From Candidatus Methanosuratincola thermotaenarum (GTDB taxonomy: Archaea > Thermoproteota > Methanomethylicia > Methanomethylicales > Methanomethylicaceae), in assembly GCA_038801655.1 (NCBI GenBank), contig JAULTB010000004.1, positions 1 to 37,063 of the forward strand: a stretch of 37,063 nucleotides of DNA, read 5' to 3'. The notes under the pieces are model-generated. The model did no database searches. It was not told where the DNA came from and was given only the letters and a program-made list of their open reading frames with translations. The translations under genes were made by a program, and so were the position numbers. Below, one piece after another: positions 1 to 37,063 of this stretch. Numbering within the stretch: position 1 is the first letter of the stretch; each line of letters begins with the position of its first letter.

Positions 1-303
1 CCGTACATCACGGAGCTACTGGTGGCTGGGGTCGACGAGACCGGCCCGAATGTCTTTGAGGCAGACATCAGCGGCGCAGTGACAGATGAGATGTTCACCT
101 CCTCGGGATCTGGTTCACCCATGGCTTATGGCGTCCTTGAGGCGTCATACAAGGATGGGATCACGGTCAAGGAGGGCGCTGAGATCGCGAAGAGGGCGGT
201 GAGGTCTGCGATGGAGAGGGATCCCGGATCTGGAAATGGCGTCCAAGTCATGATAATCACGGAGAAGGGTTCGGAGTTTACGGATGCGGGGGGTGCTGCA
301 TAG
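1..303 (+). CDS. psmB: 20S proteasome beta subunit, C-terminal part (5' truncated by window)
   Basis: Frame open from base 1 (PYITELLVAGVD...). Motifs GSGSPMAYGVLE and SAMERDPGSGNG are typical of the archaeal beta subunit C-terminus. Confidence 0.9.
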   Translation, partial: PYITELLVAGVDETGPNVFEADISGAVTDEMFTSSGSGSPMAYGVLEASYKDGITVKEGAEIAKRAVRSAMERDPGSGNGVQVMIITEKGSEFTDAGGAA

Positions 304-984
304 ATGTTGCCAAGGGGATATGAAGGGGCTTATATGATGTACACCCCAGATGGGCGCCTTGTCCAAGTAGAGTATGCAGCCGAGGCGGCAAAATATGGTT
401 CGCCCGTGGTCGCGGTGCGTGGTAAAGGATTTGCAGTGATGGTGGCGCGGACGAAAGAGCCTGATCCGCTCCTGGATCCAATGGAGAAGATACACATGGT
501 AGACGAGAACATAGGAATCGCTGGTGCCGGTTTCACGGGTGACATACAGCTGCTGGTCGATCAGGCCAGGATCGAAGCACAGCGCCACAGGCTTGTCTTC
601 GAGGACCCAATAGACGTGAAGACGCTTGTTAACCAGCTGGGGCAATTCATGTACCAGTTCACCCGATACGGGAACGTGAGGCCTCTTGGCGCCTCTCTCA
701 TAGTAATGGGCTCAGACAGAGTGGGCAACCACATATTCCAGCTTGACACCAGGGGTCTGCTGCTCAGCGGGAAGGCCCTCGCTATAGGAAAGAACAGCGA
801 GGCTGCAATCTCATTGCTGAGGGGCGAGTACAAGCCCGATATCGGCATGAGGGATGCAGTCAACCTGGCTGTGAAGGCGCTCTCGAGCGCCGAGGACGGC
901 GAGAGCCCTGTTGAGGTTGGCATTGCTAAGGGCATGTCCTTCAAGAAGATGTGCCTGAGGGATGCTCTCGAATCCAGGGAGTAG
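304..984 (+). CDS. psmA: 20S proteasome alpha subunit (divergent)
   Basis: N-terminal YTPDGRLVQVEYA signature, EKIH, A-R-I-E-A-Q, RPLGASL and AIGKNS. ATG immediately follows the beta stop codon. Confidence 0.9.
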   Translation: MLPRGYEGAYMMYTPDGRLVQVEYAAEAAKYGSPVVAVRGKGFAVMVARTKEPDPLLDPMEKIHMVDENIGIAGAGFTGDIQLLVDQARIEAQRHRLVFEDPIDVKTLVNQLGQFMYQFTRYGNVRPLGASLIVMGSDRVGNHIFQLDTRGLLLSGKALAIGKNSEAAISLLRGEYKPDIGMRDAVNLAVKALSSAEDGESPVEVGIAKGMSFKKMCLRDALESRE

Positions 985-1000
985 CCGTTTGGAAATTCTC

Positions 1001-1012
1001 TTTCCTTTTTTT
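1001..1012 (+). terminator. Archaeal oligo-T terminator after the proteasome pair
   Basis: tttccttttttt about 17 nt after the stop codon. Confidence 0.5.
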
Positions 1013-1077
1013 AGATTGCCTCAATCAATGGCATCCGATCCACAAAATGTCTTTTATTACCTCGCTGCTTTTCTATA

Positions 1078-1836
1078 ATGGTGCGGATGTTGATAGACGT
1101 ACATGCCCACCTGACTGATCCTGCGTTCAGCGACCTTCCTGAAGTGATAAAAAGGGCAAAAGCTGCAGGGGTTGCCGCAGTGGTGACTTCGATAACAGAC
1201 CCTGCGGATCTGCCCAAAGCAAAGAGCATAATCGAGCAGTATTGCGGCTATGTGTATCTTACCGTTGGCCTTGATCCTGCACTCCTTTCTGAGGAGAAGC
1301 TCAGCGCATTCAGGTCGGCTCTGAAAGCTTCCCCTATAGTGGGGGTTGGGGAGGTCGGTCTGGATCACTTCTACGTCAGGGATGCATCCCTCAGGGAAAT
1401 CCAGGAGCGGCATTTCAGGGAGTGCATAAGGATCGCCATTTCGATGGACAAGCCCTTGGTGATCCATTCGAGAAGCGCCGGGCGGAAGGCATTGGAGGTG
1501 CTGTACTCGGAAGGAGCAGAAAGGGTCCTCATGCATGCCTTCGACGGGAAGGCCGGGGACGCCTTGGCTGCGGCAAAAAAGGGATATTTCTTCTCCATCC
1601 CGACTTCAGTGGTGCATTCGGATCAGAAGCAGAAGCTGGCCCGCCTTTTGCCGATCGAATCGTTGATGCTTGAGACCGACTCCCCTGTCCTCTCGCCTGC
1701 CAGGGGTGAGCGAAATGAGCCTGCAAACTTGATTCACTCTGCGAGGAAGGTGGCTGAAATTAAGAGGATCCCGCTTGAGAAGGTCGTTGAGGCCACCTCT
1801 GCAAATGCATCGGGCTTCTACATGATAACCGTCTGA
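1078..1836 (+). CDS. tatD: TatD-family metal-dependent hydrolase/DNase
   Basis: DVHAH, GEVGLD, HSR, HAF and ETDSP motifs, plus C-terminal NEPAN. Confidence 0.92.
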   Translation: MVRMLIDVHAHLTDPAFSDLPEVIKRAKAAGVAAVVTSITDPADLPKAKSIIEQYCGYVYLTVGLDPALLSEEKLSAFRSALKASPIVGVGEVGLDHFYVRDASLREIQERHFRECIRIAISMDKPLVIHSRSAGRKALEVLYSEGAERVLMHAFDGKAGDALAAAKKGYFFSIPTSVVHSDQKQKLARLLPIESLMLETDSPVLSPARGERNEPANLIHSARKVAEIKRIPLEKVVEATSANASGFYMITV

Positions 1837-1928
1837 AATTTACTAGTTCATGGTAATTGATTCTTTCATTTAAAAAAAATTTTTATATGACCTAATAAAA
1901 GTTAGAGTTGGCTATGGGGTATTGGTTT

Positions 1929-2933
1929 ATGAAGACCTCGTACATAATAGGTTTGGTTGTTGTGGCAATCATAGTGATCGCAGGGGCTTACTACTACACG
2001 ACAACCCTGAGTCCGCAGCCTCAGCAGTTCAAGGTAGCCGCCATCTACATCTCCCCATTGGAGGAACCATGGAACCAGGCGCTGCACCAGTCGCTGTTGA
2101 AGGCGAAGGATGAACTCGGAATCGTGTACAACTACTCCGAGAACGTTGGCGACTCGACCGTTGCGATGGTGATGACACAGTACGTCTCAGCCGGATTCAA
2201 AATGATCTTCCCGCACAGCTGGAGTTACCACCCTGTGACAAATGCGACCGCAGCCCAGTACAGAAGCGTATTCTTCGCGCAGGGCTCAGGCATGAACATG
2301 GAATACGGGAACAACACGGTCCTCTATGACTACCACATTCAGGAAGCCGCCTATGTGGCTGGCGCAATCGCTGCTAAGATAACCAACACAAGCAAGATAG
2401 GGATCGTAACCGCGTTCCCGGGTGTCGGGGATGTGGACAACCTGCTGAACGGCTTCATTGCAGGGGCCAAGTCGGTCAATCCAAACGTGACTATAGTCAT
2501 ATCCTACATATATGACTGGTATGCACCGTCAAAAGCGAAGGAGGCTGCCGCTGGGCTTATCGAGTCCGGCGTTGACGTGATATACTCCGAGAGATACGGC
2601 GTCTTCGAGGCATGCAAGGACAGCACTGGCAAGATAATTGCCTATGCTTTCGGCAACATCGTGGATCAGAACAACGCTTCTGATGCTGTGATCGGGAGCG
2701 TAGTGTGGGACACCTACCCGATGGTAAAGGAGCTCATACAGCGAGCCCAGAATGGGACTTTCACCCCTGGGGATTACATCGCCTCAATGAGAGAGGGCAC
2801 ATCCAAGTTCGTCTGGAACCCAGTCAACGCTGCCAAATTCCCTGATGCCAAGGCATACAGCGACACCCTTGTGCAGCAGATAATCAATGGCTCGGTGGTA
2901 GTCCCTCTCAACTTCGGTCCACCGAGCCCATAA
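1929..2933 (+). CDS. BMP-family ABC transporter substrate-binding protein (purine/nucleoside type)
   Basis: N-terminal membrane anchor, PLEEPW motif, EAAYVAGAIAA, KIGIV and GFIAGAKSVNP. ATG at 1929 preferred to the upstream TTG. Confidence 0.85.
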   Translation: MKTSYIIGLVVVAIIVIAGAYYYTTTLSPQPQQFKVAAIYISPLEEPWNQALHQSLLKAKDELGIVYNYSENVGDSTVAMVMTQYVSAGFKMIFPHSWSYHPVTNATAAQYRSVFFAQGSGMNMEYGNNTVLYDYHIQEAAYVAGAIAAKITNTSKIGIVTAFPGVGDVDNLLNGFIAGAKSVNPNVTIVISYIYDWYAPSKAKEAAAGLIESGVDVIYSERYGVFEACKDSTGKIIAYAFGNIVDQNNASDAVIGSVVWDTYPMVKELIQRAQNGTFTPGDYIASMREGTSKFVWNPVNAAKFPDAKAYSDTLVQQIINGSVVVPLNFGPPSP

Positions 2934-2936
2934 GGG

Positions 2937-4502
2937 GTGGCAATCACGCCACTTTCTTCCCCTTTTTTTGAGAAAAGAGAGGCCAGCTCAACGCCTCAGA
3001 ATGAAGAATATGCGATATTCCTAAATAACATATCCAAGACGTTCCCGAACGGCACCGTGGCAAACAAGGATGTGACCTTGGGGATATTGAGGGGCGAGGT
3101 CCATGCCATACTCGGTGAGAACGGCGCCGGGAAGACCACGCTGATGAGGATAATCTCCGGGATCCTGAAACCGGACTCGGGGGAAATTTTCATTGACGGG
3201 AAGCCAGTGAAAATAAGGGATCCAAGGGACGCGTCCCGGCTCGGGATAGGCATGGTGCACCAGCACTTCACGCTCATCCCTGAGTTCACTGTGCGGGAGA
3301 ACATTGCCCTGGTCCTTGCAACCTCACCTTGGCTGGATCTGAAAAAAGTTGACGAGAAGATATACGCCGTATCGAAGGATATGGGGCTCGAGATCGACCC
3401 CGAATCGAAGATCGAGAGCCTGCCCGTTGGCAAGAGGCAGCTAGTTGAGATCCTCCGCCTCCTCTGCCAGGACGTTAGAATCCTGATACTTGACGAGCCT
3501 ACTTCGGTCTTGACGCCGATCGAAGTTGATTCCTTCTTCAAGATGATAATGAATCTGAGGTCGTCAGGAAAGACCATTGTGCTAATCACCCACAAGATGA
3601 AAGAGGCTCTTCAGATAAGTGACCGGATAACTGTACTCCGGGGCGGGAAGGTGATCAGGACTATCCCGACCTCGGAGGCAAATGAAGCCCTCTTGGCGTC
3701 GCTTGTGGTCGAGGGCATGCTTCCAGCCCCAACGCTGAGGCGCGGCGCCCCGGGGGATGTTGTTCTAAAAGCCGAGTCCCTCAAAGTGAAAGATGACCGC
3801 GGGAGGACTGCGGTTGATGGCCTGAACTTGACGGTCAGATCCGGGGAGATTGTCGGGATCGCGGGCGTGGCAGGCAACGGCCAGAAGGAACTGGTGGAGG
3901 CTATAACCGGTCTAAGGAAGGTCGAGTCAGGGGCGGTCAAGCTCTTGTCGCAAGACATCACGAATAAACCGACACGATTCATAATCGAGAAGGGCATCTC
4001 CTACATACCTGAGGACAGGATGCATAGGGGCGTGGTGCTCACAATGGGCGTCCACGAAAACTTGGCTTTAAAGTGCATCGAGAGGTCGCCGATGAGCAAG
4101 AGCAAGATAATTGACAGGAGATCGATGGTGAAGAATGCCGAGAGCCTGATATCGAAGTTCTCGATAAAGGCTTCGGACCCGTGCACTTCTGTCGAGAATC
4201 TCTCAGGCGGTAACATACAGAAGCTTATAGTTGCAAGGGAGCTCTCAAATGGCGGGCTTGTCCTCATAGCGGAGCAGCCGACCGCCGGATTGGACATAAA
4301 GGCATCAGAGGCTGTGCACCAAAAGCTAGTGGAATTGAGGTCGAGGGGAGTTGGGATCCTGTTGGTCTCCTCAGACCTTGACGAGATAATGAAGTTGAGC
4401 GACAGGATATGCGTGATCTTCGGTGGCAAGATCGTTGGGGAGTTCGTGCCAGAGAACCTGGATATCGAAAGGCTCTCCAGGTTGATGCTGGGGGCTGAAT
4501 GA
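2937..4502 (+). CDS. CUT2/nucleoside-type ABC transporter ATPase (two ABC domains)
   Basis: GENGAGKTT, GMVHQHF, ILDEPT, LITHK, GVAGNGQ and LSGGNIQK. True start may lie a few codons downstream. Confidence 0.93.
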   Translation: MAITPLSSPFFEKREASSTPQNEEYAIFLNNISKTFPNGTVANKDVTLGILRGEVHAILGENGAGKTTLMRIISGILKPDSGEIFIDGKPVKIRDPRDASRLGIGMVHQHFTLIPEFTVRENIALVLATSPWLDLKKVDEKIYAVSKDMGLEIDPESKIESLPVGKRQLVEILRLLCQDVRILILDEPTSVLTPIEVDSFFKMIMNLRSSGKTIVLITHKMKEALQISDRITVLRGGKVIRTIPTSEANEALLASLVVEGMLPAPTLRRGAPGDVVLKAESLKVKDDRGRTAVDGLNLTVRSGEIVGIAGVAGNGQKELVEAITGLRKVESGAVKLLSQDITNKPTRFIIEKGISYIPEDRMHRGVVLTMGVHENLALKCIERSPMSKSKIIDRRSMVKNAESLISKFSIKASDPCTSVENLSGGNIQKLIVARELSNGGLVLIAEQPTAGLDIKASEAVHQKLVELRSRGVGILLVSSDLDEIMKLSDRICVIFGGKIVGEFVPENLDIERLSRLMLGAE

Positions 4503-4503
4503 T

Positions 4504-5559
4504 TTGGTGGGGCGCCAGCTGACAATCTCAAGGGGCACAAAGCGATCGATTGTCAAGGCATTGCTGTCGGTGGTGCTGACGCTTGCCGTGACTTCGGTTG
4601 TCTTCCTGATTAACAACGTCAACCCAATCTTAGCATTTATCTACATGTTCCAGGGGGCTTTCGGTGACATAAACCTCGTTTCTGAGACCCTGATAAGGAT
4701 GACCCCCATACTGATAGTCTCACTGGGCCTGGCCGTATCTTTCAAGTGCAAGATATGGAACATCGGGGCAGAGGGACAGCTCTACATAGGTGCGATGCTT
4801 GGCACCATCGTCGCGATCGGCGTAGGCGGCGGTCCGCTGTCTTTGTTGGCTGCGCTGGTCGCCGGGGCGGCTGGCGGTCTCCTCTGGGCTGCAGGGCCTG
4901 CATTGATGAAGGTCAAGCTCGGAATCAACGAGGTGATAACAACATTCCTGATGAACTTTGTCGGGATCTATCTCGTGCAGTGGATGATCTCTTACCCTTT
5001 CAGGAGCCCTGATACCTACTTCCCTGAGTCTTCTGCAATTCCATCCTCATCCGCCCTGGCAGTAATCCTGCCGGGGACCAGGCTCCACCTGGGCGTGGCC
5101 CTTGCCCTTGCGCTAATCCCTTTAGTCTATTTCCTTCTCGAGAGGACTACTTTCGGTTACAAGGTGAAGGTAGTTGGGGAAAACCCTGAAGCAGCAAGGT
5201 ACGGCGGGATGGAGATAGGCAAAGTGATCTTTGCATCCCTTGTATTCAGCGGGCTGCTGGCTGGCCTCGCCGGGATTACTGAGGTGATGGGGATACAGTT
5301 CAGGGTGAGGGGTTCGCTGTCACCCGGATATGGATACACAGGCATAGTGGTGGCGCTGCTTGGCAACAATAACCCCCTGGGGGTCGCGCTTGCTTCTCTC
5401 TTCTTGGCTGCCATAATGAACGGCTCCTCGACGCTCGCCTGGACACTGAACATACCGATGGGGATAGTTGACCTTATGCAGGGGATCCTGTTCATATTCG
5501 TGCTCGCTTCTGAGCCGCTGGTGCGGCTCCTCGAGAGGCGTGGGGTGCTGAAGCTATGA
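4504..5559 (+). CDS. Nucleoside-type ABC transporter permease 1
   Basis: WNIGAEGQ, NEVITT, GENPEAARYGG and GYGYTGIVVALLG motifs; multiple TM segments. Confidence 0.9.
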   Translation: MVGRQLTISRGTKRSIVKALLSVVLTLAVTSVVFLINNVNPILAFIYMFQGAFGDINLVSETLIRMTPILIVSLGLAVSFKCKIWNIGAEGQLYIGAMLGTIVAIGVGGGPLSLLAALVAGAAGGLLWAAGPALMKVKLGINEVITTFLMNFVGIYLVQWMISYPFRSPDTYFPESSAIPSSSALAVILPGTRLHLGVALALALIPLVYFLLERTTFGYKVKVVGENPEAARYGGMEIGKVIFASLVFSGLLAGLAGITEVMGIQFRVRGSLSPGYGYTGIVVALLGNNNPLGVALASLFLAAIMNGSSTLAWTLNIPMGIVDLMQGILFIFVLASEPLVRLLERRGVLKL

Positions 5560-6497
5560 TCGAGCTGTTAGCCTTGACAGGTCTGGCTGCCGCCACCCTG
5601 AGGGTTGCTGCCCCGCTCCTGCTGGCCTCGCTCGGCGAGACAATCGCTGAGAGGGGAGGCATGCTGAACCTGGGACTGCAGGGTGCGATGCTCGTGGGCG
5701 CATTCTCCGGCTTCATGGGTGCCTATTTCGCTGGTAGCCTCTGGATCGGGCTGATATCAGCCATCATTGGGGGGATCCTGGCCACTATGCTCTTCGGCAT
5801 TCTGGTGATAAATCTCGATCTGGATCAGGTGGTTTCCGGCCTGGCGATCAACCTCCTCGCGAGCGGCCTGACGCTTTACTTCACCAGGGTGATCTTCACG
5901 GGTGGCGTCTCGCCCTACCTGGGAGAGCTCTTCGGTCCGATGCCGATCCCGTTCCTGTGCGATATACCTGTCTTGGGGGAGGTCCTATTCACGCAGACTG
6001 GGTTCGTGTACCTGGGACTGGTATCCGTGCCTCTCATATACGTGCTTCTGACGAAGACCTCATTTGGCCTCCGCCTCAGGTCAATCGGAGAGGATCCTGT
6101 AATAGCCTCCTACCTTGGCATAAATGTCGTGAAAATGAGGTACGCTGCGCTTCTTGCAGAAGGCGTTCTTGCCGGATTGGCCGGCGGGTTGCTGACTATA
6201 TCGATGTTCAACACTTTTGATCCTAGGATAGTGGCTGCGAGGGGTTTTGTCGCCGTCTCAATAGTCATCCTGGGCAGGTGGAACCCTTGGGGGGCGCTCG
6301 CGGGTTCGCTCCTCTTCGGATTCACAGAGGCCCTCTCTCTGAGGGTCGGAATAATATTCCCGGAGCTTTCAGGAGCCTCGATCAACCAGCTCTTCGCTCT
6401 GCTTCCTTACCTGGTCGCGCTCGTCGCGCTTGTTGTTGGCGGTAGAGGCGTCAGGGGCCCTGCCAGCCTGGGGAAGAGGATTGGGAGAGAGCGATGA
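5556..6497 (+). CDS. Nucleoside-type ABC transporter permease 2
   Basis: LGETIAERGGMLNLGLQG, DQVVSGLAINL, GRWNP and LPY motifs. ATGA overlap with permease 1. Confidence 0.9.
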   Translation: MIELLALTGLAAATLRVAAPLLLASLGETIAERGGMLNLGLQGAMLVGAFSGFMGAYFAGSLWIGLISAIIGGILATMLFGILVINLDLDQVVSGLAINLLASGLTLYFTRVIFTGGVSPYLGELFGPMPIPFLCDIPVLGEVLFTQTGFVYLGLVSVPLIYVLLTKTSFGLRLRSIGEDPVIASYLGINVVKMRYAALLAEGVLAGLAGGLLTISMFNTFDPRIVAARGFVAVSIVILGRWNPWGALAGSLLFGFTEALSLRVGIIFPELSGASINQLFALLPYLVALVALVVGGRGVRGPASLGKRIGRER

Positions 6498-6558
6498 TCT
6501 CTCCTTCTATTCAAGCGTCTCTTTTGCCCATTTGGAAAAAAAGAGGGAATAATGAGAA

Positions 6559-7935
6559 CTAGGCGATTTCGAGACCCAGGTCCGAGAGCTCTCTTGCCAC
6601 TTTGTCGTAAAGACCTTGCCATTCTGCCTTGGGTCTTGCGGACGCCATGTCATAGAGCTGTTGGAACGTCTTGCCCTTGGGCGCCTTGAAGATGTCAAGC
6701 CTCTCCTCGTACCTCGGGAGTATTTTGTTCAGGATCTCGTTCGCATCAGCCCTGCCCATGCCTGCCGCGGCAGCTGCAGCCTCCTTCAGCATCCTTGCCT
6801 CAAGCCCGGTGGAGTGGTCGACCAGCTTACCTCCGCATGATCCGCAGCCCATCACGTTCATGCCTGCTACCGATGCTGCGATCCCGCCCGCAGCCGCCTC
6901 CAAGAGGAGCATCTCCTCCCCAGGTCCGCTTGCGCAGTAGCAGTCATAGACGCTCATTATCTCAGAGTTCCTCGAGAGCGCCTGCCCGACCGTGCTAATT
7001 GCCCAAAGGCCCGGACGATCCGTGCCGTTCAGGTTCTTCACGTTGGTAAGGCTGCAGTAATGGTAGCTTGCGCTGTAGCAGACGGCTCCAGCGATATGCT
7101 CTGCCACATTCACTACCGCTGTCCCCTCGGGCCCGCCTGCGTAGCCTCCCAAGATTGGGGTCATCAGGTTGCCGATGTGGATCCCGTAGCTCTGGAGGTG
7201 CTCCACGAGCGAGAGGTGCTGGAGGCTGGTCTTGAGCTCAATCATCTGGGAGACTATCATTCCGTCGCTCGGCCTCAACCCGTATGCAGGGTCCAGTGCG
7301 CAAAGCTTTGCCTCGGGGCTTACGACTGCAACGTCGTTTATGTGCATCCCTGGCCTACCTGCTTGGCTTATCGCCTCCCTCGCCCACCTGGCCAGGAGCC
7401 GCGCCGCCCTGAACTCCTGCGGCGTCCCCTTCCTTATCTTGAAGCCGTCTATTGTGGCCAGCGTCCCTGCACCCAGGGAGTCTATTGCCCCCTCCTGCGC
7501 GAAGCTCCGCAATGTCTTAACGTAGATCTCACCCTCGGTGCAGAGCGTTCCCGTCGGGCCCGCGTGTATCACAGGAGGTCGAGGATCCTCGATCCGCCTC
7601 ATGTTCATCACGAACGCGTCCTTGCCCGAACCGAGCAGGATGCTTTCGGGGAGTGACTTCAGTACCATCTTTATCTCGCCCTCTTCGAACATGATTGATC
7701 GCTTCGTGGTCTGGCAGTAGAATCCCATCTCGAGCAGGAGCCTCATCGCCGCCTCGTACACATCGTCTGCCATAGAGTCATCGGTGCAGACCGGTCGCTC
7801 CGGGTCGTACCTTATGTCGTATTCCTTGACCAGCTCCCTCGTTCTCTTCATCAGCTTCATATCAAAGTCCTTCTCATCCATGAACGGGCCATCAAGCGCC
7901 CTCCTGGTCACTTCGTCAAGCCTGTAAGTCTTCAT
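6559..7935 (-). CDS. mtmB: Monomethylamine:corrinoid methyltransferase (MtmB) family protein, pyrrolysine-free
   Basis: 458 aa with AGPTG, AGRPGM, ELK, PILGGYAGG, TGLEARM and APKGKTFQQLYD, collinear with recalled Methanosarcina MtmB. No in-frame TAG. Confidence 0.88.
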   Translation of the reverse strand: MKTYRLDEVTRRALDGPFMDEKDFDMKLMKRTRELVKEYDIRYDPERPVCTDDSMADDVYEAAMRLLLEMGFYCQTTKRSIMFEEGEIKMVLKSLPESILLGSGKDAFVMNMRRIEDPRPPVIHAGPTGTLCTEGEIYVKTLRSFAQEGAIDSLGAGTLATIDGFKIRKGTPQEFRAARLLARWAREAISQAGRPGMHINDVAVVSPEAKLCALDPAYGLRPSDGMIVSQMIELKTSLQHLSLVEHLQSYGIHIGNLMTPILGGYAGGPEGTAVVNVAEHIAGAVCYSASYHYCSLTNVKNLNGTDRPGLWAISTVGQALSRNSEIMSVYDCYCASGPGEEMLLLEAAAGGIAASVAGMNVMGCGSCGGKLVDHSTGLEARMLKEAAAAAAGMGRADANEILNKILPRYEERLDIFKAPKGKTFQQLYDMASARPKAEWQGLYDKVARELSDLGLEIA

Positions 7936-7949
7936 TTCATATCACCTGT

Positions 7950-9317
7950 TCAGAACTCCAGCCCGGTCATTTCCGAGATCTCTTTTTTCATCTTCAGGTA
8001 AGTCGCATTCCACTCTGGCTTGGGGATCACCCTTCCCACGTCATAGAGCTCCGGGAATGGCTTGCCAATGTCAGGCTTTCCTTGCTTGTCTGCGTACCTC
8101 TTCACAAGCTCGACGACGATTGCATTGGCTGACTTGCGATTGAGTTTCGATCTCACCGTTGCATGCGCCACCTCTGCCATGAACCTGGTCTCGAGCCCAG
8201 TCGCATGCGGGTACTTCCCGTTGGTGGCCGAGACCCCTAGCGGGTGGCTCCCCGTAACTACATTCGTAATCGTGTTCGCTGCCGCCTCATAGAACACCAT
8301 CTCGCTCCCGGCGCCAGCCGAAGTCCAAACGTCCCCCATGATGATGAACGGGGCATTCCTTGCCATTGCCTGGCCGACGACGTTCAAGTTCCACATGCAC
8401 TCTGGTGCGCTCGTGCTCATATACCTGAAGTGTATTGGGTGGCAGACATGGAAGTCCGATCCGTACATGGCCCTGCCGAGAAGGAATGAAGCAACAAAGC
8501 AGACTGCCACCCCTTCCGGTCCGCCTGCATAGCCCCCTATGATCGGGTCGACCAATGTGACATTGTGCGCCCCATACTCGTAGAAGTTGACAACCTTGGA
8601 GATCCTGTCGAAGTCCGTCTTCAGCTCGTTCAGCAGCGCTACAAGGTGCGAGTCCGTCCTCCTCATGTACCTCTCGCTGGCTATCGCAAGGTCGCCCATT
8701 GCCGAGACGCTGCTCTCCGCGGCTATGAAGCTGATGCCAGGCCTCCCTGCGCGCCTAGCTGCCTCCCTGAGCATTGACAGCTCCCTCCTTGTGGCCTGGA
8801 TCTCGAGCGGCGTCTTTGTCCTGACCTTCCTCCCCTCGACCACCGCGAGCCCTCCGTTGTTGATCATGTCGACTAAGGGCTCCTTCATGTAAGATATCGC
8901 CATCGGGAGGTACCATTCCTCAGGTATGGCTGCCCCGGCCTGGCCTCCGCAGATTATAGGGGCGCGCTCGTCCTCGATCCCCCTGGCGTAGAGTATCCTG
9001 GAATCCTTGTTCTGCCCGATGATGAGCCTCCTTGGGGCCGAGATTATGCCCTCCTTCAGCTCGTACTCGTCAAACTTGACGACCCTCTTGGTGTCGATGC
9101 AGTATATTCCCGCCTCAAGCGCCAGCCTCAGCCCGGCCTCGAAGACGTCGTCCGCGAGCGAATCGTCCGAGGTGATTATCTGCTTCGGGTCGTACCTTAT
9201 GTCGTATTCCTTGACCAGCTCCCTGCACTTCTTGGCAACGATCTTTAGGTCGAACTCCGTCTCTTCCATGTAAGTTCCTGTTTCAGTCCTGTCGATTACT
9301 TCCCAGATCGAGGTCAT
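7950..9317 (-). CDS. mtmB: MtmB family protein paralogue, pyrrolysine-free
   Basis: 455 aa with GIYCIDTKRVVKF, AGRPG, DSHLVALLNELK, PIIGGYAGG and TGLETRFM. No in-frame TAG. Confidence 0.88.
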   Translation of the reverse strand: MTSIWEVIDRTETGTYMEETEFDLKIVAKKCRELVKEYDIRYDPKQIITSDDSLADDVFEAGLRLALEAGIYCIDTKRVVKFDEYELKEGIISAPRRLIIGQNKDSRILYARGIEDERAPIICGGQAGAAIPEEWYLPMAISYMKEPLVDMINNGGLAVVEGRKVRTKTPLEIQATRRELSMLREAARRAGRPGISFIAAESSVSAMGDLAIASERYMRRTDSHLVALLNELKTDFDRISKVVNFYEYGAHNVTLVDPIIGGYAGGPEGVAVCFVASFLLGRAMYGSDFHVCHPIHFRYMSTSAPECMWNLNVVGQAMARNAPFIIMGDVWTSAGAGSEMVFYEAAANTITNVVTGSHPLGVSATNGKYPHATGLETRFMAEVAHATVRSKLNRKSANAIVVELVKRYADKQGKPDIGKPFPELYDVGRVIPKPEWNATYLKMKKEISEMTGLEF

Positions 9318-9973
9318 GGGGCACCTCTCCTCTGGAGGAGCTCCTTTGCCACCTTGACAGCCTCGTCCCCGTCGTCACCGTACCCGTCGGCGCCGATCGA
9401 GGCTGCCCATTCGCGCGTGACTGGGCCTCCGCCGACCATCACTAGGTAATTCCCCCTTATTCCTCTCTCTTTCAGGAGCGAGATGAGGTCCTCCATGTAT
9501 GGCATCGATGTCGAGAGTAGCGTGGATGCACAGATGAAGTCAGCCTTGACCTCCTCTGCTTTCTTTATCAGCTCGTCTATCGGGACATCCCTGCCCAAGT
9601 CATAAACCTCAAAACCGTTGGCTCTCATCAGCATCGCGACGATGTTCTTGCCAATGTCATGGATGTCCCCTGTGATGGTGGCGATTACGACCTTGCTCTT
9701 GACAGTGGCTTTGCCCCGCTTTAGCGCCTCGGGCTCGAGCACTGCCAGGGCGGATTTCATCGCCTCTGCTGCAAGCATCACCTCAGGGAGGTATATCTTG
9801 AGCTGGCTGAAATCGTCTCCAACCCTGCTCATCCCCCTCATAAGCCCCTCGTTTATTGCCTTTAGGGGCTCGATCCCTGCTTCAAGGATCTTCTTAGATA
9901 GCTCTACTGCCTTGGCGTCATCTCCCGCGTAGACGGCGTTTGCCAATTCCTCGAATAACTGTGCTTCGCTCAT
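9314..9973 (-). CDS. Methyltransferase corrinoid (B12-binding) protein, MtmC/MtbC-like
   Basis: DIHDIGKNIV (DxHxxG), YLPEVM, DLGRDVP and VGGGPVT. ATG at 9973 follows a GTGAGG SD; overlaps the mtmB start. Confidence 0.92.
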   Translation of the reverse strand: MSEAQLFEELANAVYAGDDAKAVELSKKILEAGIEPLKAINEGLMRGMSRVGDDFSQLKIYLPEVMLAAEAMKSALAVLEPEALKRGKATVKSKVVIATITGDIHDIGKNIVAMLMRANGFEVYDLGRDVPIDELIKKAEEVKADFICASTLLSTSMPYMEDLISLLKERGIRGNYLVMVGGGPVTREWAASIGADGYGDDGDEAVKVAKELLQRRGAP

Positions 9974-10076
9974 CGGATAAAACCTCACTTGAAGTCGTCC
10001 TCGGCTGTTTTAATACTTTTTCGGTTTTCTTGCAAAATTCAGCTGTCTAGGGATAGCGCTGACATTAAAAATTGAT

Positions 10077-10098
10077 AAAAAAAAGATAAAAAAAGAGG
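10077..10098 (-). terminator. Oligo-T terminator after aor
   Basis: Minus strand reads cctctttttttatctttttt just after the aor stop. Confidence 0.45.
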
Positions 10099-10111
10099 CA
10101 GCTTCTTGCTT

Positions 10112-11992
10112 CTAGCAGCTTATGCCGCTCTTGCTCAGGCAGTCCGCGACGTCCTCGAGACCCATCCTGACGAGCTTCTCCCTTGTGGGCACGCCGGTCT
10201 TCGGGTCCCATCCCTTTAGCGCATAGAAGTCGTCGAGCATCTTGTTTAGGGTCGGCTCGTCGGTGTACATGCCCTGTGACGGCCCCTCCGGTATCGGCTC
10301 CTCCAGGAACCTCCTCGGGAGCGTGTCATCCTTCCTCCTTATCCCTGTCCTGACATTGAAGGCCCTCTCCAGATCAAGAATCCGCTCGGCGACTGTTGTC
10401 AGCTCCTCCAGGGTGTAGCCGAACCCTGTGACAGGGTTTATCATGTCCACCCATTTCTGGGTGAGCGTGAACCCGAGCAGCCTCTCAAGGAAGTGGCAGT
10501 TCACTAGGCTGTCCCCGATTGTGGTCATCTGCTGCGTCCCTATGACCCACGCTGCCTTGCCCTCGACAGCCTTCCTGTCTGAGGCTCCAGCGTACTCGCC
10601 TGTGGGCCTGGGGTCATGGTGGCTGCCTCCCCTGGTCGCAGTGGAGTATCCAAGCGCCATGCCCCTCAGAGCCCTTGCGGAGTGCCCAGGTATCTCGAGC
10701 CCCTTGACCTGGATTGCGAAACGCTCCGATCCGCCTCCGATGACTCTGGCCGCCCTCAGGGATCCCTCTGCCATCAGGTTGCCTATCCCTTCCCTCTTCG
10801 CTGTCTTCTCGATGTATGCGATCATTGCGTCGTCGTTGCCGAATTTGAACTCCACGCCGTCTGTGTTCTCCTTGTTTATCAACCCCTTTTCGTACGCCTC
10901 CATCAGGAACGAGACCATCACACCGTAGCTAACGGTGTCCATGCCCCACTCGTCGCAGAGGCTGTCCCCCTTGATTATCGCGCCTAGGTCGTCGATTCCG
11001 CACATCGATCCTAGCGAGTAGATCGTCTCGTACTCCGGCCCCTCAGATATGGCGCCCTTCCACTTGCCCGACTTCGCTGAGAAGACCTTGCTGCAGGCGA
11101 TCGGGCACGCAGGGCACGCCGTGTCCTTGTCCCAGAACTCCTTCTTCAGCCGCTCCCCCGAGATGTTCTCCCAGTTCTGGAAGAACTCTGTCTGGTGGTT
11201 GTAGGATCCCATCGCGCCCAGCATCTTCCCTATGCTGGCGACAAGCGCCGGCGTCCCGTATGTCGGGAGGCCAACCGCTATCCCGGGCACCTTCTTTGCC
11301 TCCTCCTTGTACCACTGCATCCAGGCTTCGTAAGCCTCTGGATCGGCAACCTCGTTGGTTCCAGAGCCCCTCACTGCTATCGCCTTGAGCTTCTTGGAGC
11401 CTAGGACCGCGCCGACACCTCCCCTGCCCGCCGCCCTGTACTCTGTGATAACGCATGCATACCTAACCAGGTTCTCCCCAGCCGGGCCTATCGCAGAGAC
11501 GCAAAGGTTTGGGTCGCCGACTTCCTCCTTTATCATCTCTTGGGTCTCCCCGGTCAGCTTCCCCCACAGCCTCTCGGCAGACCTGAACTCGACCTTCCCG
11601 TCCTCGACGAAGAGATATGTCGGCTTGTCGGCCTTGCCTGTGATCAGGAAGCCGTCGTACCCGGCGTATTTTATCTGGGCGCCGATGAATCCTCCGCTAA
11701 CGCTGTCGAAATAGCCGTTAGTCAATGGCGATTTGGTGGCCATGTAGTATTTGCCAGCTGTCGGGGAGTTGATCCCTTGGAATGGCCCGGTCATCATCGC
11801 CACGACATTCGTAACATCGAACGCATCCATCCGCGGATCGACCATGTCAAAGAGGTACCTCACCGCGAATCCGTTGCCCCCGATGTACTTCCTGGCGAAT
11901 TCGTCCGTCACATCTATGGTGGCTGTCTTCTTGGTGGTCAGGTTTATTGCCAATACTTTGCCTTTATACCCGCTGTACTTCATCATGATCAC
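10112..11992 (-). CDS. aor: Tungsten-containing aldehyde:ferredoxin oxidoreductase family protein
   Basis: KSPLT, IGPAGEN, AAGRGGVGAVLGSKKLKAI, CPACPIAC, EGPEYET and DEWGMDT motifs. Start may be ATG 11986 or 11983. Confidence 0.93.
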   Translation of the reverse strand: MIMMKYSGYKGKVLAINLTTKKTATIDVTDEFARKYIGGNGFAVRYLFDMVDPRMDAFDVTNVVAMMTGPFQGINSPTAGKYYMATKSPLTNGYFDSVSGGFIGAQIKYAGYDGFLITGKADKPTYLFVEDGKVEFRSAERLWGKLTGETQEMIKEEVGDPNLCVSAIGPAGENLVRYACVITEYRAAGRGGVGAVLGSKKLKAIAVRGSGTNEVADPEAYEAWMQWYKEEAKKVPGIAVGLPTYGTPALVASIGKMLGAMGSYNHQTEFFQNWENISGERLKKEFWDKDTACPACPIACSKVFSAKSGKWKGAISEGPEYETIYSLGSMCGIDDLGAIIKGDSLCDEWGMDTVSYGVMVSFLMEAYEKGLINKENTDGVEFKFGNDDAMIAYIEKTAKREGIGNLMAEGSLRAARVIGGGSERFAIQVKGLEIPGHSARALRGMALGYSTATRGGSHHDPRPTGEYAGASDRKAVEGKAAWVIGTQQMTTIGDSLVNCHFLERLLGFTLTQKWVDMINPVTGFGYTLEELTTVAERILDLERAFNVRTGIRRKDDTLPRRFLEEPIPEGPSQGMYTDEPTLNKMLDDFYALKGWDPKTGVPTREKLVRMGLEDVADCLSKSGISC

Positions 11993-12429
11993 TTCCTTGC
12001 CTCAGGTAACCATACGAGCGTTAGCGCTCCCTTGGGGCAGTCCTTGACGCAGCTCGGATCCCCGTCGCAGAGATCGCATATTATTGGCAGCTTGGTCTCC
12101 GGCTGGAGCTTTATCCCGTGGAACGGGCAAGCCTTCACGCAATCACCGCATGAATTGCATAGCTTCGGGTCCACCACGATGTTCCCGCCCTTGTAGGAGA
12201 GTGCCTTCGTAGGGCAGGCGGTTATGCAGAAGCGCTTCTCGCACCTCGTGCAGATGTGGCACTTGAACATCAGTGGGCCCTTCCTGACTATCGTTATTCG
12301 CGAGATCGAGTCCCCGAACTTCTTGTAATGGTATTTCGAGCAGCTCAACTCGCATATCTTGCAGAACGCACATTTCTTTATGTCAAACCTTATCAAGGGC
12401 TTCTTTTCCTGGGCTACAACAACGCTCAT
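11989..12429 (-). CDS. Multi-[4Fe-4S] ferredoxin subunit (DmsB/HydN-like) partnering AOR
   Basis: Four Cys clusters: CAFCKICELSC, CHICTRC..CITACP, CNSCGDCVKACP and CDLCDGDPSCVKDCP. Confidence 0.9.
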   Translation of the reverse strand: MSVVVAQEKKPLIRFDIKKCAFCKICELSCSKYHYKKFGDSISRITIVRKGPLMFKCHICTRCEKRFCITACPTKALSYKGGNIVVDPKLCNSCGDCVKACPFHGIKLQPETKLPIICDLCDGDPSCVKDCPKGALTLVWLPEARK

Positions 12430-12479
12430 AGAGATCCCATGCCTTGTCTTCGATTAAAAGTCAAGTATTACTTATTCCT

Positions 12480-12540
12480 TTTGTATAAATGGCTTATAGG
12501 GAAAGTAAAAGGGTTTTTAAAAGCCCTGTGTGATATATAT
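12480..12540. promoter_or_regulatory. Divergent promoter region with near-palindromic TATA element
   Basis: AT-rich gap between divergent genes; AGGGTTTTTAAAAGCCCT (12510-12527) is an imperfect palindrome. Confidence 0.45.
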
Positions 12541-12557
12541 ACATGGAGGAACTTTTA

Positions 12558-13796
12558 ATGGATAAACCTTGGATGACTTCCAAATGGTTTGTGAGCCCAT
12601 TCAACTATGACCGATCCATGGTCCCGATGCATCCCGACGTCAAGAAGGTTGAGTTCCATGATGTGACACTCAGGGATGGGGAACAGCAGGCGGGGGTCGT
12701 ATTCACGAAATACGACAAGATAGCGATCGGGAGATCCCTGAACAGGGCCGGCGTTGACAGGGTTGAAGTTGGGACGCCTGGATTCTCCTCGGAGGATCGC
12801 GAGGCGCTCCGGGCATTGGTCGCCGCTTCTCTCGAATGCAAGCTCTTCTCCTGGTGCAGGAACAACCGGCTGGACATATCAGCCGCGAAGGACTGCGAGA
12901 GCTGGGGCGTCACAATTGAGATCCCTGCGAGCGAGGTGATGATGAAGGGCAGCTACTCGACCAGCTTGGATGATGTTGTATCGAAGACTGCTGAGAATGC
13001 CGCATACGCAAAGTCCGAGGGGATGCGCGTCGTGCTCCTCCTCGTGGATTCGACCAGATCGAACTTTGACATTCTGAAGAAGATAATCTCTGGAACCGAA
13101 AAATACTGCGACTCATTTGCCCTCTCCGACTCTTTCGGTTCGATACTCCCGATGGCAATGTACGGGTTTGTCAAGGAAGTGCGCGGGATGACCACTAAGC
13201 CTATTGAGGTGCATTGCCACAACGACTTTGGGATGGCTACAGCGAACACTCTGGCAGGGGTAGCAGCAGGGGCATCCGCTGTACACGTCACCGTTAATGG
13301 CATGGGAGAGAGGGCCGGCAACACGTCACTGAGCGAGGTAGCGATCGGACTCAAGCTGCTTATGGGAATCGACTCAAATATCAAGCTGGGGGAGCTTTAC
13401 CGCCTCTGCAAGCTTGTGGCGGACATCTCTGGCTTCCCGATCCCTCTGAACAAGCCTATAGTGGGCGCAAATGTCTTCAACATCGAGTCAGCCCAGTCGG
13501 CGCAGTGGACGTCCAAGGCAGAGGAAGGTTACCTCTCGTACCCGTTTGCATTCGATCTCGTGGGTCACCCTGAACCAAGGATAATCCTGAGCAAGAAGAG
13601 CGGGCCTTACAACCTGGACCTCAAGCTCAAGGAACTCGGTCTCGAGATCCCGAGGGAGAGGTACCCGGAGATCCTCGGAAGGATATACGAGATATCGCTG
13701 CAGAAGAGGGGCGCCGTCTCAGACGAAGAATTCCTTGAGATCCTCCAGGATCTGGGGCTGTACAGGTACAAGCAGGAGGATCTTATGAGGGCATAG
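12558..13796 (+). CDS. DRE-TIM metallolyase (LeuA/homocitrate synthase family) without regulatory domain
   Basis: DVTLRDGEQ, HCHNDFGMA and NGMGERAGN. ATG 12558 follows GGAGGA. Confidence 0.85.
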   Translation: MDKPWMTSKWFVSPFNYDRSMVPMHPDVKKVEFHDVTLRDGEQQAGVVFTKYDKIAIGRSLNRAGVDRVEVGTPGFSSEDREALRALVAASLECKLFSWCRNNRLDISAAKDCESWGVTIEIPASEVMMKGSYSTSLDDVVSKTAENAAYAKSEGMRVVLLLVDSTRSNFDILKKIISGTEKYCDSFALSDSFGSILPMAMYGFVKEVRGMTTKPIEVHCHNDFGMATANTLAGVAAGASAVHVTVNGMGERAGNTSLSEVAIGLKLLMGIDSNIKLGELYRLCKLVADISGFPIPLNKPIVGANVFNIESAQSAQWTSKAEEGYLSYPFAFDLVGHPEPRIILSKKSGPYNLDLKLKELGLEIPRERYPEILGRIYEISLQKRGAVSDEEFLEILQDLGLYRYKQEDLMRA

Positions 13797-13833
13797 AAAG
13801 CAATAACTTAATCATTTTTTATTTTGTCGAACC

Positions 13834-14619
13834 ATGAGGATATTCAAGGATGGAATTACAGTCGGGGCGCATCCTGCATTATACCTCCCTGAGTATGGAA
13901 CACTGGTTATCGCAGACCTCCACATAGGGTATGAGAGCTCGCTGGGCCAGAAAGGGGTCTTCCTGCCGCAGAACGCCTATGCCGCCATGCGCAATAGGAT
14001 CGAAGATTTGCTCAGGGCTACAGGCGCCAAGAGGCTGGCGATTCTTGGCGACTTGAAACATGAATTCGGGAAGCCTTCGCCACAGGAGTGGGTTGAGGTC
14101 AAAGACCTGCTCGGAACGCTTGGGGCTATGGGAGTGGAGACCCATGTGGTGCGCGGCAACCACGACAACTATGTCATCGCCATCCTCTCAAGGTATGGCG
14201 TCCACCTCCATGAGCATTTCCTGATTATGGACCACATTGTGCTGACGCACGGACATTTGGAGGTAGATCTGCCTGAGAACGCTAAAGTCATCTTAATTGG
14301 TCACGAGCACCCTGCAGTCTCATCATTGGACTCCTCGGGCGCCAGGTACAAGTTCAAGTGCTTCCTCGTCGGGAAATACAAGGGCAAGCGCCTTGTGGTG
14401 CTGCCTGCATTCTCCCCGCTTTCGGCCGGCTCGGGTATAAATGAGATAGATCGCGAGGATTTGCTATCTCCTTACCTGCGAAAATCAGACATAGATGGAT
14501 TCGTGCCCTTCGCGGTGGAGGACGGGATAGGGATTTTCCGTTTTCCTTCAATCGGAGTCATGCGCAAGATCCGTAAAGGGGGCGAGGCTACCGGCCAAGG
14601 CAAGAATAAATATATATAA
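13834..14619 (+). CDS. Metallophosphoesterase (archaeal ICC-like, COG1407 type)
   Basis: DLHIG, GDLKH, GNHD, HGH, GHEHP and LPAFSP motifs. Confidence 0.88.
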   Translation: MRIFKDGITVGAHPALYLPEYGTLVIADLHIGYESSLGQKGVFLPQNAYAAMRNRIEDLLRATGAKRLAILGDLKHEFGKPSPQEWVEVKDLLGTLGAMGVETHVVRGNHDNYVIAILSRYGVHLHEHFLIMDHIVLTHGHLEVDLPENAKVILIGHEHPAVSSLDSSGARYKFKCFLVGKYKGKRLVVLPAFSPLSAGSGINEIDREDLLSPYLRKSDIDGFVPFAVEDGIGIFRFPSIGVMRKIRKGGEATGQGKNKYI

Positions 14620-14752
14620 AATATATTTTGTATATTAAGTGCTAAAAAAAGAATTTTTTTTCAAAGATAAATATCGTATATATCTAGCATATTTAAGTAT
14701 ATATAGAGAGTTTTTAAGAGCATTCTTGATATTTTATTTAACAGTGATTGGA

Positions 14753-15058
14753 ATGCGGATTGAGAATAAGAAAATAGAGGGTGACATTAAGATAGCCGAG
14801 GAGCTTACCGTGAATGGCACCATAACGGGGAGTGCAGTCGTGTCAAACGGCGGCAAGCTTATACTCAATGGGATCGTCAATCAGGACGTGATCCTCGAAA
14901 GGGGATCTTATGTTGAAATCTACGGCGAGGTCGAGGGCAACATTCACAACCACGGCGGCGAGCTGAAATTGTACGGGAAGCTTAATGGCTCGCTTTACAA
15001 GGATTCAGGCGTGATCGTGATATACCATAACGCTGTCATCAAAGGCAAGATCTACTGA
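14753..15058 (+). CDS. Bactofilin-like / polymer-forming beta-helical protein
   Basis: 101 aa of repeating (I/V)xG(x)(I/V) units (IEGDI, VNGTITG, IYGEVEGNI, IKGKI). The upstream ORF extension is AT-rich non-coding. Confidence 0.6.
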   Translation: MRIENKKIEGDIKIAEELTVNGTITGSAVVSNGGKLILNGIVNQDVILERGSYVEIYGEVEGNIHNHGGELKLYGKLNGSLYKDSGVIVIYHNAVIKGKIY

Positions 15059-15158
15059 TTTTTCTATCTCTTCCATCCCCTCGAATTGATTAGCGTTAAG
15101 CCTCCAAGATTTGACCGGTTTAGGGCATATTCAGGATTATTGCCAGCCTGGGATCTGC

Positions 15159-16046
15159 TCAATACTGGCGCCCATCATCTTTACTCGTATCCGTCTGAAT
15201 GGTAGAAGGGGCTCTAGTTTCGGAGGCCGTGGGGGGTCCAGCGGAGGCAGCGCAGGTGCTGGATGCGCTTGGCGCCCCATCCCTGAGCATTGAAGCGAAG
15301 GCCTCTGCCCAGGAAAGCGCCGCCCGCCCTCTTTCTGTTATCATGTAAGTTTTGTTCACCCTGTCCGCTGCCAAATAGCCCTCCTTTGCTAGCATCCTCA
15401 GGTGGAACTGGAGATGCCCAGTCCTCAAGCCAAGAGCTCTGCTCATCTCTGTGAACTTCATGCTCCCTTGACTGAGCAACCTAAGCAAGGTAATCCTCCA
15501 CCTGTTAGAGAGCGGCATCAGGGCATTCTCGATCTCGATGGGTTCTGGCAACCCATTCATTTTCGTTTTACCCGTGATGGCTTTGTCGGGCGGATCCGAG
15601 GGGGCTCGGCTGCATTTGGATCCGAGCGTGGTGTCAAAGACAGTTATCAGGATCTTGACTTCTTTTGTGAGGCTCGACACGCTCTCCATGCAGGCTGCGT
15701 CGAGGCAGGGTCTCTCAGAGGATTCGATCAGCGCTTCCAACTGAGTCAAGAGGTGCAGCGCGCCCGTCGTGTCGCCCCTCGCAAACCGCCTGAGCCCTTC
15801 CTCGATAGTCTCTCTCAATTTCTCAAAGCAGTGCTCCTTCAGCCTGCATTCTGAAGTTCTGCCAATTCCATTCATCTCAGGATTGATCAAGCCTTGGGTC
15901 TCTATGCCGACAAGCGTCCTGACCTCGTCACAGAAAGCCCGGCGGAGGTCTTCATACCTGATCTTACCGAAATCCCTCCCCAGCGCCCTTATCTCATTCC
16001 TCAGCCCTTCGATCTCCTCAATCAGTTTCGTCTCCAACGGTATCAC
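15159..16046 (-). CDS. Winged-helix (ArsR-like) transcription regulator with Cys-containing N-terminal domain
   Basis: PLSNRWRITLLRLL..MKFTEMSRALGLRTGHLQFHLRML..GY..YMITERG. Confidence 0.8.
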   Translation of the reverse strand: MIPLETKLIEEIEGLRNEIRALGRDFGKIRYEDLRRAFCDEVRTLVGIETQGLINPEMNGIGRTSECRLKEHCFEKLRETIEEGLRRFARGDTTGALHLLTQLEALIESSERPCLDAACMESVSSLTKEVKILITVFDTTLGSKCSRAPSDPPDKAITGKTKMNGLPEPIEIENALMPLSNRWRITLLRLLSQGSMKFTEMSRALGLRTGHLQFHLRMLAKEGYLAADRVNKTYMITERGRAALSWAEAFASMLRDGAPSASSTCAASAGPPTASETRAPSTIQTDTSKDDGRQY

Positions 16047-16115
16047 TTTAATAATTAAATATTAAAAAATAATACTTATATATACTGCATGGGTATTAAT
16101 AGCGGGGGTAATTTT

Positions 16116-16526
16116 GTGGTAGCTTTGCCTGCAGATGTAATGAAGATCCTTAACGATCCGCGGGCCTCTAAAGTGCTTGGAACAAAGACTCCTGAGGGTC
16201 ATGTCCATATCATCCACGTCGGCAGCCTGATGGCACCAGATCCAAACACAATAGTCGTAGGTGCGATACTGATGAAGCGGAGCAGCAGCAACATGGAGAA
16301 CATGAAAAAATCGAGGGAGCTCGTATCCCTCCTAGTAACGAAGGAGACGGCCTCGTACGAGATAAGGGCAGAGGTTAAGGATTACCTGGCTTCTGGAGAT
16401 ATTGTTGACAGGATGAATGTTGAGCTAAAAAAGATCGGCCTCTCAGCGAGGGGCGTGTGGGTGCTCGAGCCAAAGGAAGTTTGGAACCAGAGTGCAAGCT
16501 ACGAGGCTGGCAAGAAGATAGCCTAG
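16116..16526 (+). CDS. Pyridoxamine 5'-phosphate oxidase-like / FMN-binding split-barrel protein
   Basis: KVLGTKTPEGHVH, SYEI and WNQSA patterns. GTG 16116 follows a GGGGGT SD. Confidence 0.6.
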   Translation: MVALPADVMKILNDPRASKVLGTKTPEGHVHIIHVGSLMAPDPNTIVVGAILMKRSSSNMENMKKSRELVSLLVTKETASYEIRAEVKDYLASGDIVDRMNVELKKIGLSARGVWVLEPKEVWNQSASYEAGKKIA

Positions 16527-16617
16527 CCCGACTCTACTTTTTTTGTTTTTTTCCCTCAATAAGCCTTCAAAGTCGCCCGTTACGCTTTACGACCTCTTGT
16601 AGTTCAAATAAGAAATG

Positions 16618-16627
16618 TTTATATAAA
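16618..16627 (+). promoter_or_regulatory. TATA box for the ilv transcript
   Basis: TTTATATAAA preceded by purine-rich AGAAA (BRE-like); implies a 5' leader of about 140 nt before ilvB. Confidence 0.5.
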
Positions 16628-16791
16628 AATCCCCTTATTTATGAGACTAAGTGATAATGATGAGGAGTACTGCTGGTGCCTGCCTTCTATTCGTTCATGC
16701 CTGACCGTCTGCCGTTTACTGAAGCCGTTCCACCTCGCAGCAGTCCTCTCATATCCGCAAAGAATTCTTATGATGATCAGGAGGGGCTTTT

Positions 16792-18495
16792 ATGAGAGTT
16801 TCAGGGGCTAAAGCCTTAGTGGAGGCGCTGAAGGACGAGAAGGTCGAAGTGATCTTTGGCATACCTGGTGGCTCAACGATACCTTTCTACGACGCTCTTT
16901 ATGAATGCGCTGAGAAGGGGGATCTCAGGCACATACTTGCCCGCCATGAGCAGTGCGCGGCACACATGGCCGACGGGTACGCAAGGGCGAAGGGCATACC
17001 TGGCGTATGCACTGCCACAAGCGGCCCTGGGGCTACAAACCTTGTTACGGGGATAGCCGTCGCGCATATGGACAGCTCACCAGTCGTTGCGATAACGGGG
17101 CAAGTCCCCCGTTCTATGATCGGGAAGGATGCATTCCAAGAGGCTGACATTGTAGGGATAGTGACCCCCATCACCAAGTATGCCTTCCAGATAACGCGGG
17201 CCTCGGAAATACCCGATACCGTTAGGGCTGCCTTCATGCTTGCAAACACAAACCGGAAGGGCCCTGTATTGGTCGACATCCCGAAGGACGTCTTCTACGA
17301 GGAGGTCGACTATATGGAGGCAGAGAAGGTCAGGATAGGCGGGTACGTCGTGAAAAGCGGCAATCCCCATCCCTATTCGATTAAGCGGGCGGTGGGCCTC
17401 ATACTCGAGTCTGAGCGCCCGATCATCATAGCCGGAGGAGGGGTAATCGCTTCAAGCGCAAGCGCTGAGCTCGTGAGGCTCGCCGAGATCATACCCGCTC
17501 CGGTGGCGACAACCTTGATGGGAAAGGGGGCTATCCCGGAAATCCACCCCCTCTCGCTGGGCATGATCGGGATGCACGGGAAAGGGGAGGCAAACATGGC
17601 TGCGGAAGAGGCTGACCTTATCATAGCAGTTGGCATGCGATTCAATGACCGGACAGTGGGCAGGATGGAAAAATTCGGCGAGAACGCCAAGATAGTGCAC
17701 ATAGACATTGATCCTGCGGAGATAGGGAAGAACTTGGGTGTAGACGTCCCAATTGTGGCTGACGCGCGGAAGGCACTCGCGGCCCTCGCTGACCGCCTGC
17801 TCGAGGTGGGGATAAGGAAGAAAGAGAGCGAGTGGTCGAAAAGGATCGCCGATCTGAAGGAGAAGTACAAGGAATTCTACAACAGCGAGGAAGCCAAGGG
17901 GTCCCTCAGCCCAAAGCGCATAATGAAGACCCTCCGCGCCTGCATACCTGAAAGGTCAATCGTTACCACCGGAGTGGGGCAGAACCAGATGTGGGCGGCC
18001 CTTCATTTCCAGGTTTTGGAACCGCGCACATTCATCACATCTGGGGGGCTGGGGGCTATGGGCTTCGGGTTCCCGGCCTCGCTCGGCGTCAAGGTTGCGT
18101 GCCCAGACAGGCCCGTCTTCAACATAGACGGCGACGGGAGCTTCCTGATGACCGAGCAGGACTTGGCTACTGCTGTGGTGGAGCGGATCCCGACCGTGAC
18201 TCTGGTGATGGACAACAGGGTGCTTGGGATGGTTAGGCAGTGGCAGTGCATGTTCTGCGACAAGCGCTACTCAGAGACGGATCTGGGGGCAGTCCCTGAC
18301 TTTGCCAAGCTTGCGGAGGCGTACGGGGCGGAAGGGATCAGGGTGGAGAGCTACAGTGAGCTCGAGTCAGCGATAAGGAGGAGCGTCTCTGCCGAAATGC
18401 CTGTTGTGATAGACGTCCCTGTCTCGCAGGACGAGAAGGTGCTCCCGATGGTTCCTCCTGGCAAGACGCTCAGGGAGGTGGTCTGGTTTGGCTGA
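16792..18495 (+). CDS. ilvB: Acetolactate synthase large subunit
   Basis: FGIPGG, RHEQ, TSGPGATN, GVGQNQMW and the GDGS...N TPP motif. Confidence 0.97.
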   Translation: MRVSGAKALVEALKDEKVEVIFGIPGGSTIPFYDALYECAEKGDLRHILARHEQCAAHMADGYARAKGIPGVCTATSGPGATNLVTGIAVAHMDSSPVVAITGQVPRSMIGKDAFQEADIVGIVTPITKYAFQITRASEIPDTVRAAFMLANTNRKGPVLVDIPKDVFYEEVDYMEAEKVRIGGYVVKSGNPHPYSIKRAVGLILESERPIIIAGGGVIASSASAELVRLAEIIPAPVATTLMGKGAIPEIHPLSLGMIGMHGKGEANMAAEEADLIIAVGMRFNDRTVGRMEKFGENAKIVHIDIDPAEIGKNLGVDVPIVADARKALAALADRLLEVGIRKKESEWSKRIADLKEKYKEFYNSEEAKGSLSPKRIMKTLRACIPERSIVTTGVGQNQMWAALHFQVLEPRTFITSGGLGAMGFGFPASLGVKVACPDRPVFNIDGDGSFLMTEQDLATAVVERIPTVTLVMDNRVLGMVRQWQCMFCDKRYSETDLGAVPDFAKLAEAYGAEGIRVESYSELESAIRRSVSAEMPVVIDVPVSQDEKVLPMVPPGKTLREVVWFG

Positions 18496-19000
18496 AGACG
18501 GCATGCGCATAATCTCCGCGCTCGTCGAGGACAGGCCGGGCGTGCTCTTCAAGGTCGCCTCGCTTATCAGGAGACGCGGATTCAACATAGCAACAATAAC
18601 GGTCGGAGGAACCGAGAAGGACAAGATCTCGAGGATAACCATCACGATGAGAGGCAATCCGGCGATCGTCGAGCAGCTGGTCAAGCAGCTTAGCAAGATC
18701 CCGGACGTAATTAAGATCAGCGAGCTCGACCCTGACGACTCTGCATTCAGGGAGCTGGCTCTTGTGAAGGTCTCTGCGACCGATCCGGCTAAGCGTTCTG
18801 ACGTCCTTAACTACATAAACATCTTCAGGGCTCGGGTGATCGATGCCTCGAAGGATTCGCTTGTAATTGAGGTCGTCGGGCAGCCGAGGAAAATCCAGGC
18901 ATTCCTTGACCTCATGAAGGGCTTTGGGATAATTGAAATGGCAAAGACTGGGATAGTCGCCCTCTCTAGAGGAGCCAAGTCCACTTCGATAGTTGACTGA
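18488..19000 (+). CDS. ilvN: Acetolactate synthase small (regulatory) subunit
   Basis: VEDRPGVL, RRGFNI, SRITI, KQLSK and RELALVKV (ACT domain). Start may be ATG 18503. Confidence 0.95.
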   Translation: MAEDGMRIISALVEDRPGVLFKVASLIRRRGFNIATITVGGTEKDKISRITITMRGNPAIVEQLVKQLSKIPDVIKISELDPDDSAFRELALVKVSATDPAKRSDVLNYINIFRARVIDASKDSLVIEVVGQPRKIQAFLDLMKGFGIIEMAKTGIVALSRGAKSTSIVD

Positions 19001-19112
19001 TCGCCTTGTGGATCGCCCCCTCTATTTTTTCCTGATGCCGTGCCCTCCACAAACGGGAAAAAGGCAAATGTTTTATTTTCCCAGTCCAAATATGATTCCA
19101 GAGGAGATCTCA

Positions 19113-19334
19113 ATGGGCTACATGTGCGGATGCATAAACGGGCACACCTGGTGGTACTTCACCGACGCGACCCCATGTCCATACTGTGGCACCACTGAGA
19201 AGGTCTGCACCGAGTACGAACGCAAGGACCTCGTCAAATACGAATGCGAGAAGAGCCACAAATTCTGGGCCGACTACAAGGTCACCATGTGCCCGCTATG
19301 CGGCACCAAGAACGTAACCAAGAAGAGCGCCTAA
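19113..19334 (+). CDS. Small tandem zinc-ribbon protein (73 aa)
   Basis: Two repeats of C-x3-H...CPxCGT; ATG 19113 follows GAGGAG; oligo-T terminator follows. Confidence 0.7.
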   Translation: MGYMCGCINGHTWWYFTDATPCPYCGTTEKVCTEYERKDLVKYECEKSHKFWADYKVTMCPLCGTKNVTKKSA

Positions 19335-19547
19335 ACACAACCTCTTCTTTTTTTCAGGTTTGTTGACTTTGTATGCCGATTGAAACATGGCATTTGTAAT
19401 GATGGGGTCGCGGTTGCGGTTTATTGCCCCCCCGCACCGAAGCCGTTGGTTGGTTTTTCTTTCATTATAAGCGGATTCGATGCAGGTTTGATTTCAACGC
19501 GTCAATTTTGGTCATATTTATAAACAGCAAAGGATATTCAGATTCCG

Positions 19548-20546
19548 GTGAGATGTGTGGTAACCATATACAAGGACAATGACGCAGATCTTTCTGTACT
19601 AAAGGGCAAGAAAATTGCAGTTCTCGGCTATGGCAGCCAAGGAAGGCACCAGGCCCTGAACCTAAGGGACAGTGGCTTTGACGTGGTCATAGGCTTGAAG
19701 AATGGGAGCAAGTCTTGGAAAGTCGCTGAGGAAGACGGGTTCAAAGTGTACTCGGTAGCCGAGGCCTCTAGTCTCGCCGATTTCATAATAATGCTGATAC
19801 CTGACGTGAGGCAGCCTGAAGTTTACGCCTCAGAGATCGCGCCGAACCTGAAGGCTGGCAAGATCCTCGGCGTGTCTCACGGCTTCAACATCCATTTCGG
19901 CCTCGTGAAACCCCCAAAGGATATCGACGTGATAATGGTCGCACCGAAGAGCCCTGGCGTCAGGGTGAGGGAGGAGTACCTGAAGGGATACGGCGTCCCC
20001 TCGATCGTCGCTGTATACCAGGACTATTCTGGGAAGGCCTGGGCCGAGACCTTGGCGTGGGCAAAGGGAATCGGATCGACTAGACCCGGAGTGATAAAGA
20101 CCACATTCAAGGAGGAGACAGAGACCGACATCTTCGGCGAGCAGTGCGTCTTGGTCGGCGGCCTCATGGAACTCATAAAGACAGGGTTTGAGGTCCTGAC
20201 TGAGAAGGGCTACCAGCCAGAAGTTGCATATTTCGAGGTATGCAACGAGGCTAAGCTGATAATGGACCTGATCTTCCAGGGCGGGATGGAGAAGATGCTC
20301 AAGGGCGTCAGCGACACAGCCAAGTACGGTGGGCTCGTTTACGGTCCAAAGGTAATTGACGACGAGACAAAGAGGAAGATGGAATGGGTTCTCGGGAACA
20401 TCACAAGCGGCAACTTCGCAAAGGAATGGATGTCCGACCCGGCAGCAAGCATGAAGCGCCTCGATGCCCTTATGTCAGAGACGATGAACCACCCTATAGA
20501 GAAGGTTGGCAAGGAAGTCAGGCGCCTGATGGGTCAGGAGAAGTAA
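19548..20546 (+). CDS. ilvC: Ketol-acid reductoisomerase
   Basis: GYGSQG, HGFNIH, APKSPG, ETETDIFGEQ and SDTAKYG. Confidence 0.97.
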   Translation: MRCVVTIYKDNDADLSVLKGKKIAVLGYGSQGRHQALNLRDSGFDVVIGLKNGSKSWKVAEEDGFKVYSVAEASSLADFIIMLIPDVRQPEVYASEIAPNLKAGKILGVSHGFNIHFGLVKPPKDIDVIMVAPKSPGVRVREEYLKGYGVPSIVAVYQDYSGKAWAETLAWAKGIGSTRPGVIKTTFKEETETDIFGEQCVLVGGLMELIKTGFEVLTEKGYQPEVAYFEVCNEAKLIMDLIFQGGMEKMLKGVSDTAKYGGLVYGPKVIDDETKRKMEWVLGNITSGNFAKEWMSDPAASMKRLDALMSETMNHPIEKVGKEVRRLMGQEK

Positions 20547-20629
20547 GCCTCAATTGATTATAGCCATTCCTTTCTTTTTTTGGAAAAAATAATATACTCA
20601 TTTTCAGTAATTAATATCTGGTCTTGTAA

Positions 20630-21862
20630 ATGCACAAAAAATCTATTTTCATGCCTCTTATGCTGATCTTTGCTTTGGCGCTGATCTCCTTTTCCCCTGT
20701 TCGCGCTGAAAATTTGACAGTGACCATAAATGCGTCTGGGATAGGCAGCGGCGCAATAGGAACAGTAATCAATTTTATGGGCACAAATGTCGCTGCTTCG
20801 CAACTGCCGAAGCAGTTCAGCGTGGCAAACGGCACGAATGCAACTTATGCATGGCAACAATACGTTACGGTCAACTCGACTTACAGGTTTGCATTTGTCA
20901 ATGCCTCAAAAACAACAATGATTGTCAGTTGCCTGCCAGGGATACCGCCGATTTGCCTATACCTGCCGTTCACAACAAACATGACTCAGAATGGTACCGT
21001 ACTCATCACAACCAATACCTCTATGAAGGCTTACTATTCCCCTGAGGTCTACTTGCAGTACGCCGCACCCGCCGGAGGTTCAGCGAACATCACCTCAGGA
21101 TGGCACTCGCCTGGCACAGCTCTTGTGATCTCAGCCACACCCAACTCAGGGTACAACTTTGATGGATGGACCACGACTGGATCGCTCTCAGTCCAAAACT
21201 CAAGCGCATCTGTGACAACGCTTACGATCAACGGACCTGGCACCGTCACAGCAAAGTTCGTAGTCGCCCCTCCCCCGCCATCCGGGTTCCCCATGGAGTA
21301 CGTAATCTTGATTGTTGCGGTCGTTGCTGTTCTCGGGATAGCGGGCGCATTCCTGATGAGAAGGAAGCCAAAGCCGCCGCCTGCCCCTAGACCAGTAGCG
21401 CTGAGGATAATCCCTGAAAAGAAGGAGATATTTGCAGACGGGCGTTCCTCGACAGACGTCGTTGTCGAGCTGGTGGATTCAGAGGGTAAGCCTATCAACT
21501 CTGATGTCGTGAGGGAAGTTCACCTGTCCGCCTCAGACGGTACAATTCCGCAATCTGTAACCATTCCAAAAGGCGCATCATCAGCAAGGGTCCAGCTGTC
21601 ATCTTCAATTCGCGTGGGTCAGGTGAATTTGACTGCATCGTCAAAGGAACTTCAATCCGCCCAAGCGGCAGTTGCCTTCGTTGAAAAGAAGCGGTACTGC
21701 ATGGTCTGCGGACAGAGGATGCCTATCGATGCTAGGGTCTGCCCGAGCTGCGGAAGCGCTCCGCCCTCAGGCGCAGATACAAAAGTATGCCCGAACTGTG
21801 GGGCCGTCATACCTATCGTGGCAAAATTCTGCAGGGAGTGCGGAGCAAGCCAGCCTGCATGA
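20630..21862 (+). CDS. Bitopic membrane protein: signal peptide, extracellular beta domains (InlB B-repeat-like), TM, Ig-like domain, double zinc ribbon
   Basis: Signal peptide (VRA-E), many NxS/T sites, ATPNSGYNFDGW repeat motif, TM followed by RRKPK, ADGRSSTDVVVEL (invasin/Big-like), four CxxC at the C-terminus. Confidence 0.75.
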   Translation: MHKKSIFMPLMLIFALALISFSPVRAENLTVTINASGIGSGAIGTVINFMGTNVAASQLPKQFSVANGTNATYAWQQYVTVNSTYRFAFVNASKTTMIVSCLPGIPPICLYLPFTTNMTQNGTVLITTNTSMKAYYSPEVYLQYAAPAGGSANITSGWHSPGTALVISATPNSGYNFDGWTTTGSLSVQNSSASVTTLTINGPGTVTAKFVVAPPPPSGFPMEYVILIVAVVAVLGIAGAFLMRRKPKPPPAPRPVALRIIPEKKEIFADGRSSTDVVVELVDSEGKPINSDVVREVHLSASDGTIPQSVTIPKGASSARVQLSSSIRVGQVNLTASSKELQSAQAAVAFVEKKRYCMVCGQRMPIDARVCPSCGSAPPSGADTKVCPNCGAVIPIVAKFCRECGASQPA

Positions 21863-21910
21863 CCAATTCTTATATCCTTCTTTTTTTATGATATGGTATA
21901 GGGGAGTCTT

Positions 21911-22306
21911 TTGGGTTCCATTGCCGCAAAATTAGGCGATTTTGTAAATGCGACTGACGTCCACATGGTCATGATGCCTTCTCCCGGAGGCCCTGTTCCT
22001 GTTTTTGTGAGCCTACCTTTCCTTGGTCCTATTGCAGAACAGGTCAGCAAGGATGTTTTCATTGGGGGTTTGCCTGCAGCGACTGTGGGCAGTGTTGCTA
22101 TCAATACGTCGCCCCACATAGCCCCGCCTCCAGGAACCTTTGCGAAGCCTCCTTCGAACAAGGCCCAGATCGTCGATGGAAGCAAGAGCGTATTCATAAA
22201 CGGCAAACCGGCAGCCCGGGCGGGCGATCCCGCATTGACTTGCAACGATCCTGTTGATATGCCGGTCGGAACTGTTGTGGCAACGGGGAATGTATTCATA
22301 GGCTGA
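21911..22306 (+). CDS. PAAR spike-tip protein
   Basis: VFIGGLPAATVG and VFINGKPAARAGD repeats; His/His/Cys candidate Zn ligands; ends VFIG. Confidence 0.92.
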   Translation: MGSIAAKLGDFVNATDVHMVMMPSPGGPVPVFVSLPFLGPIAEQVSKDVFIGGLPAATVGSVAINTSPHIAPPPGTFAKPPSNKAQIVDGSKSVFINGKPAARAGDPALTCNDPVDMPVGTVVATGNVFIG

Positions 22307-22372
22307 CGGTTTGATTTTAAGGGCGGGCACCATCGACTAAAAAGGGGATTGGTTGAGACATATTAAAAAAGT

Positions 22373-23065
22373 TCAACCAACCTTCCCCTTGCCAATCTCT
22401 ATCCTCTCTATCACGCCAACCTCAAACTCCACTGAAATCTCCTTCTCCGCGATGCAGACGATCCTCAACCCGTCCTCCAGCCGTATCCCTTTCAACGGTC
22501 TGATTCCGATGCCTCGCCTTTCAAAGGCATCCGATTCGGCGAGCAGGACCTTGACAACTTCCTCGGCGAGGGAATCCGTCTTCTGGCTATCGCCCCCCCT
22601 GATGTCGATGAAGTACTTGGAGATGAGCTTGAGCGCCCTCCTCAGCACATCTGCCCTTGTTCTGTAAGAGATCATGGCTTTCCATACTGGCTGCCTGAAT
22701 TCGATTATCCCTGCCTTGTAGTCGACTGTATACCCTTCACCCTCTGCTATTTTTGTCCAGCCCTCCTTTCCCGCCTCCTGTTCTTTACGCTCGAGTATTT
22801 GGACCTCTAGGCTGCCCCCCTCTGGTTTGTTCTTGAGCCTCTTCCTTGCTTCGTCTCTTTTCAGTTCGAGGACTTCGCTGATCTCTACCGTCTTGGAACC
22901 CTCGCTGTCGACTGCCTGCTGAGCCCCGAACTTGAAGCCCCCGCAGGCAACCCCCACTGAGGGCGTGCCCTTGAGGCGGCCCCCTGCTCCAACCTGATCC
23001 CCCGAAACCCCTTTGAGGTTTTTGCGGAGAGTCTCAATAAGAATGCCTTCGATCTCTTGCAGCAT
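22373..23065 (-). CDS. Hypothetical CIS protein, candidate tail terminator/cap (Pvc16/DUF4255-like)
   Basis: Last gene of the operon. N-terminal helix MLQEIEGILIETLRKNL resembles terminator N-termini; internal YTVDYKAGIIEF beta insert. Confidence 0.4.
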   Translation of the reverse strand: MLQEIEGILIETLRKNLKGVSGDQVGAGGRLKGTPSVGVACGGFKFGAQQAVDSEGSKTVEISEVLELKRDEARKRLKNKPEGGSLEVQILERKEQEAGKEGWTKIAEGEGYTVDYKAGIIEFRQPVWKAMISYRTRADVLRRALKLISKYFIDIRGGDSQKTDSLAEEVVKVLLAESDAFERRGIGIRPLKGIRLEDGLRIVCIAEKEISVEFEVGVIERIEIGKGKVG

Positions 23066-23071
23066 TTCATG

Positions 23072-23758
23072 TCACTCTTGCAGAATGGCCCCGGATCGGA
23101 TCCTTGATGAATAGTGTATGACATTGCCAATCCTGGGAGCGCACTCAGGGTTAGTATTCCTGAACGTGACTGTGAGCACTTCTTTCTCAGGGGAGGGGTT
23201 CTTAGCCCTGTAACGGTACCACACATTCTCGTTTGGGGAGAGCAGATATTCGATGTAAGGGTTATCGGTCCCCTTCGGCCTTAGCTTGGACCTCTCGTGC
23301 ACGTAAAGGCCATTGACCACCGCGCTCGTGCCGTCGATGTACTCAAATGTTATCTCGAGCGTCTTCCTGTCCCCGTTCTCTGACCCTGACCAGTAGTCCA
23401 TTGACTCGAACTTTGCGGCGACTCCGAACCTGCAAATTACCCCTTCGGATCCCCTTTGAGCAACCCATTGCCTCGTGATCAGCCCGACCACTGGAGAGTC
23501 GTATGAGGTCTTCTCCCCTGGCACAACCTCGTTCAGTGCGTAGGAGGTCCCGACAGGGCTGACCATGTTGAGAAGGGTCTCTGTCTGCTCCATGCTGTCG
23601 ATGTAGTCCCTCAGCTTCTGGAGTTTTGCCTCGAGCTCTTGTATGTCCCCAAGGATCTCCTCCTGCATCCTGTTCCAGTCCTCAGACCTTATCACTTCAC
23701 CAGGCTTTCTCAGAATTGGCTTGAATTTGCCCACAAACTCACACTCCTTTTTGATCAT
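23072..23758 (-). CDS. Hypothetical CIS protein, candidate short fibre/receptor-binding protein
   Basis: Follows the wedge genes. PGEVIRSEDWN motif, then a coiled coil, then a beta-rich domain. Confidence 0.4.
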   Translation of the reverse strand: MIKKECEFVGKFKPILRKPGEVIRSEDWNRMQEEILGDIQELEAKLQKLRDYIDSMEQTETLLNMVSPVGTSYALNEVVPGEKTSYDSPVVGLITRQWVAQRGSEGVICRFGVAAKFESMDYWSGSENGDRKTLEITFEYIDGTSAVVNGLYVHERSKLRPKGTDNPYIEYLLSPNENVWYRYRAKNPSPEKEVLTVTFRNTNPECAPRIGNVIHYSSRIRSGAILQE

Positions 23759-23768
23759 TGCCCATTGG

Positions 23769-24686
23769 TTAAATCACCCTGACTCTTGATGACACACCAG
23801 CGGCCCTCATCCTCGAGACGAATCTCTCTACTTCCCCGACCCCTAGGCCGCTCCTCTCAAGTGCCCCCGATTTGATCCTCACCTCGAAGGAGGCTGGGGC
23901 ATGGCCTTCCCATTCAAACCTGATCTTCAGATACGGAATCCCCTTGGTGAACGTGTGCTCGTCGAACTTTGCAGAATCGAAAACACCAAGCAGCCCGCTC
24001 AGGGACTCGCTGTACTTCCAAACGGATCCCTCCCTGAGGAGCTTGGGGAACCCCTTGACCTCGACCCTGTCCGCCACATCCTCCCCGTTGAGCTCCGCTA
24101 TTCCCTTGGAAAGAATTAATTCCTGACCGCCAACCAGCGTTCCTTTGTAGGTTACAGTGTCGCCTGTCTTCAGGTTTGTCAGCGTCGGGTCCTTGACCTC
24201 CCCGCCCTCCTCCACCGAAACCCTTATCCTCGGATCTACATCCTCCACAGTCCTGCTGCTGATTGTCCAGGTCTCGCCTGCCATGACTTTCACCTCTTCT
24301 GAGAGTGAAAGGAGTGGGTTTTCGACGATCTCGATGTCTCCTTCCGACGAAGTTCCTATCAGGCCCATGACCGATTCGAGTATGGCCCTGACCGTGCCTC
24401 CCCCTCGGTAGTCGCTCACTGCCCTGCGGATCCTCGACCTATACTTCTCGTCGTCCTCCCCTCGCATTCTCTTTGAAACAACGGCTGCACCCAGGCGGTC
24501 CAGGTCTGGGCCTCTGGCGGAATCTACCCAGTGCGCCCTCATTATCTCAGCTACCTGGTCATCGGCGTCGTCGAGCTGGGATGCGAAGGAAGACATGAAA
24601 GCGTAGAGAAGCGATCCCTTGTCCCATCCCTTGTAGAACTTGGGGAGCCTATCGCACATCTTTTCTGCTCTACTCATACTTCTCAC
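23769..24686 (-). CDS. Baseplate wedge protein (P2 gpI / T4 gp7-like) with inserted beta domain
   Basis: RLP..Y, VDSARGPDLDRLG, GEDDEKYRSRI, GGGTVRAI and terminal RAAGV. Confidence 0.7.
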   Translation of the reverse strand: MRSMSRAEKMCDRLPKFYKGWDKGSLLYAFMSSFASQLDDADDQVAEIMRAHWVDSARGPDLDRLGAAVVSKRMRGEDDEKYRSRIRRAVSDYRGGGTVRAILESVMGLIGTSSEGDIEIVENPLLSLSEEVKVMAGETWTISSRTVEDVDPRIRVSVEEGGEVKDPTLTNLKTGDTVTYKGTLVGGQELILSKGIAELNGEDVADRVEVKGFPKLLREGSVWKYSESLSGLLGVFDSAKFDEHTFTKGIPYLKIRFEWEGHAPASFEVRIKSGALERSGLGVGEVERFVSRMRAAGVSSRVRVI

Positions 24687-26247
24687 GCACCCCGAATGTG
24701 ACGCTCACATTCCTCGGGATTGCCCTCTCGTCCGTTTCGATCCTGATGTTCTCGCCCCGACTGAGCAGGGGCTCCCCGGTCCTATAGGCTGCAAGCTTAA
24801 GGTCCCTCACGTCCCAGACCCCGTCCACCGCCAGGCACGAGGCTATTATTTTTGAATACAGGACGTCCTCGGCGATCTTCAGCGATGCTATGTAGCCCCT
24901 GACCGATGCCTCCACATCCCTTAGGATCCTTCCTGGATCCGATGGCGCCTCAATGATGACTGTCATCGATACATCGATATGCACTACCTTGGGCCTCAAG
25001 AATTCCACCTTGATGCCTGCTGCCCTGGTCTCGTCTATGACCCTCCTTATCTCTGCCTCGTCACCACCATCCACGACGACCCTGACTATGCCTGGGACCC
25101 CTCCTGGCATCTCGTCGATGAGTATGGAATTAACGCCCTTGATCGACTTCAGGGCGGAATCGAGTGATGAAGGCGTAGCCTTGGCTGCGAACTCCAGCGC
25201 ATGCCTTGCCCTCTCCCTGAGCTCTTCGTCTGTCTCTGCTTCAGATCCGTTTGAGATGTCCCCCTTGTTTATCACATATTCGACCCCGATAACCGGCTGC
25301 GGCATTATTGTTATTGCACCTGCGGGGACATTGCCCTTCTTTCCAGGCACTGTGCAGACGACCGACACGTCACACTCCCATCTCCCCCCTTCGGCAGGGT
25401 GCAATACCCCATCTTCTGTTGTCAGGAACACCTTTGCATCTTCAGGGGTCGTAGAGAATGTGGAAACCTTTGTGTTCTTTGGGACCTTTATCTGCTGGAA
25501 TGCCGTATAATCGATCTTGAAGACTGTGCGGGGGTCTGGCTTTCTGCCTCCTGGGCGCCATGCCAAACTCCTTCCGGACAAGCCGTAGTCAGATGTCGTG
25601 AAGACCGTGGCCTGCCCGCCAGAGATGCCTTCGACTTTGGTTATCTCCTTGACCAGCGCGTTCTTCAATTCGTAGCTCTCGGAGCCGTCGTAAAGATGGA
25701 CCTCTCCAGCCACCTCGATCTTCTCTGGCTCGCTTGTCCTCCCGAATGTTACCCTTCCTGAAGAAGGTCTCGGCAGCCTCCTTGTAATCCCTAGGAGCGA
25801 GACGGTCATCTCCAGCGCCTCGCCGGTTGCAGTGTCGAGGAAACCCGCCCGGTATGCGGCATCGAGCTGTTCGTAAAGGAACTCGATCTCCCTGCTTATG
25901 CCCTCGACGAGCGTCCTGAGCACGCTCCCGGTGCTGGTGTCCGTAAGCCCGCCGGGTCTGGCATACCTGTATGTCACTGCGAATGTGGTTCCTTCATCCG
26001 GTCTTGCCCCGCCTGCGATCCACTCGACTGTGTTGCCTGAGAGCCTGTAGTCCTTCGCACTGGAGAACTCTGTCTCCTTCCTCATGTATATGCCAGAGAT
26101 CTTGATGATTTTGGTGACAGGGGCATTTGCAAGACGGTAAGTCGCCCTGCTCCCTTCGTACTTGAAAGCCTCTGACGCCTCTACGCCCGTTATGCGTCCC
26201 AGGACATCTTCTGTTATCTGATCGTAGCCCTTAACCTTGAATGGCAT
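24670..26247 (-). CDS. Baseplate J / gp6-like wedge protein
   Basis: GSVLRTLVE, FLDTATGEALE, GITR, GKKGNVPAGAIT, GSEAETDEELRER and AAGI. Confidence 0.9.
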   Translation of the reverse strand: MPFKVKGYDQITEDVLGRITGVEASEAFKYEGSRATYRLANAPVTKIIKISGIYMRKETEFSSAKDYRLSGNTVEWIAGGARPDEGTTFAVTYRYARPGGLTDTSTGSVLRTLVEGISREIEFLYEQLDAAYRAGFLDTATGEALEMTVSLLGITRRLPRPSSGRVTFGRTSEPEKIEVAGEVHLYDGSESYELKNALVKEITKVEGISGGQATVFTTSDYGLSGRSLAWRPGGRKPDPRTVFKIDYTAFQQIKVPKNTKVSTFSTTPEDAKVFLTTEDGVLHPAEGGRWECDVSVVCTVPGKKGNVPAGAITIMPQPVIGVEYVINKGDISNGSEAETDEELRERARHALEFAAKATPSSLDSALKSIKGVNSILIDEMPGGVPGIVRVVVDGGDEAEIRRVIDETRAAGIKVEFLRPKVVHIDVSMTVIIEAPSDPGRILRDVEASVRGYIASLKIAEDVLYSKIIASCLAVDGVWDVRDLKLAAYRTGEPLLSRGENIRIETDERAIPRNVSVTFGVREKYE

Positions 26248-26248
26248 G

Positions 26249-26683
26249 CTATGCCACCTCCAAGTGGAACGGATACCTTATGCTCAAGATCCCCCCTCCT
26301 GATGCTGGTATGATCGTGATTTCTATCGTGACCAGCCCCGGGTCGTCCCTGTCTGGGATTGCTGTGACCGAGACCAGCTCCCGGATCCTCCTCTCCCCGG
26401 CAAGGCTCGACTCCACCGCCCTGTGGATGAGGCTCATTGACCTCTCAGTCCTGGGCTGCCCCAAGACCTCGCTTAGCCTCGAGCCATAGCCGCTGTGCCC
26501 CAGCTCCTCCATCTCCCCAACTGCTGTCGAGAGCCTGCAGATTATCGCCTGAGCCAAGTTGTCGATCCCCTCGATTGTTGCCAGGTCGCCAGACTTATCC
26601 ACTGCCAAGTCTGCACCGGTGCCGTCTATCCTTAACCTAAGATCCCTGCCCAATTTCTCATCGCTCAAAGCATCCCCTCCCAA
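26249..26683 (-). CDS. gp25/GPW-like sheath-initiator wedge protein
   Basis: GDLATIEGIDNLAQAI..RLST..GE...H..YGSRL and ERRI. Start may be TTG 26668. Confidence 0.85.
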   Translation of the reverse strand: MGGDALSDEKLGRDLRLRIDGTGADLAVDKSGDLATIEGIDNLAQAIICRLSTAVGEMEELGHSGYGSRLSEVLGQPRTERSMSLIHRAVESSLAGERRIRELVSVTAIPDRDDPGLVTIEITIIPASGGGILSIRYPFHLEVA

Positions 26684-27451
26684 TCAGTTTATGTTGACTA
26701 TGCCGCCCTTGATCTTGACCGTGGCCGTCCCCTCAACACTGGCCTGCACTCCAGCACTTAGCTCTGCGTTGTTCGAGGCAGTGTTTTTCAGGTTGTTTCC
26801 GGCTGTGACATTGACATCTTTCCCGCCGTCCACATTGACGTTATTGCCTGATGATATGCTTAGATCTTCCTCGGTGGTTATCTTAAGGTTTGACGCGGAG
26901 ATTGAAATGTCCCCCTCGGCCTCGATTGCCGTGTCGCCCTTGGACTTGACCTTGACGTCACCGTTCGCCTCAATTGTGACATCCCCGCCCCTCTGGATCG
27001 TGACCCTCGTCGCCCCCGCGGTTACCGTCACCTCCGCGTCCTTGAGGCATACTTTCATGCCTCCTGGGAGCTGGATGTAGACTCTTCTCAACTCCTTGTC
27101 TTCCTCATAGGGCACAGAATAAACCAGCTCCCCGGTCTTGCTGACGGGCGGGCGGTCTTTTTCGTTGTAAATGCGCCCTATCACTATCGGGAAGTTCAGG
27201 TCCCCCCCAACAAAGTCTATTAGCACAAGATCTCCGACGGAGGGTGGCACGACCAGCCCGTATGCAGCGGTTGCGATCTGGACCCCCCTGAGCTCCAGCT
27301 CGCTGTTCTTGAGCCTGACGTTGCACTCGTAATTATCCTTGTCCCCCTCACTTGAATGAGGGAATACGGATGTGACTATCCCCAGCTCAGGCGTCCTGAG
27401 CTTGCTTATCTCCTTCCTTGCCACGTCTTTCATAGCCTTGACTATGCTCAT
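26684..27451 (-). CDS. Baseplate spike (P2 gpV / gp5-like OB fold plus beta-helix)
   Basis: LGIVTSV, PPSVGDLVLIDFVGGD..PIVIGRIYN, then ~8-residue beta repeats ending KIKGGIVNIN. Confidence 0.9.
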   Translation of the reverse strand: MSIVKAMKDVARKEISKLRTPELGIVTSVFPHSSEGDKDNYECNVRLKNSELELRGVQIATAAYGLVVPPSVGDLVLIDFVGGDLNFPIVIGRIYNEKDRPPVSKTGELVYSVPYEEDKELRRVYIQLPGGMKVCLKDAEVTVTAGATRVTIQRGGDVTIEANGDVKVKSKGDTAIEAEGDISISASNLKITTEEDLSISSGNNVNVDGGKDVNVTAGNNLKNTASNNAELSAGVQASVEGTATVKIKGGIVNIN

Positions 27452-28413
27452 TCCAACTTCCTCCTGCAGGTAAAAGTGCTGGTGAAGCCCATTGAGGCGC
27501 TGAATCTGTGCTCAACCCTGGTGACCTCATGCGAACCCTCAATCTCACGGTCGTCAAAGCCCTCGAGTGTAATGGTGTCCCCAACCCTTATGCCCGGCTT
27601 CCCCTCTGACTTCACGTTAAGCATCACCGTGTATTTCGATGCCTCGAGCAGCGCTTCGCCTGCCTTTTCCGCACTCTCGCTGCTCTTGAGAGATGCCTCT
27701 GCTATAGCCAGCGACCTCTCCCCGCCCTTTGTGAACTTGAGCTCCTCTTTTGCAGCCCAGTGGTAGGTCTCTGCCCCCTTGGAGCTGACCGGGCTCTCCC
27801 CGAAGACCGCGACCCCATCGTATGGAGGCCCCTTCCTGATTGCCCAGACCTCCAGGAGATCCTTCCCGTAGGAGAACCTGTGCTCCTTGCCCCCTCCAGG
27901 TCTCCTGAATATGAGCTTCCCGTCCTTGTCAAAAAAGGCGTCCGCGCCGCAAAGCTGGCCAAGCCTGACAATGTGCTCGAGCAGGTTCGAGCGATCATCG
28001 ATGGCGTAGTACGGGTAATTGATCCCATTCTCGAATTCCTTCACGTCAACGCCCGCCTCTTGCGCGAGCGTAACCACGATCTCTCCTGAGGTGCGGCTCA
28101 GGAAAACCATGTTTGACCTCTTCCTGAGCAGCTTCGAACCGATCCCGTCGATCGAAATCAACACCGAATTGAGCCTCACCTCTGCCCTTGCAACATTCCC
28201 GACCATAATCTTCTCCAACGACCCGTCATAACCGAGCTTGAGCTCCGCCTCTTCCAGGGGCTTGAATCTGTACGATGATTCCTTGCTTATGACCGCAGTT
28301 ATCCCGTCCACGGGGAGCCCCATTCCGCAGCTCGACATGATGAAGCTTATGCCGTCACCTGTGCTGAACACCTTATCCCCTATCCTCAACTCGAATTCAG
28401 GGTGCTTCATCAA
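27448..28413 (-). CDS. Baseplate hub (gp27 / Mu gp44 / P2 gpD-like)
   Basis: LGYDG, TSGEIV..LA, FFDKDGKLIF, GKPGIRVGDTI and VTRVEHRFS..GFTS; lies upstream of the spike gene. Confidence 0.82.
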   Translation of the reverse strand: MMKHPEFELRIGDKVFSTGDGISFIMSSCGMGLPVDGITAVISKESSYRFKPLEEAELKLGYDGSLEKIMVGNVARAEVRLNSVLISIDGIGSKLLRKRSNMVFLSRTSGEIVVTLAQEAGVDVKEFENGINYPYYAIDDRSNLLEHIVRLGQLCGADAFFDKDGKLIFRRPGGGKEHRFSYGKDLLEVWAIRKGPPYDGVAVFGESPVSSKGAETYHWAAKEELKFTKGGERSLAIAEASLKSSESAEKAGEALLEASKYTVMLNVKSEGKPGIRVGDTITLEGFDDREIEGSHEVTRVEHRFSASMGFTSTFTCRRKLE

Positions 28414-28449
28414 ACTCCCGCCATATTTTGATTATCCTATTTGCCCTTT

Positions 28450-29436
28450 TCAGAGGCTTTTTTTCGGTCCATCTTTTGGGGCGTCCTGGGAAACTGGGTC
28501 GAAGAGCCCGCCCTTGATCCCGCCATCCTCGCCAGCTGCGGCATCTCCTTCCTTGTCCTCAGCGTACTTCTCTTCACTCTTCGCTGGTCTGGACTTCTCT
28601 GCTCCTTTTTCCTCCTCCAGCCCCCTTCCCTCCGAGGCGCCCCCCTCATCCTTGAGCTCGCCCGATTCCTTTTCCTTTCCCTGTCCCTTCTCCTCCTCTT
28701 TCTCTCCAGGCCCTTTGCCTTCCTCCTCTTTGATTGCTCCTTCTTTTTCCTGATCCGCCTTCCCGCCGCCCTCTTTCTCGCTCTTTATTCCTGCTTCCCC
28801 TTCGCCTTTTGGCGTCCCTTCGGCAGCCCCCTTCTCCAGCTCTCCTTTCCCTTCCGGGGCCCCTTCCTTTTCCTTGGGCTTCTCCTCTCCTTTGCCCCCT
28901 TCCTTTCCTCCTTCGTCCTCCTTGCCGCCCTCCTTCTCCTTCTCTTTCGTGATCTCCTTCGTCTTCTCCTCGACTTCCTTATCCGCTTCCCCCTTCTGGC
29001 TTGGTGCACCCTTTTCTCCTGCGCCTTCCTCTGGGGGCGGCTTCGCCTCCCTGAGAAGCATTGTATAGCTGATCTCCAAGGGTATCCCTTCGTGGACCCT
29101 CGCCGAGAACCCCTCGAAGATGATCGTTGTTATGTCTTCGATTGCCCAGATGTCAGACGAGAACGGGATGAGCTCGCCTGAGTTGAACTTGGTTCTGATT
29201 GCCTTCATCGTATCCGAGGCTCCCTTGCCAATCAGCCTCCCCTCTAGCCTCACACACCGGGGATCCCTCCCCATGTCTTGGAAGATGTTCGATTGCGATC
29301 CAGGCACTGGGAGCTCGACCACCTTCCTCCTCGCCGAGACATGGACCTCGTGGACGCTCCTTATCTCGATGGTGGCGCCCTCCTCGTCAACGCGCTTTAT
29401 CAGGTCAATGTCGTCAAGCTTGATATACACGCTCAT
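28450..29436 (-). CDS. Tube-initiator-like protein (gpU / DNA-circularisation N-terminal type) with ~200 aa Glu/Lys/Gly-rich tail
   Basis: VELPVPG...QDMGRDPRCVRLEG N-terminal domain ending YTMLLRE, followed by a low-complexity charged region. Confidence 0.65.
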   Translation of the reverse strand: MSVYIKLDDIDLIKRVDEEGATIEIRSVHEVHVSARRKVVELPVPGSQSNIFQDMGRDPRCVRLEGRLIGKGASDTMKAIRTKFNSGELIPFSSDIWAIEDITTIIFEGFSARVHEGIPLEISYTMLLREAKPPPEEGAGEKGAPSQKGEADKEVEEKTKEITKEKEKEGGKEDEGGKEGGKGEEKPKEKEGAPEGKGELEKGAAEGTPKGEGEAGIKSEKEGGGKADQEKEGAIKEEEGKGPGEKEEEKGQGKEKESGELKDEGGASEGRGLEEEKGAEKSRPAKSEEKYAEDKEGDAAAGEDGGIKGGLFDPVSQDAPKDGPKKSL

Positions 29437-31166
29437 CCCTCACCGTAGTGCCTCCGCATCTCATCCTCGATTATCCTTGAGATCTTCCTCTGCAGCTCCA
29501 AGAGATCCCCATCGCCATCGACTGTGACGTTGACCCTCAATTCCCTTTGCATCGGGTATACTTGGGACTCCTCGAGCTCCGCCGGAACCGGGAGCCTCTC
29601 CGCCGCTGCCTCGCGCCCCCCATCAATGCCCGTTCTCGCCTCTTCAACATGGGGGAGAGCCAACTGCGGAGCGATTATGCTGGACCTGACCTCCTCAGCC
29701 ATGGCAGCAAGGTTGAGCGCTGCAAGAGGCACCCCTTTCCAGGGGGCTGGCAACCCGCTCCCCAGCAAGGGGCTAACGGAAGGCACTCCCGCGGTCGCAA
29801 CCTGTCCGTCAGCGACCTGCCTGTTGGGAACCGCTTGGGCTGCAGGGGGCAGTATTCTTTTCCGGCCGGGCAGCCCGAGTGCTATTGTTGGTACAGAAAG
29901 CGCAAATAGCGCTGGGGAAACTGCTTCGAATATGGGCTTCCAGATGCCTGCCGCCTTGCGTAACTCCGTCCTCTCAATCGCGGCAGCGAGAGGCAAAAAT
30001 GCCGCCCCTCCTGAACCGGTCCCATGCTGGAACTTGAACCCTTCCAATCCGTGCCCTATTGGTACGCCTTCCACCTCTTGGGCCCTTGCTAGTGCCATCC
30101 CGCCTGCTTCAGGCGGCACCATTCCTTTACCACCGATCTCTGTGCCTCCAGTCAGTGTCGAGGCTCGCGGAAGCTGCTTCCTGGTCGCCTCAGCCACTGC
30201 CGGCATCCTGATGCCCGTTCCCGTGGCCGCTGCCCCTTCCGCAATGCCTGCCACGCCGCCCCTTCCTTCGCGCATCGGCTGGGACCCCGGGAGCTCGATT
30301 CCGGGAGGTGATTGGATGCCTGCTGGCGGGGAGGGTGCTTCTGTCGGCTCCGAAGTGCCTGCTGGTGCGGTGCCAGCTGCCTTCCATTCGAGAGGCAGGG
30401 CCCGTGGTGCCCATCCGCGGACCGCGCTCCCTGCGGCGCCTGATAGAGCAACTGTTGACTTTGCGCCTAGCACCGCCGCAGTTGCCAGGAAACTGGATGT
30501 AAGGGCCAAACCGCTGGGACCTGGGATCTGGTGGATCTTCCTCCCAACTCCCTTTCCGTTTTCCTTTTCGGGCATGGTTATGCCTGCGGCTCGAGCAGGC
30601 TCTTCCCCTATCGCTGTCCCTGATGACGGGGCTGGCATGTAAGCGCCCCAGCTTTCCTCCCCCCCGGGCTCCGGTCCCTCCCCCTCAACTGATGTGGGAA
30701 TGACGGATGTTTCACCCTGGTGTGGCGCAAAAGCAGAGGGCATATGCTTGGAGATCGCGCTGGAGTACGCACCAGCGGCCTTTGCGACGCTCCCTGCGGC
30801 TGAGAGGCTCAGGATCACTGTGAGCGGCGCTGTTCCCCGCCTTGGGGATGATAATCTCCCCTTTCTTGGTGCTATTGCACCAGATCCTGCTGTGGACCTG
30901 CCCTTTTGAGGAGACCAAAGCAAACCGCCGGAATAGGGCGCAGAAACCCTCGCAATCGTCGCCACTCCAGTGGCTGCCGCCCTGACCGCCTCCTGGACCT
31001 TGTAGAACAACCAAAGTAGCGACCTGAGGCTCCTGATCACGGCCCTCAGCGCCCTGGAGGATGCCCATGCTCCAGTCACCATGAGGTGCGCACTGAGCGC
31101 GCCACCTCCTGTGCCTGCGTACCCCTGCTTGAGCCTCCTGCTCAAAAGATCCCAGATTGTACTCAT
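29433..31166 (-). CDS. Tape-measure-position protein (Ala/Gly/Pro-rich, 577 aa)
   Basis: Lies between the chaperones and the tube initiator. C-terminal LRVNVTVDG..LQRKISRIIEDEMRR resembles tape-measure C-termini; ATGA-coupled to the next gene. Confidence 0.55.
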   Translation of the reverse strand: MSTIWDLLSRRLKQGYAGTGGGALSAHLMVTGAWASSRALRAVIRSLRSLLWLFYKVQEAVRAAATGVATIARVSAPYSGGLLWSPQKGRSTAGSGAIAPRKGRLSSPRRGTAPLTVILSLSAAGSVAKAAGAYSSAISKHMPSAFAPHQGETSVIPTSVEGEGPEPGGEESWGAYMPAPSSGTAIGEEPARAAGITMPEKENGKGVGRKIHQIPGPSGLALTSSFLATAAVLGAKSTVALSGAAGSAVRGWAPRALPLEWKAAGTAPAGTSEPTEAPSPPAGIQSPPGIELPGSQPMREGRGGVAGIAEGAAATGTGIRMPAVAEATRKQLPRASTLTGGTEIGGKGMVPPEAGGMALARAQEVEGVPIGHGLEGFKFQHGTGSGGAAFLPLAAAIERTELRKAAGIWKPIFEAVSPALFALSVPTIALGLPGRKRILPPAAQAVPNRQVADGQVATAGVPSVSPLLGSGLPAPWKGVPLAALNLAAMAEEVRSSIIAPQLALPHVEEARTGIDGGREAAAERLPVPAELEESQVYPMQRELRVNVTVDGDGDLLELQRKISRIIEDEMRRHYGEG

Positions 31167-31198
31167 GATCTCCGGTCCAGTCTTTTTTATGGGGCCTC

Positions 31199-31408
31199 CT
31201 AGTCCTCTACCACTTCGATCCGGGTTATCCCCTCTGCGGCCAGCCTCGCAGCCTCTGCAACCCTCTGCCTGTGCGCCATCGCAGCCGTCAGGAAGAGTAT
31301 CTGGTCCCTGGTCAGGTCGCCAGGCCTGTCCGCAAACTTGTACCCGCAGTCTAGGCAGAGGGCCGCGAGCTCAAGCCCTTCCGGGCTCCTAACGAACTCG
31401 TCGATCAT
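31199..31408 (-). CDS. Tail assembly chaperone extension (gpT-like)
   Basis: Overlaps the end of the upstream chaperone right after an A9 run; DLTRDQILFL motif; no SD visible. Confidence 0.6.
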   Translation of the reverse strand: MIDEFVRSPEGLELAALCLDCGYKFADRPGDLTRDQILFLTAAMAHRQRVAEAARLAAEGITRIEVVED

Positions 31409-31772
31409 CTTTTTTTTTAGGGGCTTCCACGCCTGCCACGCCGCTCATCTCGAGGATCTTCATGCCAATGTACTCCGGAACCCCGAATTTCATCGATGCG
31501 ACCTCTTCGACCGTCAGCTTGGGTTCGACCATCCCCATGGACACCACCAGCCTGAGCGCCTCGAAGTTCTTGGAGAGATCCACCTTTGAGAAGTCGGGAG
31601 CCCCGTCCTCCTTGAGGCTCACCGCGCCCACCGTGGCAAAGACCTTGGTCAATTCGCCGTCGGTCAGGGGGCGGATCACTACGTCAGCTCCGTACTCCTC
31701 GACATGGACCGTAGCCCTGGCATTAGCTCCCTCGAGTATGGCCTGTTTAGTCAGGCGTGGGCTCTCAGCCAC
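31389..31772 (-). CDS. Tail assembly chaperone (gpG-like)
   Basis: Lies right after the tube gene. VVIRPLT, GMVEPKLT and ILEMSG are typical; ends in a KKK slippery run. Confidence 0.7.
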   Translation of the reverse strand: MAESPRLTKQAILEGANARATVHVEEYGADVVIRPLTDGELTKVFATVGAVSLKEDGAPDFSKVDLSKNFEALRLVVSMGMVEPKLTVEEVASMKFGVPEYIGMKILEMSGVAGVEAPKKKDDRRVR

Positions 31773-31775
31773 CTA

Positions 31776-32174
31776 TCACTCCTCCCTGAGCCTGGTCGCC
31801 GTCCAAGTGTAGTCAGTCACTCCTACACCGTTTGCGTCCATCGCGAAGCTCTTGCCCTCAAGGTAGCAATCGTCGAAGATCAGCTTCTTCACAGTGCTGC
31901 CCCACTTCTTCAGCTCAACAACTAGCTGGAACGAGTTCTTCTCAGTCACGCTGCTGAGCAGCTTCTTGTCAAACGGAGGGTATGTGGACCTGACCCGCAT
32001 CGACCCCGAGATGAACATTGGGCCATAGTCGACGCCAATCCTCTCGTCGACTCCGATGTGATGTATGTTCTGGCGGTTCCTGACTATCTTGTACTCTATC
32101 GACATAAGCCCGGGTATCGTCTTCCCGTCGACCGTGATGCTGCTCACATTCGCGGATATTATTGACTCTGACAC
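31776..32174 (-). CDS. Tail tube protein
   Basis: 132 aa beta-rich protein immediately downstream of the sheath; GTG start after a GGGGGTGA SD. Confidence 0.75.
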   Translation of the reverse strand: MSESIISANVSSITVDGKTIPGLMSIEYKIVRNRQNIHHIGVDERIGVDYGPMFISGSMRVRSTYPPFDKKLLSSVTEKNSFQLVVELKKWGSTVKKLIFDDCYLEGKSFAMDANGVGVTDYTWTATRLREE

Positions 32175-32188
32175 TGCGCTTCACCCCC

Positions 32189-33556
32189 TCACGCCTGGAC
32201 CGTTATGGTTGCGTAGATGTAATCCATCGCCCTCACAGGCCTCACCGCTATGTCAACGCGGACGACCCCCTGCGCAAAGTCCATCTGCGAGGAGTAGACG
32301 TCCACCAGGAATGCCGGCTCCTTGCCGTCTGTGCTCGGGACTATGGCATTCTCGCGCTCCATCTGGATCATGAACTCCGTGATCTTTTCTTTCAAAGCTC
32401 CCCGACCCTGGGCTGTGTTGAGGGTCCCTATGAAGTTCTCCGAGATGTTCTTGGTCCCTCTCACAGCATGGTCGGCTATCCTTATTACGCTGATCTGCTC
32501 CTTGCTTGTGGTGATCGCTTTCTCCACGATTAGCCCCCTGCCGCGCCGAGCCTCGATCGCGAGAACTCCTGCCTTGAGAAGCTCCATCAACTCAGATGGG
32601 GTGTACCTCCTTTCAAGCTCTGCGATCCCTGTCAGCGCCTTGAATGTCGGAGATTCGTAGTAGTTCAGCCTGCTTATCAATCCGGCAACCGCACCGGCGA
32701 CGCCATAAGGGGCGACAAGCACGAACCTGTCGCTGGCTAGAGCGCTGGTCCTCTTAACGATCTCCTGGACGCTCTCGCCTGGCCCGACCGTGCCGATCCC
32801 AATGCGGTTCTTGGCGTCCTTGCTCATGTTCATGCAGTGCGCGTCGACCATGGCGTGGACCTTCGGATCCCAGCAGTCCGCTACCAGCACTACGTCAACA
32901 TCCTCCTCCATCTCAAGCATCTCGAGTGCCTTCTCGTAGGATGAAGGATCTGGCTTCGAAGTGACGCCGCCCTCGAACTGCCCTTCGCCGACCATGAGCG
33001 CCTTTGATGCAGCTTTGCCCCTCTTCCCGAGGTCCTTAGCGGTCGCAAGCTTAGAGCCCCTGTTTATCACATCGACCGCGTAGAGCTCGCTCGACCTGTC
33101 CATTGTTATATTGTCGAATGCCTCGAACCTCGTACCGTCGGTAATCTGGAGCGAGAAAGAGCCCTCTATCGCGCCGGCTGAGACTGAGTATCTCAGCTTA
33201 TTTCCGGATTCCCCCACGTACCTTGCTTCAAGCCTCAGCGCCTCCTCCCCCTCCGCGTCCTTCAACACTGCGGATGCATTCGCTGTCCCAGCGGCCTCTA
33301 TGCGGGTCGCAAAGACCTCGAATACACCATTCATGAAGCAAATCCTGGCCTCCTTAGTCAGGCTGAAGGAGAGATCAGAACCGAACTTCTCCTGGTACTC
33401 CCTGTAGCTAGTGACTGGGACTGGCGTCAGGATCGGTCCCTTCTCGGCGGTCCCAATGATCCCGACGACTCCGGACGGGTGGAGCTGCTGGGGCACTATC
33501 TCCTTGACTACCTGAACCTCTACACCTGGAAGAATTCGTACCAAATTAGACCCCAT
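32189..33556 (-). CDS. Contractile tail sheath protein
   Basis: LPGVEVQ, GIIGTAEKGP..PV.VTS..EY..FG, F.NG, RIAD, FIG..N...R and C-terminal VRPVRAMDYIY. Confidence 0.93.
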   Translation of the reverse strand: MGSNLVRILPGVEVQVVKEIVPQQLHPSGVVGIIGTAEKGPILTPVPVTSYREYQEKFGSDLSFSLTKEARICFMNGVFEVFATRIEAAGTANASAVLKDAEGEEALRLEARYVGESGNKLRYSVSAGAIEGSFSLQITDGTRFEAFDNITMDRSSELYAVDVINRGSKLATAKDLGKRGKAASKALMVGEGQFEGGVTSKPDPSSYEKALEMLEMEEDVDVVLVADCWDPKVHAMVDAHCMNMSKDAKNRIGIGTVGPGESVQEIVKRTSALASDRFVLVAPYGVAGAVAGLISRLNYYESPTFKALTGIAELERRYTPSELMELLKAGVLAIEARRGRGLIVEKAITTSKEQISVIRIADHAVRGTKNISENFIGTLNTAQGRGALKEKITEFMIQMERENAIVPSTDGKEPAFLVDVYSSQMDFAQGVVRVDIAVRPVRAMDYIYATITVQA

Positions 33557-33569
33557 TTTTATATCGCTG

Positions 33570-33600
33570 AAAATTGTATATAAGCGTATTTAAAAAATTT
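33570..33600 (-). promoter_or_regulatory. Putative TATA promoter of the CIS operon (leaderless or short leader)
   Basis: Minus strand TTTAAATA and TTATATAC lie 20-38 nt upstream of the sheath ATG. Confidence 0.45.
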
Positions 33601-33708
33601 AAATCAAGGTTATAGTTAATTGAAAAGCCTTTCAGGACCCCTGCGGGAGCAAGCATTCTACGTTGTATATTCTCTAATGCTTTTATTCCCTCCTGAGCTA
33701 TTTGACCT

Positions 33709-34195
33709 ATGGGAAAAAGGAAGAGCTGGTCCGAAAAGCTGAACGAAGACAAAGGCCTTCTTAGGGTGGTCAAGATCGAGGGGGAAATGGCGCGAAGGTG
33801 GGGGAGGGGACTGTGGCGATACCGTCGCCAAGGGAAGTCTACGAGATAATGAAATCCGTGCCAGAAGGGAGGGTCACCACTGTCAATGGGATCAGGTCTG
33901 CCCTGGCAAGGAGGCACGGCGCGACGATCTGCTGCCCATCACCACGGGCATCTTCGCATGGATCTCCGCCAATGCATCCGAGGAAGAGAGGGTGATGGGT
34001 GGAGAAGGGATACCGTACTGGAGGACGCTCAAGGCAGGAGGTTTCGTCAACGAGAAGTACCCTGGCGGGATTGAGGCCCAGAGGGATATGCTGGAGAAGG
34101 AGGGCCATCACCTGGCGCCGAAGTTCACAAAGGGCAGAACTGTGGGGTGCGCCGTCCTAAACCTGGCTGAAAAGCTCCATAAGCCTGCGCCCTGA
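33709..34195 (+). pseudogene. MGMT/alkyltransferase-like DNA-binding protein split by two 1-nt frameshifts (pseudogene or sequencing error)
   Basis: Three frames join to MGKRKSWSEKL...WGEGTVAIPSPREV...VPEGRVTT...CCPITTGIFAWI...PYWRTLK. One G is missing at 33800-33804 and one C at 33935-33937. Confidence 0.75.
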
Positions 34196-34251
34196 ACGCT
34201 CATGCTTTTAAATCATCGGCTGCATCTTTTTCTATCATAGGTGTTGAATTC

Positions 34252-35118
34252 ATGCTGAACCCCTGGCTGATCCTCGGCCCCTCTGGCATGGTGATTGTAG
34301 GCATCTTCTACATGCTCTTCTGGAGGGAGAGGGTGAAGCGCGAGTCGGGAAAGGGCGTCCCCCTCAGGTTTTTCATATTTGGGGGCCTGCTTTGGGCTGC
34401 AGCCATTATCCCGAAGATCATAATGGACTACACTGTGACGCAGCCGCTCTATTTCTGGTGGGCTTCGTCATTTGGCGCATTTGGCGCCCTTCTTCTGCTC
34501 GGGGTATACGTGGGGTTGAGGACCGGCATTTTTGAGTGCGGGGCTGCTTACCTGGGATTCAGGGCGTTTGCAAAGGCCGCTCAGGTCAATGAAGCCGGTA
34601 GATCAAGCGCATCTTCCGGGGAAGGTGCGGCTGTGCAAAAAATGGGGTACAGCGAGGCTGTTGCAGTTGGGGTTGGGTTCGGTGCCTTCGAGGCTATTGT
34701 CCTGGCACTCCCGTCGCTCGTGCAGATGGCAGCCATCTTCCTGGACCCGTCGATCCTCTCCAGCCTGCCCCCAGAACAGGTTGCCGCGATCGAATCGCAG
34801 CTGAGCCAACCGACTTGGATGGCTGCTGCCGCAGCCTGGGAGAGGGCCTTCGCCATACTCGCGCACATCTTCGCCACCGTGCTCGCCTATCTGTCGGCGG
34901 CTCACAGGCGCCTGATCCTCCTCGGCGCTGCGGTCGCCTACAAGTCCGCGCTGGACGCCCCGATCCCGATCCTCCAGGCTGCCCTCGCCAATTCCCCTTA
35001 CTACATTGTTATTACCGAAGCATTCGTCGCAGTCATAGGCTTGATAGGCCTCCTCGGGATGCTGAACATAGACACGATAGCCCCGAGGGACACAAGTGTT
35101 ATTAGAAATGGGCAGTAA
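34252..35118 (+). CDS. YhfC/PrsW-like intramembrane glutamic protease family protein
   Basis: Multi-TM; GIFEC (FEE-like), GVGFGAFEA and ERAFAILAH motifs. Confidence 0.7.
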   Translation: MLNPWLILGPSGMVIVGIFYMLFWRERVKRESGKGVPLRFFIFGGLLWAAAIIPKIIMDYTVTQPLYFWWASSFGAFGALLLLGVYVGLRTGIFECGAAYLGFRAFAKAAQVNEAGRSSASSGEGAAVQKMGYSEAVAVGVGFGAFEAIVLALPSLVQMAAIFLDPSILSSLPPEQVAAIESQLSQPTWMAAAAAWERAFAILAHIFATVLAYLSAAHRRLILLGAAVAYKSALDAPIPILQAALANSPYYIVITEAFVAVIGLIGLLGMLNIDTIAPRDTSVIRNGQ

Positions 35119-35119
35119 G

Positions 35120-35590
35120 ATGAGCAGGGGGATCCAGGTGCGCGTGAAATCCTCTCAAATCATAGTCGTCCTGATCGTCGCGATGGCTGCCGTTGGAGGG
35201 GTCGCATACTGGCTCTCGCTGCCGCAGCCCGTGGACGAGGTCCCCCTCAGGATATACTCCGACCCGATGACAGAGAACGTCCTGCTCGCGATTGAAAACG
35301 GGAACTACACCGAATTCTCAAGGGACTTCGACGATGCGATGAAGAAGGCCCTCAACCTGGCAAGCTTCCAGCAACTGATCTCGCAGTTCGATTCAAAGAT
35401 CGGGGACTACGTACCCGGATCGAAGTCATTTATCAAAGGGGAGAGGGTTGGGGGTTTCATAATTGCCTACTACAAGGCGATCTACACGAACGAGCCGGTG
35501 GGCGTCACTGTGAAGGTGGTTTTCACCTCGGGGAACGGCCCGGCAAAGATAACAGGGCTGTGGTTCAGCTCCCCCAAATTGGCATCCTGA
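35120..35590 (+). CDS. Membrane-anchored DUF3887-like protein
   Basis: N-terminal TM; NYTEFSRDFDDAMKKAL, IGDY and KITGLWFSSPKL. Confidence 0.65.
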   Translation: MSRGIQVRVKSSQIIVVLIVAMAAVGGVAYWLSLPQPVDEVPLRIYSDPMTENVLLAIENGNYTEFSRDFDDAMKKALNLASFQQLISQFDSKIGDYVPGSKSFIKGERVGGFIIAYYKAIYTNEPVGVTVKVVFTSGNGPAKITGLWFSSPKLAS

Positions 35591-35645
35591 TCATCGCTGC
35601 TGGTGCACAGTGCACTTATATTTCAGGAAGGAGCTTTTGAATTAG

Positions 35646-36014
35646 GTGTTCTTATTGCACGAATCATCAAGAAAGATTGCAATATTCGCATTCAACGGTG
35701 AACTTCCGTGCTTTGCCCACGCGCTACTGAATGCCATCGACATGATGTCCAAGGGCTACGACGTTAAGCTTGTCATCGAGGGGTGTGCCACGGCGCTGCT
35801 GCCCGAACTTGCAGATCCCGAGAAGCCTTTCTCTAGCCTCTTTGCGAAAGTGAAGGATGCTGGTCTCATAGACTGCGTCTGCAGGGCTTGCGCGGCCCAG
35901 TCCGGGGGTCTGAAGTCGGCTGAGGAGCAGCGCCTGCCCCTGTGCGACGAGATGAGCGGGCACCCCAGCATGGCGAAGTATGTGGGCATGGGCTATACGA
36001 TCATTGTGATCTAG
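35646..36014 (+). CDS. DsrE-family protein
   Basis: FAFNGELPCFAHALLN, KLVIEG, VCRACA and MSGHPS. Confidence 0.75.
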   Translation: MFLLHESSRKIAIFAFNGELPCFAHALLNAIDMMSKGYDVKLVIEGCATALLPELADPEKPFSSLFAKVKDAGLIDCVCRACAAQSGGLKSAEEQRLPLCDEMSGHPSMAKYVGMGYTIIVI

Positions 36015-36069
36015 TTCTTTGGATCGCGGCGCCGTCCATACTATTCCGCGATTTTTCCTTGCCGTGGAG

Positions 36070-36354
36070 TTAGGGCACGATCTCCCCCCAAAAAGTGACG
36101 AAGTAGGCGCCCTCACAGCTGGCTACCCATCTCCCGAATGGAAACCATCTGACATTGTAGTCGCATATGAGCATGTACTCAATGCTGCCGTCTGGCATTG
36201 TCACCCAGCCCATCGTGCCATCCTTCTCGGCCTTCTCCCTGAGCACCATGTCGTGGACCTCCTGGTCGTCCAGCCATGGGGACCAGGCAAGAAGGGCCAG
36301 AGTTGTCAGGAGAATCGCTGCGACTGCAAAGGCTTTCAGCCCAATCCGGGAAAT
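36070..36354 (-). CDS. Small membrane/secreted protein not in the ORF track (non-canonical or damaged start)
   Basis: Open frame ISRIGLKAFAVAAILLTTLALLAWSPWLDD...CDYNVRWFPFGRWVASCEGAYFVTFWGEIVP*. GGTGA SD lies 6 nt before ATT. Confidence 0.6.
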   Translation of the reverse strand: MSRIGLKAFAVAAILLTTLALLAWSPWLDDQEVHDMVLREKAEKDGTMGWVTMPDGSIEYMLICDYNVRWFPFGRWVASCEGAYFVTFWGEIVP

Positions 36355-36455
36355 ATGTTTTCACCACATGGAAACTGTTCCGGCATCGAATATAAATGAA
36401 ATCCTTATATTAAAACAGCAAAGTTGATTTACAAGCCCAGAAGAATGTTCTGACT

Positions 36456-36884
36456 ATGGATCCTATTGTATTCGCTGCGATCGAGGCACTCGTCGGCATG
36501 GGAGTAACGATACTCCTACTTGGGCTTCTCGGAGCCATATTCCATGCAATAGGGAAGGTTGATCGCTGGCTTGCTGCATCTAAATCTAAATCTAAATCTA
36601 AATCTAAATCCAAATCCAAATCCGAAACTGCGGGTGTAAGGGCGCCCGCCCCCGCATCTGCAGCGATTTCAGCTGGCGCGGCTACCCAAGACGCAAGTCT
36701 CGGAACAGCAGCGGCTGGCGAAATTCCGGCTCAGGAGGAAGATCTTCCTTTCATAGCGGCTGGAGTTTACCTCTACCTAAGAGTCAGCAATCAAAAAGGA
36801 TCGGGATCCATGCGATTTGCTGATGAGGAGTGCAGGAAAGAGTGGAAGCGGAGCGCACGGCTCTGCTCGTTGGGGTTGAGATGA
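36456..36884 (+). CDS. OadG/MmdD-like subunit of a Na+-translocating decarboxylase
   Basis: N-terminal TM (GMGVTILLL), Ala/Pro linker, EEDLPFIAA and C-terminal WKRSAR; upstream of a biotin-carrier-like gene. Confidence 0.65.
   Translation: MDPIVFAAIEALVGMGVTILLLGLLGAIFHAIGKVDRWLAASKSKSKSKSKSKSKSETAGVRAPAPASAAISAGAATQDASLGTAAAGEIPAQEEDLPFIAAGVYLYLRVSNQKGSGSMRFADEECRKEWKRSARLCSLGLR
36579..36626 (+). repeat. Hexanucleotide tandem repeat (TCTAAA)5(TCCAAA)2TCCGAA encoding (SK)7
   Basis: Read directly from the sequence. Confidence 0.95.
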
Positions 36885-37063
36885 TGAAGTTCGTTATTAC
36901 CGTCAACGGGACAAGGAAGGAAGTTGAAGTCTCTCCAGAAGGGGAGGATCTGCTCAGCGTAAAGGTCGACGGGAAGGCTTATTCCGTGATAGTCGATTCT
37001 TCCACGCAGGGCAAAGCCAGATCCGAAATGACCGGAAGCGCACCCGCCGACGCTTTTTCCATA
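36881..37063 (+). CDS. Biotin carboxyl carrier (MmdC-like) protein, N-terminal part (3' truncated)
   Basis: MMKFVITVNGTRKEVEV...VKVDGKAYSV; ATGA overlap with the oadG-like gene. The biotin MKM motif is not within the window. Confidence 0.6.
   Translation, partial: MMKFVITVNGTRKEVEVSPEGEDLLSVKVDGKAYSVIVDSSTQGKARSEMTGSAPADAFSI

Follow-up and report, generated by a model that had tools for sequence, protein, structure and literature searches.

The window analyzed here, a stretch of 37,063 nucleotides from a Methanosuratincola genome (class Methanomethylicia), carries a minus-strand unit of three genes that encode a corrinoid protein, MtxC, and two MtmB-family enzymes, B and A, and this pair of enzymes is a candidate, open to experimental test, for using methylamine in the absence of pyrrolysine, although the neighboring genes favor a purine-like methyl donor taken up from outside. 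Methanogenesis from methylamines is generally said to need pyrrolysine, as for example in the available text of PMC12626013. MtmBs that do without pyrrolysine have been described before (MtqB, 2026), and what is new here is the link of the pair to the phenotype of Methanosuratincola petrocarbonis LWZ-6, a cultured and genome-closed isolate that grows on monomethylamine and has no MtmB-type genes other than this pair, in which pyrrolysine and both adjoining glutamates are missing. If the pair carries the monomethylamine flux, pyrrolysine would not be a chemical requirement, and the rationale for its existence needs rethinking, as does the prediction of methylamine use from "mtmB" matches, with or without UAG. 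If the pair uses an imported methylated heterocycle, this would be a new group or class of methane precursors. Because LWZ-6 exists as an isolate, the question is directly testable.

The unit begins with mtxC (9314..9973, minus strand, 219 aa), followed on the same strand by the B-type gene (7950..9317, 455 aa) and the A-type gene (6559..7935, 458 aa), and the stop of mtxC overlaps the start of gene B. The probable true start of mtxC is the ATG at 9973, where the ORF tool instead begins at the GTG at 9988; an SD-like GAGGT lies 8 nt ahead of this ATG, and a GGTGAT lies 6 nt ahead of the ATG of gene A. Some 25 nt before position 9988, a TATA-like box (AAAAGTATTAAAAC, 10007..10020, minus strand) can be read directly from the sequence; we assign it on the assumption that the archaeal promoter consensus applies, and it is probably the trio's own promoter. 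T-tracts at 10074..10096 (minus strand), just past the stop of an AOR gene (10112), form a probable terminator between the AOR and ferredoxin genes and the trio, and a T-tract at 6535..6543 (minus strand), past the stop of A, probably terminates the trio. With its own TATA-like box, SD motifs, and T-tracts, mtxC-B-A is predicted to be a single transcription unit. A functional link of the trio to the upstream AOR and ferredoxin genes was rejected: the T-tracts and the TATA-like box intervene, and in relatives the interval holds histidine kinases, an SDR, or other genes, or the AOR gene is missing altogether; in more distant relatives, AOR and ferredoxin are not retained beside the trio. Public runs on the LWZ-6 locus (8 found, 4 mapped) are all assembled contigs and unable to rank genes, with runs X1–X3, labeled metatranscriptomic, being probably DNA, and X5 (RNA) covering the trio only thinly.

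Both enzymes match the MtmB profile PF05369 (curated cut-off 25 bits) over nearly its whole length, A with 338.5 bits (profile positions 6–450 of 450) and B with 368.5 bits (2–448 of 450), as compared with the 590–603 bits that UAG-type MtmBs within the class reach on this Pfam profile. The host genome (1.09 Mb, 79.7% complete) has no further PF05369 match. A and B share 39% identity with each other and match M. barkeri MtmB over near full length (A to 1TV2 at E 1.9e-68, B to 1L2Q at E 1.7e-70). The AlphaFold model of A (pLDDT 95.6) superposes on 1L2Q with a TM of 0.94 and an rmsd of 1.8, that of B (pLDDT 96.5) has its secondary-structure elements in the same order, and the models thus predict the MtmB TIM-barrel fold for both. 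MtxC, with the Pfam domains B12-binding and B12-binding_2, scores 218.9 bits with TIGR02370 (cut-off 215.3), contains the DxHxxG cobalt-ligand motif as DIHDIG (residues 108–113), and stays under the cut-offs of the MtgC, MtbC, and MtaC equivalogs; its closest solved chains are MttC 7XCN_M, 1Y80, and MtmC 3EZX. Score and motif class it as a methyltransferase-cognate corrinoid (B12) carrier protein. An initial annotation had described two paralogues with one corrinoid partner at 6559–9973, and this description holds; both enzyme genes are intact and conserved, which speaks against a chance finding.

Neither A nor B contains an internal stop, and the sole in-frame TAG is the terminal stop of A, in agreement with the initial annotation, which had seen no in-frame amber codon. 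It had also placed Pyl202 (the X of AGRPGMGVXGPE in 1L2Q) opposite Asn200 of A (codon AAC, 7336–7338) and Ile198 of B (codon ATA, 8724–8726), and HMMER leads to the same positions. The register in A varies by aligner, as HMMER points to N200, BLAST against B to I199, and MAFFT to V205, and no alignment places a lysine or a stop at the Pyl position. Because a strand is predicted to begin directly after GRPG in both models (A 198–202, B 196–199), we take N200 as the Pyl position in A; on the same ground the MAFFT register, in which Pyl would stand opposite Val205 with a 5-residue insertion, was rejected. Glu229 and Glu259, which lie near the pyrrolysine and to which the 2002 structure paper reportedly assigned a role, are kept in all three UAG-type MtmBs of our multiple alignment, and their equivalents in this alignment are Ile227 and Leu257 in A and Leu225 and Leu255 in B, although HMMER alone moves B's Glu259 equivalent to Asp257. 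The hydrophobic replacement of both glutamates that the initial annotation had noted in both paralogues is borne out by this alignment. Around the Pyl position, each of the two clades to which A and B belong conserves a set of residues of its own; the A clade shows the motif GRPGMHINDVA, and across 127 sequences H198 and D201 hardly vary. Lacking UAG, the Pyl machinery, and the two glutamates, A and B would, as judged from sequence, not be pyrrolysine-dependent MtmBs in the strict sense.

As to the Pyl machinery, no PylB was found in the host genome (79.7% complete), the best PylS match reaches 21.3 bits against a cut-off of 178, and none of the 15 tRNAs found has a CUA anticodon. The two complete sister genomes (G001, G002) likewise have no PylS and no PylB, which confirms that both are lacking, and the same PylS search yields 243–259 bits in three relatives with UAG-mtmB, and hence finds PylS where it is present. 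B is 98% identical to its counterpart in Ca. M. verstraetei LCB70 and 96% to that in M. petrocarbonis LWZ-6, and LWZ-6 has the same pair, with 96% and 93% identity. The complete genome of LWZ-6 holds exactly these two PF05369 genes, neither with internal stops, and one MtaB; no MttB, MtbB, or PylB was found in it, and its best PylS match of 22.6 bits is below the cut-off. The MttB family PF06253 has no match in the host genome or its two complete relatives. According to the available text of PMC12244365, LWZ-6 reduces methanol and monomethylamine with H2, but not dimethylamine, trimethylamine, betaine, or methanethiol. The initial annotation had proposed a substrate other than monomethylamine and had held that efficient monomethylamine activity would speak against this; because LWZ-6 reduces monomethylamine without any other MtmB, MttB, or MtbB, such activity may exist, and the use of monomethylamine with only this MtmB pair runs counter to the proposal, whereas the importer and the purine-type neighbors described below favor it, so that the proposal is supported in part only. 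Other corrinoid systems without an assigned substrate occur in the genus, namely a URO-D gene with a corrinoid protein, and a corrinoid protein with a MetE-like gene and MtrH, so that the pair is the one methylamine-type MT1 known there, though others are possible.

The trio is kept in all 16 genome loci (one is cut by a contig end), PF05369 matches occur in 27 of the 31 genomes of the family, and dN/dS is 0.03–0.13 over all three genes (B 0.04–0.08, A 0.06–0.13); the trio is thus retained throughout the family and subject to purifying selection. A and B fall into two old, separate pyrrolysine-free clades (133 and 130 sequences, respectively, each with support 1.0). In Methanomethylicia, the two genes invariably lie side by side with an SD motif between them, and a single carrier gene serves both. 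Of 61 distant loci in which a gene could be classified, 54 yielded only A-type genes, and other Thermoproteota have weaker B relatives (39–43% identity) as lone genes beside a corrinoid gene, in variable neighborhoods that gave no substrate hint. True UAG-mtmB and pylS coexist with the pyrrolysine-free pair in two relatives, G031 (same genus) and G028, which argues that the function of the pair is not a duplicate of that of MtmB. A B-clade homologue (P0063, 48% identical) is also found in 'Ca. Formimonas warabiya' DCMF, which is described as unable to grow on monomethylamine in the accessible part of PMC9768040; this observation and the coexistence with Pyl-MtmB sit uneasily with monomethylamine as a substrate.

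Convergent to the trio, on the plus strand, lies a BMP/PnrA-type ABC importer (1929..6497; Pfam Bmp, ABC_tran, BPD_transp_2), which consists of a substrate-binding protein (SBP; 1929–2933, true start ATG 1929), an ATPase (2937–4502), and two permeases (4504–5559 and 5556–6497). It adjoins the trio in 13 of the 16 genome loci, the contigs ending in the other three, and within the family 25 genomes have both pair and importer, one has only the pair (59% complete), none has only the importer, and five have neither. The importer is found beside B-type homologues (57–62% identity) in other orientations (loci L074 and L134), and on the same strand as the A-type genes in distant loci. The nearest solved structure of the SBP is the atrazine-binding protein 6PI5, and the solved members of the importer family bind N-heterocycles, which makes the family an odd partner for free methylamine. 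The importer is probably linked functionally to the trio. Among the distant A-type loci (44–51% identity), 34 of 63, and 30 of the 35 that span at least 6 kb, contain a BMP-type ABC importer or deaminase/XDH genes. The neighbors include an adenine-deaminase family gene (381 bits, below the curated cut-off of 472.5), a cog0402 amidohydrolase, an adenosine deaminase (above cut-off), a CDA-fold deaminase, and a pucD-like XDH, and these purine-type genes stand in at least five different gene orders. With five query proteins, neither a purine deaminase or XDH nor a methylamine-releasing deaminase was found in the host genome, and each complete genome has one distant Amidohydro_1 ORF only, far from the locus. 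Among the papers examined on Methanosuratincola or Methanomethylicia, monomethylamine, pyrrolysine, and mtmB, we found no discussion of the Pyl-free state, and we found none that joins 'methyladenine' with MtmB.

Our best explanation is that A and B are diverged pyrrolysine-free MtmB-fold enzymes that would serve as substrate-specific MT1, each binding, in the funnel of its TIM barrel, an N-methyl donor that is protonated or cationic. The methyl group would be taken by Co(I) of the common carrier via SN2 attack, without a pyrrolysine imine adduct, a URO-D-type MT2 would transfer it to coenzyme M, and MCR with H2 would convert it to methane, while oxidized cobalt would be re-reduced by a RamA/RACo-type activase. 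The host genome contains mcrA, four URO-D genes, and one RACo homologue, and the presence of these downstream genes in such an organism, together with the conserved trio, argues for this route. At least one of the two enzymes would accept monomethylamine, which would explain the monomethylamine-dependent methanogenesis of LWZ-6, and an N-methylated heterocycle that enters via the adjacent BMP-type importer may be what the second enzyme uses, or may be the native substrate of high affinity. While the genes, their family and fold, the lost residues, the conservation, the inventories, and the neighborhoods are observations, the chemistry, the donor, and the division of roles between A and B are what we infer from them, and we regard this explanation in its entirety as evenly poised between right and wrong. 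That the pair is a monomethylamine:corrinoid methyltransferase without pyrrolysine, and that the same module may also use imported N-methylated purine-like compounds, is a somewhat more tentative statement, to which we give a little less than an even chance. MtqB, a pyrrolysine-free MtmB, has a low monomethylamine activity of 11 nmol/min/mg, according to the accessible text of PMC13044021.

The only physiological donor could also be a purine-like compound with an N-methyl group, for example a methylated adenine, guanine, or nucleoside, that is imported and then demethylated directly by A and/or B, and LWZ-6 would in that case use monomethylamine via another route or by a weak side activity at 10 mM. 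The importer, deaminases, and XDH around distant A-type genes in their many gene orders would fit such a donor, as would the importer next to B-type homologues, its occurrence in the family only together with the pair, the relation of the SBP to an atrazine-binding protein, and the coexistence of the pair with a Pyl system in G031 and G028. However, the joint loss of pair and importer is weak evidence because they lie side by side and one deletion could remove both, the importer of Methanomethylicia is convergent and not part of the same operon, and Methanosuratincola lacks a purine deaminase or XDH near the trio. As such a donor would also leave the monomethylamine growth of LWZ-6, as given in the available text of PMC12244365, unexplained in the absence of another methylamine MT1, we consider it less likely than not. 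The deaminase neighbors of the distant A-type genes, together with the LWZ-6 phenotype, would also fit a route in which an N-methylamino heterocycle is imported and monomethylamine is split off from it in the cell by a hydrolytic deaminase, so that the pyrrolysine-free MtmBs would be true monomethylamine methyltransferases. Related amidohydrolases and adenosine deaminases do release alkylamines from N-alkylamino heterocycles, but the Methanosuratincola locus and its surroundings contain no deaminase of this kind, the adenine-deaminase match falls under its curated cut-off, and the substrates of the neighbors are only predicted, which makes this route improbable.

Slightly more doubtful still is an obligate heteromer of A and B, in which one subunit would be active and the other structural; the initial annotation had raised the possibility of a heteromer. 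Their constant adjacency in Methanomethylicia, SD-joined and with one carrier gene, and the purifying selection on both would be expected of such a complex, but the prevalence of distant loci with A-type genes only, the single-copy B relatives with a carrier gene in other Thermoproteota, and the separate sets of residues that each clade conserves around the Pyl position leave the heteromer unsupported. A system for quaternary amines on the model of MtqB/MtqC from Methanococcoides methylutens Q3c, with choline, tetramethylammonium, or a similar compound as the donor, is very unlikely. MtqB, a tetramethylammonium and choline:corrinoid methyltransferase, is the only characterized pyrrolysine-free MtmB and, like the pair, is an MtmB-family enzyme of a methanogen and has a dedicated corrinoid protein, but it belongs to another host lineage and context and is encoded by a single gene instead of a tandem pair; its clade has a signature of conserved Met/Cys and aromatic residues (all according to the accessible text of PMC13044021). 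The Ile/Leu residues in place of the two glutamates would make the pocket of A and B more hydrophobic, as suits such donors, but LWZ-6 does not use betaine according to the available text of PMC12244365, whose substrate list does not include choline or tetramethylammonium, and Methanosuratincola is not known to have a quaternary-amine phenotype; moreover, no BCCT/choline-type transporter is nearby, the neighbor being the BMP-type importer.

Among the systems to which the preferred MT1 pair can be compared, MtmB/MtmC of Methanosarcina barkeri (1L2Q, 1NTH, 1TV2) shares with A and B the Pfam family, the full-length fold, the GRPG strand, the GGYAGG region, the length, and the partnership with a cognate TIGR02370-type corrinoid protein, whereas A and B lack UAG/Pyl, have Ile/Leu for Glu229/Glu259, are only about 32–35% identical to it, and occur as two paralogues per carrier. 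The UAG-type MtmBs of other Methanomethylicia (G031, G025, and G028; loci L039–L041) are of the same class and family and each lie next to a corrinoid gene, but they have one in-frame TAG at the Pyl site, are accompanied by PylS, and are only 32–35% identical to A and B. The pyrrolysine-free members of the MttB superfamily (MtgB, MtcB, MtpB, and others) belong to a different family (PF06253), but follow the same logic, as each is a Pyl-free relative of a methylamine enzyme that works with a corrinoid protein on another N-methyl donor.

Taken together, the sequence evidence gives good support to the reading that the two MtmB-family paralogues of the window, A and B, are a pyrrolysine-independent pair of substrate-specific methyltransferases (MT1) that would load one corrinoid carrier, MtxC, and feed methyl-reducing methanogenesis. 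Both paralogues match the Pfam MtmB model (338.5 bits for A, 368.5 bits for B), neither matches an NCBIfam model, and both align over nearly their full length with MtmB of M. barkeri (E ~1e-68 to 1e-70); the two paralogues share 39% identity. There are no internal stops in either gene, and the sole in-frame TAG is the terminal stop of A, which bears out the initial annotation of two MtmB paralogues lacking an in-frame amber codon. The same annotation had placed Asn200 of A and Ile198 of B at the position of pyrrolysine 202 (X of 1L2Q), and this assignment holds. For A, the position varies between N200 (HMMER), I199 (BLAST against B), and V205 (MAFFT), but despite these differing alignments the AlphaFold models (pLDDT 95.6 for A and 96.5 for B) support N200, as a strand starts immediately past GRPG in both proteins (residues 198–202 in A and 196–199 in B). 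The model of A superimposes on 1L2Q with a TM score of 0.94. The proposed replacement of Glu229 and Glu259 by hydrophobic residues was also confirmed, A having Ile227 and Leu257, and B having Leu225 and Leu255, at the equivalent positions; the alignment of three UAG-type MtmBs from the same class showed both glutamates to be kept in all three.

ORF calling showed the three genes to be tightly packed on the minus strand, in the order corrinoid gene (9314–9988), B (7950–9317, 455 aa), and A (6559–7935, 458 aa). The likely true start of MtxC is the ATG at 9973, which is preceded by GAGGT; the MtxC stop and the B start overlap, and GGTGAT lies 6 nt ahead of the ATG of A. A TATA-like box on the minus strand (10007–10020) is positioned ~25 nt ahead of position 9988, T-tracts follow the upstream gene for an aldehyde:ferredoxin oxidoreductase (AOR), and a further T-tract lies past the stop of A. 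Because of these signals, the trio is read as a transcription unit of its own, with a putative promoter and putative terminators assigned by archaeal consensus features. In the genus, the trio is directly preceded by genes for the tungsten-type AOR and a 4Fe-4S ferredoxin (10112–12429, minus strand); outside the genus, they are apart from it or absent, and AOR and ferredoxin probably constitute a distinct unit.

The order MtxC-B-A is kept at each of the 16 related genome loci, although a contig end truncates one of them, and dN/dS values of A, B, and MtxC are 0.03–0.13 against five relatives, a sixth comparison being saturated. PF05369 matches occur in 30 of the 62 genomes of the class and in 27 of the 31 genomes of the window's family, and in most PF05369-positive genomes the matches are two adjoining pyrrolysine-free genes. 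In a tree of 267 sequences, which were seeded from matches to A and B and thus sample less than the whole family, A and B belong to distinct clades, the former of 133 and the latter of 130 sequences, each with a support of 1.0. The A clade is marked by the motif GRPGMHI(N/S)DVA, in which His198 and Asp201 are almost invariant. An A–B heteromer had been considered initially; its obligate form is not supported, as 54 of the 61 distant loci in which a gene could be classified yielded solely A-type genes, the locus sets being samples that were seeded from A and B. A third, highly divergent pyrrolysine-free MtmB type (motif GREGLCVTG, ~30–35% identical to A and B) was seen in another Methanomethylicaceae genome (L040, G025:C34, 2968–4299), where it lies on the opposite strand to a UAG-mtmB and directly adjoins this gene and pylS. 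On a Methanomethylicales contig (L016, 282–5186), genes for an NCS1 cytosine/purine-type permease, an S-Me-THD-like protein, and a hydantoinase A homologue lie ahead of the trio.

The window corresponds to contig C66 in an archaeal genome of 1.09 Mb, which contains mcrA, four URO-D-type methyltransferase genes, and a RACo/RamA homologue. In line with the initial pyrrolysine-free assignment, this genome, which is 79.7% complete, yielded no PylB, no PylS above the cut-off, and no CUA tRNA. B shares 98% identity with its counterpart in Ca. Methanosuratincola verstraetei LCB70 and 96% with that in M. petrocarbonis LWZ-6, and in these two complete genomes PylB was likewise absent and no PylS scored above the cut-off, in a PylS search that gave 243–259 bits in the three class genomes with UAG-mtmB. 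The sole PF05369 match in both is the same tandem pair without internal stops; each has one MtaB, and neither has MttB or MtbB. With H2, the isolate LWZ-6 reduced both methanol and monomethylamine, whereas dimethylamine, trimethylamine, betaine, and methanethiol were not reduced (PMC12244365). The substrate range thus mirrors the MT1 inventory of LWZ-6, with MtaB corresponding to methanol and the pair to monomethylamine. A caveat to this link is that the genus has further corrinoid modules without an assigned substrate.

Pyrrolysine-free MtmB homologues have been known for long, and to our knowledge MtqB is the only one characterised. MtqB was given a function in 2026 and is described as having low monomethylamine activity (PMC13044021); Methanomethylicia genes of this kind are routinely labelled 'mtmB' (e.g., in PMC10033731). 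Within the searchable literature, we found no link between the pair and the monomethylamine phenotype of a pyrrolysine-free isolate, and this link for LWZ-6 is the new, testable point.

We give an even chance to the view that the monomethylamine flux of LWZ-6 runs through the module as its main or a side activity, an imported N-methyl heterocycle being the second or native donor. That a methylated purine-like compound is the sole real donor appears rather unlikely. Several observations point to an imported donor other than monomethylamine. A true UAG-mtmB with pylS exists alongside the pair in two Methanomethylicia genomes, G031 (same genus) and G028. Of 16 Methanomethylicia loci, 13 have genes for a BMP/PnrA-type ABC importer convergent to the trio, and in the remaining three the contigs end; the importer genes are divergent beside the B-type homologues of loci L074 (62% identity) and L134 (57%), and in many distant metagenome loci importer and A-type genes share a strand. 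Within the family, 25 genomes have pair and importer, one (59% complete) has the pair alone, none the importer alone, and five neither, but this co-occurrence is weak by itself because these are related genomes and adjoining genes. Importer or purine-type deaminase/XDH genes were found in 34 of 63 distant A-type loci (44–51% identical), and in 30 of the 35 that span at least 6 kb; in several gene orders, the neighbours include an adenine-deaminase family gene (below cut-off), a cog0402 amidohydrolase, an adenosine deaminase (above cut-off), a CDA-fold deaminase, and a pucD-like XDH. The closest solved relative of the importer's substrate-binding protein is the atrazine-binding protein 6PI5, and 'Ca. 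Formimonas warabiya' DCMF, which PMC9768040 describes as unable to grow on monomethylamine, has a B-clade homologue (P0063). Against a purine-like sole donor, no purine deaminase was found in Methanosuratincola near the trio, nor elsewhere with the query proteins used. The same gap affects the idea that deaminases release methylamine from N-methylamino heterocycles for use by pair-type enzymes, which would bridge both readings and agrees with bacterial gene contexts.

The ORF of the substrate-binding protein (1908–2933) has its true start at ATG 1929 and not at TTG 1908, and apparent internal stops in its orthologues are upstream of the equivalent start. A TatD-family metal hydrolase gene (1078–1836) is kept directly upstream of the importer genes in Methanomethylicia loci with a sufficiently long flank.

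Elsewhere in the window's genome (contig C74, ~11000–21300), the region immediately upstream of mcrA contains three genes for URO-D-type methyltransferases along with two additional ones for corrinoid proteins; for the latter two, a B12-domain search of the complete LWZ-6 and LCB70 genomes returned no counterpart. A row of genes for a corrinoid protein, a MetE-like protein (Meth_synt_2), and an MtrH homologue is located on contig C55 (~31600–34150), and this type of corrinoid methyl-transfer module is also present in LWZ-6 and LCB70, as judged by B12-domain matches. Finally, the minus-strand run at 22373–33556 of the window, which encodes baseplate-J (24670–26247), VgrG/injector-like (26684–27451), and tail-sheath (32189–33556) domains together with several ORFs without a family match, resembles a contractile-injection or phage-tail-like cluster, here in the genome of a methanogen.

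Follow-up and report, generated by a model that had tools for sequence, protein, structure and literature searches.

A headless contractile tail locus and its zinc-ribbon membrane protein neighbor in a Methanosuratincola-type methanogen

Does a cluster of contractile tail genes in Candidatus Methanosuratincola thermotaenarum record the passage of a virus, or does it encode a machine that this archaeon maintains, and if so, from where would such a machine fire? The cluster lies between ilvC and a yhfC-like gene in a stretch of 37,063 nucleotides (contig JAULTB010000004.1 of assembly GCA_038801655.1, hereafter the window), and a first, sequence-only reading had described it as a 12-gene operon. 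The ORF calls confirmed the positions given there, and the location, gene order and tight coupling stood; the count did not, as 13 co-directional ORFs occupy positions 22373-33556 of the minus strand with intergenic gaps of -20 to +36 nt (that reading had itself listed 13 items). The genes run in the order sheath, tube, G/T chaperones, tape measure, initiator-like protein, hub, spike, gp25, J, I and two proteins first listed as unknowns, and a PAAR gene on the plus strand is convergent with them. The features are as follows.

33587-33603, minus strand: TATA-like AT-rich element ~30 nt 5' of the start of the sheath gene, a candidate operon promoter as read from the sequence
32189-33556, minus strand: contractile tail sheath, 455 aa (PF04984 3.4e-19, PF17482 1.1e-8, phrog_279 2.4e-57)
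31776-32174, minus strand: tail tube protein, 132 aa, by position and size (PF18906 Phage_tube_2 E=0.084)
31389-31772, minus strand: putative chaperone G for tail assembly, 127 aa, located after the tube gene and before the tape-measure gene, ending 12 codons past the A-run
31410-31418, minus strand: A9 slippery run at the G/T junction, read in the sequence
31199-31408, minus strand: putative T component of the chaperone pair for tail assembly, 69 aa, encoded in frame +1 with respect to G
29433-31166, minus strand: tape-measure-like protein, 577 aa and A/G/P-rich, by its place between chaperones and initiator, composition and variable length
28450-29436, minus strand: protein in the tube-initiator (gpU) position, 328 aa (PF07157 DNA_circ_N E=0.0027, 18.6 bits, below the cut-off of 21)
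27448-28413, minus strand: baseplate hub, gpD/gp27 type, 321 aa (phrog_52 1.8e-8; hhalign to P2 gpD 95.9% over 300 columns; NF033848 VgrG_rel 1.3e-8, below cut-off)
26684-27451, minus strand: central spike, gpV/VgrG C-terminal type, 255 aa (PF04717 31.9 bits against a cut-off of 23.8; DUF2345 3.5e-7; hhalign to P2 gpV 71.9%)
26249-26683, minus strand: gp25/gpW-like sheath initiator, 144 aa (phrog_975 3.7e-18; hhalign to P2 gpW 91.8%; PF10934 1.2e-5, below cut-off)
24670-26247, minus strand: baseplate J/gp6-like wedge protein, 525 aa (PF04865 4.5e-25, phrog_6 7.1e-53)
23769-24686, minus strand: baseplate wedge protein, gpI/gp7 type, 305 aa (phrog_1160 9.5e-19; TIGR02242 below its cut-off)
23072-23758, minus strand: protein of 228 aa in the tail-fibre position, placed by position and unusually conserved
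22373-23065, minus strand: protein of 230 aa, probable tail terminator or cap by family-level matches, carrying a beta-domain insertion near aa 60-135
21911-22306, plus strand: PAAR spike-tip protein, 131 aa (PF05488 1.8e-16, phrog_281 6.1e-12), 58-67% identical to its orthologues and starting 48 nt past the membrane-protein gene
20630-21862, plus strand: bitopic membrane protein, 410 aa (Pfam Zn_Ribbon_1 4.1e-12, DZR 5.4e-10, Flg_new_2 1.1e-11)

Family matches cover the sheath (the only sheath match in the whole genome), spike, J, PAAR, gp25, hub and I, and the weaker assignments, those of the tube, chaperones, tape measure and initiator, are drawn from position or sub-threshold matches. Two relatives of the tube protein (P0284 and P0312, ~70% identical) match PF18906 at 5e-5 and 1.8e-5, which, like the match of the window protein, is below cut-off; tube dN/dS is 0.00-0.10. 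The tape-measure-like protein has no family match in Pfam, PHROG or NCBIfam, and its orthologues span 440 to 745 aa, with conservation limited to the C-terminal end. In the initiator position a conserved N-terminal domain of ~135 aa is followed by a lineage-specific K/E/G-rich tail of ~190 aa; a PDB profile search found no match, and the top hhalign partner was P2 gpU, at a non-significant 3.5%. The two supposed unknowns fared differently. The 230-aa protein itself matched no family in Pfam, PHROG or NCBIfam searches, and is probably a tail terminator: its family comprises 260 representatives at E<=0.001, and the 75 members scanned include 4 with PF23932 SP10_terminator (best 1.7e-6), 14 with DUF2460 and 2 with Tail_completion_gp17, while an Atlas feature lead points to the SP10_terminator cluster at 0.91. 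The 228-aa protein is still without a Pfam, PHROG, NCBIfam or PDB match, and its profile recovers 308 clusters, all "hypothetical" and devoid of a Pfam domain; its true start probably lies 8 codons downstream (the Atlas record begins at residue 9), which would give ~220 aa.

The chaperone pair, likewise without family match (for G in Pfam, PHROG and NCBIfam), was called because of its position and because a conserved A-run accompanies a T frame offset from the G frame. T is 64-74% identical across phyla, and the recoding signal is kept in all 76 loci, as A9 in 10/10 genome loci and as 7-10 A in 66/66 metagenome loci. In two metatranscriptome runs, contigs match the locus of a closed, 97% complete genome of the same genus (G002) at >=99% in 30/30 and 28/30 bins, and their sole difference from DNA contigs of the same study is 2 or 3 extra A at the A-run, with no extra A in the DNA contigs. 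Transcription of the locus is thus suggested, on the basis of assembled RNA-library contigs, which are no proof of it.

A frameshifted chaperone is a phage hallmark, and archaeal virus head proteins can elude Pfam models, so that the phage-like gene order, together with five related contigs classed as viral by IMG/VR, might be taken to indicate the tail module of a still-active virus, with head and replication genes located at another site of the genome or diverged beyond the reach of the models. We consider this very improbable. A Pfam scan of 40 window ORFs returned no capsid, portal, terminase, integrase, lysis gene, AAA+ ATPase or LysM domain, as the sequence-only reading had stated, and the sole ATPase was an ABC transporter subunit. 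Genome-wide, PF05065, PF03237 and PF04860 had no match in G002 or in G000, and PF17289, PF03354 and PF04466 none in 5/5 locus-bearing genomes of the genus, leaving the closed genome without any of these six head families; the Pfam models are bacterial-biased, and the window's own genome is 79.7% complete. The one relative with capsid and terminase matches (G062) has the nearest of them ~750 kb from the cassette. There is no integrase, tRNA or att site at the locus between ilvC and the yhfC-like gene, nor was a tRNA gene found in the window, and GC3 is the same as that of host genes (0.697 vs 0.704). Close intact proviruses were not found among 50,697 phage records (one weak match), the five IMG/VR contigs (tail genes only) or 41 related loci with >=4 kb 5' of the sheath gene (337 kb, 339 ORFs). 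In these upstream regions the commonest family occurs in 7/41 loci, and 9/10 scanned representatives are housekeeping enzymes or transporters. Loss, too, takes the form of deletions cutting into the end genes of the locus rather than of excision.

Such losses bear equally on whether the locus is a recently inactivated prophage remnant, drifting to disappearance, which would fit the patchy distribution (12 of the 401 genomes sampled within the phylum), the deletions in G004, G007, G003 and G018, and seemingly damaged copies such as a split J gene in L022 or, in G382, an in-frame stop within the gene of the fibre-position protein. In G004 the flanks of window positions 20857-33524 abut directly, at a short microhomology, the break falling within the gene of the membrane protein at one end and past codon 8 of the sheath gene at the other. 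The remnant reading is already contradicted and is scarcely credible, since no gene is disrupted in the window or, across three lineages, in most relatives, the recoding signal has been kept, RNA-library contigs cover the locus, and dN/dS is 0.00-0.22 for 12/13 operon genes (the exception is the tape measure, ~0.5). G002 retains all 13 genes, the PAAR gene and the membrane-protein gene intact and in synteny, with amino-acid identities of 84-99%; another genus and another family of the class hold 12/13 operon genes in the same order at 29-78% identity, with an ORF in the tape-measure position whose only tblastn match is weak and local. The cassette keeps its synteny in Methanomethylicia, Bathyarchaeia and Hadarchaeota, the latter two represented by MAGs. 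A decaying prophage was thus rejected on synteny, low dN/dS, host-like GC3, absent head families, housekeeping-type upstream genes and the loss of the locus in one relative by a deletion that reaches into its end genes. Selection is purifying, not relaxed, and the locus is maintained at a fixed chromosomal site; the G004 deletion indicates that it is chromosomal and ancestral in the genus. Very probably, then, the locus encodes a functional, selected, headless contractile machine.

With respect to known systems, the operon follows the phage P2 order FI-FII-E/E'-T-U-D and then V-W-J-I (the F and V operons), a P2-type tail order and not that of an Afp/PVC eCIS, and it has neither AAA+ ATPase nor LysM domain. 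With the family matches, this order speaks for a real and complete machine. R-type tailocins share the order, and the earlier view of a headless, selected device of P2 rather than Afp/PVC type was supported in those respects, but not in its "tailocin" as a released particle. An extracellular particle of this kind would leave the cell by lysis or another route, bind other archaea via the 220-aa protein and kill by puncture, as R-type pyocins do; the neighboring membrane protein would then regulate the system, assist release or be a passenger unrelated to it. The tape measure, G/G-T chaperones and probable terminator are parts used by free phage tails and tailocins, and head genes, AAA+ ATPase and recognizable cargo are all missing, as such a particle would lead one to expect. 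We nevertheless regard it as rather unlikely. The locus has no lysis gene, and no holin, endolysin or other release gene was found in the window, nor is one conserved next to the 41 related loci. Tailocin receptor-binding proteins evolve fast, whereas the fibre-position protein is 56-94% identical to the listed clusters (120 of 308), with dN/dS of 0.07-0.10, a degree of conservation far above what a host-range determinant would show. A released particle would also leave a conserved membrane partner without a role.

That partner is the left neighbor at 20630-21862. The cassette had been described as bounded by ordinary genes and lacking a membrane complex; both statements overlook this protein with its double zinc ribbon, which accompanies PAAR and the operon across archaeal phyla. 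An N-terminal signal/TM segment (hydrophobic window aa 3-26) precedes a variable ectodomain with an InlB B-repeat and a TM helix at ~aa 216-246, the second hydrophobic window, after which follow a cytoplasmic Big_1 Ig-like domain and the double zinc ribbon. A homologous C-terminal tail adjoins the cassette in 11/12 evaluable archaeal loci. In five of the six loci read at sequence level the zinc-ribbon gene lies directly 5' of PAAR on the same strand, and in the sixth (G035) the two are adjacent on one strand in reversed order. Ectodomains differ by lineage (InlB repeat, PQQ propeller, others), the conserved part being the cytoplasmic double zinc ribbon. We propose that this protein is the membrane partner or anchor of the machine. 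A membrane-docked mode, which we hold only tentatively, is favored by the frequency of this partner, its adjacency to PAAR and its lineage-variable ectodomain, as well as by the lack of a TM helix in any operon protein, the missing lysis gene and the excessive conservation of the fibre-position protein. Against it, zinc-ribbon gene and cassette could be a co-inherited block without physical contact; G382, the one evaluable locus lacking the gene (and a copy with neither sheath nor tube gene in its vicinity), and a soluble variant without TM helix in IMG/VR do not fit; and the free-tail parts listed above, with no recycling ATPase, point the other way.

Precedents for a membrane-protein partner exist. 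Archaeal CIS loci had been called mostly predicted only, which is outdated, as a membrane-bound haloarchaeal CIS with a conserved membrane protein beside its locus has been characterized (PMC11566945). A second precedent is CisA of the Streptomyces CIS (PMC12237407). Firing into the producer's own membrane has been proposed for the Streptomyces system (PMC12237407). By analogy, a cytoplasmic CIS serving regulated cell death or abortive infection might be recruited by the zinc-ribbon protein to its own membrane under stress or virus attack, and fire into it. A conserved bitopic protein with a cytoplasmic interaction domain beside the cassette would suit this role, as would the lack of cargo, lysis gene and ATPase, and the repeated loss among close relatives, which is common for defence or accessory systems. 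The large, lineage-variable ectodomain, however, is easier to reconcile with outward recognition than with self-targeting, PAAR tips typify systems that fire outward, and no link to known defence genes emerged among the family matches. We judge this reading improbable.

The best explanation is a domesticated headless contractile tail machine (CIS) encoded on the chromosome of a Methanosuratincola-type methanogen and, more tentatively, one that fires outward from the membrane. The 13-gene operon would supply sheath, tube, chaperones, tape measure, initiator-like protein, hub, spike, gp25-J-I wedges, fibre-position protein and probable terminator, with a G-T fusion made via slippage on the conserved A-run, and the convergent two-gene unit would provide the PAAR tip and the bitopic membrane protein. 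In the mechanism that we favor, the tape measure would fix the length of a particle assembled in the cytoplasm, which would dock onto the zinc-ribbon tail with its baseplate and tip leading and fire across membrane and S-layer into a neighboring cell, the variable ectodomain serving as contact or target-recognition element. As no toxin or immunity gene was recognized in the window, and no toxin gene is visible, the target would be killed or perturbed by puncture or by an effector as yet unrecognized. As a whole, the locus has the look of a contractile injection device of an archaeal type not described before.

The locus in the window holds a contractile-tail gene set that is complete, conserved, headless and kept by purifying selection, and it is accompanied by a conserved recoding signal and a conserved unit of membrane-protein and PAAR genes. 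Re-reading the ORFs of the window bore out the coordinates and the gene list of the sequence-only reading, with two corrections: the operon counts 13 genes and not 12, and it is not bounded by ordinary genes on both sides, since the left neighbour at 20630-21862 encodes a zinc-ribbon membrane protein that recurs beside the cassette. The parts of the locus are as follows.

20630-21862, plus strand: membrane protein, to the left of PAAR, with a signal/TM segment, an InlB-repeat ectodomain and one TM helix
21911-22306, plus strand: PAAR, by family match
22373-33556, minus strand: operon of 13 ORFs between ilvC and yhfC, with gaps of -20 to +36 nt

The window is one entire contig from a 1.09-Mb genome in 75 contigs, 79.7% complete, and its flanking genes, identified by a Pfam scan of 40 ORFs, include proteasome alpha, TatD, an ABC transporter, aldehyde:ferredoxin oxidoreductase, two MtmB-type methyltransferases with a corrinoid protein, ilvB/N/C, and a YhfC-like protease. 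The MtmB-family genes lie in tandem (6559-9988, minus strand; 458 and 455 aa) beside the gene of the B12-binding corrinoid protein, and are read through without an in-frame stop, so that they hold no pyrrolysine codon. Between the putative sheath promoter and yhfC, two short plus-strand ORFs in different frames (33798-34195) jointly resemble an MGMT/ATL-type DNA-binding protein (first ORF, PF01035, E=0.025) and look like a frameshifted gene remnant; one or both are matched in the compared genomes G004 and G007 and the compared loci L016 and L018, and the counterpart in G002, a closed genome of the same genus, is only ~260 bp long and without a match. Antisense to PAAR, a GC-rich gene, runs a 137-aa ORF without a family match (21886-22299, minus strand) that is most likely its shadow ORF. 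No toxin family was detected in the window ORFs scanned with Pfam, no cargo was recognised in the locus, and no operon protein has a TM helix.

The operon proteins were assigned with differing support. Sheath (PF04984), spike (PF04717) and J (PF04865) exceed the Pfam cut-offs, and PAAR is a strong family match. Phage-protein profiles and hhalign comparisons with P2 proteins identify gp25 (phrog_975, 3.7e-18; P2 gpW, 91.8%) and the hub (phrog_52, 1.8e-8; P2 gpD, 95.9% over 300 columns), with the spike aligning to P2 gpV (71.9%) and the I/gp7-like wedge matching phrog_1160 (9.5e-19). Matches below threshold were obtained for the tube (PF18906, E=0.084 in the window protein, and 5e-5 and 1.8e-5 in the tubes of two relatives ~70% identical to it) and for the initiator-like protein (DNA_circ_N; 28450-29436). 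Several components are named from position alone; the tape measure (29433-31166) is named from position, an A/G/P-rich composition, and orthologue lengths of 440-745 aa. PHROG, Pfam and NCBIfam returned no match for the tail assembly chaperones G and T, the tape measure or a 228-aa protein in the fibre position, and hhalign against single P2 sequences, weak templates whose silence does not disfavour homology, gave no significant alignment of sheath, tube, G, T, tape measure, J, I or either unknown. Among solved structures, the best match of the sheath was 9ezm, a 574-aa 'Phage tail sheath protein FI' (E=6.3e-11, ~108 N-terminal residues), and profile searches returned none for the tube, the 228-aa protein or the initiator-like protein; hhalign of the tube profile with the initiator-like profile was not significant. 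The C-terminal half of the initiator-like protein (28450-29020) is a K/E/G-rich low-complexity tail of ~190 aa, which is long only in Methanosuratincola-type copies and in that of G009, from another genus of the family; most orthologues end at 161-175 aa.

The order of slots is that of the P2 F operon followed by the V operon, namely FI, FII, E/E+E' (frameshifted), T, U and D, then V, W, J, I and the fibre position, with hub, gp25 and spike homologous to gpD, gpW and gpV, which upholds the earlier description of the architecture as phage-like rather than eCIS. Unlike in P2, the two operons are fused into one, and unlike both P2 and the R-type tailocins, the locus carries a PAAR gene and a zinc-ribbon membrane protein, belongs to an archaeal host, and lacks a lysis cassette as well as any recognisable fibre or fibre chaperone. 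R-pyocins share the P2 organisation, and like tailocins the cassette is headless. A tailocin released from the cell is a possible reading, which we regard as doubtful: the P2-type order without head genes is that of R-type tailocins, but neither a lysis cassette nor a variable fibre was found, holin/endolysin cassettes being absent from the window ORFs and from the recurrent neighbours of 41 related loci.

The fibre slot of P2 is occupied here by the 228-aa protein (23072-23758), for which no fibre family was matched and Atlas returned 'hypothetical' clusters only. Its profile retrieves 308 clusters, all without annotation, and among the 120 listed of these its homologues are 215-228 aa long and 56-94% identical to the window copy, with dN/dS of 0.07-0.10. 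Such conservation is the opposite of that seen in receptor-binding fibres, and the protein therefore does not have the variability of a fibre that sets target range. The last operon gene (22373-23065) encodes a 230-aa protein with no family match of its own and chance-level matches only in a profile search of solved structures. Its family has 260 representatives at E<=0.001, and among 75 aligned members 4 match SP10_terminator (PF23932, 'phage termination protein' in Pfam; best 1.7e-6), 14 match DUF2460, and two match a tail-completion family; the DUF2460 matches probably arise from an inserted beta domain that recurs also in very long proteins. The language-model look-alike (Atlas) is a terminator (0.91), and by these resemblances the 230-aa protein is probably the tail terminator.

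Like the Afp/PVC eCIS, the cassette is headless and has a sheath, tube, spike, gp25, J-like baseplate and PAAR, with a last gene that resembles a terminator, and homologues of the eCIS core are present as the sheath (Afp2-4), spike (Afp8), gp25 (Afp9) and baseplate J (Afp11); the 230-aa protein is a candidate counterpart of the terminator Afp16. Afp loci are ordered differently, with the tube gene ahead of the sheath gene and the tape measure behind the baseplate genes, and a G/G-T chaperone pair is not known from them. Unlike these eCIS, the cassette has neither an Afp15 AAA+ ATPase nor LysM: no AAA+ ATPase occurs in the 40 window ORFs scanned, no ATPase other than ABC transporter subunits is conserved beside related loci, and no locus protein contains the LysM of Afp7. 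The absence of AAA+ ATPase, LysM and lysis genes, as first noted from the sequence, thus holds for the window ORFs scanned. According to one survey, the Afp15 AAA+ ATPase and the LysM-bearing Afp7 belong to the eCIS core (PMC6899500). Of two further surveys, one places eCIS in one archaeal phylum only and deliberately excluded pyocin-like loci (PMC8213781), and the other lists sheath homologues in Bathyarchaeota and Crenarchaeota, the loci not being analysed there (PMC9230969). No earlier description of the cassette was found in the literature searched; an earlier mention is possible, supplements having been outside our reach.

Phage_capsid, Terminase_6N and Phage_portal had no match in the compared genomes G002 and G000, and Terminase_6C, TerL_ATPase and Terminase_3 had none in five locus-bearing genomes of the genus, each search yielding matches in control genomes. 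All six head families are thus without a match in G002 and G000, and the window ORFs scanned, as the sequence-only reading had said, include no capsid, portal, terminase or integrase; the window also lacks tRNA genes. The sheath gave one weak match against 50,697 phage records, and five related IMG/VR contigs of 9-15 kb are all tail-only. We also surveyed 41 loci (36 metagenomic, 5 genomic) extending at least 4 kb upstream of the sheath, 337 kb in all with 339 ORFs of at least 80 aa, and found no head module conserved beside the tail, which would have stood out. The commonest family upstream of the sheath is present at 7 of the 41 loci, and the most recurrent representatives are a PfkB kinase, an ABC ATPase, a radical-SAM enzyme, an Mrp subunit and HycI, the rest of the top ten being a fucosidase, PFOR-beta, GatD, GatE and one unknown 550-aa protein (5/41). 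One Bathyarchaeia genome, G062, does have capsid and terminase matches, the nearest ~750 kb from the cassette on the same contig. We consider a virus with its heads encoded elsewhere highly improbable.

As an observation of its own, an unannotated family of 506-550 aa lies upstream of the sheath on the minus strand in 5 of the 41 loci (L021 323-1975, L023 4713-6275, L024 8304-9824 and two metagenome loci; median distance, 186 nt); it matches neither Pfam nor PHROG and is absent from the window.

The gene set is kept across lineages. All of its genes are intact in G002 (1.5 Mb), at the same ilvC-yhfC site and with 84-99% amino-acid identity, and 12 of the 13 operon genes were detected in the same order in G009 (29-78%) and in G035, from another family of the class (32-66%), where the tape-measure slot of both holds an ORF whose only tblastn match is weak and local. 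Against two close relatives, dN/dS (Nei-Gojobori) is 0.00-0.22 in 12 genes and ~0.5 in the low-complexity tape measure, and GC3 of the cassette equals that of the host genes on the contig (0.697 versus 0.704). Locus conservation and dN/dS, two of the checks that the sequence-only reading had named, agree with a maintained machine, with synteny across three lineages and 12 genes at 0.00-0.22.

The cassette is sparsely distributed: a sheath turned up in 9 of the 61 relatives, two fragmentary or weak matches included, and the 228-aa marker in 12 of 401 sampled genomes of the phylum, representing 7 of 161 genera. The closest named sheath match is that of Candidatus Methanosuratincola verstraetei (99% identical), and others come from Thermoproteota, Candidatus Methanomethylicus, Bathyarchaeia/Bathyarchaeota and Hadarchaeota MAGs and from one alphaproteobacterial MAG at 40%; four Bathyarchaeia and two Hadarchaeota MAGs carry the cassette, with 64-74% sheath identity. 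Near-identical DNA was found in four oil-field metagenome runs of one study, two of these runs being flagged as possible origins of the window, and metagenome contigs yielded 286 cassette relatives, of which the 80 loci examined share one common gene order as far as the contigs reach. In a FastTree phylogeny of 14 sheaths rooted with the bacterial copy, G035, although of the same class, falls outside the clade formed by the Bathyarchaeia, Hadarchaeota and Methanosuratincola-family copies, a placement that hints at transfer between lineages.

Two of these loci differ in further respects. The alphaproteobacterial locus L026 encodes a sheath of 601 aa (40%), a tube (36%) and a spike of 459 aa, with no zinc-ribbon neighbour among the four downstream ORFs read, and this bacterial relative makes the cassette lineage one that spans both domains. 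The G035 locus (L014, 10461-14626) has extra genes of 162, 742 and 479 aa between the last operon gene and PAAR, with no Pfam or PHROG match and no homologue in the other loci, which could be effectors/cargo or fibres of that variant.

Close relatives also document loss. In G004, a closed genome of the same genus without the locus, the sequence corresponding to window 16571-20856 directly abuts that of 33525-36299; the break keeps ~77 codons of the membrane-protein gene, falls after sheath codon 8 and shows a five-base microhomology. Because it lies inside genes, it marks a deletion of window 20857-33524 and not an empty integration site. G007 and G003 retain only N-terminal pieces of the membrane-protein gene, beside yhfC, and in G018 an internal deletion has fused the sheath at residue ~134 with the last operon gene at residue ~183, the neighbouring membrane-protein homologue there being read in two frames through a frameshift or an assembly error. 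Such losses could speak for the window copy, too, being a decaying remnant; with the genes intact in G002 and the low dN/dS, we give that reading next to no weight. An integrated tailed provirus was rejected, there being no capsid, portal or terminase match in the genomes of the genus searched and no integrase in the window, and the G004 site being a gene-cutting deletion rather than an excision scar. Separately, the Bathyarchaeia MAG locus L022 (8847-9224, 17595-19176) is probably a copy in decay: its J is split into ORFs of 409 and 134 aa, and upstream of the sheath it has a 125-aa remnant of an Ig/zinc-ribbon tail in which the ribbon is broken.

The recoding signal lies at the junction of the chaperone genes, two overlapping ORFs that sit between those of the tube and the tape measure. 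The 127-aa G ORF stops 12 codons past an A9 run (window 31410-31418, minus strand), and the 69-aa T ORF starts directly after this run in the +1 frame. The A9 run is found at 10 of 10 genome loci, with varying flanking bases, and T lies in the -1 frame in 7 of them and in the +1 frame in 3, all of the Methanosuratincola type. The 66 metagenome loci in which both ORFs are present have A9 in 53 cases, A10 in 8 and A7 in 5, with T in the -1 frame in 47, in the +1 frame in 19, and never in the frame of G. An A-run with an out-of-frame T is the signature of G/G-T tail assembly chaperones, differing from the recoding of P2 in its A7-A10 run and in a T frame of either -1 or +1.

Contigs from two metatranscriptome runs and one DNA run of a mixed culture were compared with the G002 locus, where the run reads T9 on the plus strand (L012 14061-14069, equivalent to window 31410-31418). 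The one RNA-library contig that crosses this A-run has two additional A in one library and three in the other, and the DNA contig of the same study, at a depth of ~1110, has none. With two added A, reading shifts to +1, the frame that T occupies in this genus. Transcriptional slippage is the simplest reading of these RNA-only insertions; since the RNA evidence consists of contigs only, reverse-transcriptase or assembly slippage could also have produced them. Folding of the RNA beside the run revealed no stimulatory structure (60 nt upstream, z +1.68; 69 nt downstream, z -1.22). Identity of the RNA-library contigs to the locus is at least 99% in 30/30 and 28/30 bins, with coverage gaps over the baseplate genes, and this match suggests that the locus is transcribed; such contigs would not by themselves be proof, and the RNA-only insertions argue that they are not carried-over DNA. 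The run is thereby a candidate for programmed transcriptional slippage by an archaeal RNA polymerase.

The second companion of the gene set is the membrane protein, in which a basic proline-rich stretch comes after the TM helix, and then a Big_1 Ig-like domain and a double zinc ribbon. By the positive-inside rule, the Ig domain and zinc ribbons are predicted to be cytoplasmic. A homologue of this C-terminal tail adjoins the cassette in 11 of 12 loci with the relevant flank, a count that leaves G152 aside. It is present in G002, in G009 with a PQQ beta-propeller ectodomain, in G035 without the Ig domain, in one Bathyarchaeia and one Hadarchaeota genome (38-41% identity over the tail), in three further genomes of the phylum on the 228-aa marker's own contig (E ~1e-67), and on two IMG/VR contigs, one of which encodes a soluble 200-aa variant. 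The tail alone is conserved, and the ectodomains differ between loci. The membrane-protein gene and PAAR share a strand, the former immediately ahead of the latter, in the window, in G002 and G009, and in the Bathyarchaeia and Hadarchaeota genomes, the PAAR of G009 being short (six-frame translation); in G035 the two genes are adjacent on one strand in reversed order.

The exception to the count is G382, where PAAR lies inside the operon, no sheath or tube is nearby, and the 228-aa gene has an in-frame stop. Its locus (L058, G382:C1:273000-292900) has PAAR between spike and gp25 and an extra 363-aa gene after the initiator; sheath, tube and chaperone genes are all missing upstream, and there is no zinc-ribbon gene in the vicinity. 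The stop is a TGA, seen in the profile search. The locus is either split or degenerating. PAAR is internal to the operon also in L055 and in the alphaproteobacterial L026.

Cluster-encoded membrane proteins are known from two other systems, and likeness to these is limited to that feature. The cassette resembles the haloarchaeal membrane-bound CIS ('archaeal T6SS', clade IIa) in having a membrane-protein gene beside the cluster and no outer-membrane complex. The haloarchaeal study describes a cluster with a Cis15 ATPase, a Cis16 cap and no tape measure, toxin-immunity pairs, of which we recognised none in the window, and a conserved cluster-side membrane protein proposed by its authors as the anchor; this protein has six TM helices, compared with one TM helix and a zinc ribbon here (PMC11566945). 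We regard the two proteins as analogous by description and claim no homology. Streptomyces CisA is a bitopic protein encoded in the CIS cluster, whose cytoplasmic part is predicted to contact the CIS, and which is required for firing and absent from the purified particle; that part is N-terminal, in contrast to the C-terminal Ig domain and double zinc ribbon of the window protein (PMC12237407).

Particle assembly would follow the P2/Mu scheme, beginning with hub, spike and PAAR, continuing with the wedges and the initiator, then with the tube built on the tape measure with the help of G and G-T, and ending with sheath and terminator. By the logic of the haloarchaeal CIS and CisA (PMC11566945; PMC12237407), the finished particle would dock on the cytoplasmic zinc-ribbon tail and then fire outward, with the variable ectodomain sensing contact. 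This is the reading to which we lean, while rating it somewhat below an even chance. A device that acts in the cytoplasm to kill its own cell would parallel the Streptomyces CIS, whose reported function is regulated cell death (PMC12237407); we think this unlikely. The Streptomyces system matches only in part, in its membrane protein. Afp-type CIS with an ATPase include that of Streptomyces.

To our knowledge, experiments on archaeal CIS have so far concerned haloarchaea only, with an Afp-related type that has an ATPase, and cell-cell antagonism and virus-derived machines are almost unstudied in Methanomethylicia, Bathyarchaeia and Hadarchaeota. The cassette represents a second, differently built archaeal CIS lineage, known here from genes. 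It is also well suited to experiment, with a Candidatus Methanosuratincola as its closest named relative, coverage of the locus by mixed-culture RNA-library contigs, and natural controls in close relatives that have it deleted. Members of Candidatus Methanosuratincola are in culture, according to one report (PMC12244365). Tentatively, and well short of conviction, we propose a widespread class of archaeal CIS derived from a P2/Mu-type tail, in which firing is coupled to a one-pass receptor and slippage on the A-run makes the chaperone fusion; the fast-evolving ectodomain would sense or bind a neighbour, and the conserved double zinc ribbon would hold the PAAR tip or the baseplate. If the zinc-ribbon protein is the dock or trigger, it would be a very simple model for the conversion of a phage tail into a cell-anchored weapon in cells with a membrane and S-layer only, and the one-pass-receptor reading, if true, would give methanogens, Bathyarchaeia and Hadarchaeota a 'type VI-like' weapon that is minimal, free of an ATPase and triggered by contact.

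Follow-up and report, generated by a model that had tools for sequence, protein, structure and literature searches.

The locus described here raises the question of how two overlapping reading frames in a phage-tail-like gene cluster of Candidatus Methanosuratincola thermotaenarum are expressed, and whether the run of nine A's at their junction is the place where a second, longer product arises. The window, by which we mean the whole 37,063-nt stretch of DNA that was analyzed, comes from an assembly of 1.09 Mb that is about 80% complete. On its minus strand we observe a G-like tail assembly chaperone ORF (31389-31772, 127 aa, GTG start), which would give the zero-frame product, followed by a T-like ORF (31199-31408, 69 aa) that lies in the +1/-2 frame relative to G and begins with ATG ATC GAC at 31408. 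Across the junction the minus strand reads GCC CCT AAA AAA AAA GAT GAT CGA CGA GTT CGT TAG, and the A9 run at 31410-31418 (T9 on the plus strand), the candidate recoding site, is read in frame 0 as AAA AAA AAA, encoding K119-K121 of G. The T frame is open starting 26 nt 5' of the run, and the -1 frame reads AGA TGA, closing two codons past the run (TGA at 31405-31407, minus strand). An SD-like GGGAGGAG lies 6 nt 5' of G's GTG start and the tape-measure gene has GGAG 4 nt 5' of its ATG, whereas in the window sequence nothing but GCCCCT and the A run stands before the ATG at 31408, with no SD (nothing like GGAGG). These elements had been pointed out in the original prediction, which was made from the letters alone and named the A9 within CCT AAA AAA AAA GAT GAT CGA, the downstream ORF at +1/-2, the -1 frame running into TGA at once and the missing SD; each is confirmed in the sequence. 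A GT fusion spanning 31199-31772 (minus strand) is predicted to carry the junction ...EAPKKK(K)MIDEFVRSPEG; its length would be 190 aa after the loss of one A or a ribosomal +1 shift (P0121, read with AAAG as K) and 191 aa if the message is A11 or the shift is -2. Judged from the reading frames, an A10 message would yield a G shorter by 5 residues.

The G/T pair is set in an 11.7-kb minus-strand module of tail genes (21886-33556, from Pfam and PHROG matches), in which sheath, tube, G, T and a 577-aa gene in the tape-measure position follow one another; we take the gene order of the module to be that of Mu and PBSX. The first gene of the module encodes the tail sheath (32189-33556, minus strand, 455 aa; PF04984, E 3.4e-19; phrog_279, E 2.4e-57). 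The tube protein gene directly 5' of G (31776-32174, minus strand, 132 aa), whose product is conserved across 45 loci, and the Ala/Gly/Pro-rich gene directly 3' of T (29433-31166, minus strand) have no Pfam or PHROG match and are assigned by position, the former by its place between sheath and G. The remaining part (21886-29436, minus strand) comprises a DNA_circ_N/DUF6046-like gene, a gpD-like hub, a spike (PF04717), a gp25-like sheath initiator, a baseplate J gene, a gpI-like gene and three further ORFs. In the gene that follows the tape measure (28450-29436, minus strand), the DNA_circ_N/DUF6046-like part is the N-terminal third, and the protein ends in a Glu/Lys/Gly-rich low-complexity tail of about 200 residues. 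Both flanks of the module are cellular, with ilvBNC-type genes (acetolactate synthase, ketol-acid reductoisomerase), a YhfC protease and others, and no head, portal, terminase or integrase gene is present within the 37-kb window; a rearranged relative (L038) is also tail-only. As known from the genes within these 37 kb, the module has a full set of tail and baseplate genes and is a headless phage-tail-like cluster that would make a tailocin or contractile injection system in the wide sense, and the "domesticated" label that the machine had been given on first reading fits, given the cellular flanks and the absent head genes. The published description of the genus (PMC12244365) does not mention the words tail, contractile, phage, virus, sheath or transcript.

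Other genes in and around these modules deserve a brief mention. A surface-type protein with Ig-like (Big_1/Invasin_D3) domains and C-terminal double zinc ribbons adjoins the tail module (20630-21862, plus strand), and a double-zinc-ribbon protein is found inside the rearranged tail module of L038 (6388-6990, minus strand). Farther away, two tandem MtmB-family methyltransferase genes of 458 and 455 aa (6559-9988, minus strand) align with the Pfam model from one end to the other, contain no in-frame stop and are followed by a corrinoid-binding protein gene; going by sequence, they would be MtmB homologues read without pyrrolysine.

With respect to the identity of the two products, the window's G has a weak match to phrog_344, a tail assembly chaperone family (E 1.4e-3), and the same family is matched by 16 of 22 G family members (best E 1.9e-6). 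An AlphaFold model of G from a 22-sequence alignment (pLDDT 76) has as its top PDB match the HK97 tail assembly chaperone (2ob9; E 8.3e-3, TM 0.50), with Bacillus subtilis YqbN (3klu) ranking fourth, and the top matches of the model in BFVD include annotated tail assembly chaperones from both bacterial and archaeal viruses (E from 1.6e-5). A PDB profile search with the G alignment returned a chance-level match only (E 0.43), and neither G nor T matched a Pfam family. T is conserved over 45 diverse loci with a mean column identity of 65% and is modeled as three helices (pLDDT 94); none of the 45 members matched PHROGs, and the fold search of the T model in BFVD gave no match (best E 1.1). By its conservation and its model, T is a real, conserved small domain, mostly without a start codon of its own. 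We observe several features of a G/GT pair at this locus, namely a position between tube and tape measure, an overlapping and start-poor second ORF, a conserved slippery sequence, and the family and fold of G. Position, the phrog_344 family, the HK97-like fold and the conserved T domain thus support the assignment of G and T as a tail assembly chaperone pair, and with it the G/GT recoding reading first proposed for the site. Six recorded proteins (P0122-P0127) are natural single-ORF G-T forms, five of them with 190-201 aa and a KKK junction (P0122-P0126) and one with 151 aa and a KK junction (P0127), indicating that a fused G-T is viable as a protein.

The reading of the junction depends on the length of the run, and the original prediction carried the caveat that it might in truth be A8 or A10. 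DNA contigs from run X1, which may be the source sample, and from run X3, another sample of the same study, span the run with 0 gaps and have A9, as do all five congeneric genome assemblies, which answers the caveat. Within the 1,085,827-base assembly there are just 7 A/T runs of at least nine, and the one at the G/T junction is the sole one deep inside long open frames; the other six (contigs C6, C9, C58, C73, C74 and C75) apparently lie between genes or at gene ends. Lysine codons in the window's tail module are AAG in 189 cases versus AAA in 56. The rarity of such runs in the assembly, the minority status of AAA and the retention of the run in 97 of 99 related loci indicate that the A9 run is more than a product of chance.

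For the comparison across homologous loci we gathered 128 loci, 7 of them from relatives' genomes (the gene was found in 7 of the 41 searched), 27 from the genome collection, 14 from IMG/VR and 80 from metagenomes (the best 80 of 217). Exact duplicates (18), distant viral loci (10) and a locus with an N gap (1) were left out, and the 99 distinct loci that remained carry labels that include Methanomethylicia, Bathyarchaeia, Nitrososphaeria, Thermococci and Methanomicrobiaceae MAGs. A run of at least nine A's stands at the same spot in 97 of these 99 loci, which share ancestry and are thus not phylogenetically independent, and whose metagenome part comes from the best 80 of 217. The lengths are A9 in 84 loci, A10 in 11, A11 in 2, A8 in 1 and A7 in 1, with exactly A9 in 28 of the 28 distinct genome-collection loci. 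The run starts at codon positions 1, 2 and 3 among the 99 loci, and where it stands in phase 1 or 2 the encoded residues are different (QKK, RKK and KKN tails). In no locus is it interrupted by a G, and lysine in the G genes of all loci is encoded by AAA 407 times versus AAG 535 times. The other residues in phases 1 and 2, together with AAA being the minority lysine codon, indicate that the run is kept as nucleotides rather than as lysines. Phase variety and codon bias also rule out a conserved lysine patch. Two further roles for the run were considered and rejected: archaeal terminators are T runs on the sense strand, which here carries A's, and a TATA-like internal promoter for T does not agree with T's conserved sequence starting at the run and most T ORFs being start-less.

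The comparison of frames in orthologues, proposed as a check when the site was first described, places T at -1 in 73 of the 99 distinct loci, at +1 in 23 and in frame in 1, with 2 loci unassigned on truncated contigs. In the region from the upstream stop to 30 nt past the run, no ATG, GTG or TTG is available in 64 of 96 T ORFs, and no ATG in 82 of 96. On a tree of 95 G+T rows from which the junction codons were excluded, the T frame changes at least 8 times, with at least 5 of the changes forced by well-supported branches, and none of 500 shuffles gave a count as low as that observed. The run is retained through all of these switches, and the alignment indicates that the frame switches by indels of 1 to 4 bases right beside an unchanged run, either 3' or 5' of it. 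A conserved RNA structure around the run was not found among 39 sequences (consensus -1.38 kcal/mol, compensatory change in 1 of 11 pairs).

Several individual loci depart from the general pattern. One lineage recovered from three metagenomes (L053:1781-1947, identical to L054 and L055) combines a T at -1 with an A7 run in the classical A_AAA_AAA phase, and L036 has an A8 run. L056 has an A10 run with G and T in frame, on a metagenome contig with a coverage of about 2.3. The archaeal module also occurs in two loci labeled as bacterial MAGs (L026 and L030; Patescibacteria, Krumholzibacteriaceae), of which L030 and the Bathyarchaeota loci L029, L031 and L032 form a group with very short branches; the bacterial labels of both are probably a binning error. 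Distant G relatives with 27-36% identity from IMG/VR (L043, L045, L047, L041, L039 and L040; L043:10340-10650) are without the A run and have a T-like ORF in the +1 frame with the motif F-A-R-S-x-E-G-Q. In L043, L045 and L047 this ORF overlaps G at AGC TTT TTT CGC, a possible +1 site with a T6 run. The presence of a head protease, a capsid-type protein and a tape-measure gene indicates that L043 is a real virus.

Contigs assembled from RNA libraries show a different run length than the genomes, at the level of contigs and for a sister strain of the window's organism. In metatranscriptome X15 the single contig across the run carries three extra T's (A12; depth 70.8), and in X20 the single contig carries two (A11; depth 74.3); such contigs retain one path per run rather than read proportions, and A9 messages may be common. 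The contigs are about 8% different from the window (about 92% nucleotide identity) and agree at 40 of 40 listed differences with L008, the complete genome of a sister strain. In total, the RNA contig has 272 other letters and 4 gaps relative to the window, and L008 has 273 substitutions and one 1-nt deletion. L008 has A9 in its DNA, as do L002, L049 and L050, and the A9 of the sister strain's DNA is based on the genome record and two metagenome contigs. Other homopolymers of 5-7 bases in the same 4.1-kb stretch have indels in 0 of 14 cases. With A11, the sister-strain sequence reads CCT AAA AAA AAA AAG ATG ATG GAC..., which places G and T in one frame, and the A12 contig stays in frame 0 and is itself not a GT message. 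Stutter of the reverse transcriptase or of PCR may be the origin of the longer runs, but in our judgment +2 and +3 as assembled paths in two libraries are unlike usual stutter. The check for indels in RNA that had been suggested with the original prediction thus found A11 and A12 at the level of contigs, in the sister strain.

Taking these observations together, we consider it likely that G and GT are made by programmed transcriptional slippage on the A9 run. Standard reading of an A9 message would give G alone. The archaeal RNA polymerase would slip on the nine-base rA:dT hybrid and produce messages with extra A's, among which A11 messages (and also A8 and A14) would have G and T in one frame and would give, by ordinary translation, a GT of about 190 aa; an A10 message would give the slightly shortened G and an A12 message G plus one lysine. 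In most related lineages, in which T is at -1, one added A (A10) would be enough for GT. The G:GT ratio may thus be determined by which frame T occupies, given that one added A suffices for a T at -1 and A11 is needed here. By analogy with lambda (as described in the available text of PMC5009743), the tape-measure protein would carry a coat of G, and the tube protein would be brought in by the T portion of GT. We infer the polymerase as the cause, the making of the GT protein and the binding partners of G and T from these patterns. The features expected of a slippage site are observed here, namely a coding-strand run of about nine A's that is conserved whatever its codon phase or target frame, and slippage leads among the readings because of the run length of at least nine, the indifference to phase and frame, the lack of a downstream stimulator and the lengthened RNA contigs. 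The A7 lineage (L053-L055) and the A8 locus (L036) count against it, since polymerase slippage should be weak there.

In the original prediction the emphasis was the reverse, with ribosomal shifting by -2 or +1 in the lead and transcriptional slippage as an aside; comparative and RNA-contig evidence has since moved the aside to the front. Frameshifting by the ribosome on an unedited A9 message would have tRNA-Lys slip by -2 (or +1), and by -1 in most relatives, which is the foremost competing reading but which we regard as unlikely as the explanation of the site; ribosomal slippage may act alongside that of the polymerase. Precedent exists, as ribosomal shifting is the known route for tailed-phage G/GT pairs and Mu uses -2 (PMC3458567), and predictions for haloarchaeal viruses are of -1, with +1 in HSTV-2 (PMC5009743, PMC8211752), in the text available from these sources. 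In each of the observed phases, an all-A run lets pairing be restored perfectly after a shift of -1 or -2, and the A7 lineage (L053-L055) has the textbook A_AAA_AAA heptamer with T at -1. In the parts of the literature available, the length of poly-A was correlated with frameshift efficiency for Mg-chelatase reporters, some of them archaeal, in Escherichia coli (PMC3711429), and ribosomes, too, lose their frame on long runs of A, both -1 and +1/-2 products having been obtained in vitro from A8C (PMC3458567). However, a heptamer is enough for -1 and an octamer for -2, yet at least nine A's are kept in 97 of the 99 loci; a conserved downstream stimulator was not seen, and the extra A's are already present in the RNA-library contigs. 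A classical -1 cassette is not found in the window, where the -1 frame of the heptamer leads to AGA TGA and is closed at once and where no conserved stimulatory structure was seen downstream, although the -1 frame does lead into T in the 73 relatives with T at that frame.

Two other readings do without recoding of the message in either form. Variation of the DNA itself, by replication slippage or phase variation, or an assembly error, would leave some cells with a fused gene, and the A10 and A11 variants among metagenome contigs, the in-frame G and T of L056 and the fused proteins P0122-P0126 on record are in line with this. We nevertheless consider it highly improbable, as contigs of two DNA runs show only A9, exactly A9 is found in 28 of 28 genome-collection loci and in 84 of the 99 distinct loci overall, and the lengths found in the two RNA libraries differ from each other and from the A9 of the matching genome. 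That T initiates alone at the ATG at 31408, with the run being merely the lysine-rich tail of G, we regard as scarcely credible. In the window and its four congeners an ATG does open T two bases after the run, but it lacks an SD-like sequence, whereas G and the tape-measure gene have one; a start codon is missing from 64 of 96 related T ORFs, whose conserved sequence begins right at the run, natural fused proteins with the same junction are on record, and the run is conserved in phases that do not encode KKK. Programmed transcriptional slippage thus remains our best reading of the site.

This reading can be placed beside several known systems. The gpG/gpGT pair of lambda and the conserved frameshift in tailed-phage chaperone genes were described by Xu, Hendrix and Duda (2004; cited in the available text of PMC5009743 and PMC3711429). 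The archaeal pair resembles that of lambda in having two overlapping ORFs between tail tube and tape measure, with a start-less second ORF joined near the end of the first, and the window's G has the chaperone fold and family. Unlike in lambda, a nine-A run takes the place of a phase-locked heptamer, T is at +1/-2 and flips between +1 and -1 within the family, the change is apparently made in the message, as the RNA contigs suggest, and the host is an archaeon with no head genes in the cluster. Phage Mu, as far as described in the text available of PMC3458567, has the same frame relation (-2 equals +1) at the same gene position in a Mu/PBSX-like contractile tail module, but its slip sequence is GG GGG CGA and involves tRNA re-pairing, in contrast to nine A's and lengthened RNA contigs here. 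Among archaeal hosts, the tailed viruses of haloarchaea have the same gene pair, with predicted -1 shifts in HVTV-1 and HCTV-1/2/5 and a +1 relation, as here, in the myovirus HSTV-2 (PMC5009743, PMC8211752). These, however, are complete viruses whose shifts are read as ribosomal, and the available text mentions no poly-A run or RNA evidence for them.

Parallels to the run itself come from bacterial transcription. An A9 run in dnaX of Thermus thermophilus gives rise to mRNAs with 8, 10, 11, 13 and other numbers of A's (Larsen et al. 2000, as reported in the accessible text of PMC1088944 and PMC5009743), and the same sources report that selection against A/T runs appears at a length of nine in many genomes. 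In line with the Thermus case (tau/gamma), as far as it is described in those sources, we observe a sense-strand A9 in a coding region and nearby stops in the other frames; messages with extra A's, as the sister strain's RNA contigs suggest, and two products per gene would be further points in common. The slipped messages give the shorter product in Thermus and would give the longer fusion here, and the Thermus case involves a bacterial polymerase and another gene family, unlike the archaeal one here. In the Shigella type III secretion genes spa13 and mxiE and in IS transposases, slippage on A9/T9 fuses frames in part of the messages (PMC5009743, PMC1088944, available text), and spa13 is likewise a gene of a length-controlled injection machine; those cases are, however, bacterial and concern unrelated proteins.

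For archaea, experimentally documented recoding amounts to little beyond a -1 shift in a Sulfolobus fucosidase and stop-codon redefinition, according to the text available of PMC8211752, and a suspected poly-A recoding site is reported in Mg-chelatase genes, some of them archaeal (PMC3711429, likewise in part). The text available of PMC5009743 and PMC1088944 knows programmed transcriptional slippage from bacteria, viruses and eukaryotes only, and a search of the openly accessible literature found no description of it in an archaeon or for a tail chaperone. If our reading is true, no earlier case of programmed transcriptional slippage would be on record for Archaea, nor for any tail assembly chaperone. 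The finding is relevant to researchers of both recoding and archaeal transcription. Being natural and strongly conserved, the site is well suited to testing whether a Pol II-like polymerase slips, with about a hundred sequence variants for comparison (including A7, A8, A10 and A11 runs and both target frames) and with cultured relatives that allow the measurement of RNA and protein. There is also a consequence for annotation: gene calls overlook T or list it as an orphan ORF, and assemblies from long reads or at low coverage may "correct" the run. For the headless contractile-tail clusters of Methanomethylicia, Bathyarchaeia, Nitrososphaeria and some Methanobacteriota, we lean toward the view that slippage of the archaeal polymerase on a fixed nine-A run is the selected route to GT, with lineages tuning G:GT through the frame of T. 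A headless tail machine that is widespread in uncultured archaea would then keep the device by which its viral ancestors set chaperone stoichiometry, implemented in a different way.
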